Shown: in pieces, positions 1 through 64,000 of the stretch
How the letters are laid out: each line of letters opens with the position of its first letter
How positions within the stretch are numbered: position 1 is the first letter of the stretch
Source: Nanobdellota archaeon
GTDB lineage: Archaea > Nanobdellota > Nanobdellia > Pacearchaeales > GW2011-AR1
Direction of reading: 5' to 3'
DNA length: 64,000 bases
Assembly: GCA_020430505.1 (NCBI GenBank)
Contig: JAGQJT010000001.1
Coordinates: 7,629-71,628, forward strand
Notes under the pieces: model-generated
What the model was told of the DNA's origin: nothing
Database searches by the model: none
Seen by the model: only the letters and a program-made list of their open reading frames with translations
Made by a program: the position numbers and the translations under genes

Positions 1-647
1 AATAAAACTTTCTTAAGAGATTTTTCTTTACCCTTCAAAACAAGTTTGACTTGAGATATAGACTGAAAAGACATCAAAGCAAATAAAATAACCCCGAAAG
101 GAAGTAAAATATTCTTTGAATTAAACGTTAAAAGATTAGATAATTGGATCTTCCCTACAAATACTACAAGAATGGCTACCAAAAGAGAAAGGATTATTAT
201 CACGCCCATTTTCTCAAATTTTTTCAATGAATTCAACCCTCCTTTAATTAAAAAGGACATAAAAATTCCAAACAAAACACCAAATAACAATTCATATGAA
301 AAATTTCCAAATGCTAAAAAACTAATACTTCTGCCAATTCCCAACATATATGCAACAAGAGCAGCATAGATTCCAAAAACAGTTGCAAATTCCATTACGT
401 GTTTGCCAGATTTGCCAAGATATTTTTTAGCATAACCAATCAATTGGTGATCTCCTTTTGTCCTAAGCGCAACTTCTCCAAGATATAAATTAACCAAAAG
501 AATAATTCCTCCAATAAAGAACAAATAAACCAAGGCTAAAAAAAAACCAGATTGCGCAGCAACATAGGGGATTCCCAAAACTCCTGCACCTATACAAGTT
601 CCAACTAACACTGAAACTGCTGAATAAAATTTACTATCAAACCCCAT
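1..647 (-). CDS. amino acid permease (Trp/Tyr-permease-like transporter family), C-terminal part outside window
   Basis: Absent from the ORF track because it runs off the window. My reverse translation from CAT 645-647 gives MGFDSKFYSAVSVLVGTCIGAGVLGIPYVAAQSGFFLALVYLFFIGG..., multi-TM with the GAGVLGIP-type motif. Confidence 0.7.
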   Translation of the reverse strand, partial: MGFDSKFYSAVSVLVGTCIGAGVLGIPYVAAQSGFFLALVYLFFIGGIILLVNLYLGEVALRTKGDHQLIGYAKKYLGKSGKHVMEFATVFGIYAALVAYMLGIGRSISFLAFGNFSYELLFGVLFGIFMSFLIKGGLNSLKKFEKMGVIIILSLLVAILVVFVGKIQLSNLLTFNSKNILLPFGVILFALMSFQSISQVKLVLKGKEKSLKKVL

Positions 648-657
648 TTTATTAAAA

Positions 658-729
658 CAGGCCGGGAGGGAATCGAACCCCCATCATCAGGGCCGAAACC
701 TGATGTCCTATCCGTTGAACGACCGGCCT
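658..729 (-). tRNA. tRNA-Arg (anticodon UCG)
   Basis: Manual cloverleaf: acceptor AGGCCGG/CCGGCCT, D stem GTTC/GGAC, anticodon stem TCAGG/CCTGA, loop TTTCGGC, T arm GGGGG-TTCGATT-CCCTC. Ends +/-2 nt. Confidence 0.85.
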
Positions 730-750
730 AATACAGACAAATTAAAACAA

Positions 751-758
751 TTTATATA
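751..758. promoter_or_regulatory. TATA-like box (TTTATATA) 22 nt upstream of tRNA-Arg(UCG); possibly bidirectional with the protease gene
   Basis: AT palindrome-like TATA at the spacing seen for the other tRNAs here. The only candidate promoter between the divergent tRNA and protease genes. Confidence 0.4.
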
Positions 759-786
759 CTTTAAGATTTTTTCTATAAAAAAGAGA

Positions 787-1638
787 ATGGAATTGAGAAG
801 GCATCACAAAATACTCCTCGGAAGTTTTAGTTCTTTAGTAGTAATATTTATGATAGTTGTAGCAATTTTGCTCAATGGAATAATCTTAAATCAAAGACTA
901 CATTACAAAAATTTAAACGATAAAATAGAAGAATACCAAGCTTCAACATCAAATAAAATAAGTTATCTTTCAGAAAATGTGATTGAAACAAAAGCATCTC
1001 TAACAAATTTGGATGAATCTTTCACATCAGAATTAAATAATTTAAAAGTTTCTGTCACAGAAGATTTTTCTTCAATAATAGAAAATTCAATAAAGTCTGT
1101 GGTAACAATCAGAACTGACATTGGTCAAGGAACAGGATTTGTGGTAGAAGAGAATGGATACGTGATTACAAATGCACATGTGCTAACAGGGGGAAAATTT
1201 ATACAAGCCATAACTTATGAGCAAGAAACAAAAGATGCACAACTTATAGGGCATAATGAAGAATTTGATTTGGCATTGTTAAAGATTTCCGGGAAATACG
1301 CTCCCCTAATTTTAGAAGAAATAGAAAATGTTCAGATAGGAGAAAAAGTAATTGCAATTGGAAACCCTCTAGGGTTACAGTTTTCAGTAACTGAAGGAAT
1401 AATTTCAGGAGTCCATAGAAGAGGAATAAATGGTGCTGAAACATATATCCAAACAGATGCGGCCTTAAATCCCGGAAATTCTGGAGGCCCTTTAATTGAC
1501 AAATCTGGAAACATAGTGGGTTTGAATAATTTCAAGATAAGTGATGGTGAAAGTATCGGATTTGCACTTGAATCAGACAAATTAAAAGAAGTAATAAACG
1601 AAATTTCAAAAGAAAATTTTGGTCAAACCTTAATTTAA
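787..1638 (+). CDS. membrane-anchored trypsin-like serine protease (HtrA/DegP-like S1C, no PDZ seen)
   Basis: ORF 703-1638 trimmed to ATG 787 because the upstream part overlaps the tRNA. N-terminal TM segment. Triad contexts TNAHV, DLALLKI, GNSGGPL. Confidence 0.8.
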   Translation: MELRRHHKILLGSFSSLVVIFMIVVAILLNGIILNQRLHYKNLNDKIEEYQASTSNKISYLSENVIETKASLTNLDESFTSELNNLKVSVTEDFSSIIENSIKSVVTIRTDIGQGTGFVVEENGYVITNAHVLTGGKFIQAITYEQETKDAQLIGHNEEFDLALLKISGKYAPLILEEIENVQIGEKVIAIGNPLGLQFSVTEGIISGVHRRGINGAETYIQTDAALNPGNSGGPLIDKSGNIVGLNNFKISDGESIGFALESDKLKEVINEISKENFGQTLI

Positions 1639-1663
1639 TAAACCCTTTCTTCTTTAAATTTTA

Positions 1664-3103
1664 ATGAAAGATAATAAAGGAATAATTGCAAAAAAGGAAG
1701 AAAATATTTCTGATTGGTATGAACAAGTTTGCTTAAAATCTAACTTAGTTGAATTTGCTGTTGTCAAAGGGACAATGGTAATAAAACCAAAAGGTTATGC
1801 AATCTGGGAAAAAATTCAAGATTATTTCAATGAGAAAATAAACAAACCTTTGGGAGTTGAAAATGCATATTTCCCACTATTCATTCCAGAATCTTTTTTT
1901 AAAAAAGAAGCAGAACATGCGGAAGGATTTTCGCCAGAGGTGGCATGGTTAGACAAATCTCTAACAAAAGAAGGAGAAAGATTAGCAATCAGACCGACAA
2001 GCGAGACAATAATGTATGACTCTTATTCTAAGTGGATTAGATCTTACAGAGATTTACCTTTAAAAATGAACCAATGGTGTAACATTGTCAGGTGGGAAAC
2101 AAATACTACAAAATTATTCTTAAGATCAAGGGAGTTCTTATGGCAAGAAGGACATTGCGTTTATGAAACAGAAAAGGAATGTGAAAAAGATACTCTAAAA
2201 GTAATTGAAAGTTACAAAAAATTAGTTGAAGATTTACTAGCAATACCTGTTCTAATTGGAAGAAAAACAGAAAAAGAAAAATTTGCAGGAGCAAAACACA
2301 CTTATTCAATAGAAGCGTTCATGCCCGATGGGAAAGCGTTACAATGTGGAACCTCTCATAACCTTGGGCAAGGATTTGCAAAATCATTTGGAATATCATT
2401 CTTAGGAAGAGATGAGAAAAAGCATCTACCGTGGCAAAATTCTTGGGGAATTTCAACAAGATTAATAGGAGGAATGGTAATGACACACTCAGATGATAAA
2501 GGATTAGTTCTTCCTCCAAAAGTTGCAAAAAACAAAGTAGTAATAATCCCAATTTTATTCGAGAATACCAAAGAGAAAGTTCTTAAAAAATCCAAAGAAA
2601 TATTCAAAACATTAAAAAGTTTCAATCCAATTTTAGATGATTCAGAAGAATACTCCCCAGGTTATAAATTTTCGGAATATGAGTTGCAAGGAATACCAAT
2701 AAGAATAGAAATTGGGCCAAAAGATTTGGAAAAAAATGAAGTCGTCATTGTAAGAAGGGATACAAAAGAAAAAACAATCTCAAAAGTAAAAAACACAAAA
2801 AATACCCTCACAAAGATATTAAAAAAAATGCAAGAGGATTTATTCAAAAGAGCAAAAGAAGAAATGTACTCGAAAATTGTTGAAGCAAAAAACTTTAAAG
2901 AATTCGAAAAAGCTGTAAAAGACAAAAAGATAATTTATCTTAATTGGTGCAATGAAAAATCTTGTGAAGAGGACATTAAAGAAAAAACAGGGGCAAGTTC
3001 AAGATGCATTCCTCTTGGTTCAGAAAAACAGAAAGTTGATGGAAATTGTCCTATGTGTGGAAAACCTGCCAAAGTAAAGATATACTTTAGTAAGTCATAT
3101 TAA
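1664..3103 (+). CDS. proS: prolyl-tRNA synthetase, archaeal/eukaryal type
   Basis: 479 aa. Class II motifs AIRPTSET, FLRSREFLWQEGH, LQCGTSHNLGQGFAK. C-terminal zinc-type Cys cluster and terminal Tyr. Confidence 0.92.
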   Translation: MKDNKGIIAKKEENISDWYEQVCLKSNLVEFAVVKGTMVIKPKGYAIWEKIQDYFNEKINKPLGVENAYFPLFIPESFFKKEAEHAEGFSPEVAWLDKSLTKEGERLAIRPTSETIMYDSYSKWIRSYRDLPLKMNQWCNIVRWETNTTKLFLRSREFLWQEGHCVYETEKECEKDTLKVIESYKKLVEDLLAIPVLIGRKTEKEKFAGAKHTYSIEAFMPDGKALQCGTSHNLGQGFAKSFGISFLGRDEKKHLPWQNSWGISTRLIGGMVMTHSDDKGLVLPPKVAKNKVVIIPILFENTKEKVLKKSKEIFKTLKSFNPILDDSEEYSPGYKFSEYELQGIPIRIEIGPKDLEKNEVVIVRRDTKEKTISKVKNTKNTLTKILKKMQEDLFKRAKEEMYSKIVEAKNFKEFEKAVKDKKIIYLNWCNEKSCEEDIKEKTGASSRCIPLGSEKQKVDGNCPMCGKPAKVKIYFSKSY

Positions 3104-3458
3104 ATATTAACAAATACCTCTAAGAAAGATTAATTCCAATTTGAATTAATTCTCGTAGCTAACTAAAGAATTGAGCTCATCTTCCCATTTGAAAGTTTTC
3201 TCTAATAGAAAACTCAATTCCTTCTCGAGTTCTTTTTTTTCCATCTTGTTTTTGTCCATTTTTTAAACAAATTCAAGTCAGAAACCTCTAAAGACCTCGA
3301 ACTGATTTTTCGGAGAAATATTCCTTAATTCAATTCGAGACCCAAGAGGAAACCGAACTGAATTAACGTTTTGATACGATAATAGCCACTATATTAAACT
3401 TACAATACGTTGGTCTAAATGTAGCTTTCATACCAATAATTAGAAGTGTAACTAATAT

Positions 3459-4502
3459 TTAAGGTTTTTGTTTATCAAAAACTTCTTTAAGCTTATCATG
3501 GAAAGGATCTAAATCTTTTGTGTTCATTTGCAAACCAATTGCGTCATCATGACCTCCTCCTCCAGCATCATCAAATTCCTCTATAATTTTTAGAAATTTT
3601 TCTTTAATATTTTTTCCTCTAACCGATATTGAAGAACGATCTCCTTTAATACGGCAAACAACACTTATTTTTTTGGGGTGATTATAAGACAATCTGTTTG
3701 CCAAATCTGCACTCATACTCATCTCTCCAGCATACTTGAAAAATAGAACATTGCTATCTGTTAAATGAGATTTTGCCTTATCGTATAAATCATCTAATTT
3801 CGATTTTAAATCATTAGATCTTTTGTAAAAAACCTGGTTTTCCTTTGACTCTTCCAAAACTTCATGAGGACTTTTCACTTTTATCAAAAATCTTATCATA
3901 GCCATAACATTCGTAGTTTTATCTTTCAAACCATTTCCCAAAATTTGTGCAATCTTTCCAATATCAGAGTTATATAAAATTTCAAAAGCCTTCTCAGACT
4001 TAATTCCTAACTCGGGATACTCTTTTAAAAAATCATCATAAAAATCTGGAACAAATTTGTCGGCAATGCAACCAACAACCCCCAACCAAGAAGATTTTTC
4101 CCTAGAAACTTGATAGCATAAAGCTGTTACAGGCTCACTAGTTTTTTCTTTATTTAAAAGAGGATTATAATAACTCACAAAACCAGGAATTTTTTCTCCA
4201 TACTCATGATGGTCTATCCAAACAACTGGAAGATTAATTTTTTCAACTTCCTCAAAAAATTCTTTTGAAACGACTGGTTGATCTAAAATAAAAATATAAT
4301 CTGGTTCAAATTCATTAACTCTTCTAAAATACTCTTTCCCCATAGGAGTATTTTTTACAGGAACTCCTTTCCCTTTTTCAAAGGATCTTCTAAGCAACAA
4401 AAAACTACAAAGCCCATCTTGATCGTTATCAAAGAAAAAAAGGGGATTCTGAGCTTTATCCAAATGTTCTCTAATTTCTTCTACTTGTTTTTCTGTTAAC
4501 AT
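3459..4502 (-). CDS. DHH/DHHA1 family phosphoesterase (RecJ/NrnA-like)
   Basis: 347 aa. Motifs FFDNDQDGLCS, VWIDHH, GGGHDDAIG. Confidence 0.75.
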   Translation of the reverse strand: MLTEKQVEEIREHLDKAQNPLFFFDNDQDGLCSFLLLRRSFEKGKGVPVKNTPMGKEYFRRVNEFEPDYIFILDQPVVSKEFFEEVEKINLPVVWIDHHEYGEKIPGFVSYYNPLLNKEKTSEPVTALCYQVSREKSSWLGVVGCIADKFVPDFYDDFLKEYPELGIKSEKAFEILYNSDIGKIAQILGNGLKDKTTNVMAMIRFLIKVKSPHEVLEESKENQVFYKRSNDLKSKLDDLYDKAKSHLTDSNVLFFKYAGEMSMSADLANRLSYNHPKKISVVCRIKGDRSSISVRGKNIKEKFLKIIEEFDDAGGGGHDDAIGLQMNTKDLDPFHDKLKEVFDKQKP

Positions 4503-4536
4503 AATAAAAAAAGCTGAACCATTTATTTAAAGGTTG

Positions 4537-5520
4537 TTAAGATTTCAAAAAAGTCTTAGCGACAATTAACGGAAAAACCAAACTAGCTTCAGAGTAAATT
4601 TTTACCTTTTTAGCACTTGGGAGAATTTTCCCCCAAGAAACGGCCTCTTCAGGTAAAGCCCCTGAATCAGAACCATCAAATTCTGGATTTGAATTTATAT
4701 ACACTGCATAATTAGCGCCATTTCTGAACATATTTGCATTGCATATGTGATGTTTTATAACCCCCGCCCCCAAAAGAATTATCCCAGTTTTCTCTGGACT
4801 TAAAGTAGAATTATTCAAGGTCCAAATATCTTCAGCAATATCGACCTTAAAATCTTCGTGTTGAGATTTGAAAAAATAAATCATATCTCCCAAACTTCCA
4901 TCAGTGAGTGCAGGACAATAAACAGGAATTTTATTTTTCCATGACCAATAATAAATACTTTTTTCATCATTTATTTTTTCTCCCAGCTTCCAAATAAGTT
5001 CGCTTGGAGTAACAACTTTCCCTGTTTCTTTTTGCCTTTCATAAAATTCCTTCAAAATAGGCATAATAAAATCTTCAAACTTACAATATCTGGAATTTGG
5101 AACATAGATATTTCCAGCACGATTAATTCCTTTTTCTCTCAGCTCAGAGCCAATAGCTCTAAAGTCCCCTAGCTTAAAATCCCCCAAACACTTTATTATA
5201 TCTTCTTCAATTCCTCCTGCTGTTGTGACCAAAACATTCACTTTTTTATGCTCTGCCAAGTGCCTTATCACATCTCTTAAACCAGAAGTCACAATATTTG
5301 AAGAATAACCAAGATAAATAAAAGCCTTTTCTGAGATCATTTCATTTATAATTTCAATGCCTTCATACATTTTTGATGCTTGAATTCCCGTAGATTTGTA
5401 ACTATCGAGAATTTTATCATAATCTACTCCTTTATTAAAATCATAACCTTCAATAGAAAGACCCTCCGCCTCTTCAGATTCCCGCAATATATTTTCTCTA
5501 GCGACATTTTTATTATTCAT
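4537..5520 (-). CDS. dys: deoxyhypusine synthase
   Basis: 327 aa. Collinear with the DHS family: GYDFNKGVDY..., TTAGGIEEDIIK, GAGVIKHH, SGALPEEAVSWGK. Confidence 0.9.
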   Translation of the reverse strand: MNNKNVARENILRESEEAEGLSIEGYDFNKGVDYDKILDSYKSTGIQASKMYEGIEIINEMISEKAFIYLGYSSNIVTSGLRDVIRHLAEHKKVNVLVTTAGGIEEDIIKCLGDFKLGDFRAIGSELREKGINRAGNIYVPNSRYCKFEDFIMPILKEFYERQKETGKVVTPSELIWKLGEKINDEKSIYYWSWKNKIPVYCPALTDGSLGDMIYFFKSQHEDFKVDIAEDIWTLNNSTLSPEKTGIILLGAGVIKHHICNANMFRNGANYAVYINSNPEFDGSDSGALPEEAVSWGKILPSAKKVKIYSEASLVFPLIVAKTFLKS

Positions 5521-5607
5521 GAAAATACCAAAAAACGGGCATTTTTAAGTTTAACCAATTAAGTAAATCACAACAATCTTTTTAAAATAAAAAATTCTAA
5601 GGGAAAC

Positions 5608-5799
5608 ATGAACAAAGCACTAAAAATCTTACTAGGATTAATATTAGTAATTGTTCCCTTGTACTTAATTTTTCCAGGAAATGCCTTAGCATCTTGGGGA
5701 ATAGCTGCATTAAGCCTAATAAAAGGCGGAATAACAATTTTAGTTATTCTGATAGGGATAGTTCTAATTGTAATGGGAATAGATGAATTAAAAAAATAG
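5608..5799 (+). CDS. small two-TM membrane protein
   Basis: 63-aa ORF with two hydrophobic helices in its own intergenic slot. Confidence 0.5.
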   Translation: MNKALKILLGLILVIVPLYLIFPGNALASWGIAALSLIKGGITILVILIGIVLIVMGIDELKK

Positions 5800-6390
5800 T
5801 TAAAAAAAAGATATAAGAATTCCTTCTATTATTGCTGCTATGAAGAGTAAAGGCAAAACTATTAATAGAAAGACCCTCAAAGAGTTTTTTAAATTTTCTT
5901 TAAACATTTTAGAGGAATCTTTCCTAAAAATTTCAAAACCTAATTTAACTCCCATCCCCAATGAAATAAAAACTGCAGTTAATTCAAATATTCCGTGTGG
6001 AATCAATCTCCACAAAACAAACAGTCCTTCTTGAGAAGAAGACATCAACGAAACAAAACCGAGAATATAGCCATTTCCAGCAGAACTAATTATAGGAAAG
6101 ATTCCAAAGAAGATTCCAAAGAAGATTCCAAAAAAACTACTTTTAAGATTATTTAAAAAAATAAAAGAAGTAATATCAAGAAAACCAAATCCAGAAGTTT
6201 TGCTTAAGAGTTCTTGCAAATAGTTCAAAATTTTAGAAGAAACAATCTCAGGAGGAGAAACAAAGAAACCTAGAATAGCAAAAAGAATAAAAATAACTAT
6301 CATAGAATAAATATAATTCTTAGACTCTCCAAGGTAATCCCAAGAAAAGAGGTAATTTTCTTTCAATGAAAATTTCTTTTTCTTTTTCAT
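5800..6390 (-). CDS. SpoIIM-like (DUF95) integral membrane protein
   Basis: 196 aa, multi-TM, with PHGIFELTAVFISLGMG typical of the stage II sporulation M-like family. Confidence 0.7.
   Translation of the reverse strand: MKKKKKFSLKENYLFSWDYLGESKNYIYSMIVIFILFAILGFFVSPPEIVSSKILNYLQELLSKTSGFGFLDITSFIFLNNLKSSFFGIFFGIFFGIFPIISSAGNGYILGFVSLMSSSQEGLFVLWRLIPHGIFELTAVFISLGMGVKLGFEIFRKDSSKMFKENLKNSLRVFLLIVLPLLFIAAIIEGILISFF
6100..6135. repeat. 12-nt x3 tandem repeat (gattccaaagaa) inside the SpoIIM-like gene
   Basis: Read directly. Encodes FGIFFGIFFGIF on the minus strand. Confidence 0.9.
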
Positions 6391-7050
6391 TTAACTAAAC
6401 CTCCTTGAGATATATTTCGTTTTCTTAGGAAATTTTCTTTTCAAATAAAATCCGTAGATTAATCCTGCAATTAACCCCCCTAAATGAGCAGTATTTCCAA
6501 TTCCCAGATGCCCTACTATCGAAACTAACCATAAAACTATAAGCATCCCAGGGGCAGCATATTTCATCTTAATTGGAATTGGAATAAACATCATGTAAAC
6601 CTTTAGATTAGGAGTTAAAATCATCAACAAACCAATAAGGCCAAACAAGGCTCCAGATGCTCCTACTGCAGGAACACTCAGTGTCAAATTTCCAGACAAA
6701 AGGTAAAACCCCACATAGATAAAACCGGCAAATATTCCAGAAAAAAGATAAAACCAGAGGTATCTTTTTCTCCCAAGAAGTTGTTCAATTAAACTTCCAA
6801 CAAAAAACAATGAAAGCATATTTACAAACAAATGAAAAAAACCTGCATGCATAAACATACTGGAAACAAAAGTCCAAAGAAATTTTCCCTTAAGAATATA
6901 AAAAGGGTCTAATGCGATAAACTTCCCTATAAATTCTCCAGAAAAAAATAGCATCACGATAAAAAACAAAACATTAAGAACAATCAAATTTGTTGTTAAA
7001 CTTAGACGCTTAAAAATACTCTTTTTTTCTGAAATTTTGTGAAAGTTCAT
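6391..7050 (-). CDS. rhomboid family intramembrane serine protease
   Basis: 219 aa, multi-TM. Catalytic contexts GASGALFGLIG and AHLGGLIAGL. Directly abuts the SpoIIM-like gene. Confidence 0.85.
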   Translation of the reverse strand: MNFHKISEKKSIFKRLSLTTNLIVLNVLFFIVMLFFSGEFIGKFIALDPFYILKGKFLWTFVSSMFMHAGFFHLFVNMLSLFFVGSLIEQLLGRKRYLWFYLFSGIFAGFIYVGFYLLSGNLTLSVPAVGASGALFGLIGLLMILTPNLKVYMMFIPIPIKMKYAAPGMLIVLWLVSIVGHLGIGNTAHLGGLIAGLIYGFYLKRKFPKKTKYISRRFS

Positions 7051-7078
7051 ATTTGAAATAAAAGAAAATCATTTATAA

Positions 7079-7855
7079 TTATTTCTTCTTTGTAGTTTTC
7101 TTTTTAGAAGTCTTCTTCTTAACAGTTTTCTTTTTTACAGTTTTTTTCTTAGGAGTTTTCTTCTTTGTAGTTTTCTTTTTAGAAGTCTTCTTCTTAACAG
7201 TTTTCTTTTTTACAGTTTTTTCGGAAGCTTTCTTTTTAACCCTTCTTGCAATCTTTGCAGCTTCTTTCTTCTTTTCTTTTTCTTTTTCTGCCTTTTTTAT
7301 TTCTTTTAATTTAATCTTTTCTAAAGAGATTTTTTCTTTTTCAATTTCCACATCTATTGCATCCATTTTTTCTTTTATTTTTGAAAGATTCCTTTCCAAA
7401 TCTTTTATTACTTTAGAACTATCTTTTACAGTTAACAAATCCCCACACTCTTCACAAGCAAAATCTTTTGCTAAAGCTTCTTCTTCTTCCATTTCAATAT
7501 TGCATCTTTCACAAACATAAAATCTTTTTTCGTTTCTTTCCCTTATCTCCTGAGTCAATTCATCAAATTTTTTAGAATAAATTTCTCTAAGAAATTCAAG
7601 ACACTTTAAAATTTCAAATTTCCAAAAGTAGGTATACCATCCCTTTTTTTTATCTTTCTTCCTGATGGATGAAACCAAACCAAAATTAGAGATTTTGTAA
7701 AGAATATTCCTAGTTTGATTTATAGTAACATCCAATTTTTTTGCAATTATAAATTCATTTACATGTGAACCAGAATTAAGAAGGTCTGCAATTGGCTCTG
7801 CTTGCTTACCGACAACAATTGTAACTATTTCTCTTAATAGATTATCTAACATCAC
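7079..7855 (-). CDS. tfe: transcription factor E (TFE-alpha) with a ~90-aa lysine-rich KKKT-repeat C-terminal tail
   Basis: Winged-helix segment NQTRNILYKISNFGLVSSIRKKDKKKGWYTYFWKFE. Zn ribbon CERC...CEEC. The tail KKKTVKKKTSKKKTTKKKTPKKK is not part of canonical TFE. Confidence 0.85.
   Translation of the reverse strand: MMLDNLLREIVTIVVGKQAEPIADLLNSGSHVNEFIIAKKLDVTINQTRNILYKISNFGLVSSIRKKDKKKGWYTYFWKFEILKCLEFLREIYSKKFDELTQEIRERNEKRFYVCERCNIEMEEEEALAKDFACEECGDLLTVKDSSKVIKDLERNLSKIKEKMDAIDVEIEKEKISLEKIKLKEIKKAEKEKEKKKEAAKIARRVKKKASEKTVKKKTVKKKTSKKKTTKKKTPKKKTVKKKTVKKKTSKKKTTKKK
7083..7221. repeat. 75-bp tandem duplication inside the tfe lysine-rich tail
   Basis: The copy starting at 7083 and the copy starting at 7158 are identical for at least 63 nt (ttcttctttgtagttttctttttagaagtcttcttcttaacagttttcttttttacagttttt). 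Confidence 0.9.
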
Positions 7856-7967
7856 AATATTAAAAAGACCATAAATAAATACCTTTCGGTCAACAAAAAA
7901 ACAAAAGTAAAAGATAAAAGTTTTTAAACTTATTTTGTATAATATATTTAAGAAAATATATATTAAA

Positions 7968-8561
7968 ATGGGACTGTTTAATAAAAAGAGTAAAAAAGAG
8001 GAAGAAAAACTTCCAGAATTACCCGATCTCCCCGAACTTCCTAAACTTCCAGAGTTGTCTAATTTTAGAGAACCCCATAATCAATTACCCAGATTTCCAA
8101 ATAGTTCATTAGGAAATAAATTTTCTCAAGACACAATCAAAGAAGCCGTATCTGGGAAAAAAGAGAGTGACTCAGAGGGATTTGCAGATGAATTTGATTC
8201 TTTTGATGAAGATGAGATGATGCAGGAACCTCTGGAAAGATCCCCAAAAATAAGGGAAATTGGAGAGGATTATGAAATCCCAGAAGAGAGACCCCTCAAA
8301 AAAATGAAATCTCTTCAAGAAAATTCAAAAAAAATGAAATCCGAAATGGAGCCATTATTCATAAGATTAGATAAATTTGAAGAAACCCAAGATGCCTTAG
8401 ATGAGATAAAGAAACAAATGGAAGACATCGGAAAACTACTAGACAAAACAAAAGAGTTAAAGGCCGAGGAAGAAGATAAATTAAAAACATGGGAATCAGA
8501 ATTGCATGAGGTAAAAAAGAAGATAGAGCACATCGACCACGGACTTTTTTCTAAACTATAA
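7968..8561 (+). CDS. hypothetical acidic coiled-coil protein with N-terminal (L/K/D)PEL proline repeat
   Basis: The ORF track start at 7935 is TTG, so I prefer ATG 7968 (MGLFNKK...). LPELPDLPELPKLPEL at 8010-8057. C-terminal PLFIRLDKFEE...coiled coil...IDHGLF. Confidence 0.6.
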   Translation: MGLFNKKSKKEEEKLPELPDLPELPKLPELSNFREPHNQLPRFPNSSLGNKFSQDTIKEAVSGKKESDSEGFADEFDSFDEDEMMQEPLERSPKIREIGEDYEIPEERPLKKMKSLQENSKKMKSEMEPLFIRLDKFEETQDALDEIKKQMEDIGKLLDKTKELKAEEEDKLKTWESELHEVKKKIEHIDHGLFSKL

Positions 8562-8562
8562 A

Positions 8563-8934
8563 ATGGACGATAAAACATTAATGCATGTAAAGGTTGACTA
8601 TAGAGAAGGAATTCAAGGAAAAAAAGAATTGTTGGGCATGGAACTAGCTGTATTAAAAATGCTTGAAGCCTTGAAAGAATATCACTCCTTAAGAATTGAA
8701 GAATTAAAAACAAAGATGAGCATAAACACAAAAATTAGAAAAGTAAATGCCCAAATAAACGTTTTAAAAAAAGTGATTCCTGATGTTAAGGTTCCAAAAA
8801 AATATAAAGAACCTTCCGTTAAAAAAATTATTGAAAGAAAAGAAAAACCTGTGAAAAAAACGTATTCCACTGCTCTTGAAAGAGAACTCCAAGAGATACA
8901 AGAAAAATTAAGAGTCATAGACCAAAAGTTTTAA
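8563..8934 (+). CDS. hypothetical coiled-coil protein, coupled to the preceding gene
   Basis: 123-aa ORF starting 1 nt after the preceding stop. Heptad-rich and basic at the C-terminus. Confidence 0.55.
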   Translation: MDDKTLMHVKVDYREGIQGKKELLGMELAVLKMLEALKEYHSLRIEELKTKMSINTKIRKVNAQINVLKKVIPDVKVPKKYKEPSVKKIIERKEKPVKKTYSTALERELQEIQEKLRVIDQKF

Positions 8935-8958
8935 AATTTATCTCGAGTTCTGTCTTTA

Positions 8959-10659
8959 ATGATAACAAGAAAAGATTTAATAAAAAAGTACATTGAATTC
9001 TTCAAATCTAAAAACCATAAAGAAATTGCAAATTCTTCTTTAATCCCAGACAACGACCCTACAGTATTATTTACTACAGCAGGAATGCATCCCCTAGTTC
9101 CGTTTTTATTAGGTCAAAAACACCCTCAAGGAAAAAGATTAGTAGGAGTGCAAAAATGCATAAGAACAGGAGACATAGAAGAAGTAGGAGATAACTCCCA
9201 TCACACTTTTTTCGAAATGCTTGGAAATTGGAGCTTAGGAGATTACTGGAAAAAAGAAGCAATAGAATACAGTTTTGAATTTTTAACGCAAATTCTTAAA
9301 ATTCCGAAAGAAGAGCTATCTGTAACTTGCTTTGAGGGAGATAAAGATTCTCCAAAAGATACAGAAACTGCTAAGATCTGGAAAAGATTAGGAATAGAAA
9401 AAGTGAAATTCCTTGGAAAAAAAGATAATTGGTGGGGGCCTGCAGGAAAAACAGGTCCATGCGGACCGGATACAGAAATGTTCGTTAAAGATTTAGAAAT
9501 TTGGAACGATGTTTTAATGCAATATGAAAAAGACAAAAGAGGGAATTATAATGAAGCAAAACAAAAGAATATTGACACTGGAATGGGGGTAGAAAGAACA
9601 TTGACGATAATAAATAACTTAGAGGATAACTATGAAACAGAAGTTTGGAAACCAATAATAAAGCAAATAGAAAAATTGTCTGATAAAAAATATTCTGAGA
9701 ATAAAAGAGAAATGAGAATAATTGCAGATCACCTAAAAGCAGCCGTTTTTATCTTGGCAGAAGGAATAAAACCTTCAAATACAGAACAAGGATACGTTTT
9801 AAGAAGACTAATAAGAAGGGCAATAAGATATGGAAAACAATTAGGAATTTCCACTGAAAAAGATTTAACAACTCCTTTGGTGATTGAAATAATAAAGATT
9901 TATCCTGAATATAATCTACTCAAAAAGAATGAAAATATAATAATTGATGAATTAAATAAAGAAGAAGAAAAGTTCGAAAGAACTCTTGAAAAAGGATTAA
10001 ATCTCTTTAGCAAACTTACAAAAGATAAAAAACATTTGACTGGAAAGGAATCTTTCTTATTATTCCAATCATATGGATTTCCAATAGAAATGACTTTGGA
10101 ATTATCAAAAGAAAAGGGAATCAAAACAAGCAAAGAAGATTTTGAAGAAGAGCTAAAGAATCATCAAAAACTTTCACAAACTGCAACAAAAGGAAAGTTC
10201 AAATCAGGTTTAGCAGATCATTCTGAAAAAACAACAAAACTTCACACATCAGCACATCTTTTATTGGCGGCTTTGAAAAAAGTTCTAAAAGATTCGAATA
10301 TATCTCAAAAAGGATCAAACATAAATCCAGAAAGACTAAGGCTAGATTTCTCTTTTGATAGAAAATTAACAGGAGAAGAAATTTCTGAGGTAGAGAAATT
10401 AGTTAATGATCAAATAAAAAAAGAAATTCCTGTATCAAGAGAAGAAATGACTCTTGAAGAAGCAAAAAAACAAGGTGCAGAAGGAGCCTTTGAAGAAAAG
10501 TATAAGGGAATAATCTCTGTTTATACAGTAGGAGATTTTTCAAAAGAAATCTGTACTGGACCACATGTTAAAAATACAAAAGAGATTGGGAAATTTAAAA
10601 TAAAAAAACAAGAATCTTGCGGAGCAGGAGTTAGAAGAATAAAAGCAATCATTCAATAA
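8959..10659 (+). CDS. alaS: alanyl-tRNA synthetase, compact bacterial-type (566 aa)
   Basis: DPTVLFTTAGMHP, KCIRTGDIEEVG, HHTFFEMLGNWSLGDYWK, DTGMGVERT, PSNTEQGYVLRRLIRRA. Editing-site HTSAHLL and CTGPHV present. No C-Ala domain. Confidence 0.88.
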   Translation: MITRKDLIKKYIEFFKSKNHKEIANSSLIPDNDPTVLFTTAGMHPLVPFLLGQKHPQGKRLVGVQKCIRTGDIEEVGDNSHHTFFEMLGNWSLGDYWKKEAIEYSFEFLTQILKIPKEELSVTCFEGDKDSPKDTETAKIWKRLGIEKVKFLGKKDNWWGPAGKTGPCGPDTEMFVKDLEIWNDVLMQYEKDKRGNYNEAKQKNIDTGMGVERTLTIINNLEDNYETEVWKPIIKQIEKLSDKKYSENKREMRIIADHLKAAVFILAEGIKPSNTEQGYVLRRLIRRAIRYGKQLGISTEKDLTTPLVIEIIKIYPEYNLLKKNENIIIDELNKEEEKFERTLEKGLNLFSKLTKDKKHLTGKESFLLFQSYGFPIEMTLELSKEKGIKTSKEDFEEELKNHQKLSQTATKGKFKSGLADHSEKTTKLHTSAHLLLAALKKVLKDSNISQKGSNINPERLRLDFSFDRKLTGEEISEVEKLVNDQIKKEIPVSREEMTLEEAKKQGAEGAFEEKYKGIISVYTVGDFSKEICTGPHVKNTKEIGKFKIKKQESCGAGVRRIKAIIQ

Positions 10660-11746
10660 AATAAACTATATTATCCAAACCATACTTTGAATTTAGTCTT
10701 TCCCATTTGCCCTTAGTAAAAAAGTTTACCACTCCCTTACTTCTTATCCTAGCATAATCTAAAGAATCCCCATATTCATCTAATCCTTCTGGCAAAGAGA
10801 TTCCTTTTGAAATTATCACAATTTCTGGGATAGAAAATAATTGACCTGCTCCTAGATAGGTTCCAGAATCGTCTGTTATTATTGAAGGAGAAGTTGTTTC
10901 GACAAAACAATAACCTGAGCCTCTCAAACTATGCTCCCAAGGACATTTTATTCCTACAGATTCGTGATTTTCATCTTGATAATATAACAAAGAAGTTTCA
11001 TAACCTATTTCATCCAACAACAAAGCTAGAAGTTCAGACTTACCCTCACAAGCCCCAGATTCCTCAAATAAAACCTGGTAAGGAAATCTAGAAACATTAC
11101 TAATACTCAGATTCCCAATGGTTAAGATTTCTTTAGATTCAGAATAAGGAATATTTTGAACTAAGCTTATTGCGATTCTCGCTTGATCAACCTTACTATT
11201 TGGAGCCAGGTTTTGAATCCTTACCACTAAAGGTTCAATAGAAATTCTTTGTAATTCGTCATCTAATTTTATTCTTTTAAATTCATAACGAGAATAAGAT
11301 TCATTGTTGGAAGAATACAATGAACGTGGAAGAGATTTTACATAATCATTTATTCCCCCATAAACGCTAAAAGAAATTGAATCTGACACTCCCTTCAGAG
11401 TATATTGTAAATTCAAATCAACAACCCCTGTTTGCAAAACATTTGAACAGTAATCTCCTTCTTTAAAAAATCCACTCGGACAACCACATCTAGAAGATTT
11501 TTCTACAAGAGTTCCCTGCCCACAAAAATAAGGCTTTGTTAAAGAACAAGAATCATAAAAAGTTCCATCTCCACACGTAGGCATCTTTTCATACAATTTT
11601 TTTTCACCAAAAACACTCAAAACAAGCAATGTGATTATTCCTAAAAAAACTATTAAAATCAAAATAAAAAGAACCTCTTTCAAAATCAAATCAATCTTTT
11701 CTTTGGAATCAACTCTTTTCTTGGATTTTACATAAACCACATCCAT
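10649..11746 (-). CDS. membrane-anchored extracellular protein with Cys-rich module and transglutaminase-like Cys-His core
   Basis: N-terminal TM. CGDGTFYDSCSLTKPYFCGQG...CGCPSGFFKEGDYC. Then GACEGKSELLALLLDEIGY...NHESVGI...CFVETT, which resembles a transglutaminase-fold C/H/acid triad. Confidence 0.5.
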   Translation of the reverse strand: MDVVYVKSKKRVDSKEKIDLILKEVLFILILIVFLGIITLLVLSVFGEKKLYEKMPTCGDGTFYDSCSLTKPYFCGQGTLVEKSSRCGCPSGFFKEGDYCSNVLQTGVVDLNLQYTLKGVSDSISFSVYGGINDYVKSLPRSLYSSNNESYSRYEFKRIKLDDELQRISIEPLVVRIQNLAPNSKVDQARIAISLVQNIPYSESKEILTIGNLSISNVSRFPYQVLFEESGACEGKSELLALLLDEIGYETSLLYYQDENHESVGIKCPWEHSLRGSGYCFVETTSPSIITDDSGTYLGAGQLFSIPEIVIISKGISLPEGLDEYGDSLDYARIRSKGVVNFFTKGKWERLNSKYGLDNIVYFIE

Positions 11747-11780
11747 AAATTAACATATGAAATAAATTATAAAAAGCTAT

Positions 11781-12257
11781 CTAGTCTCCATCCCAAACTT
11801 CATTGACCCTCTTAATAATTGAACTAGCAGCAGGTTTAAATTCATTTTTCCAGAACAAGAATGATCTCTCTAAAAATTCTTTTTCCATTTCCTTATCCCC
11901 CTTAGTTACAATCAAGGAATTCTTTGAAGTAAATGCCATAAGATTTTTTATAAGATTCCAAATCAGTTTCTTATCTTCTTCTAAAGAGAATATCTTTGAT
12001 TCAGTAGAGCTAGGCAAAAATCCAGAATTTGGAACAATTAACCCATTCAGATAATTACTCCAGTTAGCAAATCTTTCAGCAATCTTTGAACATAACTGTC
12101 TTGAAAATTTCTCTCCTACAAAACCATCAAAAAGGATTGCGTCTTTTATTGAGAATTCATCTTCCATCTCTTGGAAACTCATGGACAGACCCATTTCTTT
12201 TTTCAATTCTTCATATCTTTCTTCAAGTTCTTTTAATACAACTTTTTTATCAATCAT
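11781..12257 (-). CDS. hypothetical protein
   Basis: 158-aa ORF in its own slot. No family recognised. Confidence 0.5.
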   Translation of the reverse strand: MIDKKVVLKELEERYEELKKEMGLSMSFQEMEDEFSIKDAILFDGFVGEKFSRQLCSKIAERFANWSNYLNGLIVPNSGFLPSSTESKIFSLEEDKKLIWNLIKNLMAFTSKNSLIVTKGDKEMEKEFLERSFLFWKNEFKPAASSIIKRVNEVWDGD

Positions 12258-12299
12258 AAAAATCTTAGAAAATAAGGTTATTTAAAGATTTTTATTAGA

Positions 12300-12869
12300 T
12301 TATTTTAGAATTTCTTCAAGAAGATCGGGAAATTCATTTGTTCCCATATCCCCAAAAACAAAATGGCCTTTGTTTTTCATTTCGATTAATTTCCCCTTCA
12401 AAGACTCTTCAAATATTTTAGCACTCTTTTTTCCATCCTCATCTTCATCATCAGATGTAAAAATAAGTACTTTTTTCACATTATCTTTAATTGCAGGGAA
12501 AATCTCAAAATCATAAAGTTCATTCTCCCCCTTCGTAAATTCATCACTCCTAATTTTCCAAGGAGCAACCAAGATCAATTTTTTAATTTTTTTACGTGTA
12601 TCTCCAAGCCATCTAACTAAAAAAGCACATCCACAACTATGGCCTACTAAAACAGTTTCTTTACCAATATTCAGCCCATCAAAAATATTTTTCCAATCTT
12701 CATATTTTGGATTCCAAGGCTCGGGCATCAAAGGAGTTTCACAAGCAATCCCTTTGTCAATTAATTTTTCTTTAAGCCAATATAACCAATGTTTATTATA
12801 AGTTCTAGTCTCGGGGGTTTTTTCTTTTTCTTCATTTCCTGGGCAACCGTGAACAATTACAACATTCAT
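12300..12869 (-). CDS. alpha/beta serine hydrolase (RBBP9/YdeN-like family), paralog 1
   Basis: 189 aa. VVIVHGCPGN, nucleophile elbow VGHSCG, C-terminal GHF. The start ATG overlaps the leuS stop (ATGA at 12866-12869). Confidence 0.7.
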   Translation of the reverse strand: MNVVIVHGCPGNEEKEKTPETRTYNKHWLYWLKEKLIDKGIACETPLMPEPWNPKYEDWKNIFDGLNIGKETVLVGHSCGCAFLVRWLGDTRKKIKKLILVAPWKIRSDEFTKGENELYDFEIFPAIKDNVKKVLIFTSDDEDEDGKKSAKIFEESLKGKLIEMKNKGHFVFGDMGTNEFPDLLEEILK

Positions 12870-15304
12870 TCTAAATAAAAACCAGGCATTCCAGGTCTAG
12901 CCCTCTTAGATTTATTTTGGAGATCTATTTTATTGGGGTCTGCAACAGAGAAAACTTTAGCCTTCAAACCCAACTTATCCTCGAGAAATTTTGGATTAAT
13001 TTTATCTAATTCAAAAGGGACTGTATAAATATAAACCATTTTATAATCTCCTTTTGAAACATGAGGATTTATCAAATCAAAAATTTTCGCGTTCAAATCA
13101 ACTTCCTTCTTTTTTATTTTCAATTTTTTAGAATCAAAATCAGGCCATTCATTAATAGAAAGAAATTCCTTTTCTCCCAGTTTGCTCCAAAGTTCTTCTG
13201 TAATGTGCGGGCAAATTGGATTCAAAAGTTTCAAAGCCTTTCCAAAAGTTTCTTTAGAGATTTCCTTTTCTTCAAAAATCATATCGAATAATTCTCTTAA
13301 TTCAATGGTCGCTTTTCTATACTCAAAAGTCTCATAGTAATTTGAAACATTCTTTATTGTATTATTCAACTTAACTTCTAATTTTTCAGAATCCTTTCCA
13401 AATTTCAAATTTGAAAAATCATTAAAAACCCTATTCAAAAATCTTGAACTTCCAGAAATTCCTTTTTCAGACCAATTAAAATCTTTATCTGGAGATGCAA
13501 CTGAAACTAAAAAGAATCTCAAAGTGTCGACTCCATATTCTTTAGAGGTATCTAAAGGATCAACAGTATTTCCAAGAGACTTAGACATCTTTTCTCCATC
13601 TTCTCCATAAATAAATCCTTGATGAAACAATTTATTAAAAGGTTCTCTAAAATTAATTAATTTCATATCTGCCAAGAATTTAGTATAAAATCTGGAATAG
13701 ATTAAATGCATGCAGGCATGCTCTGAACCTCCAACATAATAATCCACAGGACACCAATCTTTTACATTATTCTTATTAAAAATTTCTTTTGAATTCTGAG
13801 GGTCACAATATCTCATGAAGTACCAGGAAGAATTAACAAAAGTATCCATTGTATCTGTCTCTCTTCTTCCTTCTCCTTTACACTTGGGACATTTTGTTTT
13901 AATCCAAGATTCGTTTGTCTCAAGAGGATTTCCTTCACCAAATTTTACTTTGTCTGGAAGTTCAACAGGCAAATCTTTTTCCTTTACAGGAACGATTCCA
14001 CACTTCCCACAATGAATAATTGGAATTGGTGTTCCCCAATACCTCTGTCTTGATATTCCCCAATCTCTCAATCTAAATTGGGTAACTCTTTTACCAAGCT
14101 TATTCTTTATCAACCAATCAGTTATCTTTTTCTTAGCCTCTTCATTTTTCAATCCATTAAAACCAGGAGAATTGACTAAATTGCCCCAATCGGTGTAAGC
14201 TCTTTTCCAGTCATGATCTTTAGGACAACCAATAACTTGTTTAATTTCAATATTGTATTTTTTTGCAAATTCAAAATCTCTTTGATCATGTGCAGGCACA
14301 GCCATAACCATTCCCCCAGCATAATCTGCAACAACAAAGTTACCAGCATAGATTGGAATTTTTTCTTCATTAATTGGGTTTATAGCGTAACTTCCTGTAA
14401 AGACTCCTTCCTTCTCCATATCCGCCAAATCTTTCTCAGAAACAGATTTCAACTTTTTCAAAAATTTTTCAACATCTTTCTTTTGAGAATCAGTTACTAA
14501 ATCCCATAATTTTTTATGCTGAGCTGAAATAACCATAAAAGTAACACCAAACAAAGTATCTGGCCTTGTCGTAAAGATATTCCAATATTTTCCATTTATT
14601 TCAAACTTTATCTCAGTTCCGTGAGATTTTCCAATCCAATTTTTTTGCATTGCTTTTGTCCTCTCAGGCCAATCTTTCAAATTATCAATTCCTTCATATA
14701 ACTCATCCGCATAATCTGTGATTTTCAAAAACCATTGTTTCAAAAATTTAGTTTCAACTTTTGACCCACACCTGTCACAATTTCCAGTCTGCGCTTGCTC
14801 ATTTGCTAAAACCGTTTCACAAGAAGGGCACCAATTAACATTTGATTCTTTTTGATAAGCCAATCCTTTTTCAAACATTTTTAAGAAAATCCATTGATCC
14901 CATCTGTAATAACTAGAATCTGCGCTTGAAATCATTCTCGACCAATCATAACTAAATCCAAGAGTTTTCTGTTGATTAATGAAATTTTTTATTGATTCTG
15001 CTGTATAATTCTTAGGATGAATTCCATCTTTTATTGCAGCATTTTCTGCAGGTAACCCTAAAGAGTCATATCCCATTGGGTGAAGAACATTAAACCCTTT
15101 CAATCTTTTGTATCTTGCGAGAATATCTCCTATTAAAAAATTCCAAGCATGCCCTATATGCAAGCCTTTTCCAGAAGGATAAGGAAACATTTCCAAAACA
15201 TAACATCTCTCAAATTTGGCTATATCCCTTGCCTCAAAAATTTTAGCTTCTTCCCATTTCTTCTGCCATTTTTTTTCAATCTTTCCGAAATCAATATCAC
15301 TCAT
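12866..15304 (-). CDS. leuS: leucyl-tRNA synthetase, bacterial-type
   Basis: Start trimmed to MSDIDFGKIEKKWQKKW (ATG 15304). MFPYPSGKGLHIGHAWNF, HPMGYDSLGLPAEN (bacterial-type signature), KMSKSLGN. Confidence 0.9.
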   Translation of the reverse strand: MSDIDFGKIEKKWQKKWEEAKIFEARDIAKFERCYVLEMFPYPSGKGLHIGHAWNFLIGDILARYKRLKGFNVLHPMGYDSLGLPAENAAIKDGIHPKNYTAESIKNFINQQKTLGFSYDWSRMISSADSSYYRWDQWIFLKMFEKGLAYQKESNVNWCPSCETVLANEQAQTGNCDRCGSKVETKFLKQWFLKITDYADELYEGIDNLKDWPERTKAMQKNWIGKSHGTEIKFEINGKYWNIFTTRPDTLFGVTFMVISAQHKKLWDLVTDSQKKDVEKFLKKLKSVSEKDLADMEKEGVFTGSYAINPINEEKIPIYAGNFVVADYAGGMVMAVPAHDQRDFEFAKKYNIEIKQVIGCPKDHDWKRAYTDWGNLVNSPGFNGLKNEEAKKKITDWLIKNKLGKRVTQFRLRDWGISRQRYWGTPIPIIHCGKCGIVPVKEKDLPVELPDKVKFGEGNPLETNESWIKTKCPKCKGEGRRETDTMDTFVNSSWYFMRYCDPQNSKEIFNKNNVKDWCPVDYYVGGSEHACMHLIYSRFYTKFLADMKLINFREPFNKLFHQGFIYGEDGEKMSKSLGNTVDPLDTSKEYGVDTLRFFLVSVASPDKDFNWSEKGISGSSRFLNRVFNDFSNLKFGKDSEKLEVKLNNTIKNVSNYYETFEYRKATIELRELFDMIFEEKEISKETFGKALKLLNPICPHITEELWSKLGEKEFLSINEWPDFDSKKLKIKKKEVDLNAKIFDLINPHVSKGDYKMVYIYTVPFELDKINPKFLEDKLGLKAKVFSVADPNKIDLQNKSKRARPGMPGFYLE

Positions 15305-15355
15305 TAAAAAATCAAGATAAAGAAGTTTTAAAAGTTGTTGTTGATTAATAAATAC

Positions 15356-15874
15356 ATGGAAAAAATACAGACTCATTTAATCGGAAAAACTTTGACTTCA
15401 AACTCTAAATCAGCTTACCAAATGTCAAAAAAAAGCTATTTTGGAGAAAAAGTAGGGGAGAAAATCCAGTATATGCCTACAGAAGCATTTTATTTATTTG
15501 AAAAAAATCAACTTGAAATCTTTCAAAAGAGCAAAAAACTTCCCAATGAGGAAATTGTAAAAAAACTTCAAAAAATAGACAAGAAATTCCAAGAAAAATA
15601 CATCGTTTTCAAAGATTTAAGAAAGAAAGGGTACATTGTAAAAACGGCTTTAAAATTCGGAGCAGAGTTCAGAGTTTATTCTAAAGGAAAAAAACCAGGT
15701 CAAGAACACGCAAAATGGCTAGTAATCACCGAAAAGGAATCAAACAAAATAAACTGGCATGAATTCTCTTCTAAAAACCGTGTCGCGCATTCAACAAAAA
15801 AGAACTTACTTTTAGGATTAATTGATGAAGAAGGAAAAGTCATTTATTATGAGATTTCCTGGATTAAGCCTTAA
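15356..15874 (+). CDS. endA: tRNA-splicing endonuclease (short homotetramer-type subunit)
   Basis: The ORF track start is TTG, so I use ATG 15356. KKGYIVKTALKFGAEFRVYSKG...HAKWLV catalytic-domain pattern. Confidence 0.8.
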   Translation: MEKIQTHLIGKTLTSNSKSAYQMSKKSYFGEKVGEKIQYMPTEAFYLFEKNQLEIFQKSKKLPNEEIVKKLQKIDKKFQEKYIVFKDLRKKGYIVKTALKFGAEFRVYSKGKKPGQEHAKWLVITEKESNKINWHEFSSKNRVAHSTKKNLLLGLIDEEGKVIYYEISWIKP

Positions 15875-16260
15875 ATTCTCAATCTTTGCAAAGCTATTTC
15901 TGCACTTTCGGACATTTCTTTATCAGGATCCTTCAAAAATCTTTCAACAAAAGGGATAACCCTAGGATCTCCTAAAGTAGCCAAAGCCAAAATTGATTCG
16001 TGTCTAACAAAAAGATTTTCATCTTCTTCAACAGATTTCATCAAATATTTTCCAACTAAATCGCTTCTCCCAGTTTCACCTAAAGAAAAAGCAAACTCAT
16101 GCCTAACTATGGGAGAAGGATCAGTAAATAAACCTTTTACAAGTTTTAAGATATTTTCTTCCTTTACAGCATTCTCTAATTGAAAAGCTGCCTGAATTCT
16201 TTCTTCCATACTTTTTTTCAAATTCAAAACAATCTCACCATAATTATCCTCTCTATCCAT
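15871..16260 (-). CDS. HEAT-repeat protein resembling one half of deoxyhypusine hydroxylase (two His-Glu motifs)
   Basis: 129 aa. PIVRHEFAFSLGE and LFVRHESILALATLGDPRVIPFVERFLKDPD...AEIALQRL are collinear with my recollection of the DOHH N-terminal half. Confidence 0.55.
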   Translation of the reverse strand: MDREDNYGEIVLNLKKSMEERIQAAFQLENAVKEENILKLVKGLFTDPSPIVRHEFAFSLGETGRSDLVGKYLMKSVEEDENLFVRHESILALATLGDPRVIPFVERFLKDPDKEMSESAEIALQRLRI

Positions 16261-16333
16261 ATTAAGTTAAAAAACAAAAGTTAACTTATAAAATTAACCA
16301 AATATTTATAATTGATAACAAGTTCCATAATTC

Positions 16334-17251
16334 ATGACAACAAATACAAGAGAAATAAAAAACAAAATCATTAATTCTTTAAAATCAAAAGGCCCACTTT
16401 TACCGGCATATGTTTCAAAGGAGATTGGGATGGACATGCTTTTTACATCCGCATTTCTGTCAGAACTAATCTCAGAAAAAGAAGTCTATTCAAGCCATAT
16501 GAGAGTTGGAAGCTCAGCAATTTATTATCTAGAAGATCAAAAAAATCAGTTGGAGAAATACCAAGAGCATATAAAAGGAAAGGAAAAAGAAGCTCTTCAA
16601 TTACTCAAGGAAAAATCTTTTCTTGAAGACGAAACCCAAGAGGCTCCAATAAGAGTTGCTTTAAGACAAATAAAGGATTTTGCAATTCCATTTGAACATA
16701 ATGATAAAATAATTTGGAGGTATTTTTTAATTTCAGAAAAAGATTACCCTCACATAGAGATTAAAAAAGAAGAAACAAATCTAATCAAAGAAAAAGAAGA
16801 AATAAAAGAGATAAACAAAATAAAAGATGATGCAAAAGAAAAGCCCAAAGAAAACTTGGAAAAATCTAAAGGATCCGAAAAAGGTGAACAAAAACCTTCC
16901 AGAAAGTTCGTTAAAAAGAAGCTTGCAAAAAAAACAGCCTCACAAAAAAAGAATGAAAAATTCTTTGATAAGGTTAAAAATTTCTTAAGTGAAAAAGGAA
17001 TGGAAATAATCGGAATAGAAGGATTCAGCAAAAGCGATCTGATTCTTACAATAAAGAAAAATAATGAAGATTACCTGCTTGTTGCATTTAATAAGAAAAA
17101 AATTTCTGAAGTAGACATACTCAAAGCGCACAAAAAGGCCACAGAAGAAGACAAGAAGTACATGATTTTTAGCTTAGGGGATCTAACAAAGAAGCTAGAG
17201 AACTTCATTGAAGCCATAAGAAACCTCTCAAATATTGAAAAAATTGAATAA
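16334..17251 (+). CDS. hypothetical protein: winged-helix-like N-terminus, K/E-rich linker, possible PD-(D/E)xK-like C-terminus
   Basis: 305-aa ORF. Domain guesses come from pattern only (SDLILT...YLLVAFNKKK). Confidence 0.45.
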   Translation: MTTNTREIKNKIINSLKSKGPLLPAYVSKEIGMDMLFTSAFLSELISEKEVYSSHMRVGSSAIYYLEDQKNQLEKYQEHIKGKEKEALQLLKEKSFLEDETQEAPIRVALRQIKDFAIPFEHNDKIIWRYFLISEKDYPHIEIKKEETNLIKEKEEIKEINKIKDDAKEKPKENLEKSKGSEKGEQKPSRKFVKKKLAKKTASQKKNEKFFDKVKNFLSEKGMEIIGIEGFSKSDLILTIKKNNEDYLLVAFNKKKISEVDILKAHKKATEEDKKYMIFSLGDLTKKLENFIEAIRNLSNIEKIE

Positions 17252-17285
17252 AAAGCTTTAAAAAACCTCAAACCTCTTTTTCTCC

Positions 17286-17489
17286 ATGGGAAAGATAAAA
17301 TCAAAACAAATAAAGAGATCTGCTCATGGATTGATGGAAGCAGGGATAGATTTTTCTGAAGACTTCGAAAAAAACAAAAAAATACTTGGAAAGGAAATGC
17401 CCAGTAAGAAGATGAGAAATCAAATGGCAGGATATTTAACAAGACACAACAAGAAAAAGGCTCAAGAGAAGAAAGAACTTGAGGCCTAA
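17286..17489 (+). CDS. rps17e: 30S ribosomal protein S17e
   Basis: 67 aa. MGKIKSKQIKRSAHGLME... is the typical eS17 N-terminus. Confidence 0.85.
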   Translation: MGKIKSKQIKRSAHGLMEAGIDFSEDFEKNKKILGKEMPSKKMRNQMAGYLTRHNKKKAQEKKELEA

Positions 17490-17505
17490 ACTTCTAACAA
17501 AATCC

Positions 17506-17513
17506 TTTTAAAT
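17506..17513 (+). promoter_or_regulatory. TATA-like box (TTTTAAAT) 23 nt upstream of tRNA-Met
   Basis: Position and sequence match the other tRNA promoters in this window. Confidence 0.4.
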
Positions 17514-17535
17514 CGTTTTCATTTACTAACTTTAA

Positions 17536-17609
17536 GGCTCCATAGCTCAGTTGTTTAGAGCGCTGCTCTCATGAGGCAGAGGTCCTGAGTTAGAATCTCA
17601 GTGGAGCCA
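17536..17609 (+). tRNA. tRNA-Met/Ile2 (anticodon CAU), elongator-type
   Basis: Acceptor GGCTCCA/TGGAGCC, anticodon stem CTGCT/GGCAG, loop CTCATGA. No initiator features (G1-C72, no GGG/CCC stem). Confidence 0.85.
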
Positions 17610-17954
17610 TTAATTCAGTTTAACTCCATCATCTTTCTTTCTAGGAATAATGTGAAAATGCAAATGTGGAACTAACTGCCCCGAATCAGGAAAGTTATTC
17701 TGAACAATGTTGAAACCTGTCGCACCAACTTCTTTCATGACCTTTAATGAAACTTCTTTTATTGTGGAAATTAATTCAGGACCCATACTAATAGGAAAAT
17801 CCAAAATGGTTTCAAAATGTTTTTTGGAGATAACTAATGCATGTCCTTCAGAAATTGGATGAATGTCTTTTATTGCAAAAAAGTTATCGTCTTCAAAAAC
17901 CTTTTTAGAAGAGATCTCCCCATTTGCAATCTTACAAAAAACACATTCACTCAT
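17610..17954 (-). CDS. HIT family (histidine triad) nucleotide hydrolase
   Basis: 114 aa. CVFCKI...PISEGHALVISKKH...PHLHFHIIPR. Confidence 0.85.
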   Translation of the reverse strand: MSECVFCKIANGEISSKKVFEDDNFFAIKDIHPISEGHALVISKKHFETILDFPISMGPELISTIKEVSLKVMKEVGATGFNIVQNNFPDSGQLVPHLHFHIIPRKKDDGVKLN

Positions 17955-18016
17955 GCAAAATAAATAAAAAAGAACTATATAAAATTAATTAAAAATAAAA
18001 AAATCTAAAAGAGGTT

Positions 18017-18208
18017 TTATCTTCTCTTCTTAACTGCTTTTTTCTTAGCAGGTTTTTTCTTAACTACTTTTTTCTTAGTAACTTTTTTCTTCATTGGTTT
18101 TTTCTTAGTCACTTTCTTCTTAACAACTTTCTTTTTCACAGTTTTCTTTTTTCTAACCACCTTTTTCTTAGTTGTTTTCTTTTTAGCAGCTTTTTTTCTT
18201 ACAGCCAT
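18017..18208 (-). CDS. small poly-lysine protein (KKKV/KKKT repeats), putative nucleic-acid-binding protein
   Basis: The ORF track start is GTG. ATG 18208 (MAVRKKAAKKK...) lies 6 nt downstream of AAGGAGGTG. 63 aa, mostly K. Confidence 0.65.
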   Translation of the reverse strand: MAVRKKAAKKKTTKKKVVRKKKTVKKKVVKKKVTKKKPMKKKVTKKKVVKKKPAKKKAVKKRR

Positions 18209-18214
18209 AGCAAA

Positions 18215-18223
18215 CACCTCCTT
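18215..18223 (-). promoter_or_regulatory. Shine-Dalgarno AAGGAGGTG for the poly-lysine gene
   Basis: The plus strand reads cacctcctt. This is the strongest SD I noticed in the window. Confidence 0.6.
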
Positions 18224-18287
18224 TTAGTTACTAGAACAAAGAAAAAATACTTTATATATTTTTTTATAAAGAAAATTTTGTAAAAAA

Positions 18288-19718
18288 TTATAAATCTTCA
18301 AAATTTATTTCACCGTCGACAAGCTCCCTTAAGATATTTTTCAAATCAGAAAATTTGATTCTCACTTGTTTAGTGGTATCTCTATCTCTAATTGTAACAT
18401 CTTTATTCTTCAAACTTTCTTCATCAATTGTGATACAAAAAGGCGTCCCAATCTCGTCGTTACGAGCATATCTTCTTCCAATACTCCCAGATTTATCATA
18501 AGAAACATTAAATTCTTTTTTTAATTTATCAAAAACTTCTTTAGAGAGCTCTTCGTAATCTTTTCCTTTTACCAAAGGAAAAATTGCTGCTTTGACTGGA
18601 GAAATCTTTGGGTTGAATTTTAGAACAACATTTCCTTTTTCTCCGACGAAGTATGCCTCATATAAAAAAACAAGTAAACTTCTTTCAACTCCAAAACTAG
18701 GTTCACAAATAACGTGTGGCAAAAATTTATCTCTTGTTTCTTCATCAAAAATTCTTAAATCCTTTCTAGAATTTTTTTCATGCTGCAATAGATCATAATC
18801 TCCCCTATCTGCAATTCCTTGAAGTTCTTTCCAACCAAAAGGGAAATTATATTCCAAATCCCAACAGTCTGTGGAATAATGTGCAAGCTCACTTTTTTCG
18901 TGTTGCCTTATTCTAAAATTATCTAGATTGCATCCAAGATTTTTAAACCACAATAAACTTTGAGAAAGCCAATAAGCATGCCAATCTTTTTTTATTATTT
19001 TTTTCTTAAAAGCTTCTGAAATTTTCATTCTCTTTCCTTTCTGATCTTCCGAGGATAAAACAAGAACTTCTATCTCTGGAATCTCATAAGGACATTTTTG
19101 TTTAGGCTTAACAAAATACTCTATTTCCATCTGTTCAAATTCTCTTGATCTGAATAAAAAATTTCTAGGGGCGATTTCATTTCTAAAAGATTTTCCAATT
19201 TGTGCAATTCCACAAGGCAACTTCATTCTTGCGCCTTCAAAAACAGATTTAAAATTTGTGAAAATCAATTGAGCTGTTTCTGGCCTCAAGTAAGCAAAAT
19301 CTTTTTCCCCAACATTTGTTTTAAACATTAATTCAAAATCTTTTGCATTTTCTTCATCAAAACTCCCCCCACAATTTTCACATTTTAACTTACCTAACTC
19401 AGCCTTATCAATCTTAGAAGCTTTTTTACATTTTTTACATTTAACAAAAACATCTGAGAAACTATCAACATGCCCTGAAGATTTCCAAACTTGAGGAGAA
19501 GTGATTATTGACCCATCAATTCCCACAATGTCTTCCCTTCCTCTAACAAAAAAATTCCACCAGGAGGATTCAATATTTTTTTTCAATTCAACACCCAAAA
19601 AAAGATAATCCCAAAATCCGGCAAAGCCCCCATAGATTTCTGCAGAACGAGTTATAAAACCCTTTTTCTTACAAAAGTTAGCCATTTCCTCAATAGAAAG
19701 AACTTCTTTATTTTCCAT
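18288..19718 (-). CDS. glyS: glycyl-tRNA synthetase (alpha2, archaeal/eukaryal type)
   Basis: 476 aa. RSAEIYGGFAGFWDY, FRNEIAPRNFLFRSREFEQMEIEYF, GVERSLL, anticodon-binding C-terminus. Confidence 0.9.
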   Translation of the reverse strand: MENKEVLSIEEMANFCKKKGFITRSAEIYGGFAGFWDYLFLGVELKKNIESSWWNFFVRGREDIVGIDGSIITSPQVWKSSGHVDSFSDVFVKCKKCKKASKIDKAELGKLKCENCGGSFDEENAKDFELMFKTNVGEKDFAYLRPETAQLIFTNFKSVFEGARMKLPCGIAQIGKSFRNEIAPRNFLFRSREFEQMEIEYFVKPKQKCPYEIPEIEVLVLSSEDQKGKRMKISEAFKKKIIKKDWHAYWLSQSLLWFKNLGCNLDNFRIRQHEKSELAHYSTDCWDLEYNFPFGWKELQGIADRGDYDLLQHEKNSRKDLRIFDEETRDKFLPHVICEPSFGVERSLLVFLYEAYFVGEKGNVVLKFNPKISPVKAAIFPLVKGKDYEELSKEVFDKLKKEFNVSYDKSGSIGRRYARNDEIGTPFCITIDEESLKNKDVTIRDRDTTKQVRIKFSDLKNILRELVDGEINFEDL

Positions 19719-19752
19719 AACTTAAGACATTAAAAAGATTATTTAAAATTAT

Positions 19753-20166
19753 TTATTCTCCAAGAACCTTAATTAAAATTATTTTATCTCTTTGGCCATC
19801 AAACTCTCCATAAAAAATTTCTTCCCAAGGACCAAAATCCAATTCAAAATTACTTATGCTCACCGTGCATTCTCTCCCCATAATTGTTCTCCACAAATGT
19901 GCAAATCCATTACCTTCACCAGTTTTATGATGATTATAATCAAATTCTTTTGGCGCAAGTTTCTCAAGCCAAATTTTAAAATCTTTCAAAAGACCAGATT
20001 CATTATCATTTATAAAAACACTTGCGGTGATGTGCATTGGATTAATAAGAACAATTCCGTCTTGAACTCCAGATTCCCTAACTGCCTTTCGAATTTCATC
20101 AGTTATATTCACAAATTCTATCCTTTCTCTTGTGTTAATTTTAATTTTCTTTGTATAAACTGCCAT
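19753..20166 (-). CDS. YjbQ/UPF0047 family protein (secondary thiamine-phosphate synthase-like)
   Basis: 137 aa. HITASVFINDNESGL...YNHH...GNGFAHLWRTIMG...GPWEEIFYGEFDG. Confidence 0.8.
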   Translation of the reverse strand: MAVYTKKIKINTRERIEFVNITDEIRKAVRESGVQDGIVLINPMHITASVFINDNESGLLKDFKIWLEKLAPKEFDYNHHKTGEGNGFAHLWRTIMGRECTVSISNFELDFGPWEEIFYGEFDGQRDKIILIKVLGE

Positions 20167-20209
20167 TTTAGTGTAATTAATTTAATAAATAGAAAGAGAA
20201 TATAAAATT

Positions 20210-20680
20210 ATGGGAAATCCCGCGATAGATGAAAAAATAAAATTTAAGACAGGAATTACAAAAGAGGGAGAATTATATTTGTATAAGGAACTCATAGAAG
20301 AAGCAAATTTAGATAATAAGATAATTATGTTCGGAGGATACTTATGGAGGATACAAAATATTTTAAGAAAAGGAGGGGGAGGAAATTTTGATGAATATAA
20401 AACAGAAGCAAAGAAAGCGTACAATCAAATAATGAAAGGGTTTGAAGAAAAAGGATTAATAGATTATATTAAGACAGGAAATGGAACAACATACCCTCGA
20501 TTGATCGGATACACTCACTATGATGATCCCGAATTCTATGTGAAAATCAGAAGAAAGGGAGATGAGAATTGGACTGGAAGAACCCCAAAAAAAGGTCTAA
20601 ATAGGTTGGAAATTATTAGAGAATTGCATTTTAATTATGAATTTGAGGAGAAAGAATTTGAACAATCTGTATTAAATTAA
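20210..20680 (+). CDS. hypothetical protein
   Basis: 156-aa ORF. No family recognised. Confidence 0.5.
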   Translation: MGNPAIDEKIKFKTGITKEGELYLYKELIEEANLDNKIIMFGGYLWRIQNILRKGGGGNFDEYKTEAKKAYNQIMKGFEEKGLIDYIKTGNGTTYPRLIGYTHYDDPEFYVKIRRKGDENWTGRTPKKGLNRLEIIRELHFNYEFEEKEFEQSVLN

Positions 20681-21235
20681 TCATTTTATAAAATCTAAAA
20701 TTTCCAAGATTTCAGAGACATTATTGAAATGCTCAAGATTTTTCTTTATCAAAATTTTCGAATTAAGTTTTTCTTTAAACTTTTCTGCTTCGTCTAAGTG
20801 CACATAAGGATCATTTGTGGAAAAAATTGAGAAGAAATTATTACAATGGTCCAAAACTCTCTCAAAATGAATTTTCTCTTTTATCCAAGGATGAGCAATT
20901 TCAATTTCTTCTGGCTCCAAATTAATTAAATCGAACCAACCTGCAATAAAAACACAACCTGCAATTCTCTTGTGTTTGTGAAGTTTTTCTAGATACCTCA
21001 TTATTGTTTGGCATCCAATACTATGTCCCACAAAGTAAGTCCTTTCATCAACAGATTCAATATTTTCTTCTAAATATTTCACCCAATCTTCAATTCTGGG
21101 AGATTCAGTATCAGGCATATCAAAACTTTCCACTTCAAATCCTTTTTTTGGAAGTTCTTCCTTGAGCCAGTCGAACCATCCTCCAGATCCAGTTCCGCTC
21201 CATCCGTGTATTAAGTAAACTTTTCCTTTTGTCAT
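20681..21235 (-). CDS. alpha/beta serine hydrolase (RBBP9/YdeN-like family), paralog 2
   Basis: Trimmed to MTKGKVYLIHGWSG (ATG 21235) because the ORF extension runs through tRNA-Cys. VGHSIG nucleophile elbow. Confidence 0.7.
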   Translation of the reverse strand: MTKGKVYLIHGWSGTGSGGWFDWLKEELPKKGFEVESFDMPDTESPRIEDWVKYLEENIESVDERTYFVGHSIGCQTIMRYLEKLHKHKRIAGCVFIAGWFDLINLEPEEIEIAHPWIKEKIHFERVLDHCNNFFSIFSTNDPYVHLDEAEKFKEKLNSKILIKKNLEHFNNVSEILEILDFIK

Positions 21236-21244
21236 TTTATGAAA

Positions 21245-21318
21245 AGCGGAGGACGGGACTCGAACCCGTGAATATCTGCTCTGCAGGCAGACGCAGTAGC
21301 CGCTGTGCCACCTCCGCA
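21245..21318 (-). tRNA. tRNA-Cys (anticodon GCA)
   Basis: Acceptor GCGGAGG/CCTCCGC, anticodon stem TCTGC/GCAGA, loop CTGCAGA, T arm ACGGG-TTCGAGT-CCCGT. Confidence 0.85.
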
Positions 21319-21342
21319 TTAAAATTAAGGAAATAAGAATCT

Positions 21343-21351
21343 ATTTAAAAC
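21343..21351. promoter_or_regulatory. TATA-like box (TATTTAAAA) shared by the divergent tRNA-Cys (25 nt away) and the EamA gene (25 nt to ATG)
   Basis: The only AT-box in the 57-bp divergent gap, at correct spacing for both sides. Confidence 0.4.
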
Positions 21352-21375
21352 TATTTGTTCAATTAAAATAATAAA

Positions 21376-22263
21376 ATGGTGGAGTGGTATGTTTTGTCTT
21401 TAATCTCTGCAGTTTTCTCAGCAGGAGCCGCAATTTCCCAAAAGAAAATTCTCTTCAAAGAATCAGCACTAGGATTTTCATTACTAGTGGCATTGTTTAA
21501 TTTAATCTTAGCGATACCTTTCTTTTTCTTCGTTGAGTACACTACACTAACAACCTCGGGAATATTAGTTTTATTCTTAAAATCCACATTAGGAGCAATT
21601 GCATTCTTATTTGTAATGCTTGGAATAAAAAATTTAGAAATAAGTGAAGCCTTGCCTCTTTTAGTTTTGGCACCTGGATTGGTTGCAATATTTGCATTCA
21701 TTTTCTTAGGAGAAAACATAAACAAAATAGAAATCTTAGGATTAATTCTTTTGATAATTGGAACATACCTTCTATCCTTAAAAGAAAAACAAAAAATAAA
21801 AACTCCTTTCAAAAAAGCCTTCAGTAAAAAAGGCCATTATTACATAATATTCGCTTTGATTATTTTTACCATAACTTCAATCTTAGATAAAGCAGTTTTG
21901 AACAAATTCAAAATTCCTCTAAACGCATTTATGGGTCTTCAGCATCTTTTCTTCGCAATAGTTTTCATAGGATTACTCTTTGTCACAGGAAAGAAAATTG
22001 AATTTAAATCTGCACTAAAAAATTCATGGGCATGGATTGCATTGGTTGCACTTTTTACAATTACCTATAGGTACACCCATCTTTTGGCAATAAAGAGCAC
22101 TTCAGTTGCGTTGGCCTTGTCAATAAAAAGGATTTCGGTATTTCTCGCAGTTGCCGTGGGAGGTGCATTGTTCAAAGACAAGAATCTCATAAGAAAAATA
22201 ATTGCAACGGTCATAATAATTGCAGGAGCATTATTGATAATCAACGGGCAAAACTGGTTATAA
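21376..22263 (+). CDS. EamA/DMT-superfamily transporter
   Basis: 295 aa, about 10 TM, two-fold internal EamA-like repeat pattern. Confidence 0.75.
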   Translation: MVEWYVLSLISAVFSAGAAISQKKILFKESALGFSLLVALFNLILAIPFFFFVEYTTLTTSGILVLFLKSTLGAIAFLFVMLGIKNLEISEALPLLVLAPGLVAIFAFIFLGENINKIEILGLILLIIGTYLLSLKEKQKIKTPFKKAFSKKGHYYIIFALIIFTITSILDKAVLNKFKIPLNAFMGLQHLFFAIVFIGLLFVTGKKIEFKSALKNSWAWIALVALFTITYRYTHLLAIKSTSVALALSIKRISVFLAVAVGGALFKDKNLIRKIIATVIIIAGALLIINGQNWL

Positions 22264-23077
22264 GCGAAATTCCTTTCGCCCTTTTAGTCAAACCTTTTTT
22301 TGCTTCAGGAATATCTTCCCTGAGGGATTCTTTCAAATAATTCAAAACTTTTTTCCTTCTTTTTCTCAAACTCTCTGTTGAATTCACACAAGGTCCACCA
22401 ATACAAGCCCCGACACAAAAATTACAATCTAAAAATCTGGTATTTTTATCAGGCTTATCAAGGAATTTCATCACTCGACTTATTCCATCAATAACTTTTA
22501 TTTCTTTTTTCTTGAGGACATTTTTCAAATGAGCTGTCTTAGAAAGCCCTCCTCCAAGAGGATAAACTTTGGTATAATCATTGTAAAATTTATCAAAGTG
22601 CATCTTTTTCTTTGCATTTAAATTAATTTTATTTTTTTCAAAAAGAGATTTTAATTCTCTGTAATCTACAACATAATCAACAAATTTGGATTTCTTCGCT
22701 TCTTCTTTTTTATAATTACAAGGAGAAATAAACACAGTCTTATGTTTAGGATATACCTTTTTACAAATTTTGGACATGGCAATCATCGGACTATCAACTT
22801 GAATTAAGTTTTTTTTATATTGAGGGTATTTATCCAAAACAACACTAACAACTCCAGGACAAGCAGTAGAAATAAAAAAACCCTCTTTTTGTAATTCTTT
22901 GTAATAGGCCTGATTAACAAGTTTTGCTCCAAAAGTCAACTCAACAACCTTATCAAAACCAAATTTTTTCAAGCCGTAAATCATTCCAGGATATGGAAAA
23001 TCCACGACGAAACTTGGAGCAACCATTGCCACAAATTTTCCTTTCAAAGGGAATTTCAGTTTACGATCTTTTTTCAT
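22241..23077 (-). CDS. minimal [FeFe]-hydrogenase-like protein (H-domain only)
   Basis: 278 aa. FISTACPGVV (cf. TSCCPGW), FISPCNYKKEEA (cf. MPCxxKxxE), FCVGACIGGP (cf. CxGGCxxGGG). N-terminal VAMVAPSF...LKKFGFDKVVELTFGA. Confidence 0.6.
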   Translation of the reverse strand: MKKDRKLKFPLKGKFVAMVAPSFVVDFPYPGMIYGLKKFGFDKVVELTFGAKLVNQAYYKELQKEGFFISTACPGVVSVVLDKYPQYKKNLIQVDSPMIAMSKICKKVYPKHKTVFISPCNYKKEEAKKSKFVDYVVDYRELKSLFEKNKINLNAKKKMHFDKFYNDYTKVYPLGGGLSKTAHLKNVLKKKEIKVIDGISRVMKFLDKPDKNTRFLDCNFCVGACIGGPCVNSTESLRKRRKKVLNYLKESLREDIPEAKKGLTKRAKGISLITSFAR

Positions 23078-23085
23078 ATTAAAAA

Positions 23086-23160
23086 TGCCCCCGACAGGAT
23101 TTGAACCTGCGACCTACTGCTTAGAAGGCAGTCGCTCTATCCAGGCTGAGCTACAGGAGC
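23086..23160 (-). tRNA. tRNA-Arg (anticodon UCU)
   Basis: Acceptor GCTCCTG/CGGGGGC (2 G-U pairs), anticodon stem ACTGC/GCAGT, loop CTTCTAA, T arm GCAGG-TTCAAAT-CCTGT. Confidence 0.85.
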
Positions 23161-23183
23161 ATACTAAGATATATCCAAAGAAC

Positions 23184-23193
23184 TATTTAAAAA
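23184..23193 (-). promoter_or_regulatory. TATA-like box (TTTTTAAATA on minus strand) 24 nt upstream of tRNA-Arg(UCU)
   Basis: Lies in the 39-bp gap between the rnz stop and the tRNA. Confidence 0.4.
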
Positions 23194-23199
23194 GTTTGT

Positions 23200-24108
23200 T
23201 TAAACCTGCACCCAGTACAAATCATCAATCAAAGAGGATTTTTTGAATATTTTTGTAGCTTCTTTCAAAACAGGTTCTGTATTTTTTTCATACCTCTGAG
23301 AAATGTGAGTCAAAATTAATCTCTTAACATCTGCACGTTTTGCAATTTCAGCAGCCTGCCCAGAAGTCAAATGATATCTTCCTCTAGCAAGCTCTTCTTT
23401 TCCATGTTCAAAGGTGGCTTCGCAAACAAGAACATCAGCATTCTTAACAAAAGGAACAATATTTTTATTCAATTTAGTATCTAAAACAAAAGAAACTTTT
23501 TTGCCTTCCTCCTCAAAAGTCAAATCCTTAGATTCGTATTTCTTTCCCTTGAAAACAACATCTTTTCCTTGTTTCAATTTTTGCAGCAAAGGTCCAGGGG
23601 GCAAACCTGAAGATTTCAATTTCTTCTTATCAACTCTTCTTTCTCCCTTTTGGATGAATGAATATGCATTACAAGGCACGTTGTGAAACATTTTTCTTGC
23701 CTCAATGTAAAAATCACCATTCTCAAAAAAAACTCCTTCTTTAGTAACCTCAACTACCTTTATAGGAAACTTGTTTACAAAAGCAAAAGTCTTAAACATA
23801 TTTGCAAGATATTTCTTAGTTCCTTTTGGACCATAAATTGTCAAACCTTTTTGATATTCACTAAAAGCTAAAGTTTGCATCAACCCAGGTAACCCCAAAA
23901 CGTGATCTCCATGCCAATGCGTAATCAAGATTTTTGTAAGTTTGCAAGGATTTAACTTCGCTTTTCTAAACTGTCTTTGAGTTCCTTCGCCACAGTCTAT
24001 CAAAATATTTTCTCCACCATAAGTTAAGAGAATACTCGTGTGATTTCTATCTGCAGTTGGAATCGCACCAGAGGTTCCCAAAAAGAATAGTTTTATTTTC
24101 TCTGCCAT
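23200..24108 (-). CDS. rnz: ribonuclease Z (tRNA 3' endonuclease)
   Basis: 302 aa. FLGTSGAIPT, metallo-beta-lactamase motif ITHWHGDH, C-terminal LILTHIS. Confidence 0.9.
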   Translation of the reverse strand: MAEKIKLFFLGTSGAIPTADRNHTSILLTYGGENILIDCGEGTQRQFRKAKLNPCKLTKILITHWHGDHVLGLPGLMQTLAFSEYQKGLTIYGPKGTKKYLANMFKTFAFVNKFPIKVVEVTKEGVFFENGDFYIEARKMFHNVPCNAYSFIQKGERRVDKKKLKSSGLPPGPLLQKLKQGKDVVFKGKKYESKDLTFEEEGKKVSFVLDTKLNKNIVPFVKNADVLVCEATFEHGKEELARGRYHLTSGQAAEIAKRADVKRLILTHISQRYEKNTEPVLKEATKIFKKSSLIDDLYWVQV

Positions 24109-24210
24109 AGAAATCTATAGAATAATGAGTTTTTAAGATTTATTAAAGTCCAAACTACTTTTGAATCCCTAGAAGTCTACCTTGCTGAAAGATAAGGTAA
24201 AAACGCGGAT

Positions 24211-24456
24211 TTACTTTAATGCAGTTGAAGCAGGAGAAATGTAAATGATTGTATCTCCTCTCAAGAAGGTCAATCCCAAACTTTTCTTTATTTCGCCGTC
24301 TTCCATTTGCTTAACGTTGTCCATTACCAAATTGATATGGATATCGAAAGCCAACAAAGTTCCAACAAACTGTTTATCTCCTTTCAAATGCACCAAAACT
24401 TCTTTACCTTTAGAATTGTTCAACAAGTCCAAAGGTCTTTCAATGCTATTTGCCAT
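24211..24456 (-). CDS. Sm-like archaeal protein (SmAP/LSm)
   Basis: 81 aa. Sm1/Sm2 pattern VLVHLKGDKQFVGTLLAFDIHINLVM...FLRGDTIIYIS. Confidence 0.85.
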   Translation of the reverse strand: MANSIERPLDLLNNSKGKEVLVHLKGDKQFVGTLLAFDIHINLVMDNVKQMEDGEIKKSLGLTFLRGDTIIYISPASTALK

Positions 24457-24548
24457 ACCAAGAACTGCACTAGTTTCTTTATAAATTTTTTCGTGTTGTA
24501 TTTATCACAATAGAAAAAGTTTAAATAAAGATTAAAAAGGACTAAAAT

Positions 24549-24845
24549 ATGGATAATAAAAGATTTCAAGTGTATTTAAAAGAAGTTTATTCTAGACTAA
24601 GTGAAAAATTTCCCTTGGGAGTTGGCGAGAAATATCAAATAGAAAAGAAAGCAAGAGAATTGACATTTCATTACTTAAATAATCCTAACGGGCAAGAGCA
24701 AAACCAATTGGTAGGAATAGAAGATATAATGTTAGCGAGAAAGGTATCCAAAGAAAAAGCAATAGAAATGAGCCTTATTTCAGATGCAGCAATAGATACA
24801 GAAAAATGGTTTGAGAATAATTTCATATTCTCCCAAAACGAATAA
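24549..24845 (+). CDS. hypothetical protein
   Basis: 98-aa ORF in its own slot. Confidence 0.45.
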   Translation: MDNKRFQVYLKEVYSRLSEKFPLGVGEKYQIEKKARELTFHYLNNPNGQEQNQLVGIEDIMLARKVSKEKAIEMSLISDAAIDTEKWFENNFIFSQNE

Positions 24846-24874
24846 TTTATAAACAAAATTTTAATTGAATAAAC

Positions 24875-25237
24875 ATGAAGCTCGGAAGAAAAATAACAGG
24901 AGGAAAGTACAAGAAAGCAAGAAAGAAGAAAAGGTATGAAAGGCCTGGCCAAAAAAAGATAATAAAAATTGGAGATGACAAGAGGAAAACAGATAGAGTC
25001 CAAGGAGGAAATAAAAAAACGAGCCTTCTGAGAGCAAAATTCATAAACGTAAAAACATCAGACAAAAAGATAAAAAAAACCGAAATCAAAAACGTTCTTG
25101 AAACTCCTTCAAACAGATTCCTTGCAAGACAGAACATACTCACAAAAGGAACAATTGTAGAAACAGATCTAGGAAAAGTTAGAATCACAAATAGACCCAC
25201 TCAAGAAGGAACTCTTAACGGAGTTTTAATTGAATAA
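24875..25237 (+). CDS. rps8e: 30S ribosomal protein S8e
   Basis: 120 aa. MKLGRKITGGKYKKARKKKRYE...TKGTIVETDLGKVRITNRPTQEG. Confidence 0.88.
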   Translation: MKLGRKITGGKYKKARKKKRYERPGQKKIIKIGDDKRKTDRVQGGNKKTSLLRAKFINVKTSDKKIKKTEIKNVLETPSNRFLARQNILTKGTIVETDLGKVRITNRPTQEGTLNGVLIE

Positions 25238-25290
25238 TTCTGAAAGCAATTTAAAGAATAGCTTGCCGAAAGCTTTATAAAAGGAAACTA

Positions 25291-25298
25291 TTTATAAA
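25291..25298 (+). promoter_or_regulatory. TATA box TTTATAAA for tfb, with a second copy at 25274-25282 preceded by purine-rich BRE-like cgaaag
   Basis: The proximal box lies 34 nt upstream of the ATG, consistent with a short leader. Confidence 0.5.
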
Positions 25299-25331
25299 CT
25301 TTACTATAAACCAAAATAGGTTCTAAAAACA

Positions 25332-26264
25332 ATGGCTAATGTAAAAAGATGTCCTGAATGTGACAGCGTAAATTTAACTTTTGATTCTCATCTTGGAGAG
25401 ATAATTTGTAATGATTGTGGTCTTGTCGTCGAGGAAAAAATGGTTGACACTGGAATTGATCTTTCTGGAAAATTTGATAAGGGAGAGAAAAAAGGTCGTG
25501 GTGGAGCGCCAATCTCAATGCAAAAATTCGATAAAGGTTTAACAACAAATGTTGGAGAGATTTCTGACATTTATAGATTAGAACCAAAGCAAACCCGTAA
25601 ATTTCTTAGATTAAAAAAATGGCAAGAAAGAGTTTCAACATCAATTGAAAGAAATTTGAGACTTGCAATGGCAGAATTAAGAGTCATTGCCTCTTACTTG
25701 AATTTACCAAATGTTGTCAGAGATGAGGCTTCTAGAATTTACAATTATGTTTTACAGAGAGGCTTAGTTAGAGGTAGAAGCATGGAATCTGTAATTGCAG
25801 CTTGTCTGTATGCAGCTTGTCGTTCTTATAATATCCCAAGAACTTTAGATGAAATGGCAACAGCTTCAGATGTTGAAAGAAAGGAAATTGGAAGAACTTA
25901 TAGGTTCATTATAAGAAAATTAGGCATAAAGGTAAAACAATCCTCTCCTAAAGATTATATCTCTAGATTCTCTTCAGTGTTAAAATTATCCCCAAAAACG
26001 CAAAATGAGGCATTAAGAATCCTTGATCAAGCAAGAGATGTTGAATTGACCTCTGGAAGAGGGCCTGCAGGAATTGCGGCAGCTGCTCTTTATGTTGCGG
26101 CTTTAATAAACGACGAGAAAAAAACACAAAGAGAAGTTGCAGACATTGCGGGAATTACAGAAGTCACAATCCGTAATAGATATAAAGAATTGATTGAAAG
26201 ATTAAACCTTGAAGAGAAAATCAAGCAAAAAGAAACCGAATCGAAGACAAAAGACAAAAAATAG
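25332..26264 (+). CDS. tfb: transcription initiation factor IIB (TFB)
   Basis: 310 aa. Zn ribbon CPECDS...CNDCG, B-reader, two cyclin folds (SVIAACLYAACR..., AGIAAAALYVAAL...). Confidence 0.93.
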   Translation: MANVKRCPECDSVNLTFDSHLGEIICNDCGLVVEEKMVDTGIDLSGKFDKGEKKGRGGAPISMQKFDKGLTTNVGEISDIYRLEPKQTRKFLRLKKWQERVSTSIERNLRLAMAELRVIASYLNLPNVVRDEASRIYNYVLQRGLVRGRSMESVIAACLYAACRSYNIPRTLDEMATASDVERKEIGRTYRFIIRKLGIKVKQSSPKDYISRFSSVLKLSPKTQNEALRILDQARDVELTSGRGPAGIAAAALYVAALINDEKKTQREVADIAGITEVTIRNRYKELIERLNLEEKIKQKETESKTKDKK

Positions 26265-26270
26265 GATGCA

Positions 26271-27035
26271 ATGGGATTCGACAAAATTATTCTCAAAATT
26301 CTTAATTTAATAAGAAAAAAAAATTATCAAAATCTTGAAACTTCTAAAAAAATTTCAAAAGAAAATGCAATCAAAAGAAAAATATCAAAAAGAACTCCCT
26401 CTTCAAAAAAGACTTATTTGATACTATCTGGATGGTATGAAAATAAAAATCCTTCAATATTATTTAGAAAGAGAATATTAAAAAGTGGAGATTCATATAT
26501 ATTTTATGAATTATCAAAAAAGATTCTTTCTTCAAGAACTGAACAAGTCAAGGAATACATGGCAGAGATAAGAAAAGAAGTAATAAGAGATTTAAAAAAG
26601 ATAAAAAATGAAAAAATTTTGATCGGGACAAGCCTTGGAGGAATACCTACTCTTATGATCGCCAAAAAAGAAATAGTAGATTATTTGATTCTTCTAATGC
26701 CTTCTGATAGTTTAGCAAAAGGGGTATGGAAGAGCATTAGAACAAGAAAGATAAGAAAAGATTTGATAAAGCAAAAAATAAGTCTTAAAAAACTAGAAAA
26801 AATTTGGAAAGAGCTAGAGCCAAAGAATAATCTTAAAAATTTAGAAAATACAAAAATAATAATATTTAATTCAAAATCCGATTTAGTAATTCCCTACAAA
26901 AGAAGCCAGAACTTAATAAAAGAAATGAAAAAAAGAAACTTAAAAATCTTGGTTTTTACGAATAAAGAATTAGGTCATTATTTAACTGCAATAAAAATCT
27001 ATATGTCAAAAAAAATTTTCAAATTGGTAAATTGA
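26271..27035 (+). CDS. alpha/beta hydrolase fold protein
   Basis: 254 aa. GTSLGG nucleophile elbow, SKSDLVIP, ELGHY (Ser-Asp-His order). Confidence 0.55.
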   Translation: MGFDKIILKILNLIRKKNYQNLETSKKISKENAIKRKISKRTPSSKKTYLILSGWYENKNPSILFRKRILKSGDSYIFYELSKKILSSRTEQVKEYMAEIRKEVIRDLKKIKNEKILIGTSLGGIPTLMIAKKEIVDYLILLMPSDSLAKGVWKSIRTRKIRKDLIKQKISLKKLEKIWKELEPKNNLKNLENTKIIIFNSKSDLVIPYKRSQNLIKEMKKRNLKILVFTNKELGHYLTAIKIYMSKKIFKLVN

Positions 27036-27047
27036 GATTTCTAAAAC

Positions 27048-27055
27048 TTTTTATA
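27048..27055 (+). promoter_or_regulatory. TATA-like box (TTTTTATA) 26 nt upstream of tRNA-Leu
   Basis: Position and sequence. Confidence 0.4.
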
Positions 27056-27080
27056 CCATTAATCTCTAATTTTCTAATAA

Positions 27081-27163
27081 GCGGGGATGCCGGAGTGGTC
27101 AAACGGGACAGGTTTAGGACCTGTTAGCTTATGCTTACCAAGGTTCAAATCCTTGTCCCCGCA
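27081..27163 (+). tRNA. tRNA-Leu (anticodon UAG), long variable arm
   Basis: Acceptor GCGGGGA/TCCCCGC, anticodon stem ACAGG/CCTGT, loop TTTAGGA, 14-nt variable arm, T arm CAAGG-TTCAAAT-CCTTG. Confidence 0.88.
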
Positions 27164-27233
27164 TATATTCTGTAACTATTATCTAAAAGTAACAAAACAA
27201 AAGGTTTATAAAATAAAGAAATTCTAGAATATT

Positions 27234-28241
27234 ATGAGAAAATCACTTAAAAACAAATTAATAGACACTGCAAAAAAAGTTGGAAAAACCTTGTTAGTAG
27301 GGGGAATAGCAACAGCACCATTTACTCCTGCATTCTCCCAAGAGAGGCAAGCTTTAGAAAATACCCAATTTTACCAAGGAGAAGGATCAATCTCAAGTTC
27401 AGATTACCCTTATTACGAACCAACAAAAGAATTGAATGGAGTGGAGTATATTTTAAATGAATGGGGAGGAGAGAGATATATCACTCCAGAAAGAGAAATA
27501 AATACTGCTTTAAGTGAAGGTAGTAAAGAAGCACAATGGAAAGAAAAATATGTTTTAAGAAAAGTTGGAAAAAACCAAGATAGCATTCAAATTGAAAATG
27601 ATAATACTAGAAGAAATTATACTACTAAGAAAATTGAAAATGCGATGCATTCAAAGAGACACAAGAAAAATAGAAATTCTAAAGAAGAAATCCTTCCAGA
27701 AGGAGTTAAAACTGAAAAGGATTTTCCTTTTGGAAACTACAAAACAAATATTTTATGGGGGGATCAAGAATATTTAGTTTTAGGAATTCAAAATGACAAT
27801 AATTCAAAAACTTTAGAGTTATATTTTATCAAGAGAGATGGAATTTCTTGGACAATTGATCAAAGTACTGGAAATATTTGGGTAAAAAATACAAAATATG
27901 GAATTGAGAGACCTTTCTTAGTAGAGGGAGAAAATAAAACAAATTCAATTTATTCTCCTCAAAAAGGAAATTTAAATTCATTAGACATGTATGATTTTCT
28001 AAATAGAAAACCTTTCGGAACTTCAAATGGAAATAATTCTTCTACAAAATCAGTTAACAGAACAAAAGAAAAAACATACGACGCAAGAAAAGGAGATAAT
28101 CTAATTGGAATTGCAAAATCTTATGGAGTAAATCCAAAATCAAAAGAATTCAAAGATTTTTTAGATTTAAATGAAATTACAAATCCTAACGAGATAATTG
28201 CTGGAAAAACCTACAAGATTCCTCCTTCTTGGAAAAAATAA
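27234..28241 (+). CDS. exported protein with C-terminal LysM domain
   Basis: 335 aa. N-terminal hydrophobic signal-like segment. C-terminal YDARKGDNLIGIAKSYGV...LNEITNPNEIIAGKTYKIP matches the LysM consensus. Confidence 0.75.
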   Translation: MRKSLKNKLIDTAKKVGKTLLVGGIATAPFTPAFSQERQALENTQFYQGEGSISSSDYPYYEPTKELNGVEYILNEWGGERYITPEREINTALSEGSKEAQWKEKYVLRKVGKNQDSIQIENDNTRRNYTTKKIENAMHSKRHKKNRNSKEEILPEGVKTEKDFPFGNYKTNILWGDQEYLVLGIQNDNNSKTLELYFIKRDGISWTIDQSTGNIWVKNTKYGIERPFLVEGENKTNSIYSPQKGNLNSLDMYDFLNRKPFGTSNGNNSSTKSVNRTKEKTYDARKGDNLIGIAKSYGVNPKSKEFKDFLDLNEITNPNEIIAGKTYKIPPSWKK

Positions 28242-28245
28242 TTAA

Positions 28246-31200
28246 TCATCCTTTACTAGCTCTATTTGGCTTATTCTGTTCAAACCATTGATAAACTGCA
28301 TCTTGAGTTTCTTGATTAATTCCCTGTCTTGAAAAAAATTCATTAAGAGTAATGACTTCATAACCAAGATCCACATAGTGATAAACATCTTGAAAATCAA
28401 TCTTCAAATCATTTGGATTTACATAAAAACTAGAGGAATCTCCAAAACCTTGCTGAAAAGATTCTGAAGAAGTAGGAAGAGTCCCATCTTGCCATTTCCA
28501 ACCAGCTAATTCATAAAACTGCATTAGCTTATCATATTCCTCTTGAGTATAAACATTAACAGCCACATTATCCATAGCAGTTAAAGTAAAACTAACATCT
28601 GGAATTGTACTTCCAGAACCACTTACAGCACCCTTAGAAATTAAATAATCAATTACTTCTTGATTTTCTTCTTCAATTGCATAATCCAATGCAGTTTTGC
28701 CTTCATTATCTACGGCATTTACATTCGCACCACTTTCTACAAGGTATTTAACAATCTCGAAATAGTCCAAATAAACAGCTGTAATTAAAGAATTCCTTCC
28801 CTTATAATCATCCTCTCTCTTTGCTTCAATATCTGCACCATTCTCCACCAAAATTTTTACAGTATTCAAAGAATTTTGATCAACAGCCCAAAGTAAAGGA
28901 GTAAAACCATTCTTATTGGTGGTCTCTATATTAGCACCTTTTTCAAGAAGGTATTCAACAATTTCCCAATTATCATATAAGCTAGCCAAATGTAAGGGTT
29001 TTAGCCCCCCTCCATCACCAGAGCATTCTGAATCCACTGAAACTCCTTGCATAACCAAAGACTTAACTAAATTTAGGTTTCCTTCTATGGAAGCATCACA
29101 TAATTGATCAACCTTTGAACCAGAATTTCCTCCAATCCCATTCGCTTTGTTTTCTTCCAACATTTGTTTAACATCAGTAGGAATATCGTTCTCCCTATTA
29201 AACCATCCAAAAAAAGCCCCTTCCCCTTTAACATCAGAACATTGATCCTCTGTCAACAAATCTTGATTACAAATTTCGTCTATAAAATCTGTGTTGACTG
29301 CAGAATCAGAGTAAGTCCCTTGCAATTGACCTGCTCTCTTTATTGCAGAATCATAATTCCACACTGTAACTAAAGGTTGATACTCATGCCCTTCTTCAAG
29401 ATAAGAAATAAGTTCTGGAACAATATCCTCTCCATTACGTCCTTTTGACTTAAGTTCATTATACTTTGATACTTCAAGAAGGCCATCTGTTCTCAATTTC
29501 TCAAGCCCAAAATTTAAATCCCCTGATTTCGCTCTTTCTAAATCAAAATAATTTCCTTCTCCAATTAGTTCTGCTTTCAAGATTGCCGAAGGCACACCCC
29601 ATTTACCTGCATTAACTTCATTATATCTTACAATCAACATTTCCTTAACATCATCAAAATTATTTGCTCCATTTGCCAATTTTTCAAAAAAGTTTGAACC
29701 TCCTTTAACATCTATACACTGTGCTTCCGTCAAAATATATTCACTAGAACTCACAACAGAAGACCTGCAAATTTCATCAATAATCTCTTTATTTTGAGGT
29801 CTATCCTCGTCAGTATATTTCCCACTTAAAGGTCTGATCTGTTCTATTGCAGTTTCAATAGTCAAATCCTTAAAATAGTTCTCTCCTTCATAAACATTAG
29901 GAAGGCCTTCTAGATTTAAAGAAAATAAATATTTTGCACCCTTCACAAAGTCAAAATTATCATCTTTAATTTTCTTGATTGCCGCCTTCTCCCTTGCAGT
30001 AAACTTTGGATTATTATCTAAGGTATCTTCATTTCTTAAAGAAGAGTAATATTTATCTCCAGACCTTTTAAATACCCATTCATCCTCGACAAATTCAAAA
30101 GAGACTTTTTTATAATTGCTAAATCCACCTACCTCAAAAACTTTTTTATCATCCATTCTCGTACTCTGAGAATCTAGATTATTTCCCAATTCTACAGCTT
30201 TATTTATCAAAAGAGATAAACCCTCATCATAATTTTTGTCTTGTAATTCAAGAATTATTTTTGAATATTTGTCTCTAGGAGTTTTTCTTCCATAACTATC
30301 TTCAAAAGTTTTCGTATCCACCCATTCAACAGTAATATACTCATTAACCAATCCAGAACCAGAAACATCTAAATCAAGAGTTGTGCCAACAACATCACAA
30401 TTCATTGACCAATGCCATTCATTATTAAAAAATTTGAAACACATGTTCCTCATTTGAATCTTTGAAGAGGTACTAGGATCAACAACATTGTCCAAAGCCT
30501 CATTCAAATCTTCTGTTTCTTGAGCGACTTGTTCTTCCCCATTAATATCTACGCCATCTCCTATAGGCTCCCAATACATATAAACTGGGTGAGAATTGTC
30601 TCCAAGATTAAGAGTAAATTTTCCAAAGATCCTATTTCCTTTTTCATCATGCTGGTTCCAATCAAAGACTTCTGCAACATAATTTTCTTCGTCAATCCAT
30701 TTAAGAAAGATTATATTATGAGGAGTCTTATAATCTAAAGCAATAGATAGGATATCTCCTTCTTTTAATGCTCCCAACTTTTCAGAAGCAGAAAGATCCA
30801 AAGTAGATTTTTGCTTATTTAAAGTACAACTCTTCATAGGTTGATCATTGGCTTGAAAGATAATTGCACCATAAGCATTTTCAGTTTCACTTATTTTGAT
30901 AATATTTCCTGAAAGAGAATAAGATTTTCCTTTACCATCAGAATAAACACAATTTTTGTCCACATTTGCATATTGATAAATTGCTAAAACAGAATCATGA
31001 CAAGTAATCACACCACTATTATCACAATCCCCAATCTCAGCCTTATCGACAATTCTTCCATTAAAATATTCTACAGCAGCCAAAACTCTCTCACGAGGAT
31101 TAGAATTACCCAAAATTTCTTTTTTCTTTTCCTCTTTTTCCTTAGCAGCCGCAGCTTCTCTCTCTGCCTTTTGTTGCGCTAAAACTTTCTGGTATTCATT

Positions 31201-34200
31201 AAAAGATCCCTTAGTCAAGTCTCTATAAGCATTTCCTCGGAGATAATATAAATAAGCCTTTTGTGAGTTAAAAAACATCTTTCCAACAATTGAATCAATA
31301 AAATTTATTCTCTTGATAGGGTTAGATTCTAGTTTCAATGTTTCAACAGCTTCTTTAAATTGCCCCTCTCCAAAGTAATCAGTATTGTTAGGATTATTTT
31401 CTAAATTATCTTGGAAGTATTTTTCTAATTCACTTAAAGTTTGACCTTCTGTGTAGTTAAAAACAACTGCATCACCCACACTACTTTTATCTAACCAACA
31501 TCTTATTTCAGTGTCACCACAATATCCCACATCCACCCACCTTTCAGGATTGGAACCAGAACCAGGATTATTTGAAGCGCAAATTCTTTGAATCCCTTGG
31601 TTGTAAATCTTTGGATCAATCAAATCACTCGCAGTTTCTTCAAGATTCGGATTCAATAGATTGTAGAAACTAGCTGTTCCAGAAATACAAGCCTTTTGTG
31701 TCTTTATGTCCGTTTGAGTTGCTTGTTGCTTTACATATTGATCTTGAACATAATCTATAGCAAAACTTGTTGAGACTTCTTGGAAACCACATTCCTCTTG
31801 ATCATTTACTCTTATACACAACTCTTTAAATCCTGAAGGTGCAGTAAAATCAACTGTTTGAGTTTCATAATCTCCTTTAGGGATATAACCCGAATCAACA
31901 TTTCTTACATTACCGAAAAGAACCCCATCTTGATAATAAGAAGACTGTGAGCTTTCTCTTAAATAAACTTTATAATATGCCCCCCTATCATTTCCAGCAT
32001 AAATATGGTAAAAAACCTTGTAATGAGAACTTGGAGGATTAGTAACAGTACTATAGGGAATTTCTTCAAATTTGCCTGTGAATTGAGGAGGTGAATCTGG
32101 CTCTGTTAGAGAATCTAGAATACTAACTCCTCCAGGATAAGTTGCGGAAATAAAAGTTTTACAAGCCGCAGTTCCAACCTCTTCAGAGCTTCTTGCTTTA
32201 AATGCCTTGTATGAATCAGCTGCATAATACTGTGTAAAATAAGAGACAGAGTCTTGTGCATTTTGCCAAGCAGATTGAACCCCCAAATATTCTCCTCCAC
32301 CATGAGAATTTTGACCTAGTACAGTGCTTAAAATTTTTGGGACCGCCAAATTTGCTAAAGGCAATGCTTGTCTCCAAAAAAACTCGCACATATATACACT
32401 ATGAATCTCATCACATATTCCAACAGTTTCCCCAGTTTCCAGATTAGTTTGCAAACAATCTCTGTAAGAATCCATAACAGAAACCCACCCATCTAAACCT
32501 GCTTTAACCCCACTTAAACAAACAGGGACATAAATCCCTTCTTTAGCGTTTGGCAAACATAAAGCAACACTTCCAACGATTCCCGTTTGTATAACATCTT
32601 TGACGGGATAAGCTCCTCCAAAATCACATCTACTTGAAGGACAAATTACAGGATCACAAACATTAAATAAAACTTTACAATCTGAAGGAGACATAAAGTC
32701 AGTACACTCTACAGAGGGCACATTTGTAGCAGGACTTCCAACTCCAACAATCCCTCCATCTGGAAGAGTAATTCTTTTAACCCCAGACTTATACTGTCTT
32801 GATGCAGCTTCTATAGCACTAACTGCTTTGTTAACCAATCTAGAAGATTCAGATTCAGTCAACCCAGGAAATTGATTATAAGGCTGCCCAGTTCCCAAGT
32901 TCACTAATTCACAGACATCATCTTTTTGATTTGAATTAAATTCTTCATAGCCATTTGGACCAACATTACAAAGCCAGAAACTATTGATTCTTCCTGAAAC
33001 ATCATAACTATTTATTCCTCCCAAAACTGCAACTTTCTGCTGCACATAAGCATACCATCCATTATCTTTATCAAAAGGCACAACTGCAGGCAATCCTTGG
33101 TAAGGCTCTTCTTCATAATATCTCACAATAACATCTTTTTCTCCTGGAGAAGGATTAAACTTATTGTTATAACTAGTGGAATCTAAAACTCTGAAATCAA
33201 TCTTAAGTAATTTATCTAACCTCGTTTTATCGGTAACCCTAGTTCCAGTAAAGTCATAAATCAAGTAAGAAGAAGTGCCATCATTTTCTATATGTTGTTT
33301 AATTGGATAAACGCCTGTTTTTATAGAATCATCCAAAATGAACAAGAAAAATCCATCACTTGTTTGAATTCCTTGAACCGGAGTCGATAAAGGAAGATTA
33401 TATTCATTATCAATAACCGAACTCCATTTATCAAGAGTATTTCCCTTATAATATTCTTGAATTCTTCCTTCTTCTGTTGTTACATAAGAAAAATCAGAAG
33501 CAGAGATTCCTGTTCCTTGAAGAGCATCATTTATTTGAAGGAAACTATCGGAATTTTCTTTCAATCTAGAAGACAAATCATAAAGTTTTTTCAGATATTT
33601 TTCATCTCCGGTTTGCTGATATAATCTATAGTAAAGGTCAAAATTTTTCAAATCTTCCAAATTGTAATACCCCTTGTTAAAAGAGTCTTCTCCAGAAAAA
33701 ATTGTTGACATATCGGAAGTCAGAACATACTGGCTAGAATCATCCGGATTTTGAATTGAACCAATATTAACATTGGAAATAACTGACTGGGCATATTCGC
33801 CCACAAAACTTTCTGTGTCAACAACATTATCTCCAAATATTTTTAGTTGATTCGGAATAAGATGTTTATCTTGAATATTTTTTATGTTCTCATTTTGAGA
33901 TTTTATCGTCTGGTAAACAGAATTCACTTCCTTGTTTATTGTGTCTGCGTTCTGGAAATAACAATTTTCTTGTGAAGCATAATTACCTGCAGAAACCTCA
34001 CCAGCACAATGTTCTGTCCATCCTCCACTACTCCTCATAACCATTTGTCTTGCAATTGATTTCCCATCAGCATTTTGGATAAAATTCTTTACAGTTAATG
34101 CTGCGCCAACTCCTAAACAAGCCGCTTTCATATCCTTAACAACAACACCTAAATTATCTGAAAACTTCTTCCAATCTTCAACTTGCTTATTTAATTTCTC

Positions 34201-36423
34201 AACAAGACTTTCTACCTTTTCAGGAGCTAATTGAATTGCTCTCTTTTCAATACCAATGTTAAAATTAAAATCAGAATAAGACCTTTGATATTTTTGTTCA
34301 GGGATAATTGAAATTTTTGCTTGTTTTTTAAGATTTATTTTGGTTACTTTTATCACGACATTATCTCCTAGAGTCTTAGGATCATTTAAATTAAAATTTC
34401 TTTCTATGCTTACAAACCTATTGTAAAAGGAATCGTTAGCTACATAGACCTTTAAAGTTGCAGAATCAATATCCAAACCAGTAAGTTCTATGTATTCCCC
34501 AGAAGAGATGTTAATTGTTCGCCTTTCATCTTTGTCCAAATTAAATGAGGTTGTAGTTCCATCAGAAAATTTAACCAATACAGAAACCCCATAATCTTCA
34601 AAAGAAGGTTCATCAATCTTAACAAGAGAAATACTATGCAACTCCCCGTCTATCAAAACATCATATTTTGAATTTGAAGAGCTATAGAAAGAAACATCTT
34701 TTTCACATCCAACCGAATCCACTAATTCGGGATATAATTCTTTAAACTCGCTACAAATTTCAAGAACCTCAAAAGATTGACCAAGGAATTTAGCCAAATC
34801 AATTTTTTCCTTAAAAGATTCAAGAGACAATTCCTGACTTTCATAAGTTTCGTCAGGATAGTCTTCAATAACTCTTTCATAGCTTTGCTTGGATTCTCCA
34901 TAATATTCCGAAGTATTTATATTCAAATCCAAAGTGTCCCCAATTCCAAGTCCATTAAGAATTATAATGTGATCTTTAATTTCATTTAAAGAGCTACTTT
35001 CTCCGACGACGATCTTGATTACATCATCGCCAGTTCTTATTCCTTCTTCAATATCTAAAATATCCCCCTTAAGAGTTCCAAAATCTTCTTCAAAACTTTC
35101 AACAAGAGTCAATCCCTTATCAGTAGCCCTATCTTTGTAATTGGCCATTTTTTCAAGATAATCATATTGGGATTCACTAATGACCTCTCCAACTTTCTCA
35201 GGAGTTAAGTAAATATACGCCTGAAGATCCTTGGGATTATTTGAAGAACCAGAAAACTTTGCATACCCTAAGTACATGTGCTTTCCCTCATCTTCAGAAT
35301 ACCCAAGATAATCTCCTACATGATAGTTCTCTTGTTGATCATCAATAGTTAAATTTACTTGAGGAGAAATGAATAGAGTTTTCATGGCATCTGATTCCCA
35401 AAAAGTAGAGTCATCCTCCTTGCAATAAACTTCAACTCTTTGATTTATTCCATCTTTTCCGATACTATTCTTAACAATATGGCATCTATTATCTAAAAAT
35501 TTATCTCCCTCTTGAAGAGTGTAATATTCTGAATCAACTTTCAAAACAGCTCTTGTGTCGGGATTAACAAGCTCATCCAATTTTATTTGCAAACCCGCAA
35601 AACAATAAAGCCCAGGCAAGTAAACAACACTTGAAGAAGCTCCCTCCGCCAATCTGAAGGAACCATATTTTCTTTTCTCATCAGTACGTCCTTCAAAAGA
35701 ACCTCTATAAACATCTGAATAAACAACTATTGTTGCAGAATTACTATCTACTCCTTCAACAGCCAAATAGCCTCTTCCATCCCAAAAACTATATTGATTC
35801 TTAATCTTGTCCCACTCAGAATAAGACATTTCTGGAATGAAAAAAGTATTCTCTCCAATTCCAAAAGAATTTTGGATATCATACCTTATTGTAGCATTAA
35901 TAGTTCCCTTAACAAAATCTGGCATTGAACTTTCATTTTGATTTTGTCTTAACATTACAACAGCATAACCAATATTTTCATAAGTAGGATTTTCAACTTT
36001 ATCTGAACTTCCATAAAATCCAAGAAATTGTGAAGATAAAGCTGCTTTGTTTGGGATAAATCCGATTGTACGGACTTCTCTAGGATAATTTCCTCCAAAA
36101 GTTATTGAATCTATTTGAGAAACATCAATAAAAGGATTAATTTTAGTGGCTCTTATAGGACAAAAAACAGGAACATCCTGTTCTTCTAACAAATCACTTC
36201 TAACTGGAACAGGAGAGCATCCTGTAGCATCTATTTGAAGAAGAAAATCCTGACTTTGTTCACACATACTTGTATCCCACTCCAAGCTAGGAGAACCAAA
36301 AGAGCTATATGTTCCCCCATAGTAATATTTAGGGTTTGAAGCAGAATAACTTGCAGCTAGGGAGACCAATGAAAAGAAAACTCCCAACAAAATCAAAAAT
36401 AGAATCAAATTATTTTTTTTCAT
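28246..36423 (-). CDS. giant secreted surface protein (2,725 aa) with Cys-rich core and C-terminal ankyrin repeats
   Basis: One uninterrupted 8.2-kb ORF. Sec-type signal MKKNNLILFLILLGVFFSLVSLAAS. Ankyrin repeats at 28627-29112. Most of the length is unassignable by eye. Confidence 0.9.
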   Translation of the reverse strand: MKKNNLILFLILLGVFFSLVSLAASYSASNPKYYYGGTYSSFGSPSLEWDTSMCEQSQDFLLQIDATGCSPVPVRSDLLEEQDVPVFCPIRATKINPFIDVSQIDSITFGGNYPREVRTIGFIPNKAALSSQFLGFYGSSDKVENPTYENIGYAVVMLRQNQNESSMPDFVKGTINATIRYDIQNSFGIGENTFFIPEMSYSEWDKIKNQYSFWDGRGYLAVEGVDSNSATIVVYSDVYRGSFEGRTDEKRKYGSFRLAEGASSSVVYLPGLYCFAGLQIKLDELVNPDTRAVLKVDSEYYTLQEGDKFLDNRCHIVKNSIGKDGINQRVEVYCKEDDSTFWESDAMKTLFISPQVNLTIDDQQENYHVGDYLGYSEDEGKHMYLGYAKFSGSSNNPKDLQAYIYLTPEKVGEVISESQYDYLEKMANYKDRATDKGLTLVESFEEDFGTLKGDILDIEEGIRTGDDVIKIVVGESSSLNEIKDHIIILNGLGIGDTLDLNINTSEYYGESKQSYERVIEDYPDETYESQELSLESFKEKIDLAKFLGQSFEVLEICSEFKELYPELVDSVGCEKDVSFYSSSNSKYDVLIDGELHSISLVKIDEPSFEDYGVSVLVKFSDGTTTSFNLDKDERRTINISSGEYIELTGLDIDSATLKVYVANDSFYNRFVSIERNFNLNDPKTLGDNVVIKVTKINLKKQAKISIIPEQKYQRSYSDFNFNIGIEKRAIQLAPEKVESLVEKLNKQVEDWKKFSDNLGVVVKDMKAACLGVGAALTVKNFIQNADGKSIARQMVMRSSGGWTEHCAGEVSAGNYASQENCYFQNADTINKEVNSVYQTIKSQNENIKNIQDKHLIPNQLKIFGDNVVDTESFVGEYAQSVISNVNIGSIQNPDDSSQYVLTSDMSTIFSGEDSFNKGYYNLEDLKNFDLYYRLYQQTGDEKYLKKLYDLSSRLKENSDSFLQINDALQGTGISASDFSYVTTEEGRIQEYYKGNTLDKWSSVIDNEYNLPLSTPVQGIQTSDGFFLFILDDSIKTGVYPIKQHIENDGTSSYLIYDFTGTRVTDKTRLDKLLKIDFRVLDSTSYNNKFNPSPGEKDVIVRYYEEEPYQGLPAVVPFDKDNGWYAYVQQKVAVLGGINSYDVSGRINSFWLCNVGPNGYEEFNSNQKDDVCELVNLGTGQPYNQFPGLTESESSRLVNKAVSAIEAASRQYKSGVKRITLPDGGIVGVGSPATNVPSVECTDFMSPSDCKVLFNVCDPVICPSSRCDFGGAYPVKDVIQTGIVGSVALCLPNAKEGIYVPVCLSGVKAGLDGWVSVMDSYRDCLQTNLETGETVGICDEIHSVYMCEFFWRQALPLANLAVPKILSTVLGQNSHGGGEYLGVQSAWQNAQDSVSYFTQYYAADSYKAFKARSSEEVGTAACKTFISATYPGGVSILDSLTEPDSPPQFTGKFEEIPYSTVTNPPSSHYKVFYHIYAGNDRGAYYKVYLRESSQSSYYQDGVLFGNVRNVDSGYIPKGDYETQTVDFTAPSGFKELCIRVNDQEECGFQEVSTSFAIDYVQDQYVKQQATQTDIKTQKACISGTASFYNLLNPNLEETASDLIDPKIYNQGIQRICASNNPGSGSNPERWVDVGYCGDTEIRCWLDKSSVGDAVVFNYTEGQTLSELEKYFQDNLENNPNNTDYFGEGQFKEAVETLKLESNPIKRINFIDSIVGKMFFNSQKAYLYYLRGNAYRDLTKGSFNEYQKVLAQQKAEREAAAAKEKEEKKKEILGNSNPRERVLAAVEYFNGRIVDKAEIGDCDNSGVITCHDSVLAIYQYANVDKNCVYSDGKGKSYSLSGNIIKISETENAYGAIIFQANDQPMKSCTLNKQKSTLDLSASEKLGALKEGDILSIALDYKTPHNIIFLKWIDEENYVAEVFDWNQHDEKGNRIFGKFTLNLGDNSHPVYMYWEPIGDGVDINGEEQVAQETEDLNEALDNVVDPSTSSKIQMRNMCFKFFNNEWHWSMNCDVVGTTLDLDVSGSGLVNEYITVEWVDTKTFEDSYGRKTPRDKYSKIILELQDKNYDEGLSLLINKAVELGNNLDSQSTRMDDKKVFEVGGFSNYKKVSFEFVEDEWVFKRSGDKYYSSLRNEDTLDNNPKFTAREKAAIKKIKDDNFDFVKGAKYLFSLNLEGLPNVYEGENYFKDLTIETAIEQIRPLSGKYTDEDRPQNKEIIDEICRSSVVSSSEYILTEAQCIDVKGGSNFFEKLANGANNFDDVKEMLIVRYNEVNAGKWGVPSAILKAELIGEGNYFDLERAKSGDLNFGLEKLRTDGLLEVSKYNELKSKGRNGEDIVPELISYLEEGHEYQPLVTVWNYDSAIKRAGQLQGTYSDSAVNTDFIDEICNQDLLTEDQCSDVKGEGAFFGWFNRENDIPTDVKQMLEENKANGIGGNSGSKVDQLCDASIEGNLNLVKSLVMQGVSVDSECSGDGGGLKPLHLASLYDNWEIVEYLLEKGANIETTNKNGFTPLLWAVDQNSLNTVKILVENGADIEAKREDDYKGRNSLITAVYLDYFEIVKYLVESGANVNAVDNEGKTALDYAIEEENQEVIDYLISKGAVSGSGSTIPDVSFTLTAMDNVAVNVYTQEEYDKLMQFYELAGWKWQDGTLPTSSESFQQGFGDSSSFYVNPNDLKIDFQDVYHYVDLGYEVITLNEFFSRQGINQETQDAVYQWFEQNKPNRASKG
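28627..29112 (-). other. ankyrin-repeat region (about 4 repeats) of the giant protein
   Basis: GLKPLHLASLYDNWEIVEYLLEKGANIETTNKNGFTPLLWAV...VKILVENGADIEAK...VKYLVESGANVNAVDNEGKTALDYA. Confidence 0.85.
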
Positions 36424-38276
36424 TTAAAATTTACCTCAACTTTTTTATTTTCGTACAAAATGTAATTGTTTTGCAAATCATCAAGAGAGTTCACCTCGGG
36501 AAGACTTTCAAAATTCAATTCCACATAATTTGAATTCTTTAATTCACTTTCTGAAATGAAATAACTTGTAGAACCTCCTCCAGACAAAACCTGTGAAACA
36601 ATTTGCTCAGGAATTGTGATCTCAAAACACTCTTGTTTTTTGGCCCCGAAAAAAGCCCCAATTCCAGTTGCTGGAACATCAACACATTGTTCTTGAGTTG
36701 TTTCTGCAAGGCTCAAAGAAGAATTTTTGTAGGTGGAAATTTGTATTTCATAATCTCCTTCTGAAAGCACCACTTCCTTGCTATTTGGGATTAAGATTGT
36801 TTGTGAATCTTCCAAAGAATTAAAAGTAACAATAGCATTTCCATTGTAAACTTGTCCATCTTTTTTCAATACAATTTCTTTAGAATATTCTTTATCCAAG
36901 AAAATGGAAATGCTTCCCTCATTTACACTACTATAAATTGAACTTGAATCCTTATAACCATCAGCAGTTATAATCAACTCTCCATTTACACATTGAGGCA
37001 AGTTTGCAATTAAAGAACCATTAGAAACTCCCGTTTCCCCTATAGAACATTTATTTCCAGAACACTCGTAAGAGATACTTGCTTCCACAGGACTACCTTG
37101 ATAATCTGAAACACTTATAGAAGTTTTCGAAAAACTATCCGAACAAATGTCTATTTGATTCCCTTGCTGAGCAATCCCTTCTGCAGGCTCTCTAGGGAGA
37201 TTTCCTCTTATCACAACTGCAACAGGAAATTGAAAAATTTCATCACCACTATAAACTTGGATTAAAGTTGGATAAGCCAGATTATAAACAAAATGATATG
37301 TAGTATAACAAAAACCCAAAATTCCTAACCCTTGTTGATTCCCAACAGGATCTGCAATCAAAAGAGAACCTTCACTAGGGTTAACTTCAAAACTATACGG
37401 CCAATCTTTAGAATAAATAAATCTAAAATTATTTTTTACTGCACTATCTACTTTAAAATAATCATTTTCTGTACCCTCACCTTTTATTGAAAGAGTATTA
37501 ATCTCTATTCCTTCCTTTAAATCTTCAAAGATTTTCTCTGCTCCCCAAGTCATAGGAGAACAACTTATTTCAACGCCATCTACAGGAGCATATAACCTCA
37601 TAAAATCAACAGCATAATTTTCTAAGAATAAACTTTTCTGTTCTTGATTATATAATTCAATAGCGTCGTCGTATAGTTCACCCAATTTAGAATCAACAAC
37701 TTTGCTATGTTTTTCAAGGACATAAGAAGACTCTCCTTTTGAAATAGACAATTTCAAATCAATATCAACTATTATTTCACTATTATCAATTTTAACATCA
37801 AGATTCATGCCATTTAAATCCCTCACCACCCCATAACCTTGGGAAGAATATTCTTCAAAATCACAATTTTTTATTTGATTTGATAAATATCTTTCCAATT
37901 CCCCCTCCATAAAACTTTTTGTTGGAACTTGTTCTTTTGCAATATTTCCTCCTGAAACATAATACCAGTAAGGAATTTCATTTCCCACAAAATCCAAATG
38001 CGAAGAAAAAGGCATATAAGTAGATCCTGATTCAAATTCAGTAGGATAAATGTACCCTGCACCCGAACCCAAAAGGCGAGAACCTACTAAAACTTTTTCA
38101 TTAACACAATCCAAAAAACTATTTTCTATTGGACTTACAAAATCTGGAACACTGCCTCCTATCCTCGTGGTGTTCCTAAATAAAAAATAAGCTCCAACAA
38201 TTGCTATAATTATTATAGCAATTATAATAAAAACTGTAACTTGCCCTCTTTTTCCTCTCTTTAACAACATAATCAA
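36420..38276 (-). CDS. exported protein with class III (type IV pilin-like) signal peptide, coupled to the giant gene
   Basis: 618 aa. N-terminus MIMLLKRGKRGQVTVFIIIAIIIIAIVGAYFLF (K/R-G-Q plus hydrophobic helix). Its stop overlaps the giant gene start (ATGA). Confidence 0.75.
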   Translation of the reverse strand: MIMLLKRGKRGQVTVFIIIAIIIIAIVGAYFLFRNTTRIGGSVPDFVSPIENSFLDCVNEKVLVGSRLLGSGAGYIYPTEFESGSTYMPFSSHLDFVGNEIPYWYYVSGGNIAKEQVPTKSFMEGELERYLSNQIKNCDFEEYSSQGYGVVRDLNGMNLDVKIDNSEIIVDIDLKLSISKGESSYVLEKHSKVVDSKLGELYDDAIELYNQEQKSLFLENYAVDFMRLYAPVDGVEISCSPMTWGAEKIFEDLKEGIEINTLSIKGEGTENDYFKVDSAVKNNFRFIYSKDWPYSFEVNPSEGSLLIADPVGNQQGLGILGFCYTTYHFVYNLAYPTLIQVYSGDEIFQFPVAVVIRGNLPREPAEGIAQQGNQIDICSDSFSKTSISVSDYQGSPVEASISYECSGNKCSIGETGVSNGSLIANLPQCVNGELIITADGYKDSSSIYSSVNEGSISIFLDKEYSKEIVLKKDGQVYNGNAIVTFNSLEDSQTILIPNSKEVVLSEGDYEIQISTYKNSSLSLAETTQEQCVDVPATGIGAFFGAKKQECFEITIPEQIVSQVLSGGGSTSYFISESELKNSNYVELNFESLPEVNSLDDLQNNYILYENKKVEVNFK

Positions 38277-38321
38277 AAGATGAAAAATATCTATATAAAT
38301 ATTTGTTTAATCAAGAAAAAA

Positions 38322-38510
38322 CTATGCCCTTCTTCGAGTTACTTTGAAAGAGAATAAACCTGCAATCACTAATAAGATTCCCCCTACAAACATTATCCAA
38401 GTATTTGCTTTGTTTAAAAAATCTGGAATGACCCAATAACTAAGACCCGCATTAATAAAATATGCTCCAAAAACAATGTAAACAACAAAATAAATTAATC
38501 CCTTCCTCAT
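38322..38510 (-). CDS. small two-TM membrane protein
   Basis: 62-aa ORF, two hydrophobic helices, first gene of the minus-strand surface cluster. Confidence 0.5.
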   Translation of the reverse strand: MRKGLIYFVVYIVFGAYFINAGLSYWVIPDFLNKANTWIMFVGGILLVIAGLFSFKVTRRRA

Positions 38511-38549
38511 AGAAATAAATATAAAATATTCTATTTAAATATTTCTAAA

Positions 38550-38621
38550 GGCCCCATAGTCCAGTGGTTAAGACGCATCGCTGACTTCGATGAAGCTCAA
38601 GTTCGATTCTTGATGGGGCCA
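38550..38621 (+). tRNA. tRNA-Val (anticodon GAC) with unusual U at position 37
   Basis: Acceptor GGCCCCA/TGGGGCC, anticodon stem CATCG/CGATG, loop CTGACTT, T arm TCAAG-TTCGATT-CTTGA. Confidence 0.75.
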
Positions 38622-38893
38622 TTTCTTTTACTTTTCTTCCCTCCTTTCGACTGCCCCCAATTATCTTTAACTAATTCAAAATCAAAATCTTCTTTTTTTA
38701 ATCCAGACAAATTACATAAATCGTTTAAAAAAGATTCTGAGATTAATCGTCTTCCAGAAAGATAATTTTTCAGACTAGAATAACTAATCCCCACTAAACG
38801 ATTTTTTAATTCATTCAGCGACGGACAAGATATGATTAGCATAACTTTAATAAAAAATTCCCTTTGTTTTCCTTCATTAAATTTTACACGCAT
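38597..38893 (-). CDS. possible small HTH protein; 3' end overlaps tRNA-Val by 25 nt
   Basis: ORF trimmed to MRVKFNEG. LNELKNRLVGISYSSLKNYLSGRRLIS looks helix-turn-helix. The overlap with the tRNA makes it doubtful. Confidence 0.3.
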   Translation of the reverse strand: MRVKFNEGKQREFFIKVMLIISCPSLNELKNRLVGISYSSLKNYLSGRRLISESFLNDLCNLSGLKKEDFDFELVKDNWGQSKGGKKSKRNGPIKNRT

Positions 38894-38953
38894 AACATAG
38901 CTGCGACACCACACTATAAAAAACTTTATAAACCAAATCTTCAGAGTATAATC

Positions 38954-39265
38954 ATGAAGATTCCAAAGACAACAAATAGATATTGTCCTTACTGTAAGAA
39001 AAAAACTGAACAAAAGATTAAGTTAGTTTCTACAGGTGGAAAAAGAGGAACTTTGAAAAGAGGAGGTATTGCAAGAGCGAAGCTAAGAGGTTTAGGAATT
39101 GGAATTGGGAATAAAGGAAAATGGGGTTCAAAACCTGCTGTTTCAAAATTCAAGAGAAAATCAAAAACAACTAAAAAGACAAATATAATGTACACATGTA
39201 GAGAATGTAGTAAATCGAAGTATCAAAAGAAAGGTATAAGGGCAGGTAAACAATTACAAGAATAA
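38954..39265 (+). CDS. rpl44e: 50S ribosomal protein L44e
   Basis: Trimmed to MKIPKTTNRYCPYCKKKTEQK... Second Cys pair CRECSK. Typical eL42 layout. Confidence 0.88.
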   Translation: MKIPKTTNRYCPYCKKKTEQKIKLVSTGGKRGTLKRGGIARAKLRGLGIGIGNKGKWGSKPAVSKFKRKSKTTKKTNIMYTCRECSKSKYQKKGIRAGKQLQE

Positions 39266-39266
39266 A

Positions 39267-39815
39267 ATGGCAATACAAAAAAGAAAAAAAAGATTTTTTA
39301 GCATTGATATTCCGTTGATAAAAAAGACAACACAACTTCAAGCATTCGAAGCAAAAGAGCTAGATGGAAGATTCATAAAATATGATTTGACAAGAAGCTT
39401 GAAAGGAAAAAGTGTTATCATAACATTACGGGTTGATGTCAAAGATGAAAGAGCAAAAACAGTTCCAAAAGAATTAAGATTAATGCCTTACTATTTGAAA
39501 AGACTTGTAAGAAAAGGAACTAGTTATGTTGAAGATTCATTTTCAACTCCAACTAAAGATGCTCAAATAAGAATAAAACCTTTCTTGGTTACCCGAAGAA
39601 AAGTTCCAAGAAGTGTTAGAAAAGCTCTTAGAGTTGCGGCTAATGAAGAGTTGAAAAAATATGCAAAATCAAACACTGTAGAACAAATCTTCGAGGACGT
39701 TTTGAAAAACAAACTTCAAAAAGATTTGAGTTTAAAGATGAAAAAGATTTATCCACTTTCTGTTTTCGAGATTAGAGTTTTGAAAGTTGAGAACAACACG
39801 GAAGGTCAACAATAA
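39267..39815 (+). CDS. rps3ae: 30S ribosomal protein S3Ae (eS1)
   Basis: 182 aa. ELDGRFIKYDLTRSLKGK..., C-terminal KKIYPLSVFEIRVLKV. Starts 1 nt after rpl44e. Confidence 0.85.
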   Translation: MAIQKRKKRFFSIDIPLIKKTTQLQAFEAKELDGRFIKYDLTRSLKGKSVIITLRVDVKDERAKTVPKELRLMPYYLKRLVRKGTSYVEDSFSTPTKDAQIRIKPFLVTRRKVPRSVRKALRVAANEELKKYAKSNTVEQIFEDVLKNKLQKDLSLKMKKIYPLSVFEIRVLKVENNTEGQQ

Positions 39816-39848
39816 ATCTTTTAAACAAATAATTCTTGAAAAATTCGT

Positions 39849-39920
<72 letters not shown>

Positions 39921-39940
39921 TATTTATTTTTGGACAAAAA

Positions 39941-40525
39941 TTAATCAAAACTAAAAGTAGGAGGTAAGAAAGGTCTAAGTTTAATAGGCAATATATCGTC
40001 TAGTTTCTCTATATCTTTATCATCCAACTCTATCAAATTCTTTTTATACTTTGCATAATATGATTTTTTTAACCTTTTTCTCTTAAGATATTTTTCCTCT
40101 TCACTACCCCAAAATTCAATCCAAACTTTTTCTCCAAGAGGGATGAAAAAATCACAATAAACTTCTTCTTCAATAGGGACTCTCCTTTCATAAGAATGAA
40201 CAATTCCCTTATGATAAAGCCAATTATCAATGATTTGTTCTGCTTTACTTCTTACCCTATGCCCATCTTCTGTGATGTATGTTGCAGGAAACTTGTTTCT
40301 AAAATCTTCTTCCTCTTTCTCTTCATCTGTTTGCTTATAGTTTTCTGCCTGTTTTTTATCAAAACCCTTTTTCTTCAAAAAACAATCATAACACAATAAT
40401 TTATCCCCTTTTTTCCAAACCCCGCATTCTTGACATTTGGAAACTTTTCCTTCCTCTCTCAAAGTATTACAAGATTTACATATTGGGAAAAATCCTGATT
40501 TTTCTCCACAAATTTGGCAAACCAT
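39941..40525 (-). CDS. zinc-ribbon protein with C-terminal PD-(D/E)xK-like nuclease-fold domain
   Basis: 194 aa. Four CxxC pairs at the N-terminus. VRSKAEQIIDNWLYHKGIVHSYE...CDFFIP...IEFWG resembles the nuclease-like module seen N-terminal to some superfamily-1 helicases. Confidence 0.45.
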   Translation of the reverse strand: MVCQICGEKSGFFPICKSCNTLREEGKVSKCQECGVWKKGDKLLCYDCFLKKKGFDKKQAENYKQTDEEKEEEDFRNKFPATYITEDGHRVRSKAEQIIDNWLYHKGIVHSYERRVPIEEEVYCDFFIPLGEKVWIEFWGSEEEKYLKRKRLKKSYYAKYKKNLIELDDKDIEKLDDILPIKLRPFLPPTFSFD

Positions 40526-40575
40526 TAAAATAAGACAATAAAAGAGTATAAATTATTTACTCTTAAAAAAATTAA

Positions 40576-40923
40576 TCACCACTTCCCCAAATTATCTTTA
40601 ACAACCTTAACCCAATTGTTAACAATATCCAAAATTAACTCATTAATCTTTTTCTTGTCTTTTATAGAATATAAAAATAAATAACCTCCAACCTGTTGAT
40701 TCATTTGAGATCTCCCTATCAAATCTTTTTCATAGAGTTTTTTCACTCCTCTTTGAATTGTAGATTTGTCAAGACTCAATTCTCTAGAAAGTTCCTCTGT
40801 ATCAAACTTCTTAGTGGAATGCTTTGAAAGAAACTTCAACAAGGCATAATCTGATTTAGAAAGCCCCAAGCTACACTTTACTACGTCTTCTATATCAAAT
40901 TTCTTACATGCGAAGTCTATCAT
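40576..40923 (-). CDS. winged-helix transcriptional regulator (MarR/TrmB-like)
   Basis: 115 aa. LKFLSKHSTKKFDTEELSRELSLDKSTIQRGVKKLYEKDLI. Confidence 0.6.
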   Translation of the reverse strand: MIDFACKKFDIEDVVKCSLGLSKSDYALLKFLSKHSTKKFDTEELSRELSLDKSTIQRGVKKLYEKDLIGRSQMNQQVGGYLFLYSIKDKKKINELILDIVNNWVKVVKDNLGKW

Positions 40924-40927
40924 TTTC

Positions 40928-41257
40928 TTACATTGATTTCAAAACTGAATCAATTTTACTCTTTAGCATATCTTCTGAAGCATAACCTACATGTCTTGCA
41001 ACTTCTTCGCCTTTATTCAAAAAGACCAGCGTCGGTATCCCTTGAATTTCAAATTTCATCGCCAAACCTTCTTGAGCTTGCGTATCAAGTTTTAGAAAAT
41101 TCATCTTCCCTTCAAACTCTTTACTCAAACCTTCAAAAACAGGTTTCATCATCTGACAAGGTCCGCACCAATCAGCGTAAAAGTCTACAACAGAAGGCAC
41201 ACTAGAGTTTTCTACTTCTTCTTCATAGTTCTCTAAAGTCAATTGTTTTGTAGCCAT
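40928..41257 (-). CDS. trxA: thioredoxin
   Basis: 109 aa. VVDFYADWCGPCQMMKP active site. AGGAG lies 8 nt upstream of the ATG. Confidence 0.9.
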   Translation of the reverse strand: MATKQLTLENYEEEVENSSVPSVVDFYADWCGPCQMMKPVFEGLSKEFEGKMNFLKLDTQAQEGLAMKFEIQGIPTLVFLNKGEEVARHVGYASEDMLKSKIDSVLKSM

Positions 41258-41292
41258 TTTATTCTCCTTATTTAAGTGCTGTTACAAAAAAG

Positions 41293-41321
41293 CAGTTCTT
41301 TATAAACGTTTTTGAGAACTG
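41293..41321. promoter_or_regulatory. 7-bp perfect inverted repeat (CAGTTCT-N15-AGAACTG) enclosing the TTTATAAA box of the trx-HTH operon
   Basis: Read directly. TATA at 41299-41306, 42 nt upstream of the trx ATG. Confidence 0.45.
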
Positions 41322-41349
41322 AAAAAACTTCTAAAAAATTGCAGTTTAA

Positions 41350-41901
41350 TCAAAGAAATTCTGCTTTACCATCTTCAACAAGTATTTTCGCGACTTCCCT
41401 CGGAATGTTCGAAACTTCTCCTTGAGAAAAAGGCCCCAAACTTTTTCCATCCATTCCCACAAAATCCCCTACGTCTTCTAAAAACACAATCATATCATTT
41501 TCAATTTCTTTTTCTTGAGCACTTCCATTAAGAAAGCTACTTAGTTCTTTATCTGATTTTTCTATATCTGCAACAAACCTCTCAAAAAGTTTTTTTTCAA
41601 TTAGAAGCATGTTATTAAAATCTTGCTTAGAGATCCCTGTTTCTGAAGCAATTAAAACAAGGTTCATAATTTTCCTTCTTCTTCTCCGCAATAACTCTTG
41701 AAAAAGAGTGATTGCATTTTCAAGCTGTTTTTTTGTTTTCAAAAGTACATCTGAAAAAACATCATTGTCTTTGGATGCTGCTTCTCTTTTTTCCTTCAAA
41801 TACTGAGCAACTTCTTTTACAAAATTTTTTGGAATAGGTTGCAATGTTTCTGAGTACCTTTCTCTTTTTGCAGCGTCGTAAATATCTTTGTACGTTATCA
41901 T
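41350..41901 (-). CDS. GINS subunit (Gins51-like)
   Basis: 183 aa. N-terminal helical part RERYSETLQPIPKNFVKEVAQYL, RRRRRKIMNLV. C-terminal FVGMDGKSLGPFSQGEVSNIPREVAKILVEDGKAEF. Confidence 0.6.
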   Translation of the reverse strand: MITYKDIYDAAKRERYSETLQPIPKNFVKEVAQYLKEKREAASKDNDVFSDVLLKTKKQLENAITLFQELLRRRRRKIMNLVLIASETGISKQDFNNMLLIEKKLFERFVADIEKSDKELSSFLNGSAQEKEIENDMIVFLEDVGDFVGMDGKSLGPFSQGEVSNIPREVAKILVEDGKAEFL

Positions 41902-42539
41902 TTTTTTAAATATTCTGGAATTTCAAATTTTAAAAATTCTGGAAATAAAACTTTTCCATAAACCAACCTATAAAAACATTCTGCAGTCAATTTAGAATCT
42001 TCTAAAGCGTTATGTACCCCTCGACTATCCTCCATTCCACAAAAATCAAGTATGTTTGAAAGGCCCATTGAACTATGATCTTCCTGAATAAGAAACTTTC
42101 CTCTTAAATCCTTATATCTAAGTTGAGCAATACTATGCAAATCAAAACTTCTAAAATGAAAGGGAATTTCTAATTCGAATTTCTTGGCTTTAATCTCCAA
42201 AAATGCAACATCAAATTGAGGATTTTGACAAAGAAAATTCTTAAATTTTCTTTTCGAAACCCACTTAAAAAAACGCTCCAACAATTTTTTTTGAGTTTGT
42301 TTATTCAAGTCTCTTAATTGTTCTTCAGTCTTTCCAGTAACTCTCAGAGCTCCTTCAAAAATGTCCTCTTCATCATCAACTCTTGATTCTTCCAAAAATT
42401 CTTCTCCAGAGATTGTATCATAAGCTCCAATTTGCCAAATTCCACATTTTACCCTATCAAGGCCACTTGTTTCAATATCCATTACTATCATCTTCAAAAA
42501 AAACAATTGCTCTTTTAATAGATTACTGTGATAAATCAC
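41898..42539 (-). CDS. DEDDh 3'-5' exonuclease (DnaQ-like)
   Basis: ExoI MDIETSGLD, ExoII NPQFDVAFL, ExoIII HNALEDSKLTAE. ATGA overlaps at both ends. The true start may be ATG 42491. Confidence 0.8.
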   Translation of the reverse strand: MIYHSNLLKEQLFFLKMIVMDIETSGLDRVKCGIWQIGAYDTISGEEFLEESRVDDEEDIFEGALRVTGKTEEQLRDLNKQTQKKLLERFFKWVSKRKFKNFLCQNPQFDVAFLEIKAKKFELEIPFHFRSFDLHSIAQLRYKDLRGKFLIQEDHSSMGLSNILDFCGMEDSRGVHNALEDSKLTAECFYRLVYGKVLFPEFLKFEIPEYLKK

Positions 42540-43783
42540 TTACTAAAACCAACTTTCTTCAATAAATCCTTTCCAAGAACTCTTCCAAGACTTCCCTTTT
42601 TTGCTTCCTCTTCATTAAAATGTTTTTCCTTAGGAACTCCCAGATTATACCATAAAACAGGAACAGGGTCCGCAGAATGATTTTTTAATTTACATGGAGT
42701 CGAGTGATCTCCAGTAACAAGTAATTGAATCTTATTTTGAGGAGCAAACTTTCTTAAAAAATTAAAAAAAGTTTTGTCTATATATTCCAGCATTTGTTTC
42801 TTTTCTAGGGGTTTGTTATCATGTCCTGGCAAGTCGGTTTCCTTTATATGAACATACATATAATCGGCAGTCTTGTGATATTTTTTTATTATTTTAATTA
42901 TAAATTTACAAGCTTTCTTTAACCCTTCATGAAGGTTTTTATAAGAATCTAATCCCTTAAGTTTTGGATAAGAAAAAGAATAATTTTTCATTCCACAAAC
43001 TTTTGAAAAACCAATTTCTAAAGGCATGTAATTTACAGAAATCCAATTTTTATACTGTTTAAGTTTGGGTTTTTCAATTCCTGCCCCCCTAACAAGAAGA
43101 TAATTTGCAGGTAAAAGACCTTTTTCTCTTCTTCTCAAGTTCACAGGATGGACATCTAAAACCTCAAAAGTTTTTCTTAAAAACTCATTCAAAACCGCAC
43201 AAGTATACTGAGAATTATCCTCCTCATCAAAAGGCCTACACGTAACAACTTTATCGGGCTCTTCAGATTTCCCCGCAACATAAGTTTTATCATTTCCTAG
43301 AATGTTATCTGAAAAACCCCCCTTCAAAAGTAAAGCTCCTCTATGCTGAACAGTTGCCACAAATTCAAAATCACATGGGAGGGTTATTTCATTTATGGCC
43401 TTTGCTAATTCTTGAGCTTCAGAAGTTGTCAAAGTTCTTCCAACTCTTCTATCTTTAATATTCCCTTTTGATAAAGAATCAATAGTTGCAAAGTTGACCC
43501 TCAATGCAAGATCCCCTCTTTTTGGCTCAAGTCCTGCCCCTCTTGCTTCTAATTGTCCACGAGTACTATCAATAAGATCATTCCCAAAAAGAGAAACAAT
43601 TGCTTCATCTGATTCAGGGATAAAATTATACCTAACAGGATAAACATAACCCATTTCACCCCGAGTTGCAAAAAAATCCATATTGGGTGTATTTGCAGCC
43701 TCTAAAGGGGTTTTATTGTCGAGCTGCTTGTGTGGCAAATCTCCCAAACCATCCATAATTACAAAAATCCCTTTCATTATCAT
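42536..43783 (-). CDS. apgM: cofactor-independent phosphoglycerate mutase, archaeal type
   Basis: 415 aa. GIFVIMDGLGD, ETDLPGHD, VTGDHSTP. Confidence 0.85.
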   Translation of the reverse strand: MIMKGIFVIMDGLGDLPHKQLDNKTPLEAANTPNMDFFATRGEMGYVYPVRYNFIPESDEAIVSLFGNDLIDSTRGQLEARGAGLEPKRGDLALRVNFATIDSLSKGNIKDRRVGRTLTTSEAQELAKAINEITLPCDFEFVATVQHRGALLLKGGFSDNILGNDKTYVAGKSEEPDKVVTCRPFDEEDNSQYTCAVLNEFLRKTFEVLDVHPVNLRRREKGLLPANYLLVRGAGIEKPKLKQYKNWISVNYMPLEIGFSKVCGMKNYSFSYPKLKGLDSYKNLHEGLKKACKFIIKIIKKYHKTADYMYVHIKETDLPGHDNKPLEKKQMLEYIDKTFFNFLRKFAPQNKIQLLVTGDHSTPCKLKNHSADPVPVLWYNLGVPKEKHFNEEEAKKGSLGRVLGKDLLKKVGFSK

Positions 43784-43877
43784 TTACAAAAGCAACTTTT
43801 GTTTATAAGGATTTAGACAAAAATAGAGTGATAACACAAATAACAAAACTTAAAACCCAAAACTATCTAATAAATTT

Positions 43878-45098
43878 ATGTTCGGAAAGCTAAAAGATAA
43901 ATTAAAATCCTGGGTGAATAAAGTTTCAAAAGACGAAGAAAAAGAAGAAGAAAATCAAAAGACACTAGAGGAAACTAAAGAAAAATCAAAGAAATCGGAA
44001 AAGACCAAAAAAGAAAAGAAAAAAGAATCAAAAAATAAGCAAGAAATTCTAGAAAGAGAAGAAACGGAAACAATTTCTGAATTAATTGAAGAAGATATTG
44101 ATAAAAAATTGAAGGGAGAAATCCAAAAAGAAGAATATAAAGAACCTCCAATGAAATATAATGAAGGAAAAAGCCTTTATGATCCAGATATAGAGAAAAT
44201 TGAAGAGATAGTTAAAGAAAAGAAAAAACAATCTCTTTTCAAAAAATTAACTTCAGGAAAAAGAACTTTCACGGAAAAAGACTTTGAAGAATATTCCGAG
44301 GAATTAGAAATGCTACTTTTAGAAAACAATGTTGCTTTGGAAGTTGTGGACAAAGTTTTGGAATATTTGAAAAAAGATTTGATTGACCAAGAAGTTGGAA
44401 AAAAGGAACTTGAAGAAAAAGTAAAAAAAGCTCTTAAAGAAGTTATAGAGATGGTTTTGGTCGAACCATTTGATTTGATTGAAAAAATTAAAGAAAAAAA
44501 AGAGAAACCATTTGTGATTTTATTTTGTGGAATTAATGGAACTGGAAAAACTACAACAATTGCAAAATTAGTGAACTTATTTAAGAAAAATAAGATGAAT
44601 TCTGTTATTGCTGCAGGAGATACTTTCAGAGCAGCTTCAATTGAGCAGTTAAAAAAACATGGGGATAAATTAGATACAAAAGTTATGTCCTCTGACTATG
44701 GAGCAGATCCTGCTGCAGTGGGATTTGATGCAATAAAATATGCTGAAAAAAATAAGTTAGATGTTGTTTTAATTGACACTGCAGGAAGAATGCACACTGC
44801 AAAAAACCTTTTGAGAGAAATGGAAAAAATAAAGAAGGTTTGCAAACCAGATTTAACAATTTTTGTTGGAGAATCAACAACGGGAAATGATTCAACTGAT
44901 CAAGTCAAAGCATTTGATGAAGAAATTGGAATTGATGCAATAATCCTGAGCAAAGCAGATGTGGATGAAAAAGGCGGAACCGCTCTTTCAGTAGGGTATA
45001 CGACAAACAAACCAATTATTTATTTGGGAACAGGCCAAGAATATGAAAAATTAGAAAAATTTGATAAGAAAAATTTCATTGAAAAATTAGGACTCTAA
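43878..45098 (+). CDS. ftsY: signal recognition particle receptor FtsY
   Basis: 406 aa. K/E-rich N-terminus. NG domain FCGINGTGKTTTIAKL, DTAGR, SKADVDEKGG. Confidence 0.92.
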   Translation: MFGKLKDKLKSWVNKVSKDEEKEEENQKTLEETKEKSKKSEKTKKEKKKESKNKQEILEREETETISELIEEDIDKKLKGEIQKEEYKEPPMKYNEGKSLYDPDIEKIEEIVKEKKKQSLFKKLTSGKRTFTEKDFEEYSEELEMLLLENNVALEVVDKVLEYLKKDLIDQEVGKKELEEKVKKALKEVIEMVLVEPFDLIEKIKEKKEKPFVILFCGINGTGKTTTIAKLVNLFKKNKMNSVIAAGDTFRAASIEQLKKHGDKLDTKVMSSDYGADPAAVGFDAIKYAEKNKLDVVLIDTAGRMHTAKNLLREMEKIKKVCKPDLTIFVGESTTGNDSTDQVKAFDEEIGIDAIILSKADVDEKGGTALSVGYTTNKPIIYLGTGQEYEKLEKFDKKNFIEKLGL

Positions 45099-45137
45099 TA
45101 TAATAATTTTTATAAATTAAAAAAACCCAATAATAAG

Positions 45138-45299
45138 ATGTTGACAGCAGAGTATTATCTAAAAGTAGCCAGAATGGAGAATCAATGGGGAGAGCATAAA
45201 AAAGGGAAGATTTACACAATTTATGATATGCCTTATAAAAAAAATCCTCTTATGAGAAAGACTCTAAAGAAAAAAAATCTAACTGAAAAATTAGATTAA
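45138..45299 (+). CDS. possible small basic protein (53 aa)
   Basis: Below the ORF-track cutoff. My translation is MLTAEYYLKVARMENQWGEHKKGKIYTIYDMPYKKNPLMRKTLKKKNLTEKLD. It fills an otherwise empty 258-bp gap. Confidence 0.3.
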   Translation: MLTAEYYLKVARMENQWGEHKKGKIYTIYDMPYKKNPLMRKTLKKKNLTEKLD

Positions 45300-45356
45300 A
45301 AGTTCTATATTCTTTACAAGAACAATAAATATAAACCAATTTTTACAATAAAGAAT

Positions 45357-45683
45357 ATGAAAAACTTTGAGGATAAGATTCATTTTAATGGATCTCTTGA
45401 TCAAGCTTCAAAATTAACCTCCATGTTAAAAGAACTTCCAGATGGAACTTTTGGAGCAATAGAAATTGAAATTGGTTCTGGAAAATATTTAACCATAGAG
45501 AAGATAGAAGAAGATGCTTCTGGAGATATCAAATTAGTGGATATGACCTATCACAAAGATAAAAAAGAAATAAGAAGAATAAGGAGTCCTACTTCAGTTG
45601 TTGAATATAGTGAGTCTAGCATGGGCAGAGAATTATCGTTTGAAAGCAGAGGTACAAAATATCATGTTGTGTTTGAAGAATAG
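45357..45683 (+). CDS. hypothetical protein
   Basis: 108-aa ORF between ftsY and srp54. Confidence 0.5.
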   Translation: MKNFEDKIHFNGSLDQASKLTSMLKELPDGTFGAIEIEIGSGKYLTIEKIEEDASGDIKLVDMTYHKDKKEIRRIRSPTSVVEYSESSMGRELSFESRGTKYHVVFEE

Positions 45684-45736
45684 AATATCTTTAACTAACC
45701 CAAAAACTTAATAACTCAATTTAAACTACTAATTCT

Positions 45737-47107
45737 ATGTTAGAAAAACTAGGAAAGGCATTAAAGAAAGCTCAAGATAAAATAGCCAATGCCATATTCT
45801 TAGATAAAAATTTAGTTGAGGGAATAGTAAGAGAATTACAAAGAGCCTTGATTGAAGCAGATGTTGAGATACTTTTAGTTAAAAAAATTTCAGATAAAAT
45901 AAAGAAAGCTGCTTTTGACGAAAGAATAAAAGAAATAGAAAAAAAAGAACACCTTATAAAGATCTTACACGAAGAATTAACTTCCATTTTAGGGGATAAA
46001 AAAGAATTAGAACTTGAGAAAAAAGGGCAAACAAGAATCATGCTTCTTGGTTTGTATGGGGCAGGAAAAACAACAACAATTTCCAAATTAGGAAATTACT
46101 ATCAAAAAAGAGGTAAAAAAGTTGCACTTGTAGGATTGGATGTGCATAGGCCTGCTGCAAAAGAACAATTGATGCAGCTAGCCAAAACAAACAATCTGAA
46201 AGCATTCGTAGATTTAGAAGAAACCGATGCCCTTAAAACGTATAAAAAATTCAAGAAAGAATTAGATAAATTTGATTTAGTTTTAATTGATACTGCTGGA
46301 AGGCACACTTTAGATAAAGAGCTAGTAAAAGAAATAAAAGATTTAGGAAAAGAAGTAAAGCCCACACAAACGATTTTAGTTATGCCTGCGGATGTTGGGC
46401 AATCTGCAAAAAAACAAGCCTCTGAATTCCAAGACGCTTTGAAAATTTCTGGGGTTATAATTACCCGTATGGACTCAACAGCAAAAGGGGGAGGGGCATT
46501 AACTGCTTGCGCTGAAACAAATGCGCCAGTCTATTTTATTACAACTGGGGAAAAAGTAAATGACATAGAGGAGTTCAATCCAAACAATTTCTTGTCTAGA
46601 CTTTTGGGAATGGGAGATTTGGAAACTCTTATGCAAAAAATCAAATCTGCAACAGATGAAAAAAAGCAAGAGAAAATGCAAAAGAAATTGCAAGAAGGAA
46701 AACTTTCTCTTGAAGATGTTGTTGAACAAGTTAAATCAATGAATTCTCTTGGAGGATTTGGAAAATTAAAGTCCTTAATTCCTGGAATGGCAAATGCAAA
46801 AATTTCAGATGATATGTTGGGAGCTCAAGAAGAAAAAATAAAGAAATGGGAGCACATAATCAAATCTTTAACTCCTGAAGAAAAAGAAAATCCTGAGTTA
46901 TTGCAAAAACAGACTTCAAGAATAAAGAGAGTTGCAAAAGGTGCAGGAGTTAACACAAGTGATGTTAGAAGTTTACTAAAGCAATATGATGTGCTTCAAA
47001 GTTTTGTAAAAGATTCAAGCGACATGGACATGTCTCAAGGCATGAGTCAAAAACAAATGCAGAGATTAATGAAGAAATTCGGAAAGAAAAAGATGCGAAG
47101 GATGTAA
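45737..47107 (+). CDS. srp54: signal recognition particle protein SRP54
   Basis: 456 aa. LLGLYGAGKTTTISKL, DTAGRH, TRMDSTAKGGGAL, Met-rich M domain. Confidence 0.93.
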   Translation: MLEKLGKALKKAQDKIANAIFLDKNLVEGIVRELQRALIEADVEILLVKKISDKIKKAAFDERIKEIEKKEHLIKILHEELTSILGDKKELELEKKGQTRIMLLGLYGAGKTTTISKLGNYYQKRGKKVALVGLDVHRPAAKEQLMQLAKTNNLKAFVDLEETDALKTYKKFKKELDKFDLVLIDTAGRHTLDKELVKEIKDLGKEVKPTQTILVMPADVGQSAKKQASEFQDALKISGVIITRMDSTAKGGGALTACAETNAPVYFITTGEKVNDIEEFNPNNFLSRLLGMGDLETLMQKIKSATDEKKQEKMQKKLQEGKLSLEDVVEQVKSMNSLGGFGKLKSLIPGMANAKISDDMLGAQEEKIKKWEHIIKSLTPEEKENPELLQKQTSRIKRVAKGAGVNTSDVRSLLKQYDVLQSFVKDSSDMDMSQGMSQKQMQRLMKKFGKKKMRRM

Positions 47108-47109
47108 AA

Positions 47110-47778
47110 ATGGTAAGAGATAAAAAGAAATGGGAAGAAACGAAAAAAGAATTTAAGAAAGATTTGGAAAACCCTTTACTTTGGGGTTACTTCTTAATTA
47201 TGATCGTCTTAGCAATATTGTTCTCTGTAAAAAAAGATGAAGATTTCAGATTGATATCCCTGGTGATTTTTATAGTTTTACAAACAGGATATTTAATATT
47301 CTTAAGCAAAAAAGGTGAAAAGCGATTAAATTGGATATATTTAATTTTGTTTGTATTTTATTTGATAATATACTTTTTTGCAATAAACAAGAACATTTCT
47401 GCATTAACAATTTCAGTATTAGCATTTGTATTCTTGGCAGTAGGATGGTTGTGGGGGATATCCTATACAACCCTAAAAGATAAAAGAATTCCTTTGATAG
47501 TTTCATACATCGTTTTTGTAGGAGCTTCAATATTATTTTTCAGTTTAATTTTCTCTGTATTCAATGCCTCCCTTCAGAATAAGATTTTAGACCCAGACGG
47601 GAGACAAATTCAAGGAATGGTAGAATATGTTTGGTTTAGCGCTGGGAATTTTTATATGAATAATTTTGGTGAAAAACCTTATGGAATGTCCAAATCATTT
47701 AGTTATTTTGAAATGGCGTTTAGTTTAATAATTCATACAATAATCATCTCTAGAGAAATAGAGAGAAGAAAAAGATGA
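47110..47778 (+). CDS. integral membrane protein, unknown function
   Basis: 222 aa, about 6 TM. Starts 2 nt after the srp54 stop. Confidence 0.55.
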   Translation: MVRDKKKWEETKKEFKKDLENPLLWGYFLIMIVLAILFSVKKDEDFRLISLVIFIVLQTGYLIFLSKKGEKRLNWIYLILFVFYLIIYFFAINKNISALTISVLAFVFLAVGWLWGISYTTLKDKRIPLIVSYIVFVGASILFFSLIFSVFNASLQNKILDPDGRQIQGMVEYVWFSAGNFYMNNFGEKPYGMSKSFSYFEMAFSLIIHTIIISREIERRKR

Positions 47779-47838
47779 GAAGGATGAGATAACTAATTTC
47801 ACCTTAACATTTTTATATTAAATTCTCCACATTAAGAA

Positions 47839-48255
47839 ATGAAAAACAAGACAAAATACACAATAATCTTAATTTTAATGTTAGTTGCAACAGCAATGTC
47901 TCTTGTTTTATCCTTCATGCCTCTTGAACAAGCTTGCGGAGAAAATGGAAGCTGCACAATAGTTCAAACTTCAAAATATGAAACAACATTCGGAATAAAG
48001 ACCGCCCATATTGGACTAATTGCATTCCCAATTTTAGCATTAATAGCAATCTTTGAATTGAAAAAGAAAAGAAAATATCAAAGAAAATTACTCAATTTGG
48101 GCATAGTTGTCGGAAGTGCATTCGCTCTTTATTTTCTTTATCTTCAATTTTTTATACTTAAAGCAATTTGCAAATACTGTTTGGTTGCAGACATTGCAAC
48201 ACTTATAAGCTTGGGAATAATTCTTTTCTGGGAAGAAAAAAACATAATAAAATGA
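47839..48255 (+). CDS. vitamin K epoxide reductase (VKOR) family protein
   Basis: 138 aa, 4 TM. Loop Cys pair CGENGSC. Active-site CKYC at the start of the last helix. Confidence 0.7.
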   Translation: MKNKTKYTIILILMLVATAMSLVLSFMPLEQACGENGSCTIVQTSKYETTFGIKTAHIGLIAFPILALIAIFELKKKRKYQRKLLNLGIVVGSAFALYFLYLQFFILKAICKYCLVADIATLISLGIILFWEEKNIIK

Positions 48256-48866
48256 AAACAATCTCACAAGGAGCAGAAGCAATAATCTATCTAAATAAAG
48301 AAAAGATTATCAAAGACAGAATCTCAAAAAAATACAGGCATCCAGAAATTGATAAAAAAATAATCAAAAGAAGAACAAAAGCCGAAACAAAAATTCTTGA
48401 TAAAGTTTCAGAAATAATTTCTGCCCCAAAACCAGAAAAATCAAAAGAAGATAACAAAATAGTTATGCCTTATATTAATGGAAAAAGACTTTCTCAAAGC
48501 TTAGATTCCTTTCCCTTAGAAAAACAAAAGGAAATAATGAAGTTAATCGGAATTTCGGTTTCAAAACTTCATAAAGAAGGAATAATTCACGGAGATTTAA
48601 CAACTTCCAATATGATCTTGATTGAAAAACCAAAATTAGAAGTTTATTTTATTGATTTCGGCTTAGGATATCAAAATGGAAAATATGAAGACAAAGGAGT
48701 AGACATCCATTTACTAAAACAAGCTCTAGAAGCGAAACATTTCAAAAATTGGAAAACCTTATTTAAGGAATTTGAAAAAGCGTACAAAAAACTAGAACCA
48801 ACAGAATCAAAAAAAGTCTTTGAAAGATTAAAGTCTATTGAAAAAAGAGGAAGGTATAGGCATTAA
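48252..48866 (+). CDS. bud32: Bud32/PRPK-type small kinase (KEOPS component)
   Basis: Trimmed to MKTISQGAEAIIYLNKE (ATGA overlap with VKOR). IIHGDLTTSNMIL, YFIDFGLG, C-terminal SIEKRGRY. Confidence 0.8.
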   Translation: MKTISQGAEAIIYLNKEKIIKDRISKKYRHPEIDKKIIKRRTKAETKILDKVSEIISAPKPEKSKEDNKIVMPYINGKRLSQSLDSFPLEKQKEIMKLIGISVSKLHKEGIIHGDLTTSNMILIEKPKLEVYFIDFGLGYQNGKYEDKGVDIHLLKQALEAKHFKNWKTLFKEFEKAYKKLEPTESKKVFERLKSIEKRGRYRH

Positions 48867-49798
48867 ATCATTTTTTTGTAAAAGTCTATTATTATAATTT
48901 CTTCCTGAATATTAATTATATTTTTCAGAATGGCTTCCAAAGATTTTGAAATAGAGACTTCTTTCATTGAAGAAAATTTCTTCTCGAATTCTTCTTTTTT
49001 AGAAAACAAAGAATAATTTTTATCTTTAGGATTTCTTAAATGAGAAATTGAATAATTCAAATGTTTATTTAACTCTAAAAGGGAATTTCTTATTTCTTTA
49101 ACAAATTGTTTATTTTTTCTCACAATATTTCCCAAATTTTTTACATCATCCGAAACATTCTCAAGTCTTTTCAAAATCAAAAAAAAGTAAGGGATAAGTT
49201 TTATGTTTTTAACACCAGAAGAATTCAAAATGTTACCATTTGTCAAAGCATTTTCTATAATTCTTGTAGCAAGATTGTACAATCTATCCACTTCATCTTC
49301 ATTAAACTTTATTTCTCTCCAGTCAAGATTGGAACAAATACTTTCAAGAGAAGAACTTATCAAAAGATTCATTCGATAAATAATATGAAAAACATCTAAA
49401 TTTAATTCGCCTAACATTATCTTTATTCTTACTTTTTTATCATCCTCATATATTATCTCTGTGCCAGATAAATCATAAATAACTTCTCTAATTATCTTCT
49501 TAGAAGATTGAGGGATTTTAGATTTTGAAAATAAAACTAATTCGTCGTATCCTTCATAATAAATTGAGTACATTATTTGCCTTATCTTCTCAGAGAAACC
49601 ATCTATGCAAATTTCAATAAAAGATTTATCAACTTCTTTTATGTGTGCAGGAGAAAGAACGAGAGACATATCTTCTTGTTGAACCAAATTGATTTCTTGC
49701 TTCTGAGAAAGGTTCAGAGTTTTAACCCATTCTTTGGGCAAGGAAACAGAATAAGTTGAACCTGCAACAAATTGTAACTTTCTTTTGTATCTTTTCAT
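48863..49798 (-). CDS. AbrB/SpoVT-domain plus PhoU-like regulator
   Basis: 311 aa. N-terminal QFVAGSTYSVSLPKEWVKTLNL (swapped-hairpin AbrB type), followed by helical PhoU-like repeats. Confidence 0.55.
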   Translation of the reverse strand: MKRYKRKLQFVAGSTYSVSLPKEWVKTLNLSQKQEINLVQQEDMSLVLSPAHIKEVDKSFIEICIDGFSEKIRQIMYSIYYEGYDELVLFSKSKIPQSSKKIIREVIYDLSGTEIIYEDDKKVRIKIMLGELNLDVFHIIYRMNLLISSSLESICSNLDWREIKFNEDEVDRLYNLATRIIENALTNGNILNSSGVKNIKLIPYFFLILKRLENVSDDVKNLGNIVRKNKQFVKEIRNSLLELNKHLNYSISHLRNPKDKNYSLFSKKEEFEKKFSSMKEVSISKSLEAILKNIINIQEEIIIIDFYKKMI

Positions 49799-49889
49799 AA
49801 TAATTAATAAAATTCTAACTATATAAATAATAACACAACTATATAGTTACATAGAAAAACAATATAATCCTTAAAAGACTAAATTTAAT

Positions 49890-50249
49890 ATGAAAAAAAC
49901 ATTATTAGCAACGTTAATTTCACTCCCTTTAATATTTTCATCATGTGATACAAGCAAAAACGCTACAGGAACACTTGAAGTTAAAACAGGAGAGTTTGAT
50001 ATTCCTATATATGCAAAAGTTTCTTTCATTAGGGAGAACTCAAAAGACACAATCTCTTACAATACAGCCTTGGCAGGAAGAGTTAATTATGAAGTTCCAA
50101 CAAACAGCCCTACAAGATATAAAATTCTGGTAGAACCCGGAGAGATTGCAGGGAGTGCTGGAAACAAAGGAGATAAATTTGAACCTTTTTCTGATAGCGT
50201 AACTGTTTATCCTGGCCAAAACAAAGATCTTAAAGTAATGCCTAATTAA
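49890..50249 (+). CDS. small lipoprotein-like exported protein
   Basis: 119 aa. MKKTLLATLISLPLIFSSC lipobox-like signal. Confidence 0.55.
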   Translation: MKKTLLATLISLPLIFSSCDTSKNATGTLEVKTGEFDIPIYAKVSFIRENSKDTISYNTALAGRVNYEVPTNSPTRYKILVEPGEIAGSAGNKGDKFEPFSDSVTVYPGQNKDLKVMPN

Positions 50250-50293
50250 TGTTACAAAATATATTTTCTGATATATATTTTACAGAATATAGT

Positions 50294-50482
50294 TTAATCT
50301 TTTACAAGATTCTTATGGAAAGGCAATGAAACATCATCTTCCAAACTAAGTCTATTTTTTATTCTCTTTTCTCTAACAATTTTATCAATTGCAATAAAAA
50401 GTTCTTTCTGTTTCTTAGAGTAACTTTTAGGAAAAGAATAGTCTTTTGAGCCCAATAACTCTGTTTTATAGTCTTCTGTCAT
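50294..50482 (-). CDS. small hypothetical protein directly downstream of tRNA-Gln
   Basis: 62-aa ORF. The ATG lies 11 nt after the tRNA 3' end. Confidence 0.4.
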   Translation of the reverse strand: MTEDYKTELLGSKDYSFPKSYSKKQKELFIAIDKIVREKRIKNRLSLEDDVSLPFHKNLVKD

Positions 50483-50493
50483 TTTATTTAAAG

Positions 50494-50566
50494 TAGCCCT
50501 GCCAGGATTCGAACCTGGGTCCCTGCCTCCAAAGGGCAGTATACTTGACCACTGTACTACAGGGCT
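50494..50566 (-). tRNA. tRNA-Gln (anticodon UUG)
   Basis: Acceptor AGCCCTG/CAGGGCT, anticodon stem CTGCC/GGCAG, loop CTTTGGA, T arm CCAGG-TTCGAAT-CCTGG. Confidence 0.88.
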
Positions 50567-50588
50567 TTACAAGTAAAATTCCATTTTC

Positions 50589-50597
50589 ATTTATAAT
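50589..50597 (-). promoter_or_regulatory. TATA-like box (ATTATAAAT on minus strand) 23 nt upstream of tRNA-Gln
   Basis: Position and sequence. Confidence 0.4.
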
Positions 50598-50720
50598 GTT
50601 TTCCATTTCAATATTAACCCTTCAATAACAAACTGTCCCTTTAACTCAAGAATGCTCCTAACTCTTAACCCCCTCCAAATGCTCGAGAATTAATATAAAG
50701 AATTTTCACAAAATGAATTT

Positions 50721-50966
50721 ATGGAAAAAGCATATCTTGAATGCAGCATCCAAGAGGGGAACCGAACTGACACATACGAGGTGTTAATACCTCTATCAAA
50801 TGGATCTAGATTATCTGGGCCCATAAAAAAGAGGCACTTTAACGAGAGGGGGGAGTTAGAAGTAAAAATTGCTGGGATCAGTGATTACAATGCCACTGTA
50901 ATTCTCCCACAAAGAATAAACCATTCTGATTTCATAACTGTTGATTTCAGAAAGATAGCTAATTAA
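50721..50966 (+). CDS. hypothetical protein
   Basis: 81-aa ORF. Confidence 0.4.
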   Translation: MEKAYLECSIQEGNRTDTYEVLIPLSNGSRLSGPIKKRHFNERGELEVKIAGISDYNATVILPQRINHSDFITVDFRKIAN

Positions 50967-51757
50967 CGAAAAACACTTTCGTAATATATTTCCCTATTTA
51001 CGTCCTGCTTTTTTGGGGTTACTTTTCTAAAGAACCCCATAAAATTTTTATCCTCATATTTTTCGCCCACTAAAACTCCTGCCAATTTTCTATATTCTAC
51101 AACAGATCTAGATTTAGGAGAGTATTTTGGCCAAGGCTCAAATTTTGAAACAGCCTTTAAGATGTTTACATCATGAGGAATCACTGCAAGAATTGGAACT
51201 TCCAAAGTATTTTCTATGTCTTTCATTCCAATTTCAAAATCTTTATTATAAACTTTGTTTAAAACAACACCTATAACGGGAGTCCCTCTTTGTTTTGCCC
51301 GATTAACTGCTTTTATAGTCGTCCCAAGAGTGGGATAATCTGGAGTTGTGACCACAAGAAGTTCATCTGAAGCTAAGATCACAGAAAGAGTTTCATCATC
51401 TAGAGAAGGAGAGGAATCCAATAAAATAACATCATAGGATCTTTTTAAGGGTTTCAAATAATCTTTGAGTTTAAGAGGATTTATCCTAGGTTCCTTAAAA
51501 TGAGTAGCTGGGATTACATCAAAACCTTCCATTTTATGAATAGAATCTCTAAGATTTGCAGATCTCTCTAGAACATTATGAATTGTTTTTTCCGGATCAA
51601 GAATATTCAAATGAAAACCTAGATTGGGAGCAGAAAAATTACAATCAACCAGCAAAACTTTCTTTCCAACATCCGCAAGACTCTGACCAAGAGAAATCAC
51701 ACTAGAAGTTTTTCCAACACCTCCCTTCAAACTAAGCACACCTACAATTTTACCCAT
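50963..51757 (-). CDS. MinD/ParA-family P-loop ATPase (archaeal MinD-like)
   Basis: The ORF track start is TTG, so I use ATG 51757. Deviant Walker A SLKGGVGKTS, VLLVDCN, ILLDSSP. Confidence 0.8.
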   Translation of the reverse strand: MGKIVGVLSLKGGVGKTSSVISLGQSLADVGKKVLLVDCNFSAPNLGFHLNILDPEKTIHNVLERSANLRDSIHKMEGFDVIPATHFKEPRINPLKLKDYLKPLKRSYDVILLDSSPSLDDETLSVILASDELLVVTTPDYPTLGTTIKAVNRAKQRGTPVIGVVLNKVYNKDFEIGMKDIENTLEVPILAVIPHDVNILKAVSKFEPWPKYSPKSRSVVEYRKLAGVLVGEKYEDKNFMGFFRKVTPKKQDVNREIYYESVFR

Positions 51758-51804
51758 AGGAAATAAAACAAAAATCAATTTAAATAAGTTACCAATTAAA
51801 AGAT

Positions 51805-52053
51805 TTATTTCTTATAATCCAAAATTCTTATTTCATTAATATCTGAAATATGTCTAGAAAAAAATGAATCATGAGTTCTCCTATCCTTTAAAGATGACCT
51901 TAATTTAAGATACCCTAGATCCGAAACTTCGTGAAAATATCCCATAATAGAATCTTCATTTCTGCCTCGAGTGTATTTCAATCTAATAGAAATCTCTAAT
52001 TTATCTCCTTCCTTTAAATCCATTCTCCAAACATCTTCAATCGATAATGCCAT
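51805..52053 (-). CDS. small hypothetical protein (82 aa) between an unknown gene and minD-like
   Basis: The ORF track start is TTG. ATG 52053 lies 1 nt after the upstream stop. Looks beta-rich. Confidence 0.45.
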   Translation of the reverse strand: MALSIEDVWRMDLKEGDKLEISIRLKYTRGRNEDSIMGYFHEVSDLGYLKLRSSLKDRRTHDSFFSRHISDINEIRILDYKK

Positions 52054-52054
52054 T

Positions 52055-52777
52055 TTACAAATAACCTCCATTATCATCAAGTGCAAAATTCTTTTTCCAC
52101 CACCTTGTTAATTTCTCCCCTCTAGTCATTTCATGATGATCTGTCCAAGATAGTTTTGCATCTTTTTCATAGGAATAGGATTCATGAGAAGAATCAAACC
52201 CCGAAGAAGGAATACCAGAAAAAGGAGGGGTTAATCCTGTACCCTTCCCTACACGCATATGCACTTCTTTAATTTTTTCTGCCATGTATTTGTAAAAATG
52301 ATCTCTAAGGATATAAAATAATTTATCTTTATGCAATAAGGAAGAATTTGATAATAAACCGTGAATTGCAAATTTATTAAGGCTCCTAATAAAAGGATCG
52401 TAAACATAATCTTCGTCTTTAAAAACATGTTCATACATCTCACCTTCCCTAAGGTAAAAACGTTTTATCCCTTCATGGTTAAGTCTAAAATACTGGTGAG
52501 AAAGAAGTTGTGAAAATGACAAACGTTTAGCATCTCTCAAATCAGAGATACCCTTATCATTTTGTATTTTATTTTTATAACTTTCAACAAGATTAGCAAA
52601 ACTTTTAAGTTCATTTTTATGATCATAAGAAACAAAAAAATCATAAACCTTTGGAAAAACTTTTTCTGCAGTTTTTAATTCCAATGAACTAAGATAGTTC
52701 TCTATTCCTTTAAAAGGACTCTTTTTCAAACTAGAAATAGGCGCATCTTCTATCTCATCTAAAGGAGCAAGTGTCAT
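52055..52777 (-). CDS. hypothetical protein (240 aa), first gene of the minD-like operon
   Basis: Long clean ORF. No family recognised. Confidence 0.55.
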   Translation of the reverse strand: MTLAPLDEIEDAPISSLKKSPFKGIENYLSSLELKTAEKVFPKVYDFFVSYDHKNELKSFANLVESYKNKIQNDKGISDLRDAKRLSFSQLLSHQYFRLNHEGIKRFYLREGEMYEHVFKDEDYVYDPFIRSLNKFAIHGLLSNSSLLHKDKLFYILRDHFYKYMAEKIKEVHMRVGKGTGLTPPFSGIPSSGFDSSHESYSYEKDAKLSWTDHHEMTRGEKLTRWWKKNFALDDNGGYL

Positions 52778-52808
52778 TTTATTTTCTTATTTTTCATCTT
52801 AATTACTA

Positions 52809-52834
52809 TTTTATAATTACATTTAATTATAAAA
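52809..52834. promoter_or_regulatory. perfect 10-bp inverted repeat TTTTATAATT-N6-AATTATAAAA in a divergent promoter region
   Basis: Read directly. Provides a TATA-like box for each strand (240-aa gene and trmB-like gene). Confidence 0.35.
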
Positions 52835-52874
52835 CTATGTTATAAATTTTTTACAACAGCATAAAATTTAAAAA

Positions 52875-53618
52875 ATGAAAAATCTTAATAAAAACATGGA
52901 TATCCAAAAACTCCAAGAATTAGGATTAACAAACAATGAAGCAAAAATATATTATGCCCTTTTAGAATTAGGGGAAACAAAAATAGGTCCATTAGTAAAA
53001 AGAACAGGGATAAACAGGGTATTAATATATGATACAATAGAATCTTTGATTAAAAAAGGCTTAGCTTCCTCTGTAACAAAGGAAAATATAAAATACTTCC
53101 AAGCAGGAAATCCTTCAGTAATTCTAACATTTATAAAAGAAAAAGAAAAAATCGCAAAAAAAATTCTTCCAGAATTAGAAAAAATAAGACAGTCTGAAGA
53201 AGGAAAACAAAAAGTAACTGTTTACGAAGGGATAAAAGGGTTAAAATCTGCAATGGCAAATATGATTAAAGAAATAAAAATAAAAGGAGAACACAGGGTT
53301 TTTGCATCTGGGAATATGGCCCCCACAATAGGAGATTACTATCACTTATACCAAAAAGAAAAGGAAAAAAAGAAAATAAAAACCTTAGTAATTTATGATG
53401 AAAGTTTCAAAAAGAACAAAGAAATACTAAAAGCAACTTACGGAAACATAAGATTTCACAAAATGGGGCCTTTTCCGACAGATACCTGGATTTACAACGA
53501 TAAGGCTTTAATAGTGACATATACAGCAAATCCTCCGGTAGCTATCCTCATTCAAAGCAAAGAAACCTCTGATTCTTACAAAAGAGTATTTGATTCCCTA
53601 TGGAAAAAGACAGAGTAA
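52875..53618 (+). CDS. TrmB-family transcriptional regulator
   Basis: 247 aa. LGLTNNEAKIYYALLELGETKIGPLVKRTGINRVLIYDTIESLIKKGL. Confidence 0.8.
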   Translation: MKNLNKNMDIQKLQELGLTNNEAKIYYALLELGETKIGPLVKRTGINRVLIYDTIESLIKKGLASSVTKENIKYFQAGNPSVILTFIKEKEKIAKKILPELEKIRQSEEGKQKVTVYEGIKGLKSAMANMIKEIKIKGEHRVFASGNMAPTIGDYYHLYQKEKEKKKIKTLVIYDESFKKNKEILKATYGNIRFHKMGPFPTDTWIYNDKALIVTYTANPPVAILIQSKETSDSYKRVFDSLWKKTE

Positions 53619-53688
53619 TATTTGTCGCTACTCTCCATAAACAAAACCCCACCAGAAGCTTTAAAAAACATCAATTCAAAATAATAAG

Positions 53689-54030
53689 ATGGCAACAAAG
53701 AAAAAAGCTGAAACAAAAAAATTAACAGAAAAAGAATATGAAAAAAAAGTTCTAGAGTTAGCAGACAGCGGATTAACCAGTGAGAAAATTGGAGAAGCCT
53801 TAAGAAGAGAAGGAATCCATCCAAAAGAACACAATAAAAAGATTTCAAAAATTTTAAAAGAAAATGACAAATATGAAAGTCCTGATTTAAAGAATGTTCA
53901 AAACAAATTAGAAAGAATTCAAACTCATTACCAAAAAAATAAGCAAGACAAAAGAGCAAAAAGAGAAAAGGATAGAATTTTCTCACACGTGAGAAAACTT
54001 AAGAAATATTTGGGAATGCCTTTAAAATAA
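53689..54030 (+). CDS. rps15: 30S ribosomal protein S15 (uS15)
   Basis: 113 aa. LADSGLTSEKIGEALRREGI...PDLKNVQNKLERIQTHYQKNKQDKRAKR...KLKKY. Shorter than typical archaeal S15. Confidence 0.75.
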   Translation: MATKKKAETKKLTEKEYEKKVLELADSGLTSEKIGEALRREGIHPKEHNKKISKILKENDKYESPDLKNVQNKLERIQTHYQKNKQDKRAKREKDRIFSHVRKLKKYLGMPLK

Positions 54031-54045
54031 TTATCTCATTTTAAA

Positions 54046-55383
54046 ATGGAAAGGAGAGGGGAAAGACTAAAATTAGAAATAAAAAGAGTATCGAAAGAAT
54101 TTCTTGAAGAAATAAAAAACAAACATGTAATAGTCGTTAGCCATTTTGATACAGACGGAATTTCTTCAGCGGCAATAATGGTTCAAGCATTAAAAAAAAG
54201 AGACCAGCAATTTTCATTAAAAATTGTAAAAAGTTTAAACAAGGAATTTATAGATGAACTTCCTAAAGACAAAACAATCTTATTTCTTGATTTAGCCTCT
54301 GGAAGTTTCAACCATCTAAAAGAAGCCAAATTGAAAAAAGTATATATCATTGATCATCATGAGATCAATCAAGAAATTCCAGACAATATTAGCATAATTA
54401 ATCCTCAACTTTTAGAAAAACAAAAAATTTCTTCATCAGGTTTAGTTTATTTATTTTGTAAAGAATTGGATGAATCCAACAAAGAATATGCCAAACTTGC
54501 AGTTTTAGGCATGATTGGCGATAACTTGGAAAAAGAAATAGATAATCTAAATAATGGAATTCTCGAAGATGGAGAAGTAAAAAGAAAAAGAGGAATTTTA
54601 ATTTATCCTTCAACAAGACCATTAAATAGGACGTTAGAGTTTTCCTCAAGCCCATTCATTCCAGGTGTAACAGGAAATACTGAAGGAGTCAGGGATTTAA
54701 TTAGAGAGGCAGGAATAATTCCAGAAAAAGGAAAATACAAGAGTATAATTGATTTAACTGAAGAAGAAACAAAAAATCTAACAACAGGAATAATTTTAAG
54801 AAATCCAGAAATAAAAGAAAAAAAATTAGTAGGAGACATCTTTCTCATAAAATTATTTGGAAAACTTGAAGATGCCAGAGAGATAAGTGCAAAAATCAAT
54901 GCTTGTTCAAGAATGGGAGAAAGCACAATTGCATTAAAACTATGCATGGAATCTCTAGCAGGTAAAAAAAGGGCAGAATCAATACATGCAAAATATAGGC
55001 AAATGCTAATTTCGGGATTAAAAAAAGTAGACGAACTTGAAAAAATTCAAGGAGAAAAGTTCATGATAATAAATGCGCGCCAAGAAATAAAAGACACAAT
55101 GATAGGAACTGTCGTAAGCATACTTTCTCATTCTTCTTTGTATAAGGAAGAAACTGTTTTGATAGGACTAGCGGAAGACAAAGACAGAATAAAAGTATCT
55201 GCAAGAAATGTAGGGAGCAAAGGAAGAAATGTCAGAGAGATTCTTAGCAAAGTAATTAATTCGATTGGGGGCGAAGTTGGAGGTCATGAATTTGCTGCAG
55301 GATGCACAATTTCCCAAGAAAAAGAAAAAGAGTTCATAGACTTATTAAAAAAAGATTTGGAATTGCAAGTAGTCAAATTTTAA
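54046..55383 (+). CDS. RecJ-like DHH/DHHA1 nuclease (GAN/Cdc45-like)
   Basis: 445 aa. VVSHFDTDGISSAAIM, IIDHH, GGHEFAAG. Sits immediately after rps15, as I recall for archaeal RecJ homologs. Confidence 0.8.
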   Translation: MERRGERLKLEIKRVSKEFLEEIKNKHVIVVSHFDTDGISSAAIMVQALKKRDQQFSLKIVKSLNKEFIDELPKDKTILFLDLASGSFNHLKEAKLKKVYIIDHHEINQEIPDNISIINPQLLEKQKISSSGLVYLFCKELDESNKEYAKLAVLGMIGDNLEKEIDNLNNGILEDGEVKRKRGILIYPSTRPLNRTLEFSSSPFIPGVTGNTEGVRDLIREAGIIPEKGKYKSIIDLTEEETKNLTTGIILRNPEIKEKKLVGDIFLIKLFGKLEDAREISAKINACSRMGESTIALKLCMESLAGKKRAESIHAKYRQMLISGLKKVDELEKIQGEKFMIINARQEIKDTMIGTVVSILSHSSLYKEETVLIGLAEDKDRIKVSARNVGSKGRNVREILSKVINSIGGEVGGHEFAAGCTISQEKEKEFIDLLKKDLELQVVKF

Positions 55384-55420
55384 TCCAAAACTTTAAAACC
55401 ATACTTATTCTGGATATTTT

Positions 55421-56116
55421 ATGGAACTTGAACAAGGAGATGTTGTAATATGTACTGTAGAAAGAATACAAGGAACAACAGTATTTGTAAGCATAGAAGG
55501 AAACGGAGAAGGATACATTGTACTAAGTGAAATTGCACCTGGAAGAATAAGAAATTTAAGGGATTATGTAGTGCCAAAAAAAGTAATTGTTTGCAAAGTG
55601 CTGAGGATATCTGGAGACCGAATAGAGCTTTCATTAAGGAGAGTGACACCAAAAGAAGAAAAAGAAGCCAAAGAACAGTTCAAGTTAGAAAAAAGCTATA
55701 AAAGCATAATGAAAACTGTTTTGAAAGAAGAATGTGAGAAAATAATAGATGAAATAAAAAGCAAACGTAACTTTTTTGAGTTTTTAGAGGAAGCAAAAAA
55801 AGATCCTTCAAAACTTCAAAAGATCTGTGGAACAGAGTCTTCAAAGAAAATTCTTGAGATACTTAATTCTCAAAAGAAAAAAGTTTCTTCAGTAAAAAAA
55901 GAGATAAAACTTAGAAGTCAGAATCCAAATGGTTTAGAAGATATAAAAAAAATTTTTGAGAAAACTAAGGGTGTTGAAGTGCGATATCTCTCTTCTGGAA
56001 AATATTCTCTAAAAGCTGAATCAGATGACATAAAAAAAGCAGATAATTTAGTAAAAGAAGCAATTGAGGAAATAGAAAAATTAGCAAAATCTCTGAGAAT
56101 AAATCTTACAAAATAA
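55421..56116 (+). CDS. eif2a: translation initiation factor aIF2 alpha subunit
   Basis: 231 aa. S1 domain GDVVICTVERIQGTTVFVSIEG...SEIAPGRIRNLRDYV, helical and alpha-beta C-terminal domains. Confidence 0.85.
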   Translation: MELEQGDVVICTVERIQGTTVFVSIEGNGEGYIVLSEIAPGRIRNLRDYVVPKKVIVCKVLRISGDRIELSLRRVTPKEEKEAKEQFKLEKSYKSIMKTVLKEECEKIIDEIKSKRNFFEFLEEAKKDPSKLQKICGTESSKKILEILNSQKKKVSSVKKEIKLRSQNPNGLEDIKKIFEKTKGVEVRYLSSGKYSLKAESDDIKKADNLVKEAIEEIEKLAKSLRINLTK

Positions 56117-56169
56117 ACTACTTTTTAGGGCAACAAAACCTTTAAATAAAAGGATTTGCAAGGAAATTT

Positions 56170-56580
56170 ATGGAAGACAAGTTCAGTGTTAAAATTATAG
56201 GAATTGTTTTTGCCCCAGATAAAAAACAAATTTTAGTAGGAAAGAACAAAGGAGATTCAAATTACACTTTTGTAGAAGGACTTTTAAAAAAAGAAGAAGA
56301 ATTAGATAAATGCCTGAAAAATGCAACAAAAGAAAAAACAGGTTACAAGATACATAATCTTGGAGCAATTTATGCAAAAAACTTAATTGACAAAGAGAAG
56401 GAACTTCTTGAGATATACTTCTTGTGTGAAGCAACAGAAGGAGAAGAAAAAGCAGGAGACAAAGTAGAAGAATTAAAGTGGATTGATCCTTGCAAAACAG
56501 AAGAGATAATGGAAGTCAAATTCCCTACCAGATTAAAAGAATACATCTTCGGGTTGGGAGATAATTGTTCTATAGAATGA
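56170..56580 (+). CDS. NUDIX-fold protein (degenerate Nudix box)
   Basis: 136 aa. VEGLLKKEEELDKCLKNATKEKTGY in the Nudix-box position. Confidence 0.55.
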   Translation: MEDKFSVKIIGIVFAPDKKQILVGKNKGDSNYTFVEGLLKKEEELDKCLKNATKEKTGYKIHNLGAIYAKNLIDKEKELLEIYFLCEATEGEEKAGDKVEELKWIDPCKTEEIMEVKFPTRLKEYIFGLGDNCSIE

Positions 56581-56723
56581 AATTAAAAAAATGCCCAAAA
56601 TGCGATTCTTATACTTTAAAAGAAAATTGCAATAAATGTAAATCAAAATCAAAAGAGGCACATTATAAATTTATAAAAGTAAGAGATGCTCCTAGTTCAA
56701 AAGAATCTCCCAAAAATATTTAA
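56577..56723 (+). CDS. nop10: H/ACA RNP protein Nop10
   Basis: Below the ORF-track cutoff. My translation is MKLKKCPKCDSYTLKENCNKCKSKSKEAHYKFIKVRD... (48 aa, CxxC...CxxC zinc ribbon). ATGA overlap with the NUDIX gene. Confidence 0.8.
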   Translation: MKLKKCPKCDSYTLKENCNKCKSKSKEAHYKFIKVRDAPSSKESPKNI

Positions 56724-57166
56724 TCAAAAAGATTATAAATAGAATATCTAAATTCAGAAAGAAGAGGCTTAGAAAATAATTCAGAAACCTCCTCAAGAAT
56801 TAAAGGAGAAGCTTTCTTAAACCATCTTTTATGAGATTTTTCAATTGATTCATCTTTTAAAAGAAAATCTGGGATTCCATTATTAAGAATGATCTTCTCA
56901 GGAGATTTATTAAAAAGAGCTCCAGAGAGATATGTTCCAAGAGATTCCTTATAAAGTCCTACCAAGTAGCCCATTGAAAAATAAATTTCTTTATTTGAAC
57001 CTTCAAATTTCCCATAATGCAAAACTCCAAAACTTTTTTCAATAACTTCATTCCCAACTTTTAATTTTGGTTTCTTGAATGAACAAAAAGCAAAGAATTC
57101 CGATCCAACTTCTTTTCCATTAAAAATCTCAATTGAAGGATTTAAAGATTTTCCCATAACTTGCAT
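56720..57166 (-). CDS. hypothetical protein
   Basis: 148-aa ORF. Confidence 0.5.
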   Translation of the reverse strand: MQVMGKSLNPSIEIFNGKEVGSEFFAFCSFKKPKLKVGNEVIEKSFGVLHYGKFEGSNKEIYFSMGYLVGLYKESLGTYLSGALFNKSPEKIILNNGIPDFLLKDESIEKSHKRWFKKASPLILEEVSELFSKPLLSEFRYSIYNLFD

Positions 57167-57196
57167 TAGAAAGAATACTTAATAAAGATTATTATA

Positions 57197-57805
57197 CTAA
57201 AACAACTTCTTCTGAGACAAAGACTCTTTAATTTCTTTTTTTACAACCCCCACATCTTTCTCCCATAAAGGCAATAAATCCCTTTTGTAAATTATTGCTG
57301 CAGGATGGAACAAAGGAATTAATTTTATTTGCATTCCCAAAAAACCCATATCTCTAACTTTTCCGTGTACACTTGTAATTCCTGGTTGATTTTTCATGTC
57401 TCCAACTTCTCCATTAGCAAGAAAAAACTTTGTGGCATAATTTCCTAAAGAACAAATCACCTTTGGTTTTATTTCCTTTATTTGCTCAATTAACCAAGGA
57501 GTATGCTCTTCAATTTCCTCTGGTAAGGGATCCCTATTTTCAGGAGGTCTATACTTCAAAATATTTGCAATGTAAATTTCTTCTAAACTTAATCCAACTT
57601 TAACCAACATCTCATTCAAATTTTTTCCAGCACGCCCCACAAAAGGCAAACCTTGTTCATCTTCATTTCTTCCTGGAGCTTCACCAACAAATAAAATATT
57701 TGCATCAGAACTTCCCTTTCCAAAAACCAAATTCTTTGCATTCTCCTTTAAAGGGAGATTTGCCAACCTACAATTTTCTTCCAATTGCTTCAATTTTTCA
57801 TCCAT
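57197..57805 (-). CDS. udg: uracil-DNA glycosylase, family 4
   Basis: The ORF track start is TTG, so I use ATG 57805. ILFVGEAPGRNEDEQGLPFVGRAGKNL, FHPAAIIY. Confidence 0.85.
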   Translation of the reverse strand: MDEKLKQLEENCRLANLPLKENAKNLVFGKGSSDANILFVGEAPGRNEDEQGLPFVGRAGKNLNEMLVKVGLSLEEIYIANILKYRPPENRDPLPEEIEEHTPWLIEQIKEIKPKVICSLGNYATKFFLANGEVGDMKNQPGITSVHGKVRDMGFLGMQIKLIPLFHPAAIIYKRDLLPLWEKDVGVVKKEIKESLSQKKLF

Positions 57806-57855
57806 AAAAAGAAATACTTCCAAAACTATATAAATTTAATAGATTTAAAACCAAA

Positions 57856-58155
57856 ATGGAAGAAAAAACTGAAATTGAAATTTTGATTGCAGTAGTTATA
57901 ATTTTATTAGTTGGAGGAACAATTTTTTACCACAATGCAGAAAATTTCTCAATTTTAGACTCCTTTTATCTCTCTGTTTCAACACTTTCAACAGTAGGCT
58001 ATGGAGATGTTGTGCCCCACACAAAAATTGGAAAGATTTTTACTTCTTTTTACATTCTTCTAGGAGTGGGAATTCTTTTGGAGTGCTTGAGGTTATTCAC
58101 GCACAATAGGGTAAAAAAAGGAATAAAATTTAAAAAGAAGAAAAAACAGAATTAA
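57856..58155 (+). CDS. minimal 2-TM potassium channel
   Basis: 99 aa. Selectivity filter STVGYGD between two TM helices. Confidence 0.8.
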   Translation: MEEKTEIEILIAVVIILLVGGTIFYHNAENFSILDSFYLSVSTLSTVGYGDVVPHTKIGKIFTSFYILLGVGILLECLRLFTHNRVKKGIKFKKKKKQN

Positions 58156-58157
58156 TT

Positions 58158-58643
58158 ATGGAAAGAACCTTAGTTTTGATTAAACCTGAAGGAGTACAAA
58201 GGCACTTAGTTGGAAAAATTATCCAAAGATTTGAGGATGCTTCTTTAAAAATAATCGGAATGAAACAAGTTTGGGCAGACAAAGAATTCGCAAAGAAACA
58301 TTATACAGAGGATATTGCAGAAAGAAGAGGGGAAAAAGTGAGAGAGATGCTTTTAGATTATATCACTGAAGGCCCAGTTATTGCAATATGCCTTGAAGGA
58401 GTGGATGCAATTGAAAATGTTAGAAAGATTGTCGGGGGCACAGAACCAAGAAATTCTCCTCCTGGAACAATAAGAGGAGATTTTGCGCATGTTAGTTTTG
58501 CTTATGCAGACAAAAATAATTTGCCGGTTAAAAATCTAATTCATGCTTCTTCGGATGAAACTGACGCAAAAAGAGAAGTGGCATTATGGTTTTCAGAAAA
58601 AGAATTACATTCTTACAAATCAATTCAAGATTTATTTATGTAA
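58158..58643 (+). CDS. ndk: nucleoside diphosphate kinase
   Basis: 161 aa. MERTLVLIKPEGVQRHLVGKIIQRFE, NLIHASS catalytic His context. Confidence 0.9.
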   Translation: MERTLVLIKPEGVQRHLVGKIIQRFEDASLKIIGMKQVWADKEFAKKHYTEDIAERRGEKVREMLLDYITEGPVIAICLEGVDAIENVRKIVGGTEPRNSPPGTIRGDFAHVSFAYADKNNLPVKNLIHASSDETDAKREVALWFSEKELHSYKSIQDLFM

Positions 58644-58676
58644 AAGTTTTTATAATTAAAAAACTCCATTCAGATA

Positions 58677-59144
58677 ATGGATGAAATAAAAAACAAAGCA
58701 CATTACATTGCGGTTACAGGAATAATAAGAAATTCTGAAGGAAAATTTTTAATTTGTAAAAGAAGTCCTAATGAAAAAAACTTTGCGAATAAATGGTGTG
58801 TGCCTGGAGGAAAAGTCGAAATAAAAGATTTTGTCAATTTACCTAAAGACACAAGTTCACACTGGCTAGACATCTTTGAAAAAGTTCTCCAAAGAGAAAT
58901 AAAAGAAGAAACAGGTTTAGAAATAAAAAATATTAATTATGTTTCAAATCTTGCATTTGTAAGGCCAAACGGATTTTCAACAATAATAATAAGTTTGCAT
59001 GCGGATCATAAAGAAGGAGAAGTTAAATTAAATGAAGACGAATTAGTTGATCATTCTTGGGTGAATTTAGAGGAAGCAAAAAATTATGATTTAATAGAAA
59101 ATATTTATGAACAAATTGAAAAAGTTCATGAAAAATTTAGTTAA
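58677..59144 (+). CDS. NUDIX hydrolase
   Basis: 155 aa. Nudix box GGKVEIKD...VLQREIKEETGL. Confidence 0.8.
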   Translation: MDEIKNKAHYIAVTGIIRNSEGKFLICKRSPNEKNFANKWCVPGGKVEIKDFVNLPKDTSSHWLDIFEKVLQREIKEETGLEIKNINYVSNLAFVRPNGFSTIIISLHADHKEGEVKLNEDELVDHSWVNLEEAKNYDLIENIYEQIEKVHEKFS

Positions 59145-59380
59145 TCTAAAGAATCCTTCTTCGAAAAATAAGCCAAACTATTTTCAAAAGAATACTTTAT
59201 CTCAAAACCATATTTCTCCTTAAAAGTTAAACAAACCTCATCCAAAAAAGAATTACTTTCTTCTTGACAATGAAAAGAGACTTTTTCAAAATTATTATTT
59301 TCAAGATTTCCATAAATAGAAGAAACCACTAAATCTAAAGAAGACTTGGAAGCTTCATCAATAAAAAAATCTTTCTCCAT
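59141..59380 (-). CDS. small acidic hypothetical protein downstream of radA
   Basis: 79-aa ORF. Its start lies 1 nt after the radA stop. Confidence 0.45.
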   Translation of the reverse strand: MEKDFFIDEASKSSLDLVVSSIYGNLENNNFEKVSFHCQEESNSFLDEVCLTFKEKYGFEIKYSFENSLAYFSKKDSLD

Positions 59381-59381
59381 T

Positions 59382-60359
59382 TTATGCTTTATCCCTCAAA
59401 CCCTCAGTAGTAACCCAGTAAACACACTCATCATCTGGCAAGTTAGGGCTGTCAATCAATTTTGCTACTCTTGAACCTTGCTTTCCTCTCCTCAAATATA
59501 ATCTATAGGTTGAAGCATGTCCAACAATATTTCCTCCAATTGCAGTAGTAGGATCTCCAAACATTTGCGCCGGATTTGCCATAACTTGATTTGTAACATA
59601 AACTGCTAAATTATGTGTTTCGGCCAATTTCATTAAATCATGCATATATCTATTCAACTTTTGTTGCCTATCTGCCAACTGCCCTCTTCCAGAATATTCT
59701 GCTCTAAAATGGGCTGTCAACGAATCTATAATTAAAAGTTTGATTGGCTCTCCTGCCTTAACCATCTCCCCAATTTTTTCTAGTAACAACATTTGATGAT
59801 CTGAATTAAAAGCCCTCGCAACCAAGATATTTTTTAGAACACTTTCTGGATCTGCTCCAATTCCCTCAGCAAATTGTTTTATTCTTGCAGGTCTAAAAGT
59901 TCCTTCAGTGTCAATAAAAACTGCTTTTCCCTCAGCGCCTCCTTTTTCTTTAGGTAGCTGTGCATTAACTGCCAAAGAAAGACCTAATTGAGTTTTTCCA
60001 GAGCCAAAAGCTCCAAAAGCTTCCGTTATGGCTCTAGACTCAATTCCCCTTCCTCCCAGAAGATTGTTTAAACTTTCACAACCAGTTGTGATATAATGAA
60101 CATTTTCTCTTTTTTTAGAAAATTCCAAACCATCACTAAAGCCTATGTCTAACATAGATCTTGCAGCTTGAATTGCCTTTCTTGCTACAGCAGCGCTTAC
60201 ACCTGCAGCATCAGCAATTGTAGCGGGACTTGAAACAGCCAAAGACATCAAATCCAAAATTCCTGCACCTTCTAATTTAGCAGCAACAGCAGGACCAATT
60301 CCAGGAAGATCTGTTAACTCAAGAGTTTTTTCTTCCTTTTCTTTTTTAGTTGCCATCAT
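59382..60359 (-). CDS. radA: DNA repair and recombination protein RadA
   Basis: 325 aa. HhH N-domain LTDLPGIGPAVAAKL, Walker A GAFGSGKTQ, Walker B LLIIDS. Confidence 0.95.
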   Translation of the reverse strand: MMATKKEKEEKTLELTDLPGIGPAVAAKLEGAGILDLMSLAVSSPATIADAAGVSAAVARKAIQAARSMLDIGFSDGLEFSKKRENVHYITTGCESLNNLLGGRGIESRAITEAFGAFGSGKTQLGLSLAVNAQLPKEKGGAEGKAVFIDTEGTFRPARIKQFAEGIGADPESVLKNILVARAFNSDHQMLLLEKIGEMVKAGEPIKLLIIDSLTAHFRAEYSGRGQLADRQQKLNRYMHDLMKLAETHNLAVYVTNQVMANPAQMFGDPTTAIGGNIVGHASTYRLYLRRGKQGSRVAKLIDSPNLPDDECVYWVTTEGLRDKA

Positions 60360-60663
60360 TCCTCCTAACTTGTTCCATTCTAGATTTTTGTGCGAAATAC
60401 TCTATAGAACCCCTTCGGAAAGTCTTAAGCTTGTCTAGAACAGGAGTTCCTTCAGAAGAATAAACTTTTCTAAACAGATTATCTCCTCTTTCTTTCAAAG
60501 TATAAAATTCTTTATTCTCCTCATCAGATCCAAAATAAAATTCAACACTTCCATTAATCTCTACAAAATTTTCTTCCCTCACCTCTCCAAAAGAATATTC
60601 CGAATTGATTGAAAAAGGATTCTTCTCACTACCTAATCTTTTCGAGATATCTTTTACAACCAT
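60346..60663 (-). CDS. hypothetical protein overlapping the radA start by 14 nt
   Basis: 105-aa ORF. Confidence 0.45.
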   Translation of the reverse strand: MVVKDISKRLGSEKNPFSINSEYSFGEVREENFVEINGSVEFYFGSDEENKEFYTLKERGDNLFRKVYSSEGTPVLDKLKTFRRGSIEYFAQKSRMEQVRRNDGN

Positions 60664-60723
60664 AAAAATCTCAGTAGAATTTCCTTTATAAATTTTATAA
60701 CGCTGCAGAATATATATTAAAAA

Positions 60724-61185
60724 TCATCTAAACACTTTTAAACCTAATAAGAAAAAACCTACAACAAGGCATATTGTAAATATTAACCTTTCAAACTTTC
60801 CGCCTGTTTTTATAGGTCCTTTAAAATTTTTCTTTATTGGCCAAAGTAAGTAAACCCCAAATTTTGTAAAACTATCTGCAAAAAGATGTAGCCCATAACC
60901 AAGCAAAAAACCAAATGCAATCACTTCATTCAAAAATAAAAGAAAAACAAAGATTATTGCAAGAAAAGTGAAACTGTGAATAAATCCCCTATGGCCAAAA
61001 AAGAATTGAATAGGCCTAAAAACTTTTCTTTTACCCAACTTAGAAAACCTTGTATCAACATCAGGAATAAAAGTTGCTAAGAATGCAACCCCTAAAAATA
61101 AAAGTTTATTTTCAATGCCATGAAAGAAATCTAAAAAAATAACAATCCCAAAAAAAGTAATTGCTAAATGAGTTTTAATAAACAT
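60724..61185 (-). CDS. membrane-bound metal-dependent hydrolase (YdjM/DUF457-like)
   Basis: 153 aa, 4-5 TM. THLAIT, PDVD, GHRGFIHS, HLFADSFT. Confidence 0.7.
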   Translation of the reverse strand: MFIKTHLAITFFGIVIFLDFFHGIENKLLFLGVAFLATFIPDVDTRFSKLGKRKVFRPIQFFFGHRGFIHSFTFLAIIFVFLLFLNEVIAFGFLLGYGLHLFADSFTKFGVYLLWPIKKNFKGPIKTGGKFERLIFTICLVVGFFLLGLKVFR

Positions 61186-61215
61186 TAAATCTAAAGTAAA
61201 AAAAGAAATTTAAAA

Positions 61216-62142
61216 TTAACCCTCCAATTGGGCAATCAATTTATCCAAATCAATTTCCTGAACATCTTCTATAACTAATTCATTGTTCCCAAAATAACTA
61301 TTTCTTCTAACATTTCCAACAAAAACCATCTCTTTACCAAGAATATTTTCCCTTTGTTGTTCCATCAAAGTGGGATTATCCTCAATTGTTTCAAAACCAA
61401 GCTTTTTAAGATTTTCATGAAAAAGAACGGCCCTTATATTTTCAGTGCCATCGTCGATTACAACATTAATCAAAGCTCTTTTTTCTGCAATTTTCCCTGT
61501 AGCTCTCTCTTCGTCAGTCAATTTTTTTCCAGTATCAGGATTTACTTCAAAAAACCGAGGCAAAAAAGATTGGACAACAAAAGCCCTAACTTTTATTGAT
61601 TCCCCAAAAAGAATTTCAGATAAGGGTTTTTCCTTAACTGTTTTCTCAGTCACAACATTATTCAAAATATCCGAACTTTTTTTCAATTCAGAAAAACTTC
61701 CCATATGGATTTCACCATCTCTCATACTCCCACTAATGATTTCAATGACAGTTTTTTCCCCAACCTCTCCTTTTTCAATTAAATCAATATGATTTGTATC
61801 CCATAAAACAACTTTAACATTAGAAGTATCATCAGCAATAATCATATTTGCAACTTTTCCTTCATCTCCAGATTTCGTCTTATAAGTTCTAATGGGATAA
61901 ATCGTTATCACCTTCCCAACAGTATTAACTTTTCTCATTCCAGGCAATAATTCCTTTATTTTTAATTTTTCATTATCAAAACTAATTCCTAACTCAGCAG
62001 CAATAACTTGCAATGCTCCTTCTTTACTAATCAAACCGGAAAGCTTTGATCTCTTAGCTTCAACTCTCCTTTCTAACTCTTCTTCAGATACTCCGGACTG
62101 TCTAGAAACTCTTTCTAGAACAAGTTCATAATTTCCATCCAT
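61216..62142 (-). CDS. rpa: replication protein A (OB-fold ssDNA-binding protein)
   Basis: 308 aa. VNTVGKVITIYPIRTYKTKSGDEGKVANMIIADDTSNVKVVLWD and a second OB-like repeat. Confidence 0.8.
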   Translation of the reverse strand: MDGNYELVLERVSRQSGVSEEELERRVEAKRSKLSGLISKEGALQVIAAELGISFDNEKLKIKELLPGMRKVNTVGKVITIYPIRTYKTKSGDEGKVANMIIADDTSNVKVVLWDTNHIDLIEKGEVGEKTVIEIISGSMRDGEIHMGSFSELKKSSDILNNVVTEKTVKEKPLSEILFGESIKVRAFVVQSFLPRFFEVNPDTGKKLTDEERATGKIAEKRALINVVIDDGTENIRAVLFHENLKKLGFETIEDNPTLMEQQRENILGKEMVFVGNVRRNSYFGNNELVIEDVQEIDLDKLIAQLEG

Positions 62143-62234
62143 CTCAGAAAAAATAAATTATCTTTTATAAGTATTTTGTCACTATAACAAGATTTTTTAA
62201 AAAACTTTATAAAGCAATTTCTCTAAAACTAATT

Positions 62235-62507
62235 ATGGCAGGAATAGTAGGGATAAAATTCAGGTTAATGCCTTCTTCACCAGACATAAATTTGGAAGAG
62301 ATCAAAACAAAAGCAAAAATTCTTCTTGAAGAAAAAAATGCAATGAAGATAGAAATAACTGAAGAACCCGTAGCATTTGGGCTTAAATCAGTAAACTTAT
62401 TTTTTCAGTATGATGAAGAAAAAGAAACCTCTGAGATAGAAGAAGCTCTTGGGAATATAGAAAACGTTCAATCTTGTGAAATAACTGATTTAAGAAAGTT
62501 AGCATAA
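62235..62507 (+). CDS. ef1b: elongation factor 1-beta (aEF-1beta)
   Basis: 90 aa. KFRLMPSSPDINLEEIK...EEPVAFGLKSVNL...VQSCEITDLRKL. Confidence 0.85.
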   Translation: MAGIVGIKFRLMPSSPDINLEEIKTKAKILLEEKNAMKIEITEEPVAFGLKSVNLFFQYDEEKETSEIEEALGNIENVQSCEITDLRKLA

Positions 62508-62510
62508 AAA

Positions 62511-62804
62511 CTAATAATTTTTTATTGAAACAAGAAAATCTTCAGGAATTCTTAAACTTAGATACTTTGTTTTTCCATCTGAATGAAAGGGCTCAAAAAT
62601 TCCAAAATGTGCAGAAACATCATATCTTGAAAGAGGAGAAAATTTTTTTATTAGAAATTCTTCAGAAACATTTTTATAATAGAAATTGACAGAATTATCA
62701 TCTAAATCAAAATCAATTCTTGTAGGTTTTCCTATCTCAAATAAATCTCCTTCAATATTAATCTTGCATGGGTCAGCAACATAAACATCTAAATTTTTCT
62801 TCAT
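62511..62804 (-). CDS. hypothetical protein
   Basis: 97-aa ORF. Confidence 0.45.
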   Translation of the reverse strand: MKKNLDVYVADPCKINIEGDLFEIGKPTRIDFDLDDNSVNFYYKNVSEEFLIKKFSPLSRYDVSAHFGIFEPFHSDGKTKYLSLRIPEDFLVSIKNY

Positions 62805-62894
62805 GATAAAACATGGAAGGAATCATTTAAAAAAACTATCGTGGTCCAAGATATAAATATAAAACTTTATTAAACCTTTTTTCTAAGTTGAATT

Positions 62895-63545
62895 ATGGAA
62901 TTTTCAAGGGAACAAATTGAAGAATTAAAAAAACAAATTTTAGAACAAATAGAAAGTTCTTTTCCGGAAGATAAAAAAAAAGAAACCTCTGATAAAATTA
63001 AATCTATGGGCGATGAGGAATTCATAGAATTTTTAAAACAAAATAACTTAATAAAAACTGCTGATTCTAAGGAACAAACACAATGTATTTTTTGTTCGAT
63101 GGTATTTGGAGAAATTCCCACTACAAAAATTGCAGAAAATGAGAAAGCAATTGCAATTTTAGAATTAAATCCTGTTTCTGAAGGGCACACCCTAATAATT
63201 CCAAAAAATCACATTATAGACCCTAATGAAATAGATGAAGGAACCCAAGAATTAGCGGGGGCCGTAAAAGAGAAGTTACAAGGTTCACTTTCTCCAAAAG
63301 AAATCCAAGTATATGTTCGAGAAGTGATGGGACACGAAGCAATAAACCTTGTGCCTGTTTATAATGAAGAAACAATTGACTCCCCACGTACAAAGAAAAC
63401 TCCTGAAGAGTTAAAATCTTTGCAAGAAAAGATAACTTCTCAAGAAGAAATTAAACCTCAAGAAACAGAAAAAATTAACGAAGAAAAACAAAAACTAGAA
63501 TCAATCTCTGAAGAAGAAATGATTTTACCAAAACGCCTTCCATAA
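62895..63545 (+). CDS. HIT-like domain protein with a degenerate histidine triad and acidic extensions
   Basis: CIFCSMVFGEIPTTKIAENEKAIAILELNPVSEGHTLIIPKNH, but GHEAINLVPVY sits where HxHxHxx is expected. Confidence 0.55.
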   Translation: MEFSREQIEELKKQILEQIESSFPEDKKKETSDKIKSMGDEEFIEFLKQNNLIKTADSKEQTQCIFCSMVFGEIPTTKIAENEKAIAILELNPVSEGHTLIIPKNHIIDPNEIDEGTQELAGAVKEKLQGSLSPKEIQVYVREVMGHEAINLVPVYNEETIDSPRTKKTPEELKSLQEKITSQEEIKPQETEKINEEKQKLESISEEEMILPKRLP

Positions 63546-64000
63546 AAAATCGACCTTATCAACAAGTAGCCCTAAGAAAAGAATAACAAAACTAATTAAA
63601 AATGCGGGAGAAAATTGAACCCCCACTCTCACAAGAACATCTTTATTTCTCTTTTTTAACAGATAAATTTCTTTCTTTGTTAAGCCATCCCAAGTAGCTT
63701 TTACAATTTTCTTTCCAACTTTTACATCTTTGTATAACCAATCTCCTTCAGTCAACATAGAAACATTAAATTTTTTCACCATACAGGATTCATCGACAGA
63801 TTTAGCAAGTAGATATAAATAAGAAAGAAAAAAACAAATAACTCCCAATATCCAAAAAGGATAACCTAAGAAAGATAAGGCAACTAGAAGAATAGAGATT
63901 CCCAACAAAGAATAAACAAAAATCTTACTTTTGTTAAACTGCCTAGAAAATTCTTTCTTGAAACGAGAGAGATTCTTTATGGCAAAATAAAGAGTCGCAA
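63525..64000 (-). CDS. membrane protein, N-terminal part outside window
   Basis: The ORF track start at 63908 is TTG. The frame stays open to the window edge (...ATLYFAIKNLSRFKKEFSRQFNKSKIFVYSLLGISILL...). TM helices flank a small soluble domain. Confidence 0.5.
   Translation of the reverse strand, partial: ATLYFAIKNLSRFKKEFSRQFNKSKIFVYSLLGISILLVALSFLGYPFWILGVICFFLSYLYLLAKSVDESCMVKKFNVSMLTEGDWLYKDVKVGKKIVKATWDGLTKKEIYLLKKRNKDVLVRVGVQFSPAFLISFVILFLGLLVDKVDFLWKAFW

Follow-up and report, generated by a model that had tools for sequence, protein, structure and literature searches.

Candidate tRNA–mRNA transcription units with short U-run spacers in a Pacearchaeota genome

tRNA genes and the protein genes behind them

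The window analysed here, 64,000 nucleotides of a contig (JAGQJT010000001.1) from a tiny, uncultured Nanobdellota archaeon of the Pacearchaeota, contains eight tRNA genes agreed on by ARAGORN and Rfam. Their ends were set by Rfam alignment to the tRNA model (ARAGORN is 1 nt longer at some termini), and CCA is encoded by none of the eight. Archaeal markers in the window include the ribosomal proteins S8e and S17e, LSM and a tRNA-splicing endonuclease, and a sigma-70 promoter and terminator scanner was set aside because the organism is an archaeon. The genes are packed very tightly; at 17610, a stop codon abuts tRNA-Met.

Behind four of the eight tRNAs, all on the minus strand, an ATG follows after 10, 9, 8 and 11 nt. 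Counted from the Rfam ends, the spacers and starts read TTTTAATAAA-ATG(647) for tRNA-Arg(UCG), TTTCATAAA-ATG(21235) for tRNA-Cys, TTTTTAAT-ATG(23077) for tRNA-Arg(UCU) and CTTTAAATAAA-ATG(50482) for tRNA-Gln (Table 1), which agrees in length with the same-strand spacing of 8–11 nt given in the preliminary description and, after the discriminator base, letter for letter with the four spacers quoted there. The U-runs of these junctions measure 4, 3 (4 with the discriminator U), 5 and 3 nt, and a Shine–Dalgarno (SD) motif, sought as a GGAGG-like sequence 4–15 nt before the start codon, is absent at all four. When tRNA, spacer and mRNA are folded together, the cloverleaf is recovered and the spacer stays unpaired; a weak, G-U-rich hairpin forms over the AUG, but the fold as a whole is not significant (z = -1.28). 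TATA-like boxes, described earlier for the four as lying 22–25 nt upstream, were located in front of all eight window tRNAs and end 21–25 nt before position 1.

Table 1. Features of the tRNA-led junctions and the neighbouring RNase Z gene (positions in the window)
Feature	Position	Strand	Evidence or remark
Trp/Tyr-type amino-acid permease, N-terminal 215 codons	1..647	-	Pfam PF03222 (Trp_Tyr_perm), 3e-19, match from residue 6
10-nt spacer UUUUAAUAAA, tRNA-Arg(UCG)-permease	648..657	-	U-run, then A-rich start-codon context; no SD motif
tRNA-Arg(UCG), 72 nt, no encoded CCA, discriminator G658	658..729	-	Rfam RF00005, 58.4 bits; ARAGORN; folding recovers cloverleaf
Putative TATA box TATATAAA, tRNA-Arg(UCG) promoter	751..758	-	Ends 21 nt before tRNA position 1
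Serine hydrolase, 184 aa	20681..21235	-	Pfam PF06821 (Ser_hydrolase), 3e-25, from residue 7
9-nt spacer UUUCAUAAA, tRNA-Cys-hydrolase	21236..21244	-	Sequence
tRNA-Cys(GCA)	21245..21317	-	ARAGORN, Rfam
Putative TATA box TTTTAAAT, tRNA-Cys promoter	21343..21350	-	Ends 25 nt before tRNA position 1
Fe-hydrogenase large-subunit-C-like protein, 278 aa	22241..23077	-	Pfam PF02906 (Fe_hyd_lg_C), 1e-41, from residue 14
8-nt spacer UUUUUAAU, tRNA-Arg(UCU)-Fe-hydrogenase-like gene	23078..23085	-	Sequence
tRNA-Arg(UCU)	23086..23160	-	ARAGORN, Rfam
Putative TATA box TTTTAAAT, tRNA-Arg(UCU) promoter	23185..23192	-	Within the 39 nt that separate the RNase Z stop codon from the tRNA
Short-form RNase Z, 302 aa	23200..24108	-	Pfam Lactamase_B_2 and Lactamase_B_4
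62-aa orphan ORF behind tRNA-Gln	50294..50482	-	Doubtful gene
11-nt spacer CUUUAAAUAAA, tRNA-Gln-orphan ORF	50483..50493	-	Also fits lineage TATA consensus cTTTAAATA
tRNA-Gln(UUG)	50494..50566	-	ARAGORN, Rfam
Putative TATA box ATTATAAA, tRNA-Gln promoter	50590..50597	-	Sequence

Three of the four led reading frames carry Pfam domains, whose matches begin at residues 6–14 and at profile positions 2–4; judged by these matches, the three are real genes with correctly placed start codons. The permease gene, cut by the edge of the window, is complete at 374 aa on the source contig (L106 7138-8262), and the gene downstream of it has a TATA box of its own. The serine hydrolase is flanked by a divergent gene upstream of tRNA-Cys and a convergent gene downstream, and tRNA-Cys and the hydrolase thus form an isolated two-gene unit. 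Public gene calls extend the hydrolase frame through the tRNA to 212 aa, in place of the correct 184 aa. The junction of tRNA-Arg(UCU) with the Fe-hydrogenase-like gene recurs in a relative (L011) with a 6-nt spacer. The fourth frame, of 62 aa, has no Pfam match and finds no homologue but itself among 5.8 billion proteins, so that the four tRNA-led genes claimed at first are more safely counted as three of eight and one doubtful.

Promoter placement and the tRNA-Arg(UCG)–permease junction

TATA-like hexamers upstream of 635 protein genes of the lineage peak sharply, ending 21–23 nt before the ATG, and those upstream of 187 tRNAs of the lineage end mostly 24–25 nt before position 1. The distance from TATA box to transcription start has been measured as 23±2 nt in M. 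jannaschii (PMC2699501). Since the lineage TATA lies about 22 nt before most ATGs, most mRNAs of the lineage are probably leaderless. These distances were read from positional histograms of the hexamers; a 10-nt TATA weight matrix trained on genes of the window, whose sequence is 31% G+C, discriminated poorly (95th percentile of the null 5.5, against a tRNA median of 4.3) and was abandoned.

The four led genes do not share this primary leaderless arrangement. The place where their TATA box would be expected, about 23 nt before the start codon, is taken by the G+C-rich T-arm and acceptor stem of the tRNA. Same-strand spacers that hold a promoter start at about 30–34 nt in the lineage, so that spacers of 8–11 nt leave no room for a separate promoter outside the tRNA body, as had been proposed. 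In each case tRNA and reading frame lie on the same strand, the spacer is too short for a promoter and a promoter-like element lies upstream of the tRNA; for the permease, TATATAAA at 751-758 is the sole such element.

A start signal might yet be hidden within these junctions, either as a cryptic promoter or start inside the tRNA, or in the form of a spacer that is itself a TATA box with the true start codon further downstream. The spacers are indeed TATA-like in composition, and CTTTAAATAAA after tRNA-Gln fits the consensus cTTTAAATA that is seen before many genes. A TATA box in the spacer, however, would move the start of transcription some 23 nt into the reading frame, whereas the Pfam domains begin at residues 6–14, the permease N-terminus is conserved in most relatives from residues 4–6 (tblastn matches begin at residue 1–10, mostly 4–6) and the hydrolase lacks an in-frame ATG close to the displaced start. 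The region 23–30 nt before each ATG, in turn, is tRNA stem conserved for tRNA function. With SD motifs occurring in the same short spacers of relatives, we regard a hidden promoter or displaced start as very unlikely.

Those relatives come from the permease junction. Of 21 metagenome loci, 18 have tRNA-Arg(UCG) in front of the permease, at 61–70% amino-acid identity, and the spacer is about 10–26 nt long in 14 of these. Several of the short spacers (12–26 nt) contain an SD motif (AGGAG, GGTGA or GAGG). Because such a motif works in a short spacer only when transcription comes from upstream, its presence supports the spacer being transcribed.

Junctions in related genomes

The survey used species-representative genomes of Pacearchaeota and Woesearchaeota, and its comparison set of 80 related loci is one syntenic region around RNase Z in which four tRNA species dominate. 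An ATG-initiated reading frame begins 3–16 nt after position 73 of 21 of 168 tRNAs, against 15 of 685 protein-gene-to-protein-gene junctions (p = 1.8e-7); in the lineage, spacers of 3–16 nt follow 14.2% of tRNAs and 2.4% of protein genes (p = 5e-9). A promoterless gene comes next after 14.2% of tRNAs and 14.8% of protein genes (p = 0.9). The enrichment of tRNA–gene adjacency that the preliminary description had suggested looking for is therefore present for short spacers, whereas adjacency overall does not rise above operon frequency, and the arrangement may simply be the operon organisation of a compact genome. What is distinctive is spacer length, composition and orientation, not overall adjacency.

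Spacers of led genes in the survey have a median of 10 nt (18 of 25 at 7–11 nt), and the orientation is one-sided, with 25 junctions of tRNA then coding sequence and none of the reverse; among 187 tRNAs, none follows a protein gene at 30 nt or less. The led genes span at least ten unrelated Pfam families, and one family may follow different tRNAs: Ser_hydrolase stands behind tRNA-Cys, tRNA-Leu or tRNA-Arg depending on the genome, DUF362 behind a Leu or Arg tRNA and the LMW phosphatase behind an Arg or Glu tRNA. tRNA genes are common integration sites, and this exchange of partners is what would be expected if the led genes were cassettes put at tRNA 3' ends by site-specific recombination. Yet neither hallmark of an integrative element was found: the window holds no second copy of the four tRNA 3' ends (14–22 nt, at most 2 mismatches) that could be an att repeat, and the neighbouring genes scanned against Pfam contain no integrase domain. 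Each unit, moreover, comprises one housekeeping-type gene. Insertion, which we consider highly improbable, would explain the origin of a junction but not its expression, and is compatible with co-transcription.

The start-codon context of the led genes is that of genes inside operons. At positions -3 to -1, A is found in 80–88% of tRNA-led genes, like at operon-internal starts, against 27–48% of promoter-bearing genes (p = 1.7e-6). To judge from this A-rich context, the spacer looks both transcribed and selected; since the context equals that of operon-internal starts, translation could equally happen on the uncut RNA. The SD-led start of operon-internal genes is not a trait of tRNA-led junctions: an SD motif precedes 2 of 25 tRNA-led genes and 43 of 111 operon-internal genes (p = 0.002), and both motifs of the former sit within the acceptor stem. 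"Almost leaderless", as the predicted mRNAs had been called, thus describes the length of the leader, but not necessarily the mode of initiation, the context being unlike that of primary leaderless mRNAs.

U-runs at led junctions average 3.3 nt, compared with 2.2 nt after other tRNAs (p = 0.001), a run of U4 or longer being present at 40% against 17% (p = 0.013), and they reach U7 in relatives. Whatever comes next, the trailer opens with T in 174 of 187 tRNAs. This last observation would suit a neutral by-product of compaction, in which the U-run is a true terminator, the led genes receive incidental read-through or decay, and the spacer reflects AT-richness and the tRNA trailer. Such a reading also accords with the equal frequency of promoterless junctions after tRNAs and protein genes, with packing as tight as that at tRNA-Met, and with the orphan among the four led frames. 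Against it, the led genes encode conserved enzymes and transporters and are intact, the permease junction is kept at 61–70% amino-acid identity, spacer length is held at 7–11 nt, unlike at protein-gene junctions, the AAA start context appears to be selected, and SD motifs have evolved in the spacers of relatives. On balance, neutral compaction seems unlikely.

Predicted expression and relation to known systems

We consider it probable that three of the junctions, and possibly the fourth, are two-gene units in which the tRNA promoter is the only promoter, the U-run causes partial termination and RNase Z releases the mRNA. The geometry, the absence of a promoter and an SD motif, the conserved arrangement and the stereotyped spacer are read directly from the DNA; read-through, RNase Z cleavage, termination of part of the transcripts at the U-run and translation of the freed mRNA are what they suggest. 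Co-transcription, as first proposed, thus gains from the lack of promoter room, the conserved permease pairing, the SD motifs in spacers of relatives and the AAA context, and is retained with three points corrected.

In such a unit, the tRNA's own BRE/TATA element would be the sole promoter, from which RNA polymerase would start at tRNA position 1 or a few nucleotides away and transcribe the CCA-less tRNA. At the short U-run behind it (U3–U5 in the window), part of transcription would probably terminate, and the fraction that reads through would enter the protein gene. Maturation of the tRNA would require an RNase Z cut after the discriminator base, and the same cut would free an mRNA with a 5'-monophosphate and a leader of 7–11 nt, U(n)AAA-AUG, without an SD motif. 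At the three well-supported junctions the cut would fall behind G658, U21245 and A23086; at that of the permease it would yield 5'-P-UUUUAAUAAAAUG..., the U-run of UUUUAAUAAA acting both as RNase Z trailer and as partial terminator. A strong tRNA promoter would in this way supply, at a reduced level, a gene that has no promoter of its own.

The candidate for the cutting enzyme is the RNase Z of the window, placed at the same coordinates in the preliminary description and matching the B. subtilis and E. coli enzymes (PDB 1y44, 2cbn) over its full length (E about 1e-52). At the level of gene content, an encoded RNase Z together with tRNAs lacking CCA is what a unit of this kind calls for. The termination factor aCPSF1 was sought in the window as well, where a 618-aa ORF at 36420-38276 has no Pfam match. 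As to the 5' end, N. equitans does without RNase P, and we considered whether the present lineage does so too; the fixed distance from TATA box to tRNA would fit, whereas tandem tRNA-Arg–tRNA-Cys pairs 1–22 nt apart in relatives need some 5' processing.

One U4 tract brings about 43% termination in M. maripaludis, where operon-internal terminators tune downstream genes (PMC8716108, PMC10450193). A leaky terminator, offered earlier as an alternative to co-transcription, is better seen as a complement to it, with U-runs significantly longer at led junctions. As counterpoints, a U4–U7 run after the tRNA could end most transcription, in which case the gene behind it would be almost silent, and a 5'-monophosphate mRNA may be unstable. 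The internal termination sites of M. maripaludis (ioTTS; same two studies) likewise place a short U-tract between co-transcribed genes and lower downstream expression, but they separate protein genes and have been demonstrated by experiment, whereas the function of the U-run between tRNA and mRNA is suggested here by its greater length.

The closest archaeal precedent is tRNA-Lys (TKt3) of Thermococcus kodakarensis, which lies inside the 159-nt 5'-UTR of TK0306 as mapped by dRNA-seq (PMC4247193). There, too, a single primary start ahead of the tRNA serves both the tRNA and the protein gene behind it; in our case such a start is predicted from sequence. TK0306 has a long UTR and stands alone as a reported case, in a species whose mRNAs are mostly leadered and SD-using; here, about 13% of the tRNAs sampled in relatives show the arrangement, with an SD-less spacer of 7–11 nt and with promoters mostly at leaderless distance. 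In N. equitans, RNase Z cleavage has been proposed for a tRNA–C/D sRNA precursor (PMC3491384). Its likeness to the present units is that the tRNA promoter drives an adjoining downstream RNA whose 5' end is made by the RNase Z cut at the tRNA 3' end; the partner, however, is a small non-coding RNA and not an mRNA that must be translated. N. equitans is placed together with Pacearchaeota in the GTDB phylum Nanoarchaeota.

Mitochondrial tRNA punctuation, reportedly described by Ojala, Montoya and Attardi in 1981, had been invoked as a parallel, and in both cases excision of a tRNA would set the 5' end of an mRNA with little or no leader and no SD motif. The parallel is loose. In mitochondria, very few promoters drive the transcription of whole strands and tRNAs stand on both sides of the genes, whereas here each tRNA has its own promoter, tRNAs occur only first in the unit (none of the 187 stands behind a protein gene) and most protein genes have a TATA box at -22. 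In bacteria, the E. coli thrU-tyrU-glyT-thrT-tufB operon combines promoter-proximal tRNA genes with a promoter-distal protein gene; the leader of tufB is a normal one that includes an SD motif, and the RNA is processed by RNase E, RNase P and exonucleases. The present junctions differ in having no SD motif and tRNAs without CCA, with RNase Z predicted to cut right at the junction. Our search, which did not extend to subscription journals, found no published study of tRNA–mRNA units or transcription starts in DPANN or Pacearchaeota. Given the precedents above, transcription of a protein gene from a tRNA promoter is a known kind of arrangement, which the present lineage most likely uses widely and in stereotyped form.

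A broader generalization, possible but tentative, is that tRNAs in Pacearchaeota and related DPANN archaea routinely serve as promoter-and-processing modules. They would give rise to a class of 5'-monophosphate, SD-less mRNAs beginning U-run/AAA-AUG, with leaders of 7–11 nt and a level set by a U-tract attenuator against a strong tRNA promoter, as a third regular route to translatable archaeal mRNA next to the primary leaderless and the SD-led ones; tRNAs would stand first by rule, their 5' ends coming from initiation and not from RNase P. If confirmed, the present units would show how a streamlined archaeal genome expresses genes without one promoter each, by borrowing the strong, precisely placed promoter of a tRNA and letting an obligatory RNase Z cut create the mRNA 5' end. 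They would add a class of processed, 5'-monophosphate, short-leader mRNAs to archaeal translation initiation, and would couple certain enzymes and transporters to the dosage of some tRNAs. A tRNA-led rule would improve the prediction of start sites and operons in metagenome-assembled DPANN genomes, where gene callers mis-annotate such loci, and the stereotyped U-run and AAA spacer would offer a compact, testable design for tRNA–mRNA expression cassettes.

Junctions of tRNA and protein genes in the window

Each of the eight tRNA genes in the window (ARAGORN and Rfam in agreement) is preceded by a TATA-like box (TATATAAA, TTTTAAAT, TTTTTATA and similar) that ends 21–25 nt before position 1, a span first given as 22–25 nt, and none of the eight encodes CCA. 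Four of them are followed directly by an ATG. With the mature ends set by Rfam alignment to the tRNA model (ARAGORN adds one flanking base at some ends), the spacers between discriminator base and start codon read TTTTAATAAA-ATG for tRNA-Arg(UCG), TTTCATAAA-ATG for tRNA-Cys, TTTTTAAT-ATG for tRNA-Arg(UCU) and CTTTAAATAAA-ATG for tRNA-Gln, identical to those of the preliminary description.

That description placed a protein gene at all four junctions; the analysis confirms the observation at three well-supported junctions and, as a doubtful case, at the fourth. Pfam assigns the ORF behind tRNA-Arg(UCG) to the Trp/Tyr-type amino-acid permeases (PF03222; match starting at residue 6, profile position 4), that behind tRNA-Cys to the serine hydrolases (PF06821, starting at residue 7), and that behind tRNA-Arg(UCU) to Fe-hydrogenase large-subunit-C-like proteins (PF02906, starting at residue 14). 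Because these matches begin at residues 6–14, the three genes have no space for a later start codon. The 62-aa ORF behind tRNA-Gln has no Pfam match and no homologue but itself among 5.8 billion proteins, and is doubtful as a gene. The permease is 374 aa at full length on the source contig, and the public annotation also begins it at the junction ATG; as the gene downstream of it has a separate TATA, whose end lies 21 nt ahead of the start codon, the transcription unit would comprise tRNA-Arg(UCG) and the permease.

The window is part of a metagenome contig, and its gene content (LSM, tRNA-splicing endonuclease, ribosomal proteins S8e and S17e) marks it as archaeal; the closest genomes are Pacearchaeota and Woesearchaeota MAGs (Nanoarchaeota in some records), with RNase Z 52–72% identical. 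In a listing of upstream sequence (60 nt) for all window genes, most carry a BRE/TATA element (consensus cTTTAWATA) about 20–23 nt before the ATG, and a minority, packed behind another gene, have either an A-rich stretch or a Shine-Dalgarno (SD) motif of the GGAGG type. Over 635 ATG-starting genes (window plus 80 related loci), the distance from the end of a TATA-like hexamer to the ATG peaks sharply at 21–23 nt, which implies that the mRNAs of this lineage would be predominantly leaderless; the corresponding peak for 187 tRNAs, 24–25 nt before position 1, implies tRNA transcripts whose first base would coincide with the mature 5′ end or lie a few nucleotides from it. The genes behind the four tRNAs belong to neither normal class, TATA-led or SD-led. 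None of their spacers contains an SD motif, and positions −23 to −30 before their ATGs are T-arm and acceptor stem, so that a separate promoter would indeed fall inside the tRNA, as first claimed.

Coordinates of the junctions and neighbouring features in the window
Feature	Position	Strand	Remark
tRNA-Arg(UCG)/permease junction	645–758		permease ATG to TATA box
Permease ATG	645–647		
tRNA-Arg(UCG)	729..658	minus	Rfam
TATA box of tRNA-Arg(UCG)	751–758		TATATAAA on minus, TTTATATA on plus
Trypsin-like protease ATG	787		public call: same start, 283 aa
Ser_hydrolase paralogue	12300–12869		189 aa
Class I aminoacyl-tRNA synthetase	12866–15376		836 aa, Pfam tRNA-synt_1
tRNA-splicing endonuclease	15335–15874		
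tRNA-Met, last base	17609		
HIT-family gene	17610–17954	minus	
Serine hydrolase, as called	20681–21319		4622–5260 in L001
tRNA-Cys(GCA)	21317..21245	minus	Rfam
EamA transporter	21376–22263	plus	
Shared convergent 3′ ends	22241–22263		23 nt
tRNA-Arg(UCU)	23160..23086	minus	Rfam
RNase Z	23200–24108		
2,725-aa ORF	28246–36423	minus	
618-aa ORF	36420–38276		no Pfam match
tRNA-Gln(UUG)	50566..50494	minus	Rfam

Several neighbouring arrangements deserve description. The TATA box of tRNA-Arg(UCG) also lies 28 nt before the ATG of the divergent protease gene, and this one near-palindromic element may serve both. For the serine hydrolase, the mechanical ORF and the public call read through tRNA-Cys (212 aa; correctly 184 aa). 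By chance this tRNA has no stop codon in that frame, and an ATG lies next to its start; such annotation artefacts are likely to be common at junctions of this type. The Ser_hydrolase paralogue overlaps the end of the class I synthetase gene by 4 nt, and thus one family occurs in one genome both within an operon and behind a tRNA. The Fe-hydrogenase-like gene (minus) shares its 3′ end with the convergent EamA gene, the stop codon of the HIT-family gene adjoins the last base of the convergent tRNA-Met with zero intergenic nucleotides, and the giant 2,725-aa ORF, with an SD-like GAGGT some 10 nt ahead of the start codon, is preceded by the 618-aa ORF with a 4-nt overlap.

Frequency, spacing and orientation among relatives

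The window and 80 species-representative related loci (about 1.06 Mb) were scanned with ARAGORN, tRNA 3′ ends were re-anchored on the T-loop, and distances were taken to the first ORF downstream that begins with ATG, has a positive coding score and is ≥60 aa long. Promoterless genes (−20 to +16 nt) follow 25 of 176 tRNAs (14.2%) and 111 of 751 protein genes (14.8%; Fisher p = 0.9): a promoterless gene is no likelier after a tRNA than after a protein gene, and the raw adjacency is not enriched, an outcome that the preliminary description had named as evidence against its reading. The geometry, however, is distinct. Spacers of 3–16 nt make up all 25 of the tRNA junctions (25/176, 14.2%) versus 18/751 (2.4%) between protein genes (p = 5e-9), and 21/168 versus 15/685 with the window left out (p = 1.8e-7). 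The spacer behind a tRNA has a median of 10 nt (7–11 nt in 18/25); distances of 0–2 nt are empty, those of 17–30 nt nearly so, and a second class begins at 34 nt, where a promoter fits. Distances between protein genes cluster at −4, 0 to +2 and 30–34 nt. With four of eight tRNAs (p = 0.011), or three of eight (p = 0.067), the window is mildly above the 12.5% of its relatives.

The orientation is one-sided. Against 25 junctions with the tRNA first there are none with the protein gene first (sign test, 6e-8): in the window and the related loci, 0 of 187 tRNAs have a protein gene of their own strand ending ≤30 nt upstream, and ten lie within 30 nt behind another tRNA. Some relatives have three-gene units of tRNA-Arg, tRNA-Cys and CDS.

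The led genes, i.e., those directly behind a tRNA, comprise at least ten unrelated families (permease, Ser_hydrolase, Fe_hyd_lg_C, DUF362-ferredoxin, LMW phosphatase, UPF0047/YjbQ, NUDIX, EamA, class II aminoacyl-tRNA synthetase and DUF3850/ASCH), and their Pfam domains mostly begin within the first few residues (in two families at residue 21 or about 40). Single families stand behind several tRNAs (Ser_hydrolase behind Cys, Leu and Arg; DUF362 behind Leu and Arg; LMWPc behind Arg and Glu), and tRNA-Cys alone leads at least seven different genes. This sharing of families could have arisen if gene cassettes were inserted at the 3′ ends of tRNAs; such insertion bears on the origin of the junctions rather than on their expression, and neither att-like repeats in the window nor an integrase domain among the neighbouring genes scanned against Pfam were found.

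Regarding the tRNAs themselves, 127 of the 177 not ≤30 nt behind another tRNA have a TATA-like hexamer ending 20–28 nt before position 1 (peak 24–25), a fixed distance resembling that of the promoters of RNase P-free N. equitans. Tandem tRNA-Arg(UCU)–tRNA-Cys pairs lie 1–22 nt apart in relatives (e.g., L008, L035, L061 and L077), for which some form of 5′ processing would be needed. In six relatives (L009, L012, L025, L043, L045 and L054), ARAGORN reports 91–95 nt 'tRNA-???' genes at sites matching the positions of tRNA-Arg(UCU), tRNA-Cys or tRNA-Leu in others; these are probably intron-containing tRNAs.

Conservation and signals of the spacer

tRNA-Arg(UCG) is directly upstream of the permease in 18 of 21 metagenome loci (61–70% identity, upstream sequence present), and judging by this gene order the junction is old. 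The spacer is about 10–26 nt in 14 of the 18 (e.g., TTTTTAAAAA-ATG, TTTTCAAAACAG-ATG, CTTTACTTAAAGAAAG-ATG). Four permease loci have spacers of 64–214 nt, and a separate TATA can be recognised in at least one of them, which suggests that the arrangement can revert. Several short spacers contain an SD motif (TTAGGAGTTGAA-GTG, TAAAAAGGTGATAAG-GTG, TAAAAAAGAGGAT-ATG, ...CGGGGGAGAAAAAAGAG-ATG), which in 12–26 nt behind a tRNA would be of use only if the RNA starts upstream of the motif.

Across all led genes, SD-like motifs are found in 2/25 (both in the acceptor stem), as against 43/111 operon-internal and 9/121 promoter-bearing genes. Adenine occupies positions −3 to −1 in 80–88% of led genes versus 72–89% of genes 3–16 nt behind another gene, and in only 27–48% of promoter-bearing genes (p = 1.7e-6), whose upstream bases are untranscribed. 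This AAA context is the same as that of SD-less operon-internal starts; start codons unable to be transcript-initial have AAA at −3 to −1 in place of a TATA at leaderless distance. A cryptic promoter inside the tRNA or the spacer is therefore an unlikely driver of the led genes, as the SD motifs and AAA context are signs of spacer transcription from upstream, the T-arm and acceptor stem occupy the TATA position, and the Pfam matches leave no later start.

In 174 of 187 tRNAs of the window and related loci the trailer opens with T, irrespective of what comes next; this base may be a cue for RNase Z or for termination. The T-run after the discriminator base averages 3.3 nt with a gene behind and 2.2 nt otherwise (p = 0.001), and U4 or more occurs at 10/25 led junctions versus 27/160 other tRNAs (p = 0.013). 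Neutral genome compaction with near-complete termination at the U-run may apply here but is less likely: it is hard to square with led genes that are intact and conserved, with the persistence of the permease junction, with spacers of so narrow a length range and with an AAA context that is under selection.

A model for expression and its precedents

The earlier reading, co-transcription followed by RNase Z cleavage, is supported in part: the short spacers, the SD motifs in spacers of relatives and the A-rich start context speak for co-transcription, and raw adjacency does not. The TATA/BRE element upstream of the tRNA would be the sole promoter of the unit; of the polymerases that transcribe the tRNA, a fraction would stop at the U-run and the remainder enter the protein gene. 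RNase Z, correctly identified in the preliminary description (full-length match to RNase Z structures from B. subtilis and E. coli, E about 1e-52) and needed anyway for CCA-less tRNAs, would cut after the discriminator base. Enzymes of this family leave a 3′-OH on the tRNA and a 5′-phosphate on the trailer. The released mRNA would be 5′-P-U(n)AAA-AUG, with a leader of 7–11 nt and no SD motif, and ribosomes would enter either in a leaderless-like manner on the cut mRNA or internally on uncut RNA via the A-rich context.

In M. maripaludis, the median termination efficiency is 30% with no U4 tract, 43% with one and 52–55% with at least two, the termination factor aCPSF1 binds U4 and not U3, and operon-internal partial terminators tune downstream genes (PMC8716108, PMC10450193); in M. 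jannaschii, TBP/TFB binding is tighter at tRNA promoters than at protein-gene promoters (PMC2699501). On these data, one short U-run placed after a strong tRNA promoter and ahead of the gene for a housekeeping enzyme would plausibly act as an attenuator.

Older analogues are the bacterial tRNA–tufB operons and mitochondrial tRNA punctuation. The likeness to the latter, drawn at first, breaks down on its definition: each tRNA has its own promoter, genes are not flanked by tRNAs on both sides, and most genes bear promoters. An archaeal precedent for a tRNA co-transcribed with a downstream protein gene is T. kodakarensis TK0306, whose 159-nt 5′-UTR contains tRNA-Lys (PMC4247193). An RNase Z-made downstream 5′ end, first described for plant tRNA–snoRNA genes, has been proposed from RNA-seq for the tRNA–C/D sRNA precursors of N. 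equitans (PMC3491384). The present junctions differ from these systems in their recurrence across a lineage, in a minimal two-part spacer (U-run and AAA) without SD motif, in a genome that otherwise has promoters at leaderless distance, and in that every unit begins with its tRNA; no description of the pattern for DPANN archaea was found in the searchable literature. The mechanism itself would not surprise specialists in RNA processing. The regularity, one-sided orientation and stereotyped spacer make the pattern directly testable, and it is relevant to the annotation of DPANN genomes.

Follow-up and report, generated by a model that had tools for sequence, protein, structure and literature searches.

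The window, a 64-kb stretch of DNA, carries on its minus strand an open reading frame (15871..16260) for a half-size protein that resembles deoxyhypusine hydroxylase (DOHH). Its 129-aa product is exactly the one quoted in the first-pass annotation, and independent gene callers predicted an identical product on other contigs. In the AF2 model (pLDDT 97.9), eight helices form four HEAT hairpins. The Pfam families that match the protein are generic only: HEAT_2 (2.5e-14, 53.8 bits, gathering threshold 27.7) and HEAT_PBS (1.9e-6, 28.3 bits, gathering threshold 20.9). Its NCBI name is HEAT repeat domain-containing protein. DOHH, known in yeast as Lia1 and classified as EC 1.14.99.29 and KEGG K06072, carries eight HEAT repeats per chain, grouped into two four-repeat domains that make a symmetrical dyad (PMC3306375, PMC9117371), and its defining residues are listed in PMC9117371. 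Like DOHH, the protein consists of HEAT_PBS-type hairpins with His-Glu on the inner helices of the second and third of the four repeats in a domain. But whereas a DOHH chain has about 300 aa, eight repeats and four His-Glu motifs, this chain has four repeats, two His-Glu motifs and no inter-domain linker.

Two metal-ligand motifs are predicted from the DOHH alignment. The first, S49-PIVRHEFAFSLG-E62 (16075..16116, minus strand), lies on inner helix 4 and includes H54-E55 at 16096..16101 (minus strand; ctcatg, reverse complement CAT GAG). The second, F84-VRHESILALATL-G97 (15970..16011, minus strand), lies on inner helix 6 and includes H87-E88 at 15997..16002 (minus strand; ttcgtg, reverse complement CAC GAA). 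The first-pass annotation had aligned the protein by eye to one half of DOHH and placed both motifs in the right helices. A phmmer search of the PDB reproduced that alignment with either half of human DOHH (4d4z_A, E = 5.9e-24), as the N half (13–134, 44.1 bits) and the C half (168–283, 41.7 bits) each covered residues 5–127 of the query. H54-E55 is in register with human H56-E57 and H207-E208, and H87-E88 with H89-E90 and H240-E241. In the full-length human DOHH sequence used in our scripts, the two key blocks are identical to the PDB alignment.

Conservation of the His-Glu residues in orthologs, named at the outset as a check, proved complete: H54, E55, H87 and E88 are each invariant in 120 of 120 homologs (56–100% identity). 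Around the first motif, the invariant residues are S49, I51–E55, A57, F58 and L60–E62; around the second, they are F84, V85, H87, E88, A92, T95 and L96. The last inner helix carries E118-S119 (15904..15909, minus strand), with E118 invariant and S119 present in 119 of the 120 homologs. Inner helices 2, 4, 6 and 8 hold 23 of the 27 invariant residues; an outer helix holds one.

Generic HEAT proteins were represented by 400 in-register four-repeat units from 77 such proteins. His-Glu occupies the H54-E55 column in 3 of these units and the H87-E88 column likewise in 3/400, and both pairs occur together in just 1/400. The columns correspond to the two hypervariable positions after the conserved V-R of the inner helices, at which generic units show R, S, A, E or K with no preference. 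Judged by these frequencies, the 129-aa protein's His-Glu motifs are far above chance expectation. G61, on the other hand, is a generic HEAT feature (360 of 400 units) and so adds nothing to the case for DOHH. Beyond His-Glu, signatures common to both eukaryotic DOHH halves are R21, F26, S49, an aromatic residue at 58, and E118-S/T119, all of them missing from the generic HEAT consensus when group consensus sequences were compared. At the equivalent of E118-S119, DOHH has E-T-C in its N half and E-S-C in its C half. By alignment and residue conservation, these comparisons support homology specific to DOHH, and they show absolute conservation of the predicted ligand residues and a focus on the inner helices.

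Human DOHH (4d4z) is the nearest natural solved protein by fold as well as by sequence. It was the top Foldseek match of the AF2 model (TM 0.89, rmsd 1.5 Å, identity 27%), with alphaReps at TM about 0.80 and rmsd 2.3–2.8 Å. By total E-value, the top phmmer match in the PDB was an artificial alphaRep fusion. The alphaRep total adds up matches to a single designed unit that is repeated five times; taken domain by domain, alphaReps gave ≤30 bits among the alignments listed, lower than either half of DOHH. MTH187 (1te4) and YibA gave E-values of only 0.57 and 0.011, respectively. Matches to eS12 (E about 0.4) were dismissed as chance.

These searches bear on whether the protein is instead a non-catalytic adaptor, a small HEAT/PBS-lyase-like protein comparable to MTH187 or to the natural templates of alphaReps, in which His-Glu would serve binding or stability. 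Such a role fits the purely generic Pfam matches, the NCBI name and the alphaRep fusion at the head of the PDB list. The repeat type, size class and Pfam families are also those of MTH187 (1TE4, 131 aa), alphaReps, E. coli YibA (1OYZ), CpcE/F and NblB. In a reciprocal HMM comparison, moreover, the protein scored 85.1 bits with the HMM of eukaryotic N halves and 85.0 bits with that of generic HEAT units, a tie that says little either way because the generic set comprised the segments likest the query family, with an idealized consensus. Yet these small proteins lack the His-Glu pairs, match less well per domain, and have repeats that stack into a continuous solenoid, not into a face-to-face dyad. 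Positions that are hypervariable in generic HEAT repeats are, in this family, fixed as His-Glu. We regard the adaptor role as highly improbable. The initial proposal to set DOHH profiles against generic HEAT profiles thus had a split outcome: DOHH came out ahead per domain in phmmer and at the top in Foldseek, but the reciprocal HMMs did not separate the two. Of the refuting conditions named in the first-pass annotation, all that were put to the test came out neutral or in favor of the DOHH reading.

A profile search covered 1.84 billion representatives, with listed matches reaching down to about 119 total bits. Among the matches listed, the best per-domain scores were 122–198 bits for archaeal half-size proteins, 80–134 for Heimdall tandem proteins, 60–75 for eukaryotic DOHH and ≤47 for generic HEAT proteins, a range in which single-domain generic proteins of 48–119 bits are invisible, since representative matches appear only above about 119 total bits. 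Once the His-Glu columns were masked, a log-odds discriminant placed the family between eukaryotic DOHH and generic HEAT proteins.

The family is widespread among DPANN archaea and is found in Heimdallarchaeia too, both as half-size genes and as tandem fusions of 244–265 aa with four His-Glu motifs. Heimdallarchaeia hold both forms, exemplified by a half-size protein of 131 aa (L032) and a four-His-Glu tandem of 254 aa (P0330, at 3713..4477 in locus L038). Tandems P0121 and P0122 are from Kariarchaeaceae; the named tandem forms come from this group, whose members are predicted aerobes (bioRxiv 10.1101/2024.07.04.601786), and from Heimdallarchaeota. The 129-aa protein is 43–53% identical to Heimdallarchaeota-labelled loci. 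Its closest relatives outside DPANN are the Heimdallarchaeial tandems, which have the same His-Glu, I-Q-A-x-F, S-L-G-E and E-S-A-E-I-A-L signatures. When compared by hhalign, the half-size profile and the tandem C half aligned end to end (42% identity, probability 100%). No mention of the 129-aa protein or of Heimdall tandem DOHH-like proteins was found in the literature searched.

As a proxy for a half-size homodimer, we modelled a natural Heimdall tandem. The template-free model (pLDDT 97.4, pTM 0.93) gave TM 0.84 against full-length DOHH (4d4z), versus ≤0.45 against continuous HEAT solenoids. The tandem is thus predicted to adopt the face-to-face, two-domain dyad of DOHH and not a solenoid, a modelled fold that also argues against the adaptor role. 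As a single chain, it would form the dyad alone, whereas the 129-aa protein would need dimerization.

More distant relatives were found in Marsarchaeota and Bathyarchaeia (L040, L042, L044 and L045; 154–202 aa, 34–39% identical to the 129-aa protein). Their two His-Glu motifs, P-L-T-R-H-E-A-A-F-T-L-G-Q and P-I-V-R-H-E-S-A-V-A-L, keep the register of the 129-aa protein, and G-Q comes after the first, as it does in eukaryotic DOHH. Unlike the 129-aa protein, they have one more repeat, of about 40 residues, at the N terminus. A search with a Marsarchaeota query returned only relatives from Marsarchaeota, a Thermoprotei-labelled MAG, Bathyarchaeia, Heimdall and DPANN archaea. It found no member in Sulfolobales, Thermoproteales or any other of the classical crenarchaea that contain hypusine, a result short of proof of absence, since the search relies on shared 5-residue words.

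A neighbor-joining tree of the halves had modest bootstrap support and is suggestive only. The split between generic and His-Glu proteins was recovered at 0.57, and at 0.20 when the His-Glu columns were left out. DPANN half-size proteins grouped with Heimdall half-size and tandem forms in an archaeal clade (0.75), and the Marsarchaeota/Bathyarchaeia relatives formed a separate one (0.87). Eukaryotic N and C halves clustered together (0.74); a grouping of them with either Heimdall half was never recovered (0.0). The two Heimdall halves never clustered with each other, and the C half joined the half-size forms at 0.65. In both the tree and the discriminant, the 129-aa protein, whose host is archaeal, lies outside the eukaryotic DOHH cluster.

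We propose that the protein is probably a homodimeric di-iron deoxyhypusine hydroxylase, each subunit equivalent to one DOHH half, that acts on aIF5A modified by deoxyhypusine synthase (DHS). From the likeness to DOHH we infer homodimerization, iron binding, use of O2, hydroxylase activity and aIF5A as the substrate. In the dimer, the conserved concave faces of two copies would meet in the way in which the N and C domains of eukaryotic DOHH come together. Each subunit would contribute H54, H87 and E88, so that a di-iron center has its six ligands, and E55 and E88 would contact the deoxyhypusine amine. DOHH itself binds two Fe per active site and passes through a peroxo-diiron(III) intermediate. 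The center would then activate O2 and hydroxylate the deoxyhypusine that DHS has placed on aIF5A, yielding hypusine.

The symmetry of this arrangement can be questioned. A catalytic, DOHH-like protein might pair with a divergent HEAT protein, or might hold a mononuclear site within one subunit. Divergence of the Heimdall tandem halves suggests that asymmetry is tolerated or even useful. Nonetheless, we found no second copy of the gene in the window and no adjacent paralog in any of 46 related loci, and three ligands per subunit are exactly what a single iron of the DOHH site takes (PMC9117371). An asymmetric or mononuclear enzyme therefore seems improbable to us, and a symmetric homodimer remains the preferred arrangement.

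What the enzyme acts on is a separate matter, to which genomic context might speak. DHS is encoded in the same window, at 4537..5520 on the minus strand (Pfam DS, full length, E = 2e-112), as the first-pass annotation had pointed out. Its position was confirmed, but its value as functional evidence was not: DHS lies about 10 kb from the half-size gene, not in one operon with it, and no DHS was found within flanks of up to 6 kb on each side of the half-size gene at the 46 related loci. We therefore rejected co-location as an argument for function. An aIF5A-like ORF was near the half-size gene at one of the 46 loci (L004, 4 kb away), and no G-K-H-G motif of aIF5A was found in any frame of the window. 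Across these loci, there was no conserved neighborhood of the half-size gene with DHS or aIF5A. The arrangement with tRNA intron endonuclease, LeuRS, S17e and HIT was kept only in L001, where the protein is 81% identical. The window also encodes an [FeFe]-hydrogenase-like protein (Fe_hyd_lg_C), which hints at an anaerobic lifestyle of the organism; such a lifestyle would sit badly with an enzyme that depends on O2.

The protein might accordingly be a true DOHH relative that binds metal through His-Glu and yet has a target other than deoxyhypusinated aIF5A. That target could be another protein or a small-molecule amine, or the reaction could be metal-dependent and proceed without O2. The lack of linkage to DHS or aIF5A, the possible anaerobiosis, the position outside the eukaryotic DOHH cluster, and the failure to find the family in crenarchaea known to contain hypusine are all compatible with a different target. 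Weighing against it, the residues to which deoxyhypusine binding has been assigned (DOHH E57, E90 and their C-half equivalents; PMC9117371) are invariant in the family, and several more inner-surface positions are common to DOHH. No other substrate is known for DOHH (PMC9117371). Furthermore, DHS and aIF5A are present in all archaea (PMC5178350), so the proposed substrate would be available. We judge another target unlikely, and hydroxylation of aIF5A the better account of the protein.

That an archaeal enzyme for the hydroxylation step is poorly established, as had been supposed at first, agrees with reviews and primary papers from 2012, 2016 and 2018, according to which archaea lack DOHH or have no identified orthologue of it (PMC3306375, PMC5178350, PMC6105217). 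Purification of Sulfolobus aIF5A yielded no DOHH-like protein alongside it (PMC6105217). With no archaeal DOHH reported, the archaeal hypusine pathway has stayed unsolved. Our literature search found no paper that links DOHH or hypusine with DPANN archaea or describes an Asgard DOHH. Some family members already carry the label "deoxyhypusine monooxygenase" through automatic KO assignment at IMG; the similarity has thus been seen by software but is not discussed in the literature searched. Because it matches one half of eukaryotic DOHH, metal-binding residues included, the 129-aa protein is, on sequence grounds, a strong candidate for the enzyme said to be missing from archaea.

A candidate of 129 aa that is easily expressed makes the question of an archaeal DOHH directly testable. 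If the proposal is true, the homodimer would reduce DOHH, an unusual di-iron oxygenase built of HEAT repeats, to a minimal and symmetric form, useful for studies of mechanism and structure. Half-size and fused forms are both carried by Heimdallarchaeia, the group that holds the closest known relatives of eukaryotes. Tentatively, and with rather less confidence than in the function itself, we suggest that the ancestral DOHH was a half-size homodimer, that full hypusination, rather than deoxyhypusination alone, operates in DPANN and Heimdallarchaeia, and that the eukaryotic and Heimdall fusions are independent. Independent duplication and fusion are suggested by the clustering of the eukaryotic halves with each other and never with the Heimdall halves. 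The Heimdall forms, together with the predicted aerobic lifestyle of some lineages, would connect the adaptation of archaea to oxygen with the origin of the complete hypusine pathway of eukaryotes. If this ancestral reading is true, the translation machinery would have carried an O2-dependent modification before eukaryogenesis, in the archaeal lineage closest to eukaryotes.

The half-size DOHH-like gene occupies 15871..16260 on the minus strand, and the 129-aa product assigned to it in the first-pass annotation was recovered exactly from this ATG-to-TAA ORF. Identical products occur in other assemblies, independent gene callers set the same boundaries, and the NCBI label on an identical protein is a Nanoarchaeota (DPANN) MAG. 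The window has a G+C content of 31.5%, and the gene is flanked by archaeal housekeeping genes, namely those for LeuRS, tRNA intron endonuclease, ribosomal protein S17e, an HIT protein, aminoacyl-tRNA synthetases, TFB, TFE, SRP54/FtsY and RadA. The tRNA intron endonuclease gene (15335..15874, plus strand) is convergent with the DOHH-like gene; the two overlap by 4 bases (15871..15874), with both stop codons inside TTAA. Divergent from the DOHH-like gene is a 305-aa Lys/Glu-rich ORF (16334..17251, plus strand), which has no Pfam match and a syntenic counterpart of 43% identity in locus L001. Elsewhere in the window, the only Pfam match of a giant 2725-aa ORF (28246..36423, minus strand) is to ankyrin repeats close to the C terminus (Ank_2 at 7e-31); a 618-aa ORF without Pfam match lies upstream (36420..38276, minus strand), overlapping the giant ORF by 4 nt. 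A VKOR-family protein (47839..48255, plus strand) and a thioredoxin (40928..41257, minus strand) may serve disulfide-bond formation in this DPANN genome.

DHS, also predicted earlier, was confirmed at 4537..5520 on the minus strand (Pfam DS, 2e-112). aIF5A is absent from the 64-kb window, and no conserved linkage of the DOHH-like gene with DHS or aIF5A was found across up to 6 kb of flank on either side in 46 related loci. At one of these (L004), the DOHH-like gene is followed ∼4 kb downstream by an aIF5A-like ORF of 139 aa with a G-K-H-G-x-A-K motif (10409..10825), the only case of such proximity (1/46).

Curated libraries assigned the window protein to generic repeat families only (HEAT_2 at 2.5e-14 and HEAT_PBS), and neither of the two gave a DOHH-specific model. 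When all PDB sequences were searched, human DOHH (4d4z) was matched at E = 5.9e-24, its halves each aligning to residues 5-127 (44.1 and 41.7 bits). Artificial alphaReps top or fill this list because several identical designed units sum, yet in the printed alignments they score ≤30 bits per unit. MTH187, a natural small archaeal HEAT protein, reached only E = 0.57 and YibA 0.011. The by-eye alignment to one DOHH half, with both His-Glu motifs, was thus reproduced against both halves of 4d4z: H54-E55 aligns with H56-E57 and H207-E208, and H87-E88 with H89-E90 and H240-E241. These are the di-iron and substrate-binding motifs of DOHH (PMC9117371, PMC3306375). An AF2 model of the window protein (53 homologs; pLDDT 97.9) has eight helices forming four hairpins. 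Its best PDB match in Foldseek is 4d4z (TM 0.89, rmsd 1.5 Å, 126 columns), followed by alphaReps (TM ∼0.80, rmsd 2.3-2.8 Å).

Among 5.8 billion clustered proteins, 213 homologs were found at E ≤ 1e-5. The best 120 of these 213 are 122-159 aa long, and those named are Pacearchaeota, Woesearchaeota or Nanoarchaeota. Both His-Glu pairs singled out in the first-pass annotation are kept in these orthologs, with H54, E55, H87 and E88 invariant in 120/120; also invariant are R21, I22, F26, S49, R53, A57, F58, L60, G61, E62, F84, V85 and others. Across 77 generic HEAT proteins, which supplied 400 in-register four-repeat units, the rate of His-Glu is 3/400 per site and 1/400 for both sites, and the two columns are otherwise hypervariable. 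The one unit with both motifs comes from a long multi-repeat HEAT protein. G61 is shared by 360/400 generic units and so carries no weight as a DOHH signature. In the 53-sequence alignment, 23 of 27 invariant residues fall on helices 2, 4, 6 and 8, the concave face, and only one on an outer helix. Conservation in DOHH follows the same pattern, being on the inner surface, which carries the active site (PMC3306375).

The 46 loci, found by scanning a single genome of each GTDB species with a pattern, are mostly from DPANN, the others being from Heimdallarchaeota (43-53% identity), Bathyarchaeia and Marsarchaeota. Heimdallarchaeota have half-size genes (131 aa at L032 5986..6381; others at L033, L034 and L039), near-identical to those at two unlabelled archaeal MAG loci (L036, L037), and a 254-aa tandem gene with four His-Glu motifs (L038 3713..4477). 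Bathyarchaeia (L040 5857..6390, L042 1580..2113) and Marsarchaeota (L044 5863..6378, L045 674..1186) have forms of 154-202 aa, these four loci falling in a third size class of 170-177 aa. The forms have two His-Glu motifs and one HEAT repeat added at the N terminus; eukaryotic DOHH shares with them a G-Q after the first motif. In Nanoarchaeota H51-bin082 (L031 5995..6395), a frameshift splits the DOHH-like gene into 52-aa and 90-aa pieces, which points to a pseudogene or else to an error of assembly. A "bacterium"-labelled MAG (C4_metabat.bin.111; L017 5980..6381) has a half-size gene of 60% identity, and its contig is probably mislabelled or misbinned DPANN.

At E ≤ 1e-30, 120 matches came from a profile search of 1.84 billion representatives; the underlying list of 150 ends at ∼119 total bits, so that single-domain generics at 48-119 bits would lie outside it. 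The per-domain scores of the 120 form four tiers: archaeal half-size proteins (122-198 bits); tandems of 244-292 aa that carry four His-Glu motifs (80-134 bits); ∼300-420 aa proteins with 36-54% identity to human DOHH (60-75 bits); and, at ≤47 bits, long generic HEAT proteins essentially without His-Glu. Cluster look-ups assigned the tandems to Heimdallarchaeota, Kariarchaeaceae or Asgard, and gave eukaryotic names (Trichuris, Dirofilaria "Dohh") to the 300-aa group. A further search found ∼45 tandem homologs, named Heimdallarchaeota or Kariarchaeaceae. In three proteins, P0162 (626 aa; named Dohh protein, Dirofilaria immitis), P0176 (671 aa) and P0200 (756 aa), DOHH-like two-domain proteins lie inside much longer chains, which may be fusions or gene-model errors.

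Whether the window protein is closer to DOHH or to generic HEAT repeats, a comparison raised earlier, received a split answer. Per-domain PDB scores and Foldseek favour DOHH, whereas HMMs of eukaryotic N halves (85.1 bits) and generic HEAT units (85.0 bits) tie, with eukaryotic C halves at 78.8 bits and Heimdall tandem halves at 126-135 bits. From these scores, the family backbone lies near an idealised HEAT_PBS consensus, with eukaryotic DOHH as a divergent branch. In a column-wise comparison, R21, F26, S49, both His-Glu motifs, E118-S/T119 and an aromatic four residues past the His are common to the DPANN family, Heimdall tandems and both eukaryotic halves, and are absent from the generic HEAT consensus. 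With the His-Glu columns masked, a log-odds discriminant gave the family an intermediate mean of -26, against +141 for eukaryotic DOHH and -111 (maximum -58) for generic units. Neighbor-joining separated generic from all His-Glu proteins with bootstrap 0.57, or 0.20 without the His-Glu columns. It joined DPANN with Heimdall proteins (0.75), Heimdall half-size proteins with tandem C halves (0.65), and eukaryotic N with C halves (0.74), the latter never with Heimdall N or C halves. Judged from sequence, homology of the family to DOHH is well supported via Heimdall intermediates and signature positions, and the family is a distinct branch. Fusion seems to have happened independently in Heimdall and eukaryotic proteins, although this point depends on a simple method and an alignment that is short.

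The half-size profile aligns end-to-end with the Heimdall tandem C half (hhalign probability 100%, 42% identity). A template-free model of the L038 tandem (P0330; pLDDT 97.4, pTM 0.93) superposes on full-length human DOHH (TM 0.84, rmsd 3.3 Å, 275 columns), and fits eight-repeat continuous solenoids (alphaRep-7, YibA, CpcE) poorly (TM 0.33-0.45, rmsd >11 Å). The face-to-face dyad specific to DOHH is therefore the arrangement predicted for the fused relatives. A half-size subunit has the same inner surface, and its simplest working form would be a C2 homodimer; no second paralog was found as a hetero-partner in the window or any related locus. Two four-HEAT subunits would pair, with H54, H87 and E88 of each providing six ligands, as H56/H89/E90 and H207/H240/E241 do in the human enzyme. 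E55 and E88 would contact the deoxyhypusine amine, and O2 activation would proceed through a peroxo-diiron(III) species, with hydroxylation at C2 of the aIF5A aminobutyl chain, following the chemistry summarised for DOHH (PMC9117371). Our data show a four-HEAT subunit homologous to each DOHH domain, its putative ligand residues being invariant and placed on a conserved concave face; further supports are the fused relatives, with their predicted DOHH architecture, and a DHS in the same genome. We lean towards the whole scheme, homodimeric di-iron hydroxylation of aIF5A deoxyhypusine, with moderate confidence.

Three points weigh against this scheme or its generality. The first is the lack of conserved linkage with DHS or aIF5A noted above. 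As the second, a homolog search with a Marsarchaeota query recovered no member from crenarchaea with chemically detected hypusine, and none of the ∼57 relatives of the Bathyarchaeia/Marsarchaeota size class is named Sulfolobales or Thermoproteales. Likewise, no DOHH-like protein was found among Sulfolobus aIF5A interactors (PMC6105217). The homolog search depended on shared 5-residue words; on its result, the family would not be a solution for archaea in general. The third point is a short [FeFe]-hydrogenase-like protein (22241..23077, minus strand; Fe_hyd_lg_C at 1e-41) with partial H-cluster-like Cys motifs (S-T-A-C-P-G, S-P-C-N-Y-K-K-E-E and C-N-F-C-V-G-A-C-I-G-G-P-C). This protein, perhaps a minimal hydrogenase or Nar1-like, suggests an anaerobic or fermentative organism. 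The gene bears on the O2 exposure of the organism, and an anaerobic life would sit badly with an O2-dependent enzyme. Set against the anaerobic hint, Marsarchaeota are described as aerobic. Kariarchaeaceae, among the named tandem sources, are predicted aerobes, as are Hodarchaeales (bioRxiv 10.1101/2024.07.04.601786).

DOHH as described has eight repeats and four His-Glu motifs per chain. Because it lacks this arrangement, the window protein is treated as a candidate new variant rather than a plain DOHH member. The earlier remark that an archaeal hydroxylation enzyme is poorly established agrees with papers reporting that DOHH is absent from archaea or has no known archaeal orthologue (PMC3306375, PMC5178350, PMC6105217). 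Among the papers searched that link DOHH or hypusine with DPANN, Asgard or Heimdallarchaeia, none describes an archaeal DOHH, and the sole match is about spermine and thermospermine synthases. NCBI names members HEAT repeat proteins; JGI/IMG auto-names several "deoxyhypusine monooxygenase", attaching the DOHH KO name, so the similarity is already visible to pipelines. The window protein is small and an established assay exists, and the finding merits an experiment. It bears both on how the eukaryotic enzyme arose and on the archaeal hypusine pathway, which is unsolved.

Follow-up and report, generated by a model that had tools for sequence, protein, structure and literature searches.

The gene hydA, located on the minus strand at positions 22241..23077 of the window (the whole stretch of 64,000 nucleotides that was analyzed), probably encodes a group E "ultraminimal" [FeFe] hydrogenase of a DPANN archaeon of the Pacearchaeota/Woesearchaeota type from activated sludge, which would evolve H2 in a ferredoxin-dependent manner. 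For hydA itself little of this is new, the family having been named and modelled, and one of its members assayed, in 2024. The locus does illustrate two questions that concern the family as a whole: how an H-cluster is obtained without HydEFG, and how protons gain access to it without the known relay.

The hydA Gene and Its Product

The hydA open reading frame is intact. It comprises 278 codons, starts with ATG and ends with TGA, and its product, HydA, has a mass of 31.9 kDa and a pI of 9.9. The sole Pfam domain in HydA is PF02906 (Fe_hyd_lg_C; E 9.9e-42, 143.7 bits), residues 14-229 being matched to profile positions 2-245 of 245. The initial annotation had described a protein of 278 aa consisting of the H-domain only, and this is borne out by the full-length match to PF02906, which no accessory cluster domain accompanies. 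Because none of the seven Cys residues of HydA precedes residue 73 (there are none in residues 1-72), the protein lacks an accessory Fe-S domain. When HydA was classified with HMMs, the NCBIfam models for group B and group A hydrogenases matched the H-domain part only and scored far under their cut-offs (131.5 vs. 450 and 63.2 vs. 405.95, respectively). The AlphaFold2 model of HydA (69 homologues) is a confident fold, with a pLDDT of 85.5 and a pTM of 0.85, and when it was compared with the PDB by means of Foldseek all of the best 50 matches were [FeFe]-hydrogenase H-domains (TMq 0.68-0.77). The observation of an H-domain-only [FeFe] hydrogenase is far beyond chance.

The three H-cluster motifs translate exactly as they had been quoted: FISTACPGVV (P1, 22847-22876), VFISPCNYKKEEA (P2, 22697-22735) and FCVGACIGGP (P3, 22391-22420), all on the minus strand and all located by translation and by alignment to CpI and TmHydA. 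Residue equivalences were taken from HMMER alignments to solved structures (TmHydA 7p5h, CpI 4xdc and variants). In P1, A72 aligns to CpI C299, the proton-relay Cys, and C73 to C300, the first ligand of [4Fe-4S]H. The residues of P2 that correspond to CpI M353, C355, K358 and E361 are S118, C120, K123 and E126. In P3, C221 corresponds to CpI C499 and C225 to C503, the bridge to the 2Fe subsite, while N219, just upstream of P3, stands in place of M497. The four cluster Cys and the P2 Lys that had been reported are all present, and so are the Ala at the relay position and the replacements of the P2 and P3 Met residues. Close to the N-terminus, A20-P21-S22 (23012..23020, minus strand; assigned from the translation and from family conservation) is the equivalent of CpI A230-P231-S232, which we take to be contacts to the distal CN ligand.

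HydA as a Member of Group E

A homologue search in 90% clusters returned 1,037 matches at E <= 1e-3. The best 120 of these are all 258-285 aa long and show 59-77% identity to HydA; the family is sizeable and homogeneous. The names given to the matches by their sources include Pacearchaeota, Nanoarchaeota and "iron only hydrogenase large subunit-like protein". Group E of "ultraminimal" [FeFe] hydrogenases was defined by Greening et al. (Cell 2024; PMC11216029). Group E enzymes are described there as monomeric, with a mean of 286 residues, sister to the sensory group C, and hosted by Iainarchaeota, Micrarchaeota and Nanoarchaeota. Two enzymes are named: Na, from a Nanoarchaeota genome (CABMGN01 sp902385635; contig CABMGN010000008, L016:5998-6864, 288 aa), and Fm, from Ca. 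Forterrea multitransposorum (closed chromosome CP045477, L097:3959-4819, 286 aa). HydA is 61% identical to Na over its whole length and 43% identical to Fm over 260 residues.

In ML trees, HydA and Na form a clade (SH-aLRT 97) which is nested in an 81-row Nanoarchaeota clade (SH-aLRT 99). The latter lies within the minimal-family clade, apart from long proteins of the sensor type (SH-aLRT 98); in this placement, groups A, B, and D are represented only indirectly, by the NCBIfam A and B models. The host is archaeal: TFB, an Sm protein and an archaeal-type GlyRS are found among the neighbors of hydA, and the loci closest to it carry Pacearchaeota, Woesearchaeota or Nanoarchaeota in their titles. 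HydA thus shares with group E its size (278 aa vs. about 286 aa), the H-domain as sole domain, the four Cys, the placement with Na and Fm and the DPANN host. Group E membership therefore follows from architecture, ligands, phylogeny and host, and, as judged from its sequence, HydA is an intact and ordinary member of the published family. The initial annotation had suggested, as one possibility, a very small [FeFe] hydrogenase of the kind reported from DPANN archaea, and this agrees well with the identity to both named enzymes and with the supported clade that includes Na.

Catalysis has been shown for the relative Fm, and H-cluster binding and H2 turnover by HydA are, by analogy, putative. Fm contained 4.2 Fe per protein and one [4Fe-4S] cluster, showed H-cluster FTIR bands after treatment with [2Fe]adt, evolved H2 in vitro and catalyzed the reaction in both directions with a bias to H+ reduction (PMC11216029). 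Fm is the active group E enzyme named in the text of that paper, which mentions Na only as expressed and poorly soluble; its limitations section states that activity in native hosts was not observed.

Like HydA, both Na and Fm have the H-domain only, the four Cys, no relay Cys, no genomic HydEFG and a DPANN host, and nothing essential distinguishes HydA from them. There are differences of detail. At the relay position HydA has Ala, Na carries Val and Fm carries Asn. Positions 118 and 219 are S and N in the Nanoarchaeota subclade that includes HydA, as against G and L in Fm, and this subclade carries two additional, mostly conserved Cys residues (C105 and C230) when compared with Fm.

The smallest [FeFe] hydrogenase characterized previously is C. 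reinhardtii HydA1 (group A1, 457 residues), which likewise has the H-cluster only and no F-clusters, and receives electrons directly from ferredoxin. It is found among the structural matches of HydA (3lx4, TMq 0.68). HydA1 differs from HydA in having the relay Cys of TSCCP, the Glu/Ser/Arg proton pathway, M353/M497 and a dependence on HydEFG; HydA lacks all of these and has shorter loops. Sensory enzymes of group C (and D), such as T. maritima HydS and TamHydS, resemble HydA in that the relay Cys, M353 and M497 are replaced while the 2Fe pocket is kept; in TamHydS the relay Cys is replaced by Ala (PMC11803613). The nearest multidomain relatives of HydA (31-38% identity) combine Fer4, the H-domain and the PF04060 FeS domain with MCP, histidine-kinase, sigma-54-activator or PAS modules, which is the group C architecture. 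By contrast, HydA has neither an N-terminal Fer4 domain nor the C-terminal Fe-S motif (PF04060), is devoid of PAS, kinase, MCP or sigma-54 output modules and falls in a separate clade (SH-aLRT 98).

The Relay Position and the 2Fe Pocket

In the initial annotation, the Cys-to-Ala change had been presented as if it were specific to this one protein. This view did not survive comparison with the family, in which the relay Cys is missing throughout. Among 69 close homologues, position 72 is V in 52, A in 12, T in 4 and P in 1; in a set of 129 members of the minimal family, all from named genomes, the residues found there are V, P, A, N and T, and Cys does not occur (0/129). An active enzyme need not carry the relay Cys, since Fm has Asn at this position.

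Other elements of the group A proton pathway, the residues of which are listed in PMC11803613, were looked for in the HMMER alignment of HydA to CpI, counted from C299/C300. CpI E279 and E282 have no counterpart in HydA in that alignment, R286 aligns to E61 and S319 to I92. As equivalents of the relay Cys, E279, E282, S319 and R286 are all missing, the whole group A proton pathway is absent from HydA, which is therefore not of the prototypical group A type.

Conservation of the cluster ligands and of the 2Fe pocket is very high. C73, C120, K123, E126, and C221 are invariant in the 129 members, and C225 is present in 128 of them, the exception being a gap. When the minimal family is considered together with its sensor-type relatives, A20 and P21 are invariant and S22 is nearly so, and S96-P97 (CpI S323-P324), P119, K123, E126 and the four Cys show little or no variation. 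This conservation argues for selection acting on the pocket of the 2Fe subsite.

Genomic Neighborhood of hydA

A tRNA-Arg(UCU) gene, predicted by ARAGORN and confirmed in the sequence, is located at 23085..23161 on the minus strand, co-directional with hydA. Its end lies about 7 nt (TTTTAAT) ahead of the hydA ATG, and there is no space for a promoter of hydA's own. Of 52 loci from relatives, 14 have the same tRNA gene immediately next to hydA, and in 7 of these 14, among them the Na locus, it is co-directional. Further upstream, an open reading frame at 23200..24108 (minus strand) encodes RNase Z, a homologue of which accompanies hydA in 31 of 80 related loci; it represents conserved synteny and is no functional partner of hydA. 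At the other side, an EamA-family transporter gene (PF00892; 21376..22263, plus strand) is convergent with hydA, the 3' ends of both genes overlapping by 23 bp, and a tRNA-Cys(GCA) gene (ARAGORN; 21245..21317, minus strand) forms the downstream edge of the conserved block, which reads tRNA-Arg - hydA - (EamA) - tRNA-Cys. In many relatives, tRNA-Cys(GCA) is likewise found downstream of hydA.

About one third of the 80 related loci show a housekeeping block as here, with the RNase Z gene accompanied by genes for an Sm protein (26 loci), EamA (23 loci), S8e, TFB and GlyRS. In about another third, a two-subunit 2-oxoacid:ferredoxin oxidoreductase (OFOR) is encoded at most 6 kb from hydA. The hydA locus studied here, a housekeeping block flanked by tRNA genes, differs in this respect from that of Fm, which stands beside Suf genes, and from those of the many relatives beside OFOR.

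Maturation of the H-Cluster

The initial annotation had pointed out that hydE, hydF and hydG are not present in the window, and the observation extends to the whole genome. The assembly comprises 745,721 bases in 31 contigs, is 89.8% complete and contains one PF02906 gene. A profile search of the whole genome gave no match for HydE or HydG, and the HydF model matched only generic GTPase domains (at most 46 bits vs. a cut-off of 325.55). The set of maturases that goes with group A enzymes is thus not found; given the completeness of 89.8%, its absence is likely, not certain. HydG did not score above its cut-off in any of 81 sampled genera of the same GTDB family; a PF02906 gene is present in the genomes of 9 of these 81. 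The absence of HydG and HydE agrees with the report that maturases are missing from the majority of archaea in which [FeFe] hydrogenases occur, the closed genome of Forterrea among them (PMC11216029).

With HydE and HydG absent, the 2Fe subsite of HydA could not be assembled by any established pathway, a point that, like the missing group A relay, counts against the hydrogenase reading. Ordinary Fe-S assembly is represented in the genome by SufB and SufC. The genome encodes three radical-SAM proteins only, namely Elp3, TYW1 and a SPASM protein of the TIGR04084 family. The possibility that an unconventional maturase is hidden among them was considered and rejected: TIGR04084 scores above its cut-off in 13 of the 81 family genomes and in 2 of the 9 that are HydA-positive, and hence shows no association with HydA.

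We propose, tentatively and with rather less confidence than we place in the assignment of the gene, that HydA may function in vivo despite the lack of HydG and HydE in its own genome and throughout the sampled genera of the family, in which case the 2Fe subsite would be obtained through a novel route independent of HydEFG or be scavenged from a host. If so, activity without maturases would be a trait common to ultra-small symbionts of both domains, because the relay-less minimal enzyme also occurs in CPR bacteria.

Metabolic Context and Proposed Mechanism

The genome encodes a two-subunit OFOR (C22:81539-84373) and a 58-aa single-cluster ferredoxin of the Fer4_13 type (C3:5636-5812), both of them on contigs other than that of hydA. 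The fact that hydA is here unlinked to the OFOR or ferredoxin genes counts against the electron transfer chain proposed below. Linkage does exist in relatives. Within 6 kb of hydA, the OFOR beta subunit is encoded in 32 and the alpha/gamma subunit in 30 of the 80 related loci, and a gene for an AMP-forming, acetyl-CoA-synthetase-like acyl-CoA synthetase is found near hydA in 18. In four genomes of the sampled genera, a distance of 2-7 kb on one contig separates OFOR from hydA. A ferredoxin of the Fer4_13 type is encoded at most 5 kb from hydA in seven relatives, in one of them at a distance of 12 bp. Across the 81 genera, OFOR is present in all nine HydA-positive genomes and in 37 of the 72 that lack HydA (p = 0.004 in a one-sided Fisher test that takes no account of phylogeny). 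HydA and the ferredoxin show no evident charge complementarity, as both are basic (pI 9.9 and 9.0, respectively), which likewise counts against the chain.

This genomic association with OFOR and ferredoxin, together with the properties of Fm, makes ferredoxin-dependent H2 evolution, by which OFOR-reduced ferredoxin would be re-oxidized, the best-supported mechanism. According to it, C73, C120, C221 and C225 would hold the [4Fe-4S] part of the H-cluster, with C225 bridging to the 2Fe subsite, and the pocket for the latter would be lined by A20-P21-S22, S96-P97, K123 and E126. Since HydA has no accessory clusters, electrons would enter [4Fe-4S]H directly from a soluble carrier, most likely the 58-aa ferredoxin reduced by the two-subunit OFOR of the genome. 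HydA would then reduce protons to H2, and reductant derived from fermentation would be disposed of in this way. Protons, which cannot make use of the Cys-Glu-Ser-Glu-Arg relay of group A, would need a different path to the bridgehead amine; this path is probably short, given that the site is modelled as solvent-exposed (PMC11216029). OFOR, a small ferredoxin and HydA would thus form a minimal pathway through which an episymbiont with a genome of 0.75 Mb releases electrons from fermentation as H2.

With respect to expression, a sequencing-run search found no RNA runs holding hydA, and the DNA runs that hold it led to activated sludge. In a Woesearchaeota metatranscriptome, the expressed [FeFe] hydrogenases belonged to group A3, not to group E (PMC11606122).

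Alternative Readings

The main alternative is that HydA is in vivo a plain [4Fe-4S] protein, acting as an electron carrier or as a redox-responsive partner, and that the activity of its relatives in vitro is a latent one revealed by the synthetic cofactor. In the absence of maturases, HydA would never receive a 2Fe subsite. This reading, which we consider unlikely, agrees with the lack of HydE and HydG in the genome and of HydG in all 81 sampled genera, with the finding that the sole radical-SAM proteins are Elp3, TYW1 and a SPASM protein that does not track with HydA, and with the report that native activity was not observed (PMC11216029). The conservation of the pocket disfavors it: the residues specific for the 2Fe subsite (the equivalents of K358, E361, A230-P231-S232 and S323-P324) are invariant or close to it in the 129 members, across two domains and in lineages poor in maturases, and a protein with nothing but a [4Fe-4S] cluster would hardly be expected to be under purifying selection of this kind. 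The linkage with OFOR and ferredoxin, moreover, fits a terminal electron sink. Less probable still is a HydA that works as a hydrogenase mainly in the direction of H2 uptake, or as an H2 sensor, in the manner of the "sensory" enzymes of group C. The nearest long relatives (31-38% identity) are indeed of this type, fused to MCP, histidine-kinase, sigma-54 or PAS modules, and share with HydA an active-site signature without the relay Cys, with M353 replaced by G or S and M497 by L or N; in addition, the group C enzyme of T. maritima prefers H2 oxidation (PMC11216029). Against this, HydA carries neither a signalling nor an output domain, and regulatory genes are not conserved in its neighborhood. 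Fm, a fellow member of the minimal clade, favors H+ reduction (PMC11216029), and no obvious electron acceptor chain was seen in the parts of the genome examined, the association being with an OFOR that produces reductant. The idea of a sensory derivative, raised in the initial annotation, was consequently not sustained: no Fer4, PAS or signalling domain is present, even though group C provides the nearest multidomain relatives.

A Nar1-like derivative had also been suggested, in which case HydA would be a CIA-type Fe-S assembly factor of the Nar1/NARF kind and no hydrogenase. Nar1 and NARF are eukaryotic proteins with CIA partners and an N-terminal four-Cys motif for a second [4Fe-4S] cluster, and their 2Fe-pocket residues are degenerate. 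The same Pfam domain, the lack of maturases and the lack of the relay Cys are what HydA would have in common with them. With Nar1 compared by description, HydA shows neither the N-terminal four-Cys motif, its first Cys being residue 73, nor a eukaryotic context with a degenerate pocket. It comes from an archaeon and retains the 2Fe-pocket residues; in both sequence and structure searches it was matched best by hydrogenases of prokaryotes, and in the tree it groups with Fm, an H2-producing enzyme for which H-cluster binding has been shown. We reject this reading on architecture and host, and consider it highly improbable.

Minimal Enzymes in CPR Bacteria

A scan with divergent minimal proteins matched many loci of CPR/Patescibacteria, so that the minimal family is common to DPANN and CPR. 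The CPR proteins are 240-309 aa long and come from Saccharibacteria, Staskawiczbacteria, Dojkabacteria, CPR3, Absconditabacteria, Gracilibacteria and SR1. Twenty-one of the CPR genes are open only under code 25 (TGA = glycine), with 3-11 in-frame TGA codons each. In the four genes that were mapped, 15 of 27 aligned TGA sites fall on Gly columns of the other members, several of them invariant, and these genes are therefore native to code-25 bacteria.

In the ML tree, CPR and DPANN clades are interleaved, and the Iainarchaeota clade of Fm groups with the code-25 clade (SH-aLRT 100). Group E is described as an archaeal monophyletic clade, and CPR are not mentioned, in PMC11216029. When all contig labels were accepted, the AU test rejected monophyly of archaeal group E (p = 0.007). 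Monophyly was not rejected when five contigs with suspicious labels were dropped (p = 0.15), nor when only the code-25 bacteria were kept (p = 0.55). We have dropped the claim of non-monophyly, as the rejection disappears without the five doubtful contigs, and because the AU results hinge on doubtful labels no direction or number of transfers is claimed. No description of CPR copies of the minimal enzyme was found in the literature searched. These copies widen the set of genomes in which the maturation and proton-access questions can be approached by comparative genomics.

Genomic context of hydA

In the window, the minus-strand interval 23,078–23,161 consists of a tRNA-Arg(UCU) gene and the short gap that separates it from hydA, the gene for the H-domain-only group E [FeFe] hydrogenase. 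About 7 nt separate the end of the tRNA from the start codon of hydA, too little space for a separate hydA promoter. The hydA gene may be transcribed together with tRNA-Arg(UCU) and then be freed by 3′ processing. A gene encoding RNase Z is located just upstream. Among 52 relatives, 14 likewise have tRNA-Arg(UCU) directly next to hydA (L016, positions 5,912–5,987, and 13 other loci), co-directional in seven of them and divergent in the other seven. A tRNA-Cys(GCA) gene is frequent downstream of hydA in these relatives. At its 3′ end, the window hydA (minus strand) overlaps by 23 bp (22,241–22,263) a convergent, plus-strand gene for an EamA-family transporter.

The context of the characterised Fm gene, located on the Ca. 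Forterrea chromosome CP045477 (L097, positions 2,932–8,341), is unlike that of the Nanoarchaeota hydA loci. The upstream flank is a radical-SAM gene, ortholog of TYW1 of the window genome, and the genes downstream, on the opposite strand, encode a NifU/IscU-like protein, SufD, SufB and SufC.

Conserved features of HydA outside the ligands

HydA includes two cysteines beyond the four cluster ligands, C105 (window 22,765–22,763) and C230 (22,390–22,388). These are kept in 66/69 and 63/69 of the closest homologues, respectively, and neither is conserved among Fm-type, CPR or sensor-type relatives.

A loop spanning approximately residues 160–175, FDKFYNDYTKVYP (window 22,550–22,600), is almost invariant across the family (F161, D162, F164, Y165, N166, T169 and P173). 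It is also the sole low-confidence stretch of the AlphaFold model, with pLDDT values below 50 at residues 166–173. The loop is followed by a GGL motif, which aligns with the H-cluster-lining F417-G-A-T-G-G-V region of the reference structure CpI. The FDKFYNDYTKVYP loop may be a mobile lid above the cofactor insertion site.

Minimal hydrogenases in CPR bacteria

This H-domain-only hydrogenase family, which lacks the proton-relay cysteine, is also carried by CPR/Patescibacteria genomes (loci L088–L165, e.g., L103, L106, L115, L137, L091, L099 and L147). In 21 of these CPR genes, genetic code 25 is required to obtain the full-length frame, the in-frame TGA codons numbering 3–11 each; when four code-25 hydA genes were mapped, 15 of the 27 TGA sites fell in Gly-majority columns. 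Group E has been presented as archaeal (Greening et al., 2024; PMC11216029), and our literature search yielded no publication describing its occurrence in CPR. Monophyly of the archaeal copies, which bears on a possible inter-domain transfer, was evaluated with AU tests, and the outcome varied with the contig labels trusted: it was rejected with all labels (p = 0.007), but not upon dropping five doubtful contigs (p = 0.15) or when only code-25 bacteria were kept (p = 0.55).

In MAGs labelled "uncultured Candidatus Peribacteria", hydA requires code 25 (L091, L096, L099, L100, L105, L107, L108, L116, L121, L127, L146 and L149); for L146, the match is still poor even with this code. Public records of such bins probably bear either a wrong taxonomic label or a wrong assumed genetic code. 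The hydA genes of L031, L032, L054 and L069, on contigs labelled Fusobacteriaceae, "bacterium" or Paceibacterota, are nested deep within the Nanoarchaeota clade, and archaeal tRNA-Arg/tRNA-Cys flanks are also present at L054. These four are probably archaeal contigs, either mis-binned or mislabelled.

In one genome sampled from the same GTDB family as the window genome, a contig of about 1 kb (G065:C243, positions 263–1,090) includes a 483-aa frame matching PF02906, the H-domain profile, with 311.6 bits, versus roughly 130–144 bits for minimal-type proteins. This gene is probably of bacterial group A type and derived from contamination.
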